A stretch of DNA of 29,955 bases from the NCBI GenBank assembly GCA_002269645.1, contig NIVC01004966.1, positions 1 through 29,955 of the forward strand, written 5' to 3'. The position numbers and the translations under genes are program-made. Below, one piece after another: positions 1 to 29,955 of this stretch (positions are counted from its first letter, which is position 1; every line of letters begins with the position of its first letter). The notes under the pieces are model-generated. The model saw nothing but the letters and a program-made list of their open reading frames with translations. It was not told the DNA's origin and ran no database searches. This stretch comes from Macrostomum lignano (lineage: Eukaryota).

Positions 1-369
1 TTATTATTAAGACTTACTTATTAATTAATTAATGCCAAGACAATGAGAAGCATATGCCTAAGGCTAAGATAGCCTAGCCTAGCCACACTTTAAATCGTAT
101 ATAGTATTTGCCCAAAAAATAAGCAAGCATTGGTCTTGAATGTAACATAGGGCTAACTTTTGTCCCTTAGAATAATCCTATTGTCAAAGGGCTAACCTTT
201 TGTATTTATAAATAATCTCACAATGCCACCAAAGTTGATGTAGGGGTTAGTTCCCTCTATTAATATCTCAGTAATTAGCCACCAAAGTTGTAATAGGCAT
301 GGTTAAACTTCTCTCTATTAATGTACTTTTGTATCAATGTACTTATACCTATTAGTAGTGTCTAGTATA

Positions 370-919
370 GGCAATCCTACACTTCCGTTCGGTAAATTAT
401 TTTGACATTGAATTTTTGAACAGGCGTGGTAAATAACAATGTAACCAAACAAAACTAAAACAGTGGAACATGGTAGCAGTCTGTAGAGCGCATAGTCACT
501 TAGAGTGTGTCTGCAGGTCATTAAGGTGTCTACAATAGATAGTAATGTCCAATCCAGTACAGGATAGCCCAAATGGACATTGGGGATACAGACGACGCCA
601 GAGAAATTCCTCAATGTGTGCATCGAAGAGAGCGTCGCTCGTGCCATGCATGTTGCGGATCTTGCGCTTCGCGTGGGCCCATGTGCCCTCCACGGTGTTG
701 GTGTGGACATGTCTCCATGGCAATGAAGACTGGAAGATATGAGAAATTGAAGCTCAATAATGAGCAGCTCACAAGCAACAGCTCCCTTAAACTGACACCC
801 CTTTAAACTCTGTTCGCTCAAACTTTTGGCCATAGACACATTGCCAATCAACGTCATTTGACTCAGTGGTACGAATTCAAATGTGAAAATAATTTACCGA
901 ACGGAAGTGTAGGATTGCC
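370..919 (-). mobile_element. Merlin (IS1016/ISXO2-like) DNA transposon, internally deleted
   Basis: Perfect 34-bp TIRs: GGCAATCCTACACTTCCGTTCGGTAAATTATTTT at 370-403 and its reverse complement at 886-919; ends start with GG as in Merlin. The interior holds a transposase C-terminal fragment. TSD is degenerate (gtgtct[agt]ata left, gtgtctata right). Confidence 0.85.
496..723 (-). pseudogene. ISXO2/Merlin transposase C-terminal fragment
   Basis: HTNTVEGTWAHAKRKIR..GTS..LF..HIEEFLWRR matches the conserved C-terminal block of IS1595/ISXO2-family transposases (contains the catalytic E); the N-terminal part is missing. Confidence 0.8.
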
Positions 920-1038
920 GTGTCTATACATATACTATACTCTTTGGCCTGAGCGGTCTAATGGCACAGTCTACTCTATTTACTCCTATAAGTTTTCTCT
1001 CAGTCCTTGACCTTGGCATTCCCTAGCCTAGATCAAAG

Positions 1039-1498
1039 CCATAGTCCGGATCATGGCAGGCGTACGCCGGAGTGAAAATTCGTATCTTTTCAATTTTACG
1101 CCGACGTAAAGTTCAAAATTTTTTTATGCCAAGTCAAAAGTTGTTTATACACCAACTTTTTAAAGAATTTGTATTTTTTAAAACTTAAAAATAATTATTT
1201 ACTTGAAAACGGCTGATTTTTTCCAAAAACTAATATTCTTTGTTTTAATTTTGTTTTTCTCGTAAATTTCGTTAATATTTTCTGTTTTGTTAACCGTTTA
1301 TATTCAGAAGAGCTTTGGTTAATTGATATTTAACTACACGATTGCATCAGCCCTGAACTTTTCTATTTCTTGTATGCCAGTTGTTTACACTTCATGTTGA
1401 ACCTGAATATTCTATACGCCAAATGTACGCCAAGATTGTCAGCGAGTGCAAAATTACGCCGGAAAATTCCGGCGTAAAGGCCACCTTCCGGACTATGG
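1039..1498. mobile_element. Non-autonomous hAT-like MITE (element A, CCATAG-TIR family), 460 bp
   Basis: TIRs CCATAGTCCGGATCATGGC (1039) and reverse-complement CCATAGTCCGGAAGGTGGC (ending 1498), 16/19 identical; perfect 8-bp TSD GATCAAAG at 1031-1038 and 1499-1506; subterminal TACGCC motifs. Confidence 0.92.
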
Positions 1499-1873
1499 GA
1501 TCAAAGGTCATAGCCTTATGCATTTTCTTTGCCCTGAGGCCAAGATGGAATTCTTGCACAAAAGTTGTTATGCATTTGTACGTGCTTGTCAAATTTGTTT
1601 GCGCTTGCGCGCTGAAAAGGAGCCTACTTGGGCACTCTTAAAGAAGGTGTGTGCACGCTCCATTGTCCATAGTCAGGAAGGTGTCCAGTGTACGCCGGAA
1701 TGAAAATTAAGAAAAAATGTTGTTTACGCCAAAATTGAAAAGCCCTAAAAAAGCGCTTTTTGACGTATGCCAAAATTGAATAGCCCAAAAAAGCGTACGC
1801 CAAAATTGAGGACCCAAAAAAACGCTGCAATTTACAGATTTAAAATTTATGTATTAATTACCTATTAAAAAGT

Positions 1874-4800
1874 TCATTTGTTTTCAGACAACGATTCTGA
1901 CAGAGACTTATCGGCTCCGACGAACAGACACCGACTACCCTGTTCCCGGCGCCGATCAATCACTTTGCTAGATTCATACTTCTTGCGAGCGTGGGCTTTG
2001 GGGTCGAAGAAGAGTGGTCCACGGTGTTGCCGCAAGCTTCTTTGACTGTCGCCAGTGTAATAAAGTTTCGCAGCTCGTCCCAAGAGTCGCTCATTGGCAC
2101 TGGTACCCACTGGCAGCAGCATCCAGCGCAGCTTCATTCTTACCTCGAGCGTGTCGTTGAGCTGACCGCCGATTTTTTGCTGCGAGCGTATTGTCGCGTA
2201 GTAGGATTCGACAATCACTTCTAAAAAAACGAAAGTTTCCATAATTACAAAGTATTAAAATTCTGCATACCTAAAACTTTTCAGACTAGCTCATGCTCAC
2301 CTGTGCCGCCGCGGTGAAGAGCAAAGTCGAGCAACAGACATGTGGCTTGACCAGCGCGGGAATAAACCGAGGGTCCTTGTAAAAAGCCGCATATACTGCT
2401 GACTCGTTAAGCGTGGCGCAGACAGACTCGCCTGGCTCTGTAGTCAGTCGCAGTCGAAGCGCCAGATCGCCTGACTTGCGGGGTTCCGCAGAGACCTTAA
2501 TAATGCGACCCTGTACAGCAGGTGTGAGCCAGTTATCTCGGCCGTCGCCTGAGATGAATGCCTCGTGAATAGTCGTGATAAAAGCCTCCAAATACTTCCG
2601 TGATAGGGACGACTTCACGTGCGGTGCGAGACGCTCGTGCTTTTCAGCAAGGCGGACGAGGTGCTTCATCTCAACGGCATGAGTTGCATTCTCGACTGCC
2701 TCTTCGATGTCCTCGGCAGTCAACAGGCTAACGGCAGATGCTGCATCCAGGACAATTGACGGATCCCTGACGCAGCATTTCTCCAATCGCGCAAGAAAGG
2801 AGCGGTGCAGGCTTGAAGCCAACTGGACTAGGTCCTGGAGAGAATTATAAATATATATAAGTGCGTTAATACACTAATCATGACATGACAGAAGTTTATA
2901 CTTTTACACAGTAGCGGTGCTAAAACTCAGAGTTAAAAATTACCCGCTCCATATCCTGGGACTCTCGGAGTTGCCAGTCGACCCTGCTGCTTGGCCTACC
3001 GGTGCGTTGGTTGCCTCGAGCGGTCACCGTGGGCTTGTCCGGCAGTACAAGCCATCCGCCCATCAATTCGACCGATTTGAATGAGCCTCCCGGTTTGATG
3101 GACTCATAGAAGGGCTGTAAAAATTGAAGTGAAGTAGGAAAGAAATGAATGCGCAAATTTAAGCCCTTTAAATATAATTTAAGCCCTTACATATAGGCCC
3201 AAATCATTTACCTGCAGTCGTGGGTAATCCTCAACTCGGAAAACCTCTGAGTGATCAGCAAAATGCTTCGCTACCCGATCGGCCAGCACGGAAACCTTCC
3301 AGTGAGGCAACTGGAGGTTCTGAGCCACTTCCATCAGGGAGACTAGTGGACCAAAAAGGTCCTGCAGGCACAGCAAGTCAAAAACGAAGTCGCTTCCGAA
3401 CATTGCATATTGCGACTCTTCGTCATCAGAGCAGCACGGATTTTCTGCTCGAAATGCGGTGTGCAGAGCGGCGTAACTTGCCTCAATGGCGGACCACTGT
3501 CTAAAAAAAGAAGCGTAGTGGGAGGACATTAAATAAATTTTTATTTACGCTTTTCATCACCATTTTTATTAGACTATTTATTGATAAAAAATAGCTGGTA
3601 CTTACTTGATTGCAGAGCTCGTGAAACGCTGGGCTGCGAAATGCGACATCGCTCGAGCTGAACCGTCTGACGCCTCTTTCAGTGCTGCCTCACCACGACC
3701 ATGGCTGAAATAGGTAGCAAAAAAATTCGCTCGCTTTATAAACCGGCGCAATGACTCCCCATCAGGTCCATCGCGAACATCAGTGACGGCCAGATTCAAG
3801 TAGTGTGCCGCATCCCACATCACAGGAATCTTTTCGACGTCATCGACAGGGGCCCCGAGCTCGGTCCGAATAGCGCGGCAGAATGTGCCAGCTTGGTACT
3901 GGCCATCAGCGACGATACCCATGATGCTTGCAGTGGGCGTCTTCAACACCTGATAGATTCAAAATGATGAAATTAAGCACTCGTCTAATTTAAAGTTTAA
4001 AACTGTTAGAATCCCTTCAATCGTCCAAAAAATAATACGTTAGTGACGGTTACCTTAAGTGTCTGCATTAGTCTTTTGGCCAGGGCTTCCCCATCTGCTT
4101 GCATTGCAGAGTCGTACACAGCAGGTGCACCCGCAGGAATCGCTACGGCTTCGCCATTTTCGCAGCGAGCTAGAAGGAGTGCCGCCTGATTCGTTGTGCG
4201 GCCTGGGGTGCTTTTGTCGCAGGTGATGGTCAGCAGAGGCGGCTGTCCAGTCGAAGGCAGAGGACACCGCAGAAACTCTGCACTTTCGTCGTTTACGCAG
4301 GCGTCTAATAACTTCCAAAGTTCTTTGCAGAATGCACTTTGTAAGGAGGGAGGGTAGGTGAAATGACAAAGTTATTATTTATTAAGTATATCTGATTGCA
4401 TTTAAATAAAATTATTTATAGATATGTTTGCAGGTAAACTTACAAGCCATGGCCAATCTGACCAACTTCACAATCAGACGCATCGAGCAGACTCATTAGA
4501 GTCTCGTAATGCGAACCCGCAGCAGCCATTTCAATTGTCGCAATAGCACAGCGGAGAAGGGTGCGCACAACCTTGCCTTGTGCCGTCTGTTGTACGACTT
4601 CGGTTCGGTAGTCCTTCACAGCCGAATAGTGGGTCTTGCTTGTCGAACAGTGGTTTACGAGTTCATTGCGAAATTTGGAGAACTCGTCCACACCACTTAG
4701 CAAACCTGCGACTCGTTCGGCTGAAAGTCGTAGCCCTCTGCTGAAGGACTTATTCTTTTCAGTGGTGGTGGGGTTCCTGGAAAAGTGAAAAGCTCGGTAC

Positions 4801-6977
4801 ATTAACACCTTAAGTACTTCTTTAAGACTATCCCGTCTAAACGGACTCTACATACAGTACATTTAAAAAACATTCGACTTACAGAATGCTGTAGATTTGC
4901 TCGGCTGTACAGTTGGTAGGCATCAGTTTCGACTTGCAGAGGAACGTGACACAGGGAACGCAGTTAAAAATCGAGTCACCATTCTCGCACGACTTGAGCG
5001 AACAAAACTCAAACTGCAGTAACTCAGCGAAACTATTTGTGGCCGCCACATCATCGTTGCCGAGGTCGATTTTGGACTTATTTTCTTGATTGCTGCCCTT
5101 ACTACATTTAGATGTAGCAACAGCATTGACGGATATATTTTCAAGCAGTTTTTTCATCTGCACAATCTCCTGCGTCTGTGACTCGAACGCCTTTTGCAGA
5201 GCAGTGATCTTCTTAGCCATGTTTTCTGGAGCTGGTGCTGAATCAACAGCTTCGAGTCGCAACTGTAGACGACACTGCAGGTCTGTCTGCTGCTGCTGAC
5301 CGGATGACTGCTGCTGACCAGATGACTGCTGCTGACCGGATGACTGCTGCTGACCGGATGACTGCTGCTGATCGGATGACTGCTGCTGATCGGATGACTG
5401 CTGCTGATTGGATGACTGCTGCTGATCGGATGACTGCTGCTGATCGGATGACTGCTGCTGATCGGATGACTGCTGCTGATCGGATGACTGCTGCTGATCG
5501 GATGACTGCTGCTGATCGGATGACTGCTGCTGCTGCTGTTCAGACTGATCAACCTCAGCACTCAAGTCGTCCTCTTCGTCTTCCACAGTAGCTACATTTT
5601 GCAGGGCACGCTCATTCAACAGCCTTCGAACCTCCTGGTTATCTCTTCGAGCGAAATCAGGAGGTGCATGTCCAACACCTTTGCGCCCCTGGTGTTGACT
5701 CTTACAGTGCCGATTAAGATCATGTGGAAGACCACGGACTGTTCGGCAGTTTCGCAAATTTCGACCAGCCCTTAAGCAGGACAAACAGTAGTGCACATCC
5801 TGTGCAATTACTCTTTTGGGTTGCTTGGCTTCTAACTGACTTGGGCCAGAATTACTAACAGACTTTCGCTTGCGATTGTTAGAATTAGAAATAGGCTGCA
5901 GCTGATTTGGGGTTGCAAAAAATCCCCAGCCTTCTTTAAGACCTGTCTTAGGACCAGCTGCCTTTAATGAAGTAGAAGCAGCCGAAAAACCTGTTTTAGT
6001 GAAAGGGTTTTATTGGGGCTACTTAAGGGGTTTAAAATAATGTTGCTATAGAATAGATAGAAAGGGCGGGGATTAATATAATATGGTAATAATGAAAATG
6101 GTCTTGGTCTGATGACTCTGATTTTGAATGCTACATACATTCTACCTACAGGCACAGCCTACAGCTTTGGATTGCATTGCTACATATATACAAAACTAAT
6201 TAACTAACTGTATTGTCTAAGAAAAGTAAGTCAAAAATTTATAATAAGTTAACAATAAAATAAAGTTAAGTATGAGTATGGCAGTATCAGCTATCACCTA
6301 TCAATCACTATCAAATCAATGTATGAGTCAGAGTCAGATCTCATGTAAATAATAGAATGTGAAATTAAACAATATACATACTTTATACTTATTGATGTTT
6401 GACTACACTACACTAAAATAGAACATATACATATATTGGATTTGGATTGGATAAAAACTGGCCTACTTGTCGGAATCTGACAATCAATAACAATAACATG
6501 AATCATCATAAATGAATGACTAGACTTAAGACTTAATGACTAGACTTGTCAATGTTAACAAAAGTATAGGCAAGGCTGTAGCCTGTAGCCTGTACTGTAT
6601 GTATCATGTATGCTATGGGCATGGCTGCATTAGCTGATTAGCATAATATATTTAAAAGCAAAATTTGAGAATCAAGGCTATTCATATTGGTCCCTAGCTC
6701 AATGTTTAATATTCTGTCTAAAATTTATTTTCTTCAGAACTTATAATTTATAATAAAATATAAGAAAAGAATATTGAAAACAGGCAATTAGCAAACAGGC
6801 AGCCAGGCTCAACAGCAACAGGCCACACTTACTAGAATCAATAGCTGAGCTAAGTGAGCTTGAAGTTGAATCCAAAGCTTTATCAATAGCATTGACATTA
6901 TCAGAAGAAACTTCCATCTCCTCGACCTCGTCCTCAGTGTCAGTGTCAGTGACAGTGACAGTGTCACTAGTTTCCAT
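1874..6977 (-). CDS. hAT-like DDE transposase, predicted 9 exons, about 2 frame disruptions
   Basis: Exons predicted from GT-AG sites: 6977-6833 (start and this exon least certain), 5957-4883, 4808-4444, 4336-4054, 3949-3606, 3500-3212, 3114-2944, 2834-2301, 2220-1874. Phases agree except at the exon 2/3 junction and one 1-nt shift near 2355. Motifs: N-terminal C2H2/BED-like finger (CLSC...RHCKSQH), TITCDKST (D1), GIVADGQY (D2), WDAAHYLNLAVTD, QRF, VIVESYY (E). Confidence 0.8.
5293..5535 (-). repeat. 18-bp coding minisatellite encoding (QQQSS[D/N/G]) x13
   Basis: Unit GATGACTGCTGCTGATCG on the + strand; 13 units in frame within the large transposase exon. Confidence 0.95.
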
Positions 6978-7934
6978 TGGTGTTGCAACTTGCAATGGTA
7001 TGGTTAAAGTTTCTGAGCCGATGAGCCTGGCTATATCAACACGACAACACAGTCGAGTCAACACTGAATATTTATATTTCACTTCCTTCCTTGTGGATTC
7101 GATTGTGCTTACAAAGTTACACACAAGTTACACAATAACACAACACAAGTCAAGACAACAAGCGAAGCAATCAGTATATTAGTATATACAAATACAATAA
7201 TAATAGTTGCAAAAATCCAGGAGAGAGAACAGATCAATTTGAATGGTCTGAAGAACGAACTTGAAGAAGACGAACTCGACGACGAAATTGCTAACAAATG
7301 TAATAAAATAAAACTGCAAATTCGCGAAATTTGCAACTTAAATCTTAACTTACCTGTATGTCATCTGTTGTAACGTGAAGAAATCTAAAATACTAAAGTA
7401 ATTATTGTACAGAATTAGTTAATAAGTTAAAATAAATAACTGACTTACACAAAACTTTAGTAAAGTTTTGTTAACAATAAATTAGATTCAAAATTTACGT
7501 AATTTCAGCGTTTTAAAGATGAAAATAGATTTACCAATTCACTAAAATTGAACGATATACAATACTTTGTCGAAGTAATTGGGTTGTTTGCAGGTTTTTT
7601 AAACGTTTGTTCTTACGCCAATCACATGCAAATATTGTAGGCCGATTTTTGGACAGATTTTTGCATGCGAAAACTGTGTTGTGTACGCCAAGAACTCTGT
7701 ACGCCATTTTTCGGACCGCGTGTACGCGAAACTGTACGCCATTTTTTTTGGGGGGGGGGCTGATGTACGCCGGAAAATTCCGGCGTACGGACACCTTCCT
7801 GACTATGGTCCATCGTATGCGCTTGCAAAGAAGCTAGCTGTTTGCCACAAAATCACAGATAGGATTTGACTTTTATATGTATTCAACATGGTTATGTGCC
7901 ATGTAGTGTATACGTGCTCAAATTCTCTTATTTT

Positions 7935-8154
7935 TCATAGTCCAGAAGATGTTTTTACACCGGAAAATTTTAAACAAAAGTAAAACAAATAATAATAGTT
8001 TTTTAGCAAAAACAGTTACTTAAAAGTTTAGTAAAACTTTTGTTCAAGCTATTTTACACTTAAAGTACAACTTTCTAATTTATGTCGGCGTTAGAATTGA
8101 AAAACTAGAAATTTTAATTTTTAGTGCATGGGCCTGCCATGACCTGCATCATGA
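7935..8154. mobile_element. Degenerate ~220-bp MITE (element C), same subfamily as A, opposite orientation
   Basis: Left end TCATAGTCCAGAAGATG resembles the family TIR; right end CCTGCCATGACCTGCATCATGA is the reverse complement of A's left end; interior 8080-8105 matches A 1085-1110 in reverse. Candidate TSD CTTATTTT / CTTTTTTA (6/8). Confidence 0.65.
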
Positions 8155-8224
8155 CTTTTTTACAACTGGCATGCGCCATAGTCAGGAAGGTGGCCTTTGC
8201 CATGGAAAATTCTGGCATACACAA

Positions 8225-8345
8225 GGGGTCCTTGGCACACAATCATGGCGCACACTGAAGTCCCTGGCGCATGCAGCGCTCAATCATGGCACACACTGAG
8301 GTCCCTAGCGCATGCAGCGCATAATTGCGGCGCATAAGGTCCCTG
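8225..8345 (+). repeat. Subterminal ~41-bp direct repeats of element D
   Basis: CAATCATGGC(G/A)CACACTGA(A/G)GTCCCT(G/A)GCGCATGCAGCGC twice plus a partial copy. Confidence 0.8.
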
Positions 8346-8689
8346 ACATGCATGAAAATTGTAATGCAAATTAACAATTTTATGTAAAACACGCTGTTGA
8401 AACCCGCAGAATTTGAACCCAGGGAATTCCAATCTGAGAAATCTGAAATCTGAGCTGAAACTGAGCCCATACTGAAACAAAAACTTGTTAATAGTTAGTT
8501 AGTAAGATAGAGGTAAACAAAATGGAGTACATTCGCGTACATTTAGAATTTGAGGCAAACATTGATATTGTTGGCTGGGGTGCTTTTTACTTTAAATAGG
8601 CAATTAATGTCTGTCTGACTCTAAAACATGTATTGGCAAACTCTGGCCTCTGCTTCTGACTCTCCCTACATCCATTGGATCCTTTGAAA

Positions 8690-10543
8690 CTTCTATCTTC
8701 TCTTCTGTTTCCTCTCTTCTCTCTCGTCCCTCGTCTCTCCTCTCTGAGCTCTCTCTCCTCTCCTCTCTTCTCTTTTTTCCTCTCTCCTCTCTCCCCTCTT
8801 CTCTCGTATCTTCCCTCATTTCTCTTCTTTTTCATCTCTCTTATCTCATCTCTTTTCTCTTCTTTTCTCTTTCCTCTCCTCCCACTCTTCTCTTGTCTTT
8901 TTCTTCACCTCTCTTCTCTCTCGTCTTTATTTGCTCTCTGATCTCTCCTTTCTCTTCTCTTTTATCTCTTTTCATTTCTCTCTGCTTCCTCCCTCTCTCT
9001 CTGCTTCCCCCCTCTCTGCTTCCCCCCTCTCTGCTTCCCCCTCTCTCTCTGCTTCCCCCTCTCTGTCTGCTTCCCCCCTCTCTTTATCTCTCCTCTCTTA
9101 TCTTTCTTCTCCTCTCTACTCTCTCCCTTCCATTCTCTTTTCTCTCCTCTCGCCTCACTCACTTCTCTCTCCCTTTGTCTCTCCTCTCGTCTCTATAATC
9201 TCTTCTCTCTTATCTCTCCTCTGTTCTCTGTTCTCTCCCATCTCTCGTCTGTTCATTTTCGTCTCTGCTCTCAGCTCACCCCCCTCTTTCATCTGTCATC
9301 TTTACTGTCTTATATGTTCTCTCATTCTGTCCTATGTACTCTTTTCTTTCACCTCTTTTGTCTCCTCACTTTCCTTTCTTCTTTCTTATCTTCTCTTCTC
9401 TTCCCTCTTCTATATACTCTCTCCCTCTCTTGTCTCGTCTCTTCTCTCTCCACTTCCCTCCTTTATCTCTCATTTCTCCTCTTTACTAACTCCTCTCTGC
9501 TCTTCTCTCTGCTCTCCTCTCATCTGCAGCTCTCTACTCTCTCCTCTCTACTCGCTCCTCTACTCTCCTCTCTACTCGCTCCTCTCTACTCGCTCCTCTC
9601 TACTCGCTCCTCTCTACTCTCTCCTCTCTACTCGCTCCTCTACTCTCTCCTCTCCACTCGCTACTCTACTCTCTCCTCTCTACTCGCTCCTCTACTCTCT
9701 CCTCTCCACTCGCTACTCTACTCTCTACTCTTTCCTCTCTTCTCGCTCCTCTACTCTCTCCTCTCCACTCGCTACTCTACTCTCTACTCTCTCCTCTCTA
9801 CTCGCTCATCTACTCTCTCCTCTCCACTCGCTCCTCTACTCGCTGATCTACTCTCTCCTTTCTACTCGCTCCCCTCTTCATTCTCCTCTTTCCTCTTCTC
9901 TCTCCTCACTCACTTCTCTCTCCCTGTCTCTCCTCTCTCCTATCTCTTCTCTCTTATCTCTCCTCTGTTCTCTCTACTCTCCCATCTCTCGTCTGTTCAC
10001 CCTGATCTCTGCTCTCTCATCTGTCATCTTTACTCTCTTATACGTTCTCTCACTTATCTCCTCTGTACTCTTCTCTTTCACCTCTTCTGACTCCTCTCTT
10101 TCCTTTCTCCTTTCTCCTCTTCTATTCTCTTCTATACTCTCTCCCTCTCTTGTCTTCTCTCTTCTCTCTCCACTCTCTCCTCCTTTATCTCTCTTATCTC
10201 ACTTGTCATCTCTCCTTCGTCTGTTCACTCTCATCTTTGCTCTCTCATCCCCCTCGCTCTTCTGTCATCTTTACTCTCCTCTTTCCTGTGTACTCTTTTC
10301 TTTCCCCTCTTCTGACTCCTCTCTTTCCTTACTCCTCTCTTCTTTTCTCTTCCCTCTTCTATACTCTCTCTCTTCTCTATTATCTTCTCTCGTCTCTCTG
10401 CACTCTCCTCTCACCTTTTTAATCTCTCATCTTTACTCTCTCATCTCTCCTTTCATCTGTCTCATCTCTACAATCTTATCTCTTTCCTCTCTCCTCCTCT
10501 TCCCTTTACTCTATCATCTCTCCTTTCTTCTCTCTTCTTTCTC

Positions 10544-10622
<79 letters not shown>

Positions 10623-11070
10623 CTCTTATCTCTTTTCTCATCTTCTCACTCATCTCTCTCTCATCTCTTATCTCCTCTTCTCACTCCTCTCTCTCCCCCT
10701 CTCTCCCCCTCTTATCTCCTCTCTTCTCTATCATTTCAAATCTCTCCTCTCGATCCTCTCTCATCTACCTCTCTGTTCTCTCATCTCTTCTCACTCTTCT
10801 CTACTCTCCTCTCTCATCGATCCTCTGTCTCTTCTCTCCCCTCTTCTCTCTGCATCTTCTCACCTCTACTATTTCATCTCGCCTCTTCTCTCCATCTTCT
10901 CACCTCTACTATTTCCTCTCCCTCCTCTCTCCCCTCCTCTCGCTTCTTCGTCCCGTATTCTCTGCTCTCTCCTTAACCCCCTCGTACGTCTCTCCTGTTA
11001 TCATCTATCTTTTCTTTTACCCCCCTCTCGCCCCTCCTCCCTTTCTAATAGTCTATTCCTTTTCCTTTTT
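8690..11070 (+). repeat. ~2.4-kb CT-rich low-complexity array with internal duplications
   Basis: The + strand is almost all C/T. Sub-blocks: CTCTGCTTCCCCC(CT) units ~8985-9080; CTCTACTCGCTCCT-type units ~9530-9870; related blocks at ~9150-9380, ~9903-10110 and ~10215-10330; pure (CT)n ~10547-10620. Confidence 0.95.
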
Positions 11071-11699
11071 ACTCTGATCTGGGCTGCAGCCATGAGCTGG
11101 ATTCTTTATCTGCATGGCATTTGAGATAAAAATCTGTCGATCCCCGCTTCGAAAGCCAGTTTGTGGGACGTAGTACTATAGTACTATATAATGTTAAAAT
11201 TTTCATGGTGTAACTAATTTAGTAGGATTGCATTGTAATTAGTTTATTCATTAATTTTTCGCTATTTTTACAAACCATCCCACATAGCCTTGATTTGCCA
11301 TCCTTGTTTAACTGCTGCGACTTGTCTATACAGAGGACAGTAGTTTGAATCTCTCGCTAAACTCTCTCCTTCCCACACGCCTCTCCACTCGCGGGGGTAC
11401 AGAGAAGGCTATTAAAAAGTTATTCCAAAACACTGTACACTCGCTATGTACATTGAGCCCTATCGCCTGACCCTTCGTCTGAGCTGGGGAAATGAGTGAA
11501 AGAGCGGCACAAACAACAGAAAAAGCAGACAAACTTCACATGCTTACAGTTTGCGTCCTGTTTGAGATACAGAGTTGAGACTTTGCATTTAGACAGAATG
11601 AATCAAAGAAGAATTGTGTTAAGTTAGAAATCAATCGCTTCACGTGGAGCAAACTTATAGCAGCTGAAAGTTAGTCAATTTTAAAACCCTTTTACACAT

Positions 11700-12084
11700 C
11701 TGGGCCCAGATCGGGAAAGAGAGGCAGGCGGGCGGAGGTTGGGGTGGCTGTCTCGCTGAAAAAACAGCCTAACTTTAAAAGTGCACAACACCGCTCAGGA
11801 TTAACTTTTAGACTCGAAATTTTACATGATTGTGCCAAAATAGTTTAAGATTATCTGTGTCAAATTTGAAGAGAATTGGTAGAAGTGGAGCGGCGCCATG
11901 GAGGATTAAGTGAAAAAATTGCGCATTTTGAGCAGTTTTTTGTACTTTTAGGCAGGAAGACTTGAGTCTAGGAAATTTAAAGGTAGCCTAAGACATTCTC
12001 GGTAGTAAGTTTAGGGTGGGTGTAAAGTTTGGTGTAATTTGGTTGAGTGGTTTGGGAGTCCATAGCGATCAAATTTGTACACAG

Positions 12085-12117
<33 letters not shown>

Positions 12118-12140
12118 GAGTTTTGATTTATATGTAGAGA
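11700..12140 (-). mobile_element. Non-autonomous Helitron-like fragment (5' end) with (CA)n microsatellite
   Basis: The + strand ends ...ACACAGAC(AC)nAGACAGAGTTTTGATTTATATGTAGAGA|T, i.e. A|TC on the minus strand, the layout of Lep1-type non-autonomous Helitrons. No CTAG 3' end found; left boundary approximate. Confidence 0.5.
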
Positions 12141-12359
12141 TAAAGGAGATTTGTATAGTCTAGAAAGTCAGTGGTAAACTTTTTGCTTCTTTAAAATTAA
12201 TAGTAAATAAAATTAGTATAAATTATCGCTAAGGATGTCAATTTTGCATTACTCCAATTGTAGGTATAGTTTAAGTTTGTTTAAAATGAAATTATTGTGT
12301 AAAATTTTAAAAAGGCTTTTCGTATGAAGGCCTTTCTTAGAAAACTCTACTCGTGAAGA

Positions 12360-12410
12360 GTGGCGCACAGACAGCGCACAAATGGCGCATAGACAGCGCA
12401 CAAATCGTCC
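12360..12410 (+). repeat. 22-bp subterminal direct repeat of element D
   Basis: TGGCGCA(C/T)AGACAGCGCACAAA twice. Confidence 0.8.
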
Positions 12411-12527
12411 CAAAAATTATTCCGGCGCACACTGTGCCACCTTCCTGATTATGGGGCGTGCGCACTTGCGCGCTGCTCCAAAAATATGCGCGCGCATTTT
12501 CCTACCCCGAGCAAGAATTCCATCCTG

Positions 12528-12612
12528 AGCTGAGGTGCTTTTCCTTCCCTGAGGCACTTTTCCTGCCCTGAGGCGATCTTACAACTCTATAGTGCTTTCT
12601 TTCCCTGAGGCA
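12528..12612 (+). repeat. Short degenerate ~20-bp tandem repeat flanking element E
   Basis: GC(A)CTTTTCCT(G/T)CCCTGAGG-like units; a matching unit lies left of E at 1520-1540. Confidence 0.6.
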
Positions 12613-13771
12613 ATTCTCGCTCTTAGCAGTTTCTGATACTCCCAATGAGGGGCTTAATACTCTAGAAAATGAGTAAGGCTTTTTGAATACTGCAATCTAG
12701 CAAATATATTCAGAGCAAGTTATTTAGCTTGCAGAACTGTAATACGAAGGAAACAAGTTAACACAATTTATTTTTCTTGGCCTCTTCTAGGCTCCTATTT
12801 ATACTTAAGTCTAAGATTTATTATTTTTTCAAACAAAAAATATTTGTGACAAATATTTTTATAACTCACAACATTTAAACAAAAGATAAATTATTTGTTT
12901 TTTAGTGTGTATTTTAAATAGAGTTTTCTAAGAAGCATAAAAATAAGTAAACTATTAGAACTATTATATAGTATTATACTATTATTAATGCACTCTCACT
13001 ATCAATGTCATAAATGTTATAACAATGCTAATTGCTCTTACTAATAAATGTCCTACAACTGTCACCAAGTTGTGCTAGGGTAATACCTAGCATAGGTTCT
13101 CCTATGGATAGTTAATGTACTTTTGTATGTACTTTTACTTTTTCTACTGGTATCATATCAGTTTCTAACAGTTTCTAATAGTAGTATGGCACGAGATGTT
13201 TGCAAAGAGGACAAGGGCATGATACTACCATAGGCCACAAGATTGGTCGCCGCTGTAATATAGCTTACCAGCTCGATCAAGTACTCGTAGCTGCTTATAT
13301 GGATTAGTCCCGATAGGTGGCACCATCCATTGTAACTTTGCGCATTTGCAGCGTCTCGTTATTCTGACAGCTAGGCATCTGCTGGGAGCACATTGTCACT
13401 TAAAATGACTTAATAATTGCCTGTGAAAAAATGAATTATGCATACAATTTTTACATAACTGAAACCAATATTAACAATACAACTAATGGTTTGAAATAAG
13501 CCATATAGGTACACTGTATCATCTGTGCCGCACCCGCCACGATGCAAAGTGTAGTCCAACAACAAGCATGCTGCCTTTCCAGCATGCTCAAATACCTGTG
13601 GCTTGCTGTAAAACAAGGCGTATACAGCTTTTTCGTTCAACTGACTCCTGAACGACTTTCCTAACTTTAGCATTATGAGAAGCCAAAGGTCCAAGTCTCT
13701 GGGTTTTGGGTCTTCACATTGGACTTTTTTGACTTGGCCTTGGACATCAGGCTCTAACCAACCGTCGCGCC

Positions 13772-14028
13772 TGTTGTGCATGGACTTTTGGTTTAGCAAA
13801 CGCACTAATGCTTCCCTTCTTTTGTCTATAGTCTAGGGTACAATCTTTTATTTCTTTAAGAGCCGAAGGTTAACAGTATAACAAAGGGCAAGCAAGACGT
13901 GCGCCGGCTAGAGGCAAATAAAGCTTGTGAACAGCTCGTATTTTAAATAATGCTTCGACTTGACTTTGATGTCAGATGGTAGCCTGGAGGCAATAGGCGG
14001 TATAGAAGCAGAAGAAAAGGACATAACA
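13772..14028 (+). repeat. 5' LTR (257 bp)
   Basis: TGTTGTG...ACATAACA, direct repeat of 15984-16242. Confidence 0.95.
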
Positions 14029-14913
14029 ATGGCGACGAGTGTAAAAATCGGAGAGTTCGACGTGGCTAAACCGGAGCAATGGGAAGCTTATAAAGAACAA
14101 CTCGAGCAGTTTCTCGTCGTAAACAAAGTGACCGAGGAGGCACATAAGTCAGAAAATATGATTACAGTGATTAGTAATGACTGCTATCAATTGCTCCGCA
14201 ACCTGCTGTCACCAAAGAAGCCCAAGGATGTGAACTTCGACGATCAAGTCAAGGCCCTGGGGGAGCATTTTAACCCAAGGCCTAAGATCGTTGTCGAGAG
14301 ATTCAACTTCCATAGCAGAGCCCAACATGAAGGAGAAAATGTGAGCAATTTCATCGCAAGTCTGCGGAAGTTGGCTGCCACGTGTGGTTTTAATGAATTC
14401 TTGGACGAGGCACTGAGAGACAGGTTCGTTGTCGGCCTAAGGAATCGCCTGACACAGCAGCGTCTGTTGCAAGAAGACACACTGACACTAACTGGAGCAC
14501 TTACTCTTGCGACTGCGATAAAAGCAGCGTAAAGAGGTGTGGTGACAATTTTGTCAACCGGTGCAATCCAGGCGGTGAAGTCTTCAAGAGCCAGTAAAAA
14601 TCTGACAGACGGCTTGTCAGAGAAGAACAACAGAAATAATCAATCTGGATGCTTCCGCTGCAATGCACAAGATCACTGGGCAAAGAACTGCCCCTACCGT
14701 AGCAAGACGTGCAGCAAGTGCGGTCGAGTGGGACATAAAAGTGATGCCTGCCGCACAAAGGACAGGACTAAAGATTCCGGAGGTGGAAAGCAAAAGAAAC
14801 TCAGCTCGTCCAGACATAAGAGACACGGCAGAGTGCACTATGCACTAGTTCAACCAGCTCAGACAGCAGGGACTCAAACTGTACGAGTCAGGGACACCAC
14901 AGGGGTGCTTTGA
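14029..14913 (+). pseudogene. gag: Gag with two CCHC zinc knuckles, premature stop at 14530-14532
   Basis: MATSVKIGEFD...WEAYKEQLEQFL...VVERFNFHSRAQHEGENVSNFIASLRKLAATCGF...LRDRFVVGL; same frame continues past the stop to CFRCNAQDHWAKNC and CSKCGRVGHKSDAC. Confidence 0.92.
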
Positions 14914-14920
14914 AGTCACA

Positions 14921-15965
14921 GTGTGCTCGACTGGACAGGTCGCGCATGTCACTTCTCCACCATACGAGTGCGAACTGGAACTGAACGGAAAAGCTGTAAG
15001 ATTTCAAGTGGATACTGGTGTGGATAAAACCCTGATCAACGAGAAGACCAGCAAGCAACTTGGCCTGAAGCTTTCAAGGACTACCATAAGGTTGTCCAGC
15101 TACACGGATCACTCAATCCCAGTATTAGGTGATGCAACAATTGACGTGGTTAGCCACAACGTCAGGCTTTACCAATTGCCTGTACTGATGGCAAAGGAGA
15201 ACGAGTAAATCAGCTTGAACGCGACTGGCTTTCTAAGATCAAGATTGACTGGGACAAGTTTGCGAGTGTGAACGTGACCACATTAGTCCAGCCTATAGAT
15301 CTATTGGTAAGGAGGCATGAGCAAGTGTTTGCTGAGACATTGGGAACCATTGAAGGATTGAAGGCCAATATAGTGCTGAAGGAGAATTCAATACCAAAGT
15401 ATTTCAAAAGTCGGCCAGTTCCATTTGCAATCAAAGGTCTCATTGAGGACGAGCTCAAGAGTTTGCAAGCCCAAGGAATCATCACGAAGGTGAAGCATCG
15501 GATTTCGCATCGCCAATCGTTCCTGTTCTCAAGCGCGATGGAAAATCAGTGAGGCATGAGTTCCAGGAGGGAGAAAAACTTCTGACGCTTGATTTCAGAA
15601 GGGAGAAAGAGAACAGATGGATTCCTGCCGAGGTGGTCACCCGCACAGGACCAATGTCTTACAGACTGCAGGTCAACGGGCAAATCTGGAAGAGGCACGT
15701 TGATCAAATTGTCAAGACAGACGTTCTTCCCACCCGAATTCCACCAATCATGAAGAGGCATCAGGACGATCAGACTGACTTGGCTCGTGAGCAAATGCAG
15801 AGTGAGGACATCTCAAATCCAGCAGCCCAAAGCGTGCCCGTGCAGGACGAACCACAGACAACCGACTCAGACGGAACTCGTGGCAAGAGCACTGACACAT
15901 CGGCTAAAGAACCTAGACGACTAAGGGACAGAGACAAATTGCAGAAACCGGACCGGTTGAGATAA
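14921..15965 (+). pseudogene. pol: Pol remnant: aspartic protease, RT N-terminus, integrase C-terminus
   Basis: FQVDTGVDKTLI (protease); VFAETLGTI...RPVPFAIK..IEDELKSL..QGII...ASPIVPVLKRDGKSVR (RT start) fused to HEFQEGEK...WIPAEVVTRTGPMSYRLQVNGQIWKRHVDQI (integrase C-terminus). Confidence 0.9.
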
Positions 15966-15983
15966 TAATTAACAAAGGGGGAA

Positions 15984-16242
15984 TGTTGTGTATGGACTTT
16001 TAATTTAGCAAATGCAATAATGCTTCCCTTCTTTTGTCTATAGTCTAGAGTACAATCTTTTATTTCTTTAAGAGCCGAATGCTAACAGTATTACAAAGGG
16101 CAAGCAAGACGTGCGCCGGCTAGAGGCAAATAAAGCTTGTGAACAGCTCGTATTTTAAATAATGCTTCTTCGACTTGACTTTGATGTCAGATGGTAGCCT
16201 GGAGGCAATAGTCGGTATAGAAGAAGAAGAAAGGACATAACA
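15984..16242 (+). repeat. 3' LTR (259 bp)
   Basis: Direct repeat of the 5' LTR, preceded by purine tract AACAAAGGGGGAA. Confidence 0.95.
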
Positions 16243-18169
16243 GCGGCCTTCACTAGGCATGAAGGAGTGGTGAATCGTCATTATAAATGACTCTGTGTAC
16301 TTTCGAGCCAGCGTCTCTCAAAGTATAGATTTCTTGCGCTGTGAAGCTAGACGTACGAGCTGCTGCATCTCAGGAGCGTTAATCTTGCCTTCCACCACTT
16401 CATCTAAATTTTCAGTGGCCAGAAGGCAGATGGCATTAGCCACATCCATGGCAAAAGACGGATCCCGCTTTAGACATTTTTCCATATGTGCCAAAAATGA
16501 GCAGTGGAGTGCTGCGGCCAAATTTATGATGTCTCATAAAGGCAGCAGAAGAAGCAGTATTTTGATTTAAAATAACAAACCATGCACACTCGACTTTTGC
16601 CACAGTTACAAATGATTCTACTATTTGCCTGTTCGACATCTTGGGGATCACAGAGACGCCAAGTAAAATTGCTGCCAAGTAAAGTCCGTGGGGTGTTTCT
16701 AGTGCACACCTGTGGTATTTGGCTGGACAATCCAGCCCTCAAGCAGCTTCATGGACTTATAGGACCCTCCAGGTAGGATTGACTGATGGCATGCCTGAGT
16801 TGCAATGAAGTGCGAAGGACACAATAATGATCAAGCTCTCATAAAACTATTCCATTTAAATTGTAATACAGTATATGAATTTTACCTGAAGTCGCAGATA
16901 GTCTTCAACACGGAAGGTTGTAGACCAATCGAGTAGAAACTTCGCGACTTGGTCGACCAGCAGGGACACCTTCCAGTGCGACATCTGAAGGTCCTGTGCG
17001 ATTTCCATTAGTGATACGATCGGCTTAAACAGGTCTTGCAGACAACAAGTCGAACACAAAATTGCTGCTGAACATCGCATACTGAAGTTTCTCATCATCA
17101 GAGCATCTGAGATTCTCTGTGCGAAACGCTTTGTGAAGCTTGTAATAGGACTCGTCCACTATCTGTGAAGGAGAATTGCATGTATACTTAAAATATGTTC
17201 GTCATGATGTAGTGCCTGTATGCGGCAATTATTTAAAAAATTGCACACTTTTTATATCTTTTGTTACTATCAACAAATTAATGAATCAATATACTAACTT
17301 CACTGCAGAGCTCGTGAATCGCTGGCTCGCGAAATGGGACATCGCTCGAGCTTTTCCATCATCAGATGCAGCTTCTAATGCGCCGTTACCGCGACCATAG
17401 CCAAATAAGCTTGCAAAATAGTTTGCATAGCTTCAATGCAGACTCGAACTGCCGACCTTCTGCTTAGCCTATGCTTGTTATTGCCTGTCTACAGCAATTC
17501 AGTAATTCTTGAAATTAGCTATTCCTTCTAATCCCGCAAAACAGACAGTCATACTAATAACAGCCTGCAGTTATCCACTTTGCCGTCTACAACTTTCATT
17601 AACATCTGCAAAATACAATAATTCATTCAGCAGTCTGCAGTTATTATCCACTAAAACTCTGTAAATAGTTATCCCATCGGAAGTTTGCAGCTATACACTC
17701 ATAAGTCTTGAGGAACAACCTCAGCAGTTTTTCGTTTTTCAACTTGGCAGTCTAAATGAATGATCCCTTCGACAATCTGCAGTTCTCCTCAGCAACCTGC
17801 TGAGGAGAAACAACAATTCTCATTCTCAGCAGTCTGCAGTTTTCCTCTTTGCTGGCCCCTCAGTATCCTCAGGAAGCTGCAATGATCCTTTCAATAATTG
17901 TACGGCTCATTATATAATCAATTTTCGATAGATATTGGCAGTCTTTTGCACATCAATGCAACGAAGATTTTGCATCGTCTGCAATTTAGCGATTAGTCCA
18001 GGCAGGCACAAGCTACAAATAAATGAAAATTAATTTATTATACGCGTATTTTATCTCCCACGTGCATAAACTGAAGCTTGCAAATATTTAATTATTTATA
18101 GCTCGTAGCATCAGCTCAAGAAGTTAAAGTTTAGTCTATGGCCATAAACGTATTATTATTTTTTGAGCT

Positions 18170-18383
18170 CTCTGCGAGAAAAATGCACTAATTAGATAGG
18201 GAAAATACAGTTTTTTCAATATTTAAGACCTTTAGAATTGAAGCAGATAAAAGAAATGTTAACCATACAATCCTTGGTTGAGTTGCAACTTTTTGGTGAA
18301 AACGCGTTCGAAATTGGTCAAGAATTGCAGTCTGTAGAGCGTTTTACACGGACAGACATAGATTAGAGATTTAGTATATAAAA
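18170..18383 (-). mobile_element. 5'-end fragment of a related Helitron abutting the 3' end of the large Helitron
   Basis: Shares TGCGAGAAAAAT(G/A)CACTAATTAGATAGG...AAATACAGT and GATTTAGTATATAA with 24068-24282; the middle is diverged. Confidence 0.6.
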
Positions 18384-19074
18384 CTAGAGAATTTGCCCCC
18401 CCTTCGGGGGGAGACTGTACAGTTCTCTTTGGATTAGACGCAATCTTCCATTGGATTTTTAAGGCCTAAATTAACAATCAAATAAAACCGACGTCCATTT
18501 TGTACTCAAAAGTATGCTGATATACAGAACAAGTAAGAAAAGCATCCGACCATGGACATGTTGAAGTTATTGCGGGCAAACTTATCACTTTTTATTTCAG
18601 AGACTCGCTTTTAATTATTACTTTTAGCATGTGGCATAAGGTTACAATTGTATTTTTGCGGGTGAATTTAGTTAGTTAGTATAGTTTAGTTAGTTGGGTT
18701 AGTTTAGTTTTATTCGATTAAAAATTCTGGAACAAATTTAAGTAGTAGTTAATTTGCTTGAAAGTTTGAGAACAAAAGTTTGATCTAGCAAATTGAAATT
18801 TTCAGCAGCATTGAATCTTAACGTAATCGACAACGATTAACTTAAACAGCAACCTAAAATTACTTGCAGCATATCCTAAATAATTATTTAACCATAAAAT
18901 ATCCTCGGTTACTTGGGGTTGTAGCAGATTCCCGTATTTTTCAGGGAGTTTCCCGTAAGCTTTCCATCTTTCATAGGAATTCGTTACAAATGTTCAACAG
19001 GCCAACGTACTAAAATGGAAAGTGTATTAATGTGTTCTTCAAGTACAAACTATTAAAAAGTCAAATCATACCCG

Positions 19075-20141
19075 TTAATATACATATGTATATATAAGTA
19101 CCCGTTGCGCTCCACAGCGGATAACAACTCGACGCATCCGGTCGATATGCGGCTGCATCGACGCTGGGAATTCAAATGCAAGCACGTCGTCAGCTGCGGT
19201 GTCAGTAATGTCCATAGTTGAGCTATTAGCTAGCGGTAGAAATTGGGTGCTGCTCTCGGACTCTTCGTACCAGGTTTTCAGATCTTGAGCAGTGTCGTGA
19301 ACAGGCGAATACGAAATAGTTGATGATGAGCAACCAAGACAAAGCGAGCCGGCGTACTCTTGAATCTTGGCTTTTCTAATGGCGACTACGTCTCCTGGTC
19401 TCCACAAATGTACCTGGGTAGCAGAGGCGTCCCAGAAGTTGCAAAAAGTCTGAAAACCAGATTTGTCTACGATGCAGACTTTTGCGAGCTGCACCAACTT
19501 TCCGGAACGCGTGTTGACGTCAACGGGTTGTTCTACTTTGACAATGACACCGAGAACATCAACAAAACTGAAAATATAAAGAATGAAAATGTGTGAAGTA
19601 TATATATCTTCCTGTTTATTCTACATTTTGAGGATGGACTTACCCATTCACTCCAATTCTTGGTAGTTCGGAGAGCGCTTTGAACGGACCATTTATGGGA
19701 ACTATCGCATCGCTACACTGGCGGAGAGAGTCCTTGTTATCCTCATTGATTGACAGAGTAACTTCATGCATATTGCTTGTTCGGTTGAATTTTGGATTAG
19801 CACACTTTACCATTCCTTCACGGATGGAGATTGTTTGCCCGTTTTCGCAAATGCTCCAGTGTTCTTGCAACTCATCGCCAAAAACTGCCACTCTGATTTC
19901 ACCTGACTCATCTGACATCAAAAACGAAAACCATTTGTTCTTCTTGCCATCCCTAATCTGGTTTAGTAAAAAACGATGTTGTTTAAGTGGATTGATTTTA
20001 TAAAAAAAGTATATATATGAAGCAAAATAGCAAATTATGGAAGCTTACCTCAGTTCTTAACGAAGTAATTCCGGAGACTACGCCGCGCATGGGACCGACA
20101 GAAAGAGAAGAAATCGTTAACTTGCTTAGCTTGCTTGCCAT
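19075..20141 (-). CDS. Helitron-borne RPA70 (RPA1)-like ssDNA-binding protein, two OB folds, spliced
   Basis: Phase-consistent exons 20141-20049, 19957-19644, 19567-~19102 (possible small exon from 19009 to a stop near 18971). FSFLMSDESGEIRVAVF..., CANPKFN, FVDVLGVIVKVEQPV, CNFWD, GDVVAIRKAKIQEYAGSL, AQDLKTWY resemble RPA70 DBD-A and DBD-B. Confidence 0.85.
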
Positions 20142-20393
20142 CTTTTAACATAACGATGAAGACAAATTTAATGGAATTTACTACTTGCAGCTATAAATTC
20201 ATCTTAAGCTAGAAATGCATCTCAAGCTTATGCATTCCGCGAAAAATACAGTTTCAGGACACACATTTTCTCATAGACGTTTTGCGTGACAGCATGCACT
20301 TTCAATATTTAATCGTGGCTCGTAGTAAAATAGCAACATATTTTTTTACATTGAATTGTAAAAAATTATTAATAGATAATAAAGACGTCCAAT

Positions 20394-23300
20394 TCAAAAA
20401 ACTTCTGGGTAAACGATATTTTTGGTTCTTTCGCCGCACATTCGAACTCGAACATTACAAACATTTTTTGCTCTGGAAAGTGCAGTGTAGAGCTGTCCAT
20501 GCGCAAAACAGCTACCTGCAAGGTCAATTCCAACTACGTCAAGGGATTGGCCTTGTGCTTTATGAATAGTCATGCAGAAACAGGGTCGTAGAGGAAATTG
20601 TAGCCTTCTGAACTTAACAGGTAGATCCAAATTACTTGGTATCAATGGTACGCGCGGCAACAAAACTGTTTCGCCTTTGAATTGACCAGCAGCAATTTGA
20701 CATTGTAAGATATTGTTTCGCAATTCCTTAATGATTAATCGTGTTCCGTTGCACAGTCGTGGTGGGTTTAAGTTTCGTAGTAGAACTACAGGCATCCCGC
20801 ATTTGAGACAAAGCCGATGCTTTGGCAATCCAGGTGCGTCCATACTATTCAGCACTTCAGGTGGATAGTGCGTCAAGTCATCCTCATCCTCGACACTGTC
20901 AATTGATCTATATTCGCGATCAACGCCTGGAAATAAATCTAAACATGCATCGTTAATTTTATCAACGGAGTCGTTTAGTGGAGCTAAAATGACGCGGCTC
21001 TCAAACAACTTCTCCCTGTTTTCGATCCCAGCGAACGTTGGGTATACAAACCGGATCAAATCAACATCAGTAGCGTCACCAGGCAAAACGATTTCGGGTG
21101 GTAGCACGATATTGGCGTCTGAATCACTCGGTATCGAACCTTCGCCAACCTAAAATGGTTAGAAACAAAATAGAGTAAAGTATGAGACCCACTGTCACAT
21201 CCTGCTTTCAATAATTCGAAAGTAACTTACCCGAAGTAGAAACTCAGCTTACCAGTTTGCCGATTGATCGACAGAGCCACTGTTAAAAAGTCGAATGTTT
21301 CGTGTCAAGTGATGTCTTTGAAACTTTAACCACAGAGCTGATCGACTTACACAGGCGATTACATTGTTTGCGCGTGTTCCATGTTTTACGACCGGCAGCA
21401 GCTGCCGAAAGTCGCCACAACAAACAACTGTTATTCCGCCAAACGGAGCTTCATTATCTCTAATGTCTCTTAAACTTCGATCAACCGCTTCCAGATCTTT
21501 TCTGTTAACCATCGATATCTCATCCCACACAATAAGCTCGGTTTTTCTGAAGATGGACGCCAGTTTGGATTGAGCACCAACGGAACATACTTCCCTTTCG
21601 AATCTCATAGTCCTTACCGGAATCTTGAACACCGAATGTGCAGTTTGACCCCCAGGAAGCAGGGTGGCCGCAATTCCGGAGGACGCTACAGCAAGAGCCA
21701 TCTGCCCTCGGCTGCGGACAAACGAAAGGATAACTTCCAGCAAGTAGGTTTTGCCTGTTCCAGCCGGCGCATCGACAAATTGCAAGTCACCAGTTTTGTT
21801 CGAAATGTTAGTAATAACTTGATCGTATATGCTTCTCTGTTCGTCAGTAAGCAAAGGCAATCGTTCAGTTAAGATGTCAGACTGTTCCATCGGATCGAAC
21901 TGGATTGGCCCAGCCTTGGGTATTTCGCTTGCTGCTGGTAGACCATAGTCTGGTAGATTGCGACCTCCCATGAACTTAATCATCGACTGAAGCTCTCGAA
22001 GAACCAAGTCGTCACCTCGTCATCATTTAAACCCGAGTTTCGATAGCGCCAATCTTCACTCATGAACTCGGAGAAATCCCGCCACAGTTCAGTAGCATCA
22101 ACTGGTTCGCCCCAACTAAGATGACCGCGAATAAATGACGCAGGGCCTTGGGCATTCGTGTCGGAGCGGCCTCATTCAAACTGAGTCTCCAGTGATAGTC
22201 GTGCTCCAATAGCTGCCGAGCAACGCATGCAGACCTATACGTCGTGTGTTCGACTTCGTCCACAGTGCGCAAATGTTTGTAGCATGTGGGTCCTCTAACG
22301 TGCAGCAGCAACAGCCGGAGGTAAAACAAATCGCCCGTTCTTGGACTCACTGTGTACATGCGGGCAATGTTAGTAGTGCGTTTTACACCACGAAAGCCAC
22401 TAACTGAAGTTCCTTGCTGAGCACGACGCCATTCCTTTGCTTCCTTGTGCCATACATAGTAAGATGGTGCTTCGATATAAAGCAACCGTTTAGCAAACTC
22501 GTCGACGCAACAGAGTTTGAAAATGCTGTAAGCATTGAGTCACTTGGTGTGCGTGCTTTGGCGCGTGCATTTTCTTCATTGAAGTAAACCGGCTGCTGAC
22601 CTGGTAAATGAACGCAAAGTCTGATTACTGCTGGAAAGCGGTTGTGGATTTGGAAGCCTAAGATTGTATTTACTGCTTCCATTGGGCCTATGTATCTGGA
22701 CGATAAATACTCGGCGATTTCGTTGACCACGGTTGGTTCTGCCGGATGCTCCTGTGGCTGCTCCTGTTGTTCTTGTTGCTGTGGCATTCGCTGTTCTGAT
22801 TGCTGTTCTCGTTGCTGCTGCTGTTGTTCTTGTTGATGCTGTTGTGGCTTGGGTTGCTCTTGTGGATCTTGCTTTTCATCGATTCTGGAAACTTTAAATG
22901 TTGCCATGTCACCACTCTTTAGCAAATATTTAATTATATATTTGACGGCCTTGACGGTCGCACATACTTCAACATTTAAGTGACATGCGAATTCTCTCAA
23001 TAGATCAGATTATAAGGCACAACCCATCGATTGTCCATTTCAACCTGACGACCGCTGCATTGCTTTGTGACAGTGAAGCCTCCCATCACAGGGGACCGTC
23101 TCCGGTAAAAAGGATAGCCGGAATCATTCACGAGCGTCTCAGGTAAAAAGTCTTTTGGAAAATTCTTCGAACAACTATTTTTTCCATGCAAGAACACCTA
23201 GGGTTGAGAGCTCCGCAAGGACCATGGATCATGTGTGTTCGAACCAGCTGATAAAGAACAGGCTGCTTGCTAGGGTCCGGGATCTCTGTTGAGACGAACT

Positions 23301-23641
23301 GATCATATTTGTCTGGTGTAACTCGATACTGAGGTGCCAACCAAAGAAGAATGTGCACGTGTGGAAGGCCACGCTTCTGGTACTCCAATGCGCAGACATG
23401 CGCTTGAACTTCGCCGAAATTAGTTTTTAGCCGTTTGAGTAATTGAGCGAACACGCGCGGCATCTAACCTGTCAGACCGTGCACTTATGGATTCGTTCTG
23501 TATACGCTTCCGACTATACTCTAGTTGTTTCTCAAGCCGCGAATTACGCTCCTCCGCTGTTTCCTGCCGACGACGCAATTTTGCTTCCCGACTCTTTACT
23601 AACTCACTCTTTCGCTTCCTCTTCGGCATGAGCGACAGCAC
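20394..23641 (-). pseudogene. Helitron RepHel (HUH endonuclease + PIF1-family helicase), frameshifted and internally deleted
   Basis: EYQKRGLPHVHILLW (HUH), GYPFYRRR, DNRWVVPYN, KYIIKY (catalytic Tyr motif), FYLRLLL, DAPAGTGKT, ASSGIAA, IVWDEISM, GDFRQLLPV, TIHKAQGQSL, HGQLYTALSR. One 81-nt intron at 21150-21230; at least 5 frame breaks. Confidence 0.93.
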
Positions 23642-23691
23642 ACCCGCGCCCAGGTATCAAAAACTAAGAGACACATTCACATGAAATTGTT

Positions 23692-23893
23692 GAGACCGGT
23701 CGACCGGTTCAGGCCGACAAATAATCGAACAACAAACAGAAGATCAGACAGGTCGACCGGTTCAGGCTGACAAACAAACAAACAAACAGAAGATCAGACA
23801 AATCACTCCAATCCAGCACGAATACGAATGAATCGAAGTTGAACAGACTCACCGGTTGAACTCACCGGTTGAACTCACCGGTTGAACTCACCT
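23692..23893. repeat. ACCGGT-containing repeats upstream of RepHel
   Basis: ~53-bp direct repeat GGTCGACCGGTTCAGGC...CAAACAGAAGATCAGACA twice (23698-23807); 13-bp CTCACCGGTTGAA x3.5 (23848-23892). Confidence 0.85.
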
Positions 23894-24709
23894 TAAAGAA
23901 CTTCAAGGTTATAAAATCAATGCGAGAAAAATACACTATATAATTAGCTTTATATATTGAAAGACTTTATTTAGACTCGAGCCGCCGCTGCTGCTGCTGC
24001 TGATGCTGCGGCCGCGTAGTCAACTTCACGGACCACCATAGATATAAAATTGAAAATTTAACTCTGACTGCGAGAAAAATACACTAATTAGATAGGCGAA
24101 ATACAGTATTTCTCCAATTTGAGAGGCTTCACACTACGACATCAAAATGAAAATTAGACCACATAATCCCAGTAGAATTCCACATCGAATGAAACAAATT
24201 TGACGAAAATCTACCAAGTGGTTCAAGAGGAGATGCGAAACTTATAAACAAAGTTACAAACATTTTCAGATTTAGTATATAAGAAGAATGATGACAGTGT
24301 CAGTGACAGTGATGATGATAGTGACAGGTACTGCCGTTGGCTTGGTATTTGTAGGCCTACTATGAGCTTGCTTTGTTGGTTTGTTGTAGCTGACTGGTGG
24401 TAATGGTGCATACTGCAGTTGGTCTCGGTCAGTTGGTCGCGGGTTCGATTGTTGTCTAATTGACTGAATAACATCAGTTCTTGCATAAGAGCGATCTAGC
24501 TCGGTTGTCTGTCTCTCAATATGAATCGAGGTTACTCTGGCAAGAGATGTAGAATATGATGCTCTTGCAGCAGAATTGGATGTGGTGGCCTCGTGGCAAA
24601 TGCGTTTACACTGATCTGGAGGTGGTTGCGTGAAGACACCATTCTTGAATGCTGTAATAATGATTGGATGAGGGAAAATTTGGTATAGGTGCGTATATAC
24701 AATGTATAT

Positions 24710-24932
24710 AGAAACTGAACTAGCAAACATTTAATCTAAACAGAAACCGAACTAGCAGTCAATCAATCGAGAAACTGAACTAACAGAGAATCAATCTAAA
24801 CAGGAACCGAACTAGCAGAGAATCAATCTAGAAACTGAACTAGCGAAGAATCAATCTAAACAGAAACCGAACTAGCAGAGAATCAATCTAAACAGAAACC
24901 AAACTAGCAGACAGTCAATCTAAAAGACTGAA
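24710..24932 (+). repeat. Tandem repeat of 28/32-bp units (~7 copies)
   Basis: AGAAAC(T/C)GAACTAGCAGAGAATCAATCT(AAAC); units run 32,28,32,28,32,32,~31. Confidence 0.9.
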
Positions 24933-25237
24933 CTTAGAGTAGGTGATTATCTTACCTTCTTTTACATAGCGCTCGACCAATTCCTGCTTACGTGATCGCT
25001 TCATTTGACTTAAAATGCAAGTATAGTCAAACAACTGGTGTAATGTAGACTTGGTTTGAGTTATTGAATATTTTCTGTCTGTGTGTTCGTGTATAAAGTA
25101 TAAAGAAGCATGTTGACATGGTTGTTGGTATATTATCTGTAAACCATCTGCTCAAGTTGGTGCGAAAATATTATAGGTACTCAAGAATAGATCATTTTAT
25201 TATCTTTCTTCAAAAGGGTGATAATAATCGCAAGTTT

Positions 25238-25951
25238 TCAATTCCACATTTCGATAACACTTGAAATGTGTGAATAGCTTTGAAGTAAATTTAACTTGAA
25301 TGAAATTATATGAAGTGTGTTTGTGCCACCATTGCTAGATTCGTTTACTTGTATTTTGGACAGGTGCATATGCAATTCGTCTGAATAATCAATTATTCGT
25401 TGCGTTTTTTTAACGTGCACATGAAAATTTAGACTGCGTAATAATAGCTTCAAAATCTTCAAAATCTGTCTCTTCAGCTGATGTAGTGTTGCCCGTCGGC
25501 ATCCGCAGCAGGACTGAGAAATATTATTAAAAAAATTGTATTACGGGAAAAGACAGGGAAAAAGCTATCATCGACAACAATTAAAAATCGAGACAATTGT
25601 AAACTTACGTGCATACTCGGCAAAGAAATCCGCTTGTCATTAGAAGGTCGATTGTTGCTCGATTGTATAGTTATAGGGCGGCAGTTTAGCGTTAACACAG
25701 TGGTTCATAATTGTCTTTAGCAAATCTAGGTCTTTAGAAACAGCAACGACAATAGCGGAATACATGTCGCCATCGTAGGAGACTCTAGTTTTAAGATCTT
25801 GGGTAGTTGTGCTATTTTCCGAAATCGAGCGGACAAGCGCATCAGTCAGTAGAGATTTGTCTTCTTCAGTTATGTAGAATGTTTTGTCTTTTAAAAAATA
25901 CAGCAGCCAAAATGTTTCATTGCTACAGTTGGTGGGCTCCATCTGAAGCAA
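25238..25951 (-). pseudogene. Possible degraded second ORF of the CMC/EnSpm element
   Basis: Same strand and just downstream of the transposase; 25640-25951 reads like real protein (FWLLYFLKDKTFYI...VSYDGDMYSAIVVAVSKD). No family confidently recognised. Confidence 0.35.
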
Positions 25952-26074
25952 AATAGATGAGCAGAAAGTCTCGCTAATAGCAAATTTTAGCAGAAAGGTA
26001 TAATTATAAATTCTGATTCAGACACAGGAATTCCAACACATTTTGTCACAAAGCCAACATCTTTAGCTCTAAAA

Positions 26075-28279
26075 CTAGACTTCCTGTAGTAGCCAATTCC
26101 AAGCATTGCCGAAGGATGTGTGGCCGTCATCTGTTTTGTAGGCATAAAGATCCTTGGTCATGGACAAAAATACACCAGAGACAAACTTCTTACAGATGGA
26201 AACGTGTGACACAAGAATAACTCTGTTATCACTTGTAAAAACTATGTTGTTAGGAAATTTGTCTGTCACATTAAAAGATGAAAGAGCAACATTAGAGTAA
26301 ATGTCTCGAACTGCTAGAAGCTGATTTATTTTATTTTTTTTTTATTAGAGGCAGGGGGGTTGTGTGCACCCTGGCGCAATTTAAGCGTCATTGGCACACA
26401 ACCGGCGAGAGGCATTACTGCCCATTCCGCCGACTCCCCTGAGCAGGCATACAAGCGCGCGGATACGTTACGCAGGCACACACTCACACAGGAGTGTACA
26501 GCGGCCCTAACTTTATTAATTGTTAGGCATGTACACTTCACTGCGCCTTGGGGGGTTGGCTCTCAAGGCCGTTAATTGCACAAGCGAGCCAAGCCAAGAT
26601 TCCAATCCAGCCCCAAATTAATGTGGCTGCACTTGAATCGAGCCTGGGTCGCGGCACACCAGAGCAGCTGCGCTACCGCTGGGCTACGGCCCCCCTGTAG
26701 AAGCTGATTGAGTGATTGTTAAAATATTCCACTAGTGGCCCGAATTCTTTTTTTTAGCAATGATAGATAATTTTCAAAAGGAAAAGCAGAGATGTCCTCA
26801 GCTGTTACAGTATCTCCTAAATAATCGCATAGGTGCAGCAGACAATGAAAGTTAAACGAATAAAAGCAGCGGTCAAATAGTTCCTCCACTTTGACAACAA
26901 ATAGCTCAATCATTACACTGGCATATGACTTTAGATGAAGAAGTCGCGGCGAGGAGAGAATATACATGGCCATATGAAGGAGAAGAAAGTGCTGGTAATA
27001 ATCATCTCTTAAGCTGTTGCGTAAAACAAATGGACCAAAGTATAGAAGCCAGCCTTGAAACTCGAAAGCCTTAAAATGGCACAGTTCATTTGTATGGCGT
27101 ATTTTGCTCTGAAAGTCAGATGGAATACATTTCTGCAATGCTGTGACCTGGGCGTTAACATTCTTTAGCAGCTGCTGTGATAATTTACATTGAAGCCAAA
27201 TGCCTTTGATGGATGTAAAATAACATTTCAAAAGTTTTTTAGTAACTCCAAGATATACCATATGCATTGTATCAGGAACAAAGCTATTTGAAATGAAACG
27301 AGACCCAACATTGGGGATCTTACAGATAGCATATTATTTTCTTGGCCAGCAAGGTAGGATAGATCAGTTCTTTGATTTGCAGGATTATAACTACTAGGAG
27401 GAAAAACTATACGCTCACGAAAGTATTCTACTTGTTTTCGACAATACATGCAACCAGAGTAGCCACTGTGCCCAATGACTGACATAATAAAGCTACGAGC
27501 AGGAGCATCACATACGAAAATAATAGATCCAAGTTGCCAAACTTTGTCATCAATAAAAATGCCAGATGCCTTTAGTTGTTGTAATTCCTTAGTTAAATTA
27601 TCCAAAAAAGGTTCAAATTTGGTTTTCCTACTCCACAAAATATGCCCAAAGGTAATGGATTCTTGAAACCTTTGATTTGCATTAAAATAGTCCATAAGCC
27701 AATAGATGAAGAATGAAAAAGTGGCAAACCATCTATGTTGATTTTTATTTGAGGAATAGTTCCTGACGCCATGGAAAACTTTTCTGGTGCCTGTTGAAAG
27801 GCATATATCAAATTGCTAGCCATAGACAAATATGCCAGATTATTGGATGTTATTAAGCCCACAAGATTGGTGGAACCACAGTTTGGTTTGCCCATTTTCT
27901 TAAGAAGAAACATAGACTCTGGTATACCTTGAACATTGTATCGATTAAGGATTGCCAATAGAGCTGACATAGTTCGGTAAGGAAGGTTGAAAGTCAAATA
28001 AAACAAGAAAAGCTGTTCTGCCAATGTTAGCTCAGGTGCATCAGGCAAGGGAATATCAGATTCTTTTTCATTGCTTTCATCAAATAAGCTATCCAATAGA
28101 TCATTAAAGCCTATTTCTTCATTTTGCTCTTCCATTTCTATGCTATTACCATTGCTTTGTTCATCCAAGGATATAACAGTAGCTTCCATAGCACAAGCAG
28201 TAGCATCTTGATTATCTCGTAGATTAGTAGCTTCCAAATCATTAAGTCTAGTTTTTGCTCGAGCAGTTGGATTGAGCAA
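26075..28279 (-). pseudogene. CMC/EnSpm (CACTA-like) DDE transposase, frameshifted, SINE-interrupted
   Basis: INIDGLPLFHSSSIGLWTIL, GIFCGVGKP, FVCDAPARSFI..GHSGYSGCMYC, MHMVYLGVTKKLL, FHCLLHL, SAFPFENYL; coding continues at 26075-26315 beyond the SINE. TIRs not found. Confidence 0.88.
26327..26697 (-). mobile_element. tRNA-derived SINE, 371 bp
   Basis: 12-bp TSD TAGAAGCTGATT (26315-26326 and 26698-26709); minus-strand head GGGGCCGTAGCCCAGCGGTAG with A box (26686-26676) and B-box-like GGCTCGATTC (26644-26635); A-rich tail AATAAAAAAAAAATAAAATA. Confidence 0.9.
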
Positions 28280-29089
28280 AGCGCAAGTTTAATTTAATAC
28301 TTTTAATTGCTTGCGAATTTTGGCAATCACTCGAGCAGCACTGAATTCATATTTTTTTGGTAGACATATTATCAATTAGGACAATAAGTACCAATCAGTG
28401 GTGCATAAATTTATTTCTGGATTGAGTGTACAGGCCAAGCTTGCAAGTCCGCTAAAATAACAATTATAATCGGTTATCATAGTCTAATTATTAATTGCTT
28501 GAATTTATATAGAATTCTCTAGCCAATGTGATTTTAATCTGCAAAGTAGAATAAATGCTGTAACTTACTCTTTAAGTTATTCTAAGGATAGTAAGCTAAC
28601 TATTTTGATATTTTACATAATAAGTCTTTAGCTAGCCAAAAAACAGACAAATTAGATATAATATTGACATTAAAAAAACTTTAAAAATATTTTATAGATA
28701 GCAATAACACATAAACATATTAATATGCTACAAAATTTCTAAATACTATGGGCCCTTAAAATATTGCAATCCTTTGTGAAATTGATGGTATTAGGCTTAT
28801 AGCCATAGGCTATAACTAATGATTAATTAAATTTTTAAATATCTCTAAATTAATACACTGAAATTACATTGCTTCAAATTATTATTTGCTTAAGATAGCC
28901 TTCTAGGCTAGGTTATTATACAATAGAGATATTATAGCATTCTGACTCTAGATTGTATCTTGAAATTTGATGTAGCCTTGTAGGATATAATTTTGTATCC
29001 AGATTTTTTTAATTTATAAAAAGTCCATGAAATGGGACTTTAAAATATGGAGTATTTATAGACATGGTTGCCATGCAGGCTCTTATTGT

Positions 29090-29272
29090 GATGGCTGCTA
29101 TGCCTCTAGTATGGGGACTTTATATTTAAGGGACACAGCTGCCATGTCTATAAGCTCCAATATTACAGAAATGGCGGCCATGTCTATAAGTATAGTCCTA
29201 ATCAATATTAAAGCCACGGCCACTATGCCTATAAGCTTTTGCATTATAGACACAGCCACATGTCTCTAAGTG
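29090..29272 (+). repeat. Degenerate ~36-41-bp repeat
   Basis: GCCATGTCTATAAG-like core about four times. Confidence 0.55.
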
Positions 29273-29955
29273 TGGCATTTAAAATATTGTATCCCAACCC
29301 TTAAAATTGCATCTTGAATTTTGGGACACAATAAGATTTTGCATCTTACGTAGCCTAGCCTAGTGAAAAAATCTAGCTATTACAGATCTAAAGAATTTTA
29401 TAACAATTATAATTTGACTAGTCTATACTCGTAGGTCTAATTTTAGGTTTTGCCTAATTAGCTAGATATATAGCAATTTAGTGGGACTATAAATGAATAT
29501 AGGAATATTATACAATTTTCCTAGACTCTAGAGGCTTCAATTCTTATAAGTTTATTACTTAGCTATTAAGTCACAAGTGAAATGGGCAATTTTGGGCAAA
29601 AAGGTTATCAATATAAAAGTAGTAGCCTTGTCTAATTAAAGGAATATTCTAGAATCCTACAAATAGAATAGGCCTATGACAAAAGCCTTAGGGTCAAGTC
29701 TAACATTAGCCTTTGGACTAAATAGCCAGGCCAAAGTTAGACCTAGCTAGACCTACATAAACCCTCCTATCTTAGATATTATATTTAGCTTAAGGCCTTT
29801 GATTTCCATTGGCATTTCATGTCCATATAAAAAAATAAATATATTAAACAGTTTTCTACTGATTATATTAAGGCACACTGGTATATACGCTATTCAGGAC
29901 AGTAGGCCTGTAGAAAATTTGTGTACCAACCAAAAAGTTATATAGTTTACAATAG

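Follow-up and report, generated by a model that had tools for sequence, protein, structure and literature searches.

Transposons of the hAT superfamily are recognised by an 8-bp target-site duplication (TSD), a terminal inverted repeat of about 10-25 bp, subterminal repeats that are needed in cis, and a CxxH-like motif after the second D of the transposase. Drosophila P elements, which belong to another superfamily, show fine-scale hot spots and local insertion beside a resident copy, for which open chromatin or tethering has been proposed. The locus described here resembles the P-element case in its repeated independent insertions within a few hundred bp, but P hot spots are mostly polymorphic or experimental, rather than four fixed copies on one haplotype. 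A second precedent is provided by the MITE multimers of rice and maize, in which related small non-autonomous elements lie adjacent to one another, each with its own TSD, as they do here; the preference of rice MITEs is largely for short TA/TAA targets inside MITEs, often with true nesting (Jiang and Wessler 2001). Unlike the rice multimers, the elements of the present locus sit side by side in flanking DNA and are never nested, and no target consensus is visible.

In the 29,955-nucleotide stretch of DNA that was analysed (the window), the interval 1031-12535 is a transposon nest in which members of one divergent family of the hAT superfamily integrated by cut-and-paste at least four times, sequentially and independently. 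The four elements, A to D, have in common the terminal inverted repeat CCATAGTC[A/C]GGAAGGTG. The segment CCATAGTC occurs 6 times against 0.54 expected, and the 17-mer CCATAGTCMGGAAGGTG, with up to three mismatches, occurs 7 times against 0.04 expected, every time at an element end. A profile built from 11 ends recovered exactly eight ends in the window and no others, and these form four pairs, which delimit the following elements.

1039-1498, minus strand, element A, 460 bp; TSD GATCAAAG/GATCAAAG at 1031-1038 and 1499-1506 (8/8)
1667-7808, minus strand, element B, 6142 bp; TSD TCCATTGT (1659-1666) and TCCATCGT (7809-7816) (7/8)
7935-8154, plus strand, element C, 220 bp, degenerate; TSD CTTATTTT (7927-7934) and CTTTTTTA (8155-8162) (6/8)
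8176-12454, plus strand, element D, 4279 bp; TSD GGCATGCG (8168-8175) and GGCGTGCG (12455-12462) (7/8)

The preliminary description had already given the span 1031-12535, the common inverted repeat and the gaps A-B, B-C and C-D of 168, 126 and 21 bp, all of which we recovered; its figure of about 370 bp of ancestral DNA agrees with the 372 bp that remain when the elements and the four duplicated target copies are subtracted from 1031-12535. It had also assigned each element its own 8-bp TSD, imperfect in C. That much holds, but the TSDs of B and D are imperfect as well, each agreeing at 7 of 8 positions, and in both cases the single mismatch is a CpG-to-TpG/CpA transition. The inverted repeats themselves agree at 20 of 20 positions in B and at 18 of 19 in D.

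Because each element has its own TSD, and the four differ in length and content, have unrelated interiors and lie in mixed orientations, they represent, as was originally proposed, independent insertions and not a tandem duplication. An alternative in which the arrangement is an artefact of assembly, or a duplication (segmental or tandem) whose copies later diverged, has nothing specific to recommend it beyond the general difficulty of assembling repeat-rich flatworm genomes (PMC5730564), and we consider it highly improbable, given that lengths (460, 6142, 220 and 4279 bp), interiors, orientation and subterminal repeat type all differ and that self-BLAST of the window showed only the ends to be common to the four elements. 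Composite (macro)transposition of the entire block was also considered and is ruled out, as the outer flanks, GATCAAAG and GGCGTGCG, differ.

Element A is a non-autonomous (MITE-like) member with TACGCC subterminal repeats and with a 7-bp insertion, GGATCATGG, in the left inverted repeat; the same insertion is found in a MITE end of the flatworm Macrostomum lignano (6798-6839 of locus L001, described below). B, which is nearly complete, has GTACGCC subterminal repeats and an inverted repeat that is perfect over 20 bp. C, which lies in the orientation opposite to A, is an old copy of the A-type MITE that has been internally deleted and is depleted of CpG. D belongs to a second subfamily and is non-autonomous; it has GGCGCAC/GTGCGCC subterminal repeats, ends that are 75-91% identical to those of an autonomous M. 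lignano element, and an interior that lacks a transposase and contains a 2.2-kb CT-rich tract. Within 300 bp of the ends of A and B, TACGCC reaches a density of 15/kb, versus 0.2/kb elsewhere, and the density of GCGCAC is 8/kb in the ends of D. Two subfamilies took part, with a common terminal repeat and subterminal repeats that differ by one base: A, B and C carry GTACGCC, and D carries GTGCGCC. C is the oldest insertion, B and D are intermediate, and A is probably the youngest; the earlier suggestion that the copies differ in age is borne out by the decay of C, which has 13.6 CpG/kb, compared with 45.7/kb for A, and is identical to A in about 66% of columns.

The transposase gene of B is laid out as follows.

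1877-6009, minus strand, B transposase gene, at least eight exons, with one frameshift near 2375-2390
6009-4882, 4847-4443, 4371-4009 and 3958-3605, minus strand, first four exons (approximate)
3544-3182, 3120-2947, 2873-2302 and 2254-1877, minus strand, last four exons (approximate)

Its product contains a CxxC..HxxxxH finger and the motifs DKSTP, ADGQYQA, WDAAHYLNLAVTDVRD and IVESYY..GGQ. Homologues are 41-50% identical, the best being from M. lignano, and no near-identical copy of the B exons was found in the protein collection searched. Unlike Hermes, hobo, Ac and Tol2, the family protein matched neither the Pfam hAT models (Dimer_Tnp_hAT PF05699, DUF4371 and zf-BED, searched with the B exons and 19 relatives) nor, in a family-profile search, any PDB sequence; one UniProt relative bears the source-given name 'DUF4371 domain-containing'. 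We treat the Pfam miss as a limit of HMM sensitivity and not as a failure of the hAT definition. When an AlphaFold2 model of one homologue, P0005 (pLDDT 71.5), was compared with the PDB by Foldseek, the top three matches were all Hermes transposase (6dwz, 2bw3 and 8edg), with probability 1.00, E values of 1.6e-4 to 3.1e-4 and target TM-scores of 0.49-0.57 over about 620 columns. The conserved D of DKSTP, D of ADGQYQ, WDxAH and E of EAIVESxYS fall on the expected elements of the model. The B transposase, at 31-35% identity to P0005, is predicted by homology to have an RNase-H-like DDE core with a large all-alpha insertion domain of the Hermes type. It is this predicted fold and the anatomy of the elements, and nothing else, that place the family in hAT.

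With regard to anatomy, the TSD hallmark is present (A 8/8, B and D 7/8, C 6/8, and 8/8 at the M. lignano locus), and the inverted repeats of 17-20 bp plus subterminal repeats appear to provide the second hallmark; together with the Hermes-like fold of the modelled homologue, these features uphold the hAT identity first proposed. The family is like Hermes, hobo, Ac and Tol2 in its 8-bp TSD, short inverted repeat, MITE-like non-autonomous derivatives, arrays of subterminal repeats that include a palindromic pair close to one end, N-terminal CxxC..H..H finger and, in the modelled homologue, large helical domain inserted into an RNase-H-like core. It is unlike them in a transposase gene of at least eight exons, its TSDs may depart from the weak target consensus nTnnnnAn, which none of the small sample of five sites (GATCAAAG, TCCATCGT, CTTATTTT, GGCGTGCG and GACATCAA) fits at both positions, and its ends begin with CCATAG rather than the usual YAG/CAG-type tip. 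The wider hAT-like lineage comprises 2375 protein clusters at 50% identity. Two of its members carry a Znf_SCAND3 finger (PF23663), as in ZBED9/SCAND3-type proteins, and two others have a sub-threshold match to the Spin-doc zinc finger. Unlike ZBED9/SCAND3, which are domesticated host genes, the copies in the window have inverted repeats and TSDs and are, therefore, transposons.

The closest relatives of the family are those of M. lignano. Locus L001 of that species has an identical 17-bp repeat, the perfect 8-bp TSD GACATCAA and GGCGCAC repeats, and it is the only M. lignano locus examined, with a full element and, 2.6 kb from it, a MITE end. A profile search for further M. lignano loci led to a different clade with other ends, in marine-invertebrate assemblies (one an octocoral). 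When metagenomes were scanned with the 17-nt inverted repeat, at least 119 contigs matched, and the 119 loci listed were single chance matches, none with paired ends or subterminal repeats.

Three further elements lie near the nest.

359-930, no strand assigned, IS1595/Merlin-type deletion derivative with 51-nt inverted arms, unrelated to the hAT family
13231-13769 and 16168-17426, minus strand, element E, what is left of a decayed transposase of a third lineage, with 47% amino-acid identity to B
13772-16242, LTR retroelement that splits E

The Merlin-type element, which lies about 100 bp left of the A insertion site, is a fifth cut-and-paste insertion within about 420 bp. E begins 777 bp to the right of D, in keeping with the diverged transposase copy reported some 700 bp to the right; it is truncated on both sides, has no recognisable ends, and nothing was found near 12.8-12.9 kb, where its left end was expected. 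Sequence derived from transposons makes up at least 75% of the window and comprises the Merlin-type element, A-D, E with the LTR element, a Helitron and more transposase-like ORFs. The best matches of the Helitron Pif1 ORF are 45-71% identical.

The insertions are clustered non-randomly at the scale of the window. The four sites span 299 bp of the 18.8-kb collapsed window, which corresponds to p of about 1.6e-5 for uniform sites, or 2.8e-4 under a stricter null in which the target is only the roughly 7.2 kb of non-transposon DNA; no later copy lies inside B or D (10.4 kb together), for which a sequential null gives p = 3.6e-6, all three values being within-window statistics and the first two being conditioned on four insertions in this window of about 30 kb. 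On that footing, the clustering noted at the outset exceeds chance. One could, nevertheless, envision a scenario without targeting, in which a transposon-tolerant graveyard merely retains insertions and their tight spacing is due to chance, perhaps aided by linked (local) transposition. The large transposon-derived fraction of the window fits this scenario, as does the look-elsewhere effect, given that a first-stage reader picks striking features, and MITE multimers from independent insertions are common elsewhere, accounting for more than 10% of rice MITEs (Jiang and Wessler 2001, cited in PMC5172404). However, p values of 1.6e-5 to 2.8e-4 and the fact that the large inserted elements were never struck count against it. 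Moreover, local hopping operates over roughly 100 kb to Mb and moves one element, not four different ones (PMC2753552), which argues against local hopping alone as sufficient for four different elements within 300 bp. Neither donor sites nor excision footprints were identified. We regard a wholly untargeted origin as unlikely.

The ancestral DNA at the site, into which the elements inserted, consists of four segments.

1499-1666, no strand assigned, ancestral segment A-B, 168 bp including TSD copies; contains TTTGCGCTTGCGCGCTG
7809-7934, no strand assigned, ancestral segment B-C, 126 bp
8155-8175, no strand assigned, ancestral segment C-D, 21 bp
12455-12535, no strand assigned, ancestral segment right of D, GCGC-rich (GGCGTGCGCACTTGCGCGC...ATGCGCGCGCAT)

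GCGC occurs in this DNA at 25/kb versus 1.7/kb elsewhere, and it contains no copy of TACGCC, the repeat type of A, B and C, or of the GGCGCAC heptamer of D. The single loose match to the D repeat in ancestral DNA is the palindromic GTGCGCAC, which lies at D's own insertion site and includes the 6-mer core of D's subterminal repeat. Two other identities were considered for the ancestral DNA. A degenerate copy of the family, or the terminus of E, is not supported, as there was no significant local alignment to any element end (z no higher than 2.2), and a search for an RNA gene that could have served as a target gave neither a tRNA gene nor an Rfam match. The profile of ends detected no relic family ends in it, and a search for host-element structure gave nothing apart from a weak 25-nt inverted match linking 12505-12529 to 1532-1557 (score 30 versus a null maximum of 28).

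Our preferred, tentative explanation (probability of about 0.42) is that the clustering was caused by a narrow integration hot spot of about 0.3-0.4 kb that is independent of family recognition motifs. The hot spot would be GCGC-rich DNA within a transposon-tolerant region, presumably accessible, although accessibility is something we purely infer. Hermes is biased toward nucleosome-free regions (Gangadharan 2010, cited in PMC7534453), and if hAT-type transpososomes favour nucleosome-free or accessible DNA, such a site could have been entered repeatedly, its flanks remaining available while the inserted elements (the 10.4 kb of B and D) were not struck. Independence from the family is suggested by the Merlin/IS1595-type element beside A, by the subterminal repeat type of D, which differs from that of its nearest neighbour C, and by ancestral DNA that is rich in GCGC and devoid of TACGCC. 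The cross-family support consists of one element of one other superfamily. Three observations run against the hot spot: four of the five insertions in about 420 bp, as well as E at 0.8 kb, come from one family, the palindrome GTGCGCAC at the D site holds the core of D's repeat, and no TSD among the five sites matches the classical hAT nTnnnnAn well.

The first two of these observations are compatible with family-specific homing, a modified version of the idea put forward in the preliminary description. According to this hypothesis, a multimer of the BED-finger transposase, bound to subterminal repeats of a copy already in place (initially C, later B, with E not far off), retains an incoming transpososome nearby, so that new copies land tens to hundreds of bp outside the resident's ends and the nest seeds itself. 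The new sites indeed lie outside the neighbouring copies, never within one, at 13-160 bp from an end, the TACGCC repeat type is common to A, B and C, the 5' ends have a palindromic repeat pair like the left end of Hermes, and Hermes, an octamer with spare BED domains, offers an analogy (PMC10368747). Nevertheless, D sits closest to C and yet differs in repeat type from C, A and B, the unrelated Merlin-type element occupies the same spot, and at the single M. lignano locus no other family end lies closer than 2.6 kb. We consider homing doubtful, and it is unlikely, to a slightly greater degree, that the nest was self-seeded by transposase multimers on resident subterminal repeats capturing transpososomes of the same family, including those of sister subfamilies with the common terminal repeat. 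The preliminary description had instead proposed tethering of the transposase by GCGC-rich subterminal motifs that the site already possessed. The DNA is GCGC-rich, as it supposed, but with no TACGCC or GGCGCAC, no similarity to element ends and no relic ends in the ancestral DNA, which also weighs against homing, the version with pre-existing motifs is not supported, and the tethering idea as a whole is weakly supported.

The nest is real but fairly ordinary: four copies side by side in about 300 bp of DNA. In a flatworm-like genome rich in transposons, a single nest is the type of structure one would expect. The window has, in addition, a useful by-product: it reveals a large hAT-like lineage missed by current Pfam models, and it shows two co-resident subfamilies that have kept the terminal repeat and differ in the subterminal repeat by one base. 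Self-seeding, if true, would mean that family-level hAT homing gathers the copies into nests, so that the genome elsewhere is spared. If clustering proves general for the family, it would provide a handle on hAT target choice, that is, accessibility versus tethering through the BED finger and subterminal repeats, and would represent a natural case of a cut-and-paste transposon that limits damage to its host by using small landing zones.

The CCATAGTC octamer occurs six times in the window (0.54 expected), and the 17-mer CCATAGTCMGGAAGGTG, with up to three mismatches, seven times (0.04 expected), every copy being an element end. A profile HMM trained on 11 ends (eight from the window and three Macrostomum lignano ends) recovered exactly eight ends in the window and no further one at E < 0.05. 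The eight ends pair up to give four elements:

1039-1498: element A, duplication GATCAAAG/GATCAAAG
1667-7808: element B, duplication TCCATTGT/TCCATCGT at 1659-1666/7809-7816; transposase gene on the minus strand, at least eight exons
7935-8154: element C, duplication CTTATTTT/CTTTTTTA
8176-12454: element D, duplication GGCATGCG/GGCGTGCG at 8168-8175/12455-12462

End counts, pairing and flanking duplications show that the anatomy drawn in the preliminary description is correct, including gaps of 168, 126 and 21 bp and about 370 bp of ancestral DNA, which comes to 372 bp when elements and duplicated target copies are subtracted from 1031-12535. The 8-bp duplication of C is imperfect, as stated, but C is not alone in this, since B and D have one mismatch each. 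Both of these mismatches are CpG-to-TpG/CpA transitions, with no other differences. Because lengths, interiors, orientations and duplications all differ among the four elements, they are independent insertions, as had been claimed, and tandem duplication is excluded. The same differences make misassembly unlikely, and we rank an artefact last, as very improbable. The cluster is a clear transposon nest of a divergent hAT lineage in a flatworm genome.

The transposase gene of B has a single frameshift near 2375-2390, immediately upstream of the exon with the catalytic glutamate motif. Its first coding exon contains an 18-bp tandem repeat (5290-5532, 13.5 copies, 97% matches); the encoded (SSDQQQ)n separates the N-terminal zinc finger from the remaining transposase. 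The closest relatives are M. lignano proteins (41-50% identity); the family comprises 2375 protein clusters (50% identity, E up to 1e-3) and is present in several invertebrates. No Pfam model matched the B transposase or its relatives, nor did the family profile match any PDB sequence. Pfam hAT models miss the family, and only N-terminal fingers are occasionally recognised among the homologues P0001-P0341, as Znf_SCAND3 or, under the Pfam threshold, as Spin-doc zinc finger. The family alignment contains the motif series DKSTP, ADGQYQA, WDxAHxLNLAVTDVRD and EAIVESxYS..GGQ. In an AlphaFold2 model (pLDDT 71.5) of P0005, a full-length homologue, conserved acidic residues are predicted at the positions expected for an RNase-H fold, and the three top structural matches were all Hermes hAT transposase (probability 1.00, E 1.6e-4 to 3.1e-4, target TM-score 0.49-0.57, ~620 columns). 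The predicted Hermes-like fold, together with the 8-bp duplications, short inverted repeats and subterminal repeat arrays, assigns the family to the hAT superfamily; this assignment comes from fold and element anatomy and not from sequence models.

Two co-resident subfamilies are distinguished, at 1667-1830, 7600-7808, 8176-8340 and 12340-12454 of the window and at 9421-9620 of L001, an M. lignano locus on contig NIVC01001309. The subterminal repeats are (G)TACGCC in A, B and C, versus GTGCGCC/GGCGCAC in D and the L001 element. GTACGCC and GTGCGCC differ by one base, which may mean that the DNA-binding finger has switched specificity, and the 17-bp inverted repeat is identical across both subfamilies. 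The L001 element (6018 bp) shares this inverted repeat and has a perfect duplication, GACATCAA, and GGCGCAC(A) arrays; the D ends are 75-91% identical to it. A further end at L001, 2.6 kb from this element, is A-type and shares with A the 7-bp insertion in the inverted repeat. Conservation between window and L001 at the DNA level is confined to the ends. At one (5'-side) end, each of the four elements has a palindromic repeat pair (ACGCCGGAATTTTCCGGCGT in B) at 20-45 bp from the tip, similar to the quasi-palindromic pair at the left end of Hermes (PMC10368747); by this end, A and B are in minus and C and D in plus orientation. C is an A-type MITE copy, inverted, internally deleted and CpG-depleted (13.6 CpG/kb versus 45.7/kb in A), and is therefore the oldest copy, whereas A, with its perfect duplication, is probably the youngest; the copies do differ in age, as had been suspected. 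Judged by sequence, the transitions in the B and D duplications and the CpG depletion of C fit deamination of methylated cytosine. Half of D is a CT-rich, strongly strand-asymmetric tract (8690-10860, 2.2 kb, GC skew ~-0.8) of degenerate 7-, 12-, 14- and 26-bp units.

In collapsed coordinates (inserted elements taken out), all four target sites fall within a span of 299 bp. For four uniform sites, p = 1.6e-5 in the 18.8-kb collapsed window and 2.8e-4 when the target is restricted to the ~7.2 kb without transposon assignment. With earlier elements also allowed as targets, p = 3.6e-6 for all three later insertions falling in the 372-bp stretch; no family copy lies inside B or D, a combined target of 10.4 kb. 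Retention combined with chance, to be read against these values, ranks third and appears doubtful. Local hopping is unlikely to be the main cause because it moves a single element, and its range is ~100 kb to Mb (PMC2753552).

One possible explanation, offered in the preliminary description, is that transposase was tethered by GCGC-rich motifs already at the site. The ancestral DNA is indeed GCGC-rich (10 in 396 bp, or 25/kb, versus 1.7/kb in the remaining window), but it contains no TACGCC and no GGCGCAC heptamer; there is a single palindromic GTGCGCAC, precisely where D inserted. The ancestral DNA is not significantly similar to the end of any element, and neither relic ends nor a tRNA or Rfam RNA gene was found in it. 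For these reasons the model is weakly supported at best. In a modified form, tethering by a resident copy, with C arriving first, is compatible with A and B, but suits D poorly, as D has the other repeat type although it lies only 13-21 bp from C. Family-specific homing ranks second, and we hold it only tentatively.

Transposon-derived DNA makes up at least 75% of the window: A to D, the Merlin-type derivative, E with its LTR element, the Helitron remnant and further transposase-like ORFs. The features outside A to D are:

359-930: IS1595/ISXO2-like (Merlin-type) deletion derivative, 572 bp, 51-nt inverted arms, 88% complementary
13231-13769 and 16168-17426: element E, a third-lineage transposase copy with 47% identity to B
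13772-16242: small LTR retroelement, inserted in decayed E
~19000-23500, minus strand: Helitron remnant (Helitron_like_N/Rep, PIF1 helicase, Pif1 2B domain, RPA-like OB-fold ORF)
26719-28279, minus strand: three ORFs of 182, 155 and 228 aa that overlap and carry cysteine/histidine motifs

E is truncated and interrupted by the LTR element, and the end profile HMM found no recognisable ends of it in the window. The two LTRs, at 13772-14028 and 15984-16242, share 94% identity and have TG..CA termini; the element has flanks GCGCC/GCGGC and a PNMA-like gag ORF, and no pol was detected in it. The Helitron ORFs are distributed over several frames and bracketed by a 57-nt repeat (18172-18228 and 24068-24124, 82% identical); a search with the helicase gave no near-identical match. 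The three ORFs, which had no Pfam match, look like fragments of another transposase. The Merlin-type derivative retains a transposase C-terminus, HTNTVEGTWAHAKRK (DDE_Tnp_IS1595, E 1.2e-4, below the gathering score), and lies ~100 bp left of A's insertion site, so that five cut-and-paste insertions of two unrelated superfamilies fall within ~420 bp. Hermes has a known bias towards nucleosome-free DNA (PMC7534453). Given this preference, the transposon-rich window and the unrelated insertion nearby, we rank first, at a probability of roughly 0.4, that a narrow hot spot independent of transposon family would have caused the clustering.

Insertion biases of hAT elements are well known. Adjacent and nested multimers of non-autonomous DNA elements, arising by independent insertions, are well documented and reportedly involve >10% of rice MITEs (Jiang and Wessler 2001, via PMC5172404), and the nest is thus a known kind of structure. 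Here such a nest is formed by a divergent hAT lineage in a flatworm genome; with a dedicated model for its transposase family, transposons in invertebrate genomes would be annotated better.

What the first reader, a model, noticed from the sequence alone, without database searches (positions are those of the whole stretch)
1667..7808. Atypical hAT-like family: CC-start TIR, DxxH in place of CxxH, RF in place of RW, 8 introns
The 8-bp TSD and D-D-E spacing point to hAT, and DKST / DG / HxLNLAVxD resembles KIAA1586/ZNF862-type hAT proteins. However, the TIR begins CCATAG rather than the usual (C/T)A(A/G), the motif after D2 is WDAAH, and the conserved RW reads QRF. The gene is unusually intron-rich for a DNA transposon. 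It may be an undescribed hAT lineage, with its MITEs next to it.
Basis: partly seen in the sequence, partly recalled or inferred. Interest (0 to 1): 0.7.

Follow-up and report, generated by a model that had tools for sequence, protein, structure and literature searches.

The report
Divergent hAT-type DNA transposon copy
This is a 6.1-kb cut-and-paste DNA transposon, with smaller relatives beside it, whose enzyme folds like known hAT transposases but is too divergent for standard domain models to detect; this copy carries one frameshift.

Summary
Window 1667-7808 is a DNA transposon. It has perfect 20-bp terminal inverted repeats (CCATAGTCAGGAAGGTGTCC) and an 8-bp target-site duplication (7 of 8 bases match). 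Its minus-strand gene has nine exons and eight GT-AG introns and encodes about 1,184 aa with DKST, ADGQY, WDAAH, QRF and VES motifs.

Two non-autonomous relatives with the same ends and 8-bp duplications flank it, at 1039-1498 and 8176-12454. A decayed paralogue lies at 13204-17426.

No Pfam hAT model matches the window protein or any of its 53 aligned relatives. Three other lines still place it in the hAT superfamily:
- An AlphaFold model of a 44%-identical relative (pLDDT 88) matches only the Hermes transposase strongly (Foldseek E 4e-6, probability 1.0).
- Profile-profile alignment to canonical TTF-finger/DUF4371 hATs gives 81-84% probability, with every catalytic motif in register. Canonical hAT families score about the same against each other.
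- A Macrostomum lignano relative has the same ends and a perfect 8-bp duplication.

About 1,170 sequence clusters exist, all unnamed, from flatworm, crustacean, tunicate and jellyfish. I rate it a new variant of a known kind. I could not check Repbase or Dfam.

The parts
1659..1666 (.). Left target-site duplication, TCCATTGT
   Evidence: Matches 7809-7816 (TCCATCGT) at 7 of 8 bases.
1667..1686 (+). Left terminal inverted repeat, CCATAGTCAGGAAGGTGTCC
   Evidence: Perfect 20-bp inverted repeat with 7789-7808. The 17-nt probe finds 5 sites against 0.05 expected.
1687..1830 (+). Left subterminal region with TACGCC motifs and three roughly 30-bp repeats (TACGCCAAAATTGA...)
   Evidence: Repeat family D17. 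16 of the window's 21 TACGCC sites lie in the ends of this element and of the MITE, against 5.3 expected window-wide.
1874..2220 (-). Exon 9, carrying the catalytic Glu (VIVES, E1074 at 2209-2207) and the stop codon
   Evidence: It aligns with the tER.FS block of canonical hATs.
2301..2834 (-). Exon 8, with a frameshift between 2370 and 2369
   Evidence: The frame changes from f0 to f2. Copy 2 and P0001/P0002 read straight through.
2944..3114 (-). Exon 7
   Evidence: GT-AG boundaries; junctions bridged by homologues.
3212..3500 (-). Exon 6, part of the helical insertion domain (G.DF..DL motif)
3606..3949 (-). Exon 5: second catalytic Asp (ADGQY, D638 at 3907-3905), WDAAH (D669, H672) and QRF (R731, F732)
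   Evidence: The motifs are conserved across the family.
4054..4336 (-). Exon 4: first catalytic Asp (TCDKST, D569 at 4218-4216)
4444..4776 (-). Exon 3, the helical region upstream of the catalytic core; it holds the two conserved His of the CxxC...H...H motif
4883..5990 (-). Exon 2: BED-like C-x2-C-x22-H-x4-H finger (5787-5692), QQQSSD repeat, and the CxxC of the TTF-like finger (4962-4951)
   Evidence: The CxxC aligns with the TTF finger of RAHAT-type hATs.
5236..5586 (-). 18-bp tandem repeat, about 14 copies, encoding (QQQSSD)n within exon 2
   Evidence: Repeat family D6; translation.
6833..6977 (-). Exon 1, with the proposed start codon at 6977-6975. This is the only exon not supported by homology.
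   Evidence: The N-terminus is variable among relatives.
7614..7788 (+). Right subterminal region with six TACGCC motifs and the palindrome TACGCCGGAAAATTCCGGCGTA
   Evidence: The 22-mer is identical to MITE 1455-1476 (family D20).
7789..7808 (-). Right terminal inverted repeat
7809..7816 (.). Right target-site duplication, TCCATCGT
1039..1498 (.). 460-bp MITE of the same subfamily, flanked by a perfect 8-bp TSD GATCAAAG (1031-1038 and 1499-1506)
   Evidence: Its ends are 79-91% identical to the ends of the autonomous element over about 44 bp.
8176..12454 (.). 4.3-kb non-autonomous element with the same TIR but GGCGCA-type subterminal repeats; TSD GGCATGCG/GGCGTGCG (8168-8175 and 12455-12462)
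   Evidence: Its right end is 91% identical over 46 bp to the M. lignano element in L001.
13204..17426 (-). Decayed, 5'-truncated paralogue of the transposase gene (34-56% aa identity, with stop codons), interrupted by an LTR-flanked insert at 13772-16242

Best explanation
Window 1667-7808 is one copy of a formerly autonomous class II (cut-and-paste) transposon. It belongs to a deeply diverged lineage of the hAT superfamily.

Inferred mechanism, by analogy with Hermes and Kat1:
- The ~1,184-aa transposase recognises the 20-bp CCATAG... terminal repeats and the subterminal TACGCC repeats through its N-terminal zinc fingers. One finger is BED-like (C117/C120/H143/H148). The other is a TTF-like CxxC...H...H motif.
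- An RNase-H-like DDE core (D569, D638, E1074), interrupted by a large, mostly helical insertion domain, nicks the ends.
- The double-strand break is completed through a hairpin on the flanking DNA. H672 of the DxxH motif and F732, the aromatic residue in place of Hermes W319, would assist this step.
- The element is inserted at cuts staggered by 8 bp, which produces the 8-bp duplication.

What is shown:
- the ends, the duplications and the gene structure;
- the motif conservation across the family;
- the Hermes-like fold;
- the collinearity with canonical hATs.

What is inferred: DNA binding by the fingers, the hairpin chemistry, and the roles of individual residues.

This copy has a frameshift in exon 8, so it cannot make full-length enzyme. 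Like the neighbouring MITE and the 4.3-kb element, it could move only if intact copies elsewhere supply transposase.
For: Ends and duplications:
- Perfect 20-bp TIRs and an 8-bp TSD here.
- 8-bp TSDs on three more family elements: MITE GATCAAAG (8/8), element 8176-12454 (7/8), and M. lignano L001:9421-15438 GACATCAA (8/8). All share the same 17-21-nt terminus.
- Subterminal TACGCC repeats are concentrated in the ends.

Gene:
- Nine exons, eight GT-AG introns, exon GC 52% against intron GC 31%, and junctions bridged by homologues.

Fold:
- AlphaFold2 model of the 44%-identical relative P0001: pLDDT 88.2, pTM 0.82.
- D1 sits on strand 1, D2 follows strand 4, and E sits on a helix after a long helical insertion.
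- The top seven Foldseek PDB hits are all Hermes transposase (E 4e-6 to 2.5e-5, probability 1.0, target TM 0.42-0.59). The next hit is at E 8e-3.

Profile-profile comparison:
- HHalign of the family against TTF-finger/DUF4371/Dimer_Tnp_hAT transposases gives probability 81-84%, E about 1e-5, with up to 598 aligned columns.
- D1, D2, [C/D]xxH, R[W/F], the catalytic E and the upstream CxxC...H...H are all in register.
- Canonical RAHAT-type against Ac-type hATs score about the same, 81-94%. An IS256-like sequence scores 0.1% and a reversed template 0.5%.

Conservation: D, D, WDxxH, RF and E are 82-95% conserved across the family.
Against: - No Pfam hAT model (zf-BED, DUF4371, Dimer_Tnp_hAT) matches the window protein or any of the 54 sequences aligned, even at E up to 10.
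- Profile searches of PDB sequences do not reach Hermes.
- The HHalign probability is below 95%, and against Ac-type hATs it is only 1.7%.
- The terminus CCATAG does not fit the hAT consensus (T/C)A(A/G)NG (PMC6027215).
- The four TSDs do not show the T2/A7 preference reported for Hermes (PMC8721813).
- The model is of a relative, not of the window protein itself.
- No transposition or expression data exist.
Confidence: 0.85

Rival explanations
1. The family is already catalogued, for example in Repbase or Dfam as one of the minor hAT groups or a Macrostomum repeat family. In that case the element is an ordinary member of a described lineage. This rival concerns novelty, not what the element is.
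For: The family is large and widespread: 1,169 clusters at E<=1e-3, in at least four animal phyla. Repeat curators have had many chances to meet it. The M. lignano genome has been repeat-annotated.
Against: Every named database protein is 'uncharacterized' or 'hypothetical', or is named after a fused unrelated domain. No Pfam coverage exists. One described minor group that I could check, hATx, carries the standard zf-BED and hAT dimerisation Pfam domains, unlike this family (PMC8721813). Literature searches turned up no description.
Confidence: 0.35
2. The element belongs to a different superfamily that carries the C/DxxH signature (P, MuDR/MULE, Kolobok, Dada), or to a new sister superfamily, and only resembles hAT.
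For: DxxH rather than CxxH, the absence of any Pfam hAT domain, and a non-hAT terminal sequence. P elements also make 8-bp duplications (my own knowledge). The C/DxxH signature is shared by five superfamilies (PMC9587614).
Against: Foldseek returns only Hermes at high confidence. The IS256-type transposase ISCth4 scores E 1.4e-2, and no P-element transposase appears in the top 50. An IS256-like sequence scores 0.1% in HHalign, while a canonical hAT aligns end to end, including its TTF finger and the C-terminal E block. The TSDs are 8 bp, not TTAA or 9-10 bp.
Confidence: 0.08
3. The gene is a domesticated host gene derived from a hAT transposase, and is no longer a mobile element.
For: Some relatives (the P0073 cluster) are single intronless 1,222-aa ORFs on metagenome contigs with no obvious terminal inverted repeats. 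An eight-intron structure looks like a host gene.
Against: This copy has perfect TIRs, a TSD, subterminal repeats, MITE derivatives with perfect TSDs, a frameshift, and a second decayed paralogue in a TE-rich region. These are the marks of a transposon family, not of a conserved single-copy gene.
Confidence: 0.03

Closest known systems
Hermes transposase / hAT superfamily (hobo, Ac, Tam3)
   Same: 8-bp TSD, short TIRs and subterminal repeats. An RNase-H-like DDE core split by a large helical insertion domain. D1-D2 spacing is 69 aa here, against 68 between Hermes D180 and D248 (numbering from PMC6027215). Hermes is the only strong structural match.
   Different: About 9% sequence identity. Asp replaces Cys of the CxxH motif, and Phe replaces W319 of the R-W pair. 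D2-to-E spacing is about 436 aa, against 324 in Hermes, with extra beta elements in the insertion domain. The terminus is CCATAG rather than (T/C)A(A/G)NG. No Pfam hAT dimerisation domain is detectable.
TTF-finger / DUF4371 / Dimer_Tnp_hAT transposases (plant RAHAT, 'ZMYM1-like'; from my own knowledge also the source of human KIAA1586 and ZNF862)
   Same: Best profile-profile match: 81-84%, E about 1e-5, collinear over about 600 columns. It includes a CxxC...H...H finger upstream of the core, D-[KE]-[SA]-T/R after the first Asp, DG after the second, xxH-LxLA, and the C-terminal E..[FY]S block.
   Different: The Pfam models PF14291, PF27073 and PF05699, which hit those proteins, hit none of this family. 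The motifs are WDxxH rather than HCxxH, and RF rather than RW. The distance is comparable to that between recognised hAT families.
Kat1 (Kluyveromyces lactis domesticated hAT transposase)
   Same: A very divergent hAT protein with a BED finger and the DDE, CxxH and aromatic residues. Experiments on it show that the xxH motif is needed for hairpin formation and that the Trp is dispensable (PMC4763223). This makes an F-for-W change plausible in an active enzyme.
   Different: Kat1 keeps CxxH and Trp. It is a host gene, not a mobile element.
P, MuDR, Kolobok and Dada superfamilies
   Same: They share the C/DxxH signature between the second Asp and the Glu (PMC9587614). P also makes 8-bp duplications (my own knowledge).
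   Different: No structural or profile support here. Kolobok makes TTAA duplications.

Membership tests
hAT superfamily | 8-bp target-site duplication | tested here: met
   Four elements: 7/8, 8/8 and 7/8 in the window, and 8/8 in M. lignano L001.
hAT superfamily | Short terminal inverted repeats (about 10-25 bp), often with subterminal repeats | tested here: met
   Perfect 20-bp TIR. TACGCC subterminal repeats.
hAT superfamily | TIR begins with (T/C)A(A/G)NG (Rubin et al. 2001, as cited in PMC6027215) | tested here: not met
   The terminus is CCATAG in all six ends seen. If shifted by one base, CATAG fits 4 of 5 positions, but the perfect 8-bp TSDs place the extra C inside the element.
hAT superfamily | DDE RNase-H-like core with a large all-alpha insertion domain; Hermes-like fold | tested here: met
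   AF2 model, pLDDT 88. The top seven Foldseek hits are all Hermes, probability 1.0. This was tested on a 44%-identical relative, not on the window protein.
hAT superfamily | CxxH motif after the second Asp | tested here: not met
   The motif is WDAAH. Asp is 95% and His 86% conserved in the family. The His, an active-site residue in Hermes (PMC4763223), is kept. C/DxxH is the wider signature (PMC9587614).
hAT superfamily | R-W pair (Hermes R318/W319) | tested here: not met
   The motif is QRF. Arg is 90% conserved; the next residue is Phe in 88% of members and Tyr in the rest. An aromatic residue is kept. It aligns with the RW of canonical hATs.
hAT superfamily | C-terminal hAT dimerisation domain (Pfam PF05699) | tested here: inconclusive
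   No Pfam hit in 54 members. HHalign does align GGxEAIVESFYS with the STAxtERxFS block of PF05699-bearing proteins.
hAT superfamily | N-terminal BED-type zinc finger | tested here: inconclusive
   A C-x2-C-x22-H-x4-H pattern is present and shared with relatives. There is no zf-BED Pfam hit. Two relatives weakly match zf-C2H2_12, below the cut-off.
hAT superfamily | Detectable profile similarity to canonical hAT transposases | tested here: met
   81-84%, E about 1e-5 against the TTF/DUF4371 type. This is comparable with the 81-94% between canonical families. Controls score 0.1-0.5%.
hAT superfamily | Excision through a hairpin on the flanking DNA | not testable with these tools
   Needs biochemistry or excision-footprint data.
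Ac or Buster families of hAT | Target preference nTnnnnAn (Ac/Hermes) or nnnTAnnn (Buster); Arensburger et al. 2011, from my own knowledge, and Hermes T2/A7 in PMC8721813 | tested here: not met
   The TSDs are GATCAAAG, TCCATTGT, GGCATGCG and GACATCAA. None fits either pattern, but four sites are too few to define a preference.
P superfamily | P-element/THAP9-like transposase fold with a GTP-binding insertion domain | tested here: not met
   No P-element transposase appears among the top 50 Foldseek PDB hits. No THAP Pfam hit.

The most novel reading that the evidence does not exclude
This is a previously unrecognised major clade of the hAT superfamily, as distant from the TTF/DUF4371 group as that group is from Ac. 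It would be defined by a WDxxH/RF catalytic signature, a conserved CCATAG terminus and an enlarged insertion domain. It would be spread across Metazoa (Cnidaria, Platyhelminthes, Crustacea, Tunicata), invisible to current domain models, and possibly still active in Macrostomum.
Probability: 0.4. Interest if true: 0.6.

Novelty: new variant of a known kind. Interest (0 to 1): 0.45.

Why it matters
Standard annotation recognises hAT elements through Pfam domains such as Dimer_Tnp_hAT and DUF4371. A family of more than 1,000 sequence clusters in at least four animal phyla escapes all of those models. Its proteins are therefore labelled 'uncharacterized' or mis-named after fused domains.

Defining the family would improve transposon and gene annotation in flatworm, crustacean, tunicate and cnidarian genomes.

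It would also show which hAT hallmark residues can change: Cys of CxxH to Asp, and Trp319 to Phe. That bears on the hairpin mechanism.

The near-intact copies with perfect ends in Macrostomum, a transgenesis model, could be a starting point for an endogenous gene-transfer tool.

Tried and rejected
- Pfam scans of the window protein, of 14 individual relatives and of all 54 alignment members found no transposase domain.
- Profile searches against PDB sequences gave only chance hits.
- The scan of bacterial and archaeal genomes found no relative, as expected for an animal element.
- The second word-indexed protein search, using the family profile, returned only three family members and no distant Pfam-annotated relatives.
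- I looked for TIRs around relatives in Hyalella (L002) and on metagenome contigs (L003, L004). None was convincing, and the CCATAGTC terminus occurs only in the M. lignano locus.
- Literature searches for a description of this lineage or of Macrostomum hATs found nothing relevant.
- I considered that the frame problem at the exon 8/9 junction was a wrong splice site. I rejected this because no alternative GT or AG restores the frame, and copy 2 and the homologues read through the shifted stretch.
- I considered a 9-bp TSD with a CATAG terminus. I rejected it because of the perfect 8-bp duplications of the MITE and of the M. lignano element.
- The source organism was not identified. The best protein match is only about 52% identical, but the 46-bp end of element 8176-12454 is 91% identical to an M. 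lignano element. That suggests Macrostomum or a close relative.
Full report
**1. What is in the sequence**

The window is AT-rich eukaryotic DNA packed with mobile elements. At 1667-1686 the sequence CCATAGTCAGGAAGGTGTCC is repeated as a perfect reverse complement at 7789-7808. Directly outside lie TCCATTGT (1659-1666) and TCCATCGT (7809-7816), an 8-bp duplication with one mismatch. A 17-nt probe for the terminus finds five sites in the window where 0.05 are expected by chance.

Those sites, plus a more degenerate sixth at 1039, delimit three elements:
- the 6,142-bp element of the finding;
- a 460-bp MITE at 1039-1498 with a perfect duplication GATCAAAG;
- a 4,279-bp non-autonomous element at 8176-12454 with GGCATGCG/GGCGTGCG.

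The subterminal 150-200 bp of the large element and of the MITE carry 16 of the window's 21 TACGCC hexamers, against 5.3 expected window-wide. They also share an identical 22-nt palindrome. The 4.3-kb element has the same terminus but GGCGCA-type subterminal repeats, so it belongs to a second subfamily.

**2. The gene**

I found nine exons on the minus strand, with eight canonical GT-AG introns of 80-109 bp plus one of 842 bp. Exons are 52% GC and introns 31%. Seven of the eight junctions are crossed without a gap by homologous proteins. The first exon is supported only by its open frame and splice signals.

Two of the intron positions, near aa 529 and aa 1070, coincide with breaks in the Macrostomum relative's gene. 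The others do not.

The joined exons do not give one open frame, because exon 8 changes frame between 2370 and 2369. I first suspected a wrong splice site. No alternative site restores the frame, and the decayed second copy in the window (13204-17426) and three database homologues read straight through this stretch: AVYA.FY.DP.V..RAG.A.CLLLDF.LHR.G. As sequenced, the copy carries a frameshift.

With an X at that point the conceptual product is 1,184 aa. In order it contains:
- an acidic N-terminus;
- a C-x2-C-x22-H-x4-H finger;
- a (QQQSSD)n tract encoded by an 18-bp tandem repeat;
- a CxxC...H...H motif;
- TCDKST (D569), VADGQY (D638), MWDAAHYLNLAV (D669, H672), AAQRFTSS (R731, F732);
- a long helical region;
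- GGTEVIVESYY (E1074).

**3. Relatives**

The word-indexed search of 5.8 billion proteins found only four hits, all from the flatworm Macrostomum lignano, at 41-51% identity. An exhaustive profile search of 1.84 billion cluster representatives found 1,169 proteins at E<=1e-3 and 85 at E<=1e-30.

Those with names come from M. lignano, the amphipod Hyalella azteca, the tunicate Styela clava and the jellyfish Sanderia malayensis. All are 'uncharacterized', 'hypothetical', or named after unrelated domains fused by gene prediction.

Across 54 aligned sequences, these residues are 82-100% conserved: the CxxC...H...H, DK.T, DGQY, WDxxH, RF..S, G.DF..DL and E....E. So Asp in place of the usual Cys, and Phe (or Tyr) in place of Trp, are family traits and not accidents of this copy.

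**4. Is it hAT?**

By the standard test the answer is no. No Pfam model of any transposase matches the window protein, 14 relatives scanned singly, or all 54 alignment members, even at E up to 10. Family profiles also do not reach Hermes among PDB sequences.

Three independent lines say yes.

(a) Structure. An AlphaFold2 model of the core of P0001 (44% identical to the window protein) is confident, with pLDDT 88.2 and pTM 0.82. It has the first Asp on a beta strand, the second just after the fourth strand, and the Glu on a helix that follows about 400 residues of mostly helical insertion. Its top seven Foldseek matches in the PDB are all Hermes transposase chains (E 4e-6 to 2.5e-5, probability 1.0, target-normalised TM 0.42-0.59). 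The next match is at E 8e-3, the IS256-type ISCth4 is at 1.4e-2, and no P-element transposase is listed.

(b) Profiles. I took canonical hAT sequences from the supplement of PMC6027215 and gathered 120 relatives of one of them, Mt_RAHAT. All carry PF14291 (DUF4371) and most also PF27073 and PF05699 (Dimer_Tnp_hAT). HHalign of the family against this group gives 81-84% probability at E about 1e-5. In the permissive mode the alignment runs over 598 columns. The upstream CxxC...H...H falls on the TTF-type finger, DKST on DEarD, DGQY on DGAS, WDxAH on HCxAH, RF on RW, and VES on tER. As a yardstick, the RAHAT-type and Ac-type hATs score 81-94% against each other. An IS256-like transposase scores 0.1% and a reversed template 0.5%. 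Against Ac-type hATs alone the family scores only 1.7%, although the motif register is still correct.

(c) Element architecture. Duplications are 8 bp in four of four elements, TIRs are short, and subterminal repeats are present.

I conclude that the family belongs to the hAT superfamily. It is roughly as far from that group as recognised hAT families are from one another.

**5. The Macrostomum locus**

The contig that encodes P0004 holds a 6,018-bp element (L001:9421-15438). It has a perfect 21-bp TIR, CCATAGTCAGGAAGGTGGCAG, a perfect 8-bp duplication GACATCAA, GGCGCACA subterminal repeats and a multi-exon gene.

Its first 17 terminal bases are identical to the window's, although the proteins are only about 45% identical. 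So the unusual CCATAG terminus is conserved in the lineage. The last 46 bp of window element 8176-12454 are 91% identical to this element's end. That suggests the window comes from Macrostomum or a close relative, but I did not identify the source.

**6. How atypical are the atypical features?**

- The terminus does not fit (T/C)A(A/G)NG (PMC6027215). CATAG would fit 4 of 5 positions, but the perfect duplications put the extra C inside the element.
- DxxH is within the C/DxxH signature that hAT shares with P, MuDR, Kolobok and Dada (PMC9587614), so it is unusual for hAT but not for the wider group.
- In Hermes, H268 of the motif lies in the active site. In Kat1 the CxxH double mutant nicks DNA but cannot form hairpins, whereas the Trp equivalent to W319 is dispensable (PMC4763223). 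Keeping His and an aromatic residue is therefore compatible with activity.
- The D2-to-E spacing of about 436 aa is longer than the 324 aa in Hermes. The model shows extra beta elements in the insertion domain.

**7. Mechanism**

The mechanism set out as the best explanation is inferred from hAT biochemistry. Nothing here tests activity. This copy is disabled by its frameshift. Its perfect TIRs and nearly perfect duplication suggest a fairly recent insertion.

**8. Novelty and limits**

Neither Repbase nor Dfam is available here, so I cannot exclude that curators have already named the family; I put that at about 35%. One minor described group I could check, hATx, has the normal Pfam domains and is therefore different (PMC8721813).

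I rate the finding a new variant of a known kind, of moderate interest. It is a real, widespread, unannotated hAT lineage with altered hallmarks, but not a new kind of element.

Noticed in passing
window 13772-16242: A 2.47-kb insert with ~258-bp direct terminal repeats (94% identical, TG...CA ends) and flanking GCGCC/GCGGC. It looks like a small LTR-type (TRIM/LARD-like) retroelement that interrupts the decayed second transposase copy.
   Followed up: partly
window 19075-23463 (minus strand): Helitron-like coding region: an RPA-like OB-fold ORF (19075-19497), PIF1-type helicase ORFs (20394-22007) and a Rep-like ORF with GLPHVHILLW (23128-23463).
   Followed up: no
window 26719-28279 (minus strand): Three overlapping ORFs that resemble another DNA-transposase family (CDAPAR...GHSGYSGCMYC motif). 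Not classified.
   Followed up: no
window 8690-11000: About 2.3 kb of strongly strand-biased CT-rich low-complexity repeats (GC skew down to -0.86) inside the non-autonomous element 8176-12454.
   Followed up: no
window 359-930: 51-nt inverted repeats (88% complementary) 470 bp apart. This is probably an unrelated MITE.
   Followed up: no
TSDs at window 1659-1666 and 8168-8175, and L001 9413-9420: Three of the four family duplications have CAT at positions 3-5 (TCCATTGT, GGCATGCG, GACATCAA). This may be a target preference, but four sites are too few to judge.
   Followed up: no
window 5236-5586: An 18-bp tandem repeat (about 14 copies, up to 97% identical) encoding (QQQSSD)n in the N-terminal part of the transposase. 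Relatives lack it.
   Followed up: partly
L003 6543-10211; L004 551-4219: Distant relatives (P0073 cluster, 1,222 aa) are single intronless ORFs on metagenome contigs with no recognisable TIRs. They may be domesticated copies, or elements with different ends.
   Followed up: partly
window 24691-24925: A tandem array of alternating 32- and 28-bp units (60-bp period, about four periods).
   Followed up: no
L001 6828-6839: A third CCATAGTC-type terminus lies upstream of the M. lignano element, so another family member sits nearby.
   Followed up: no
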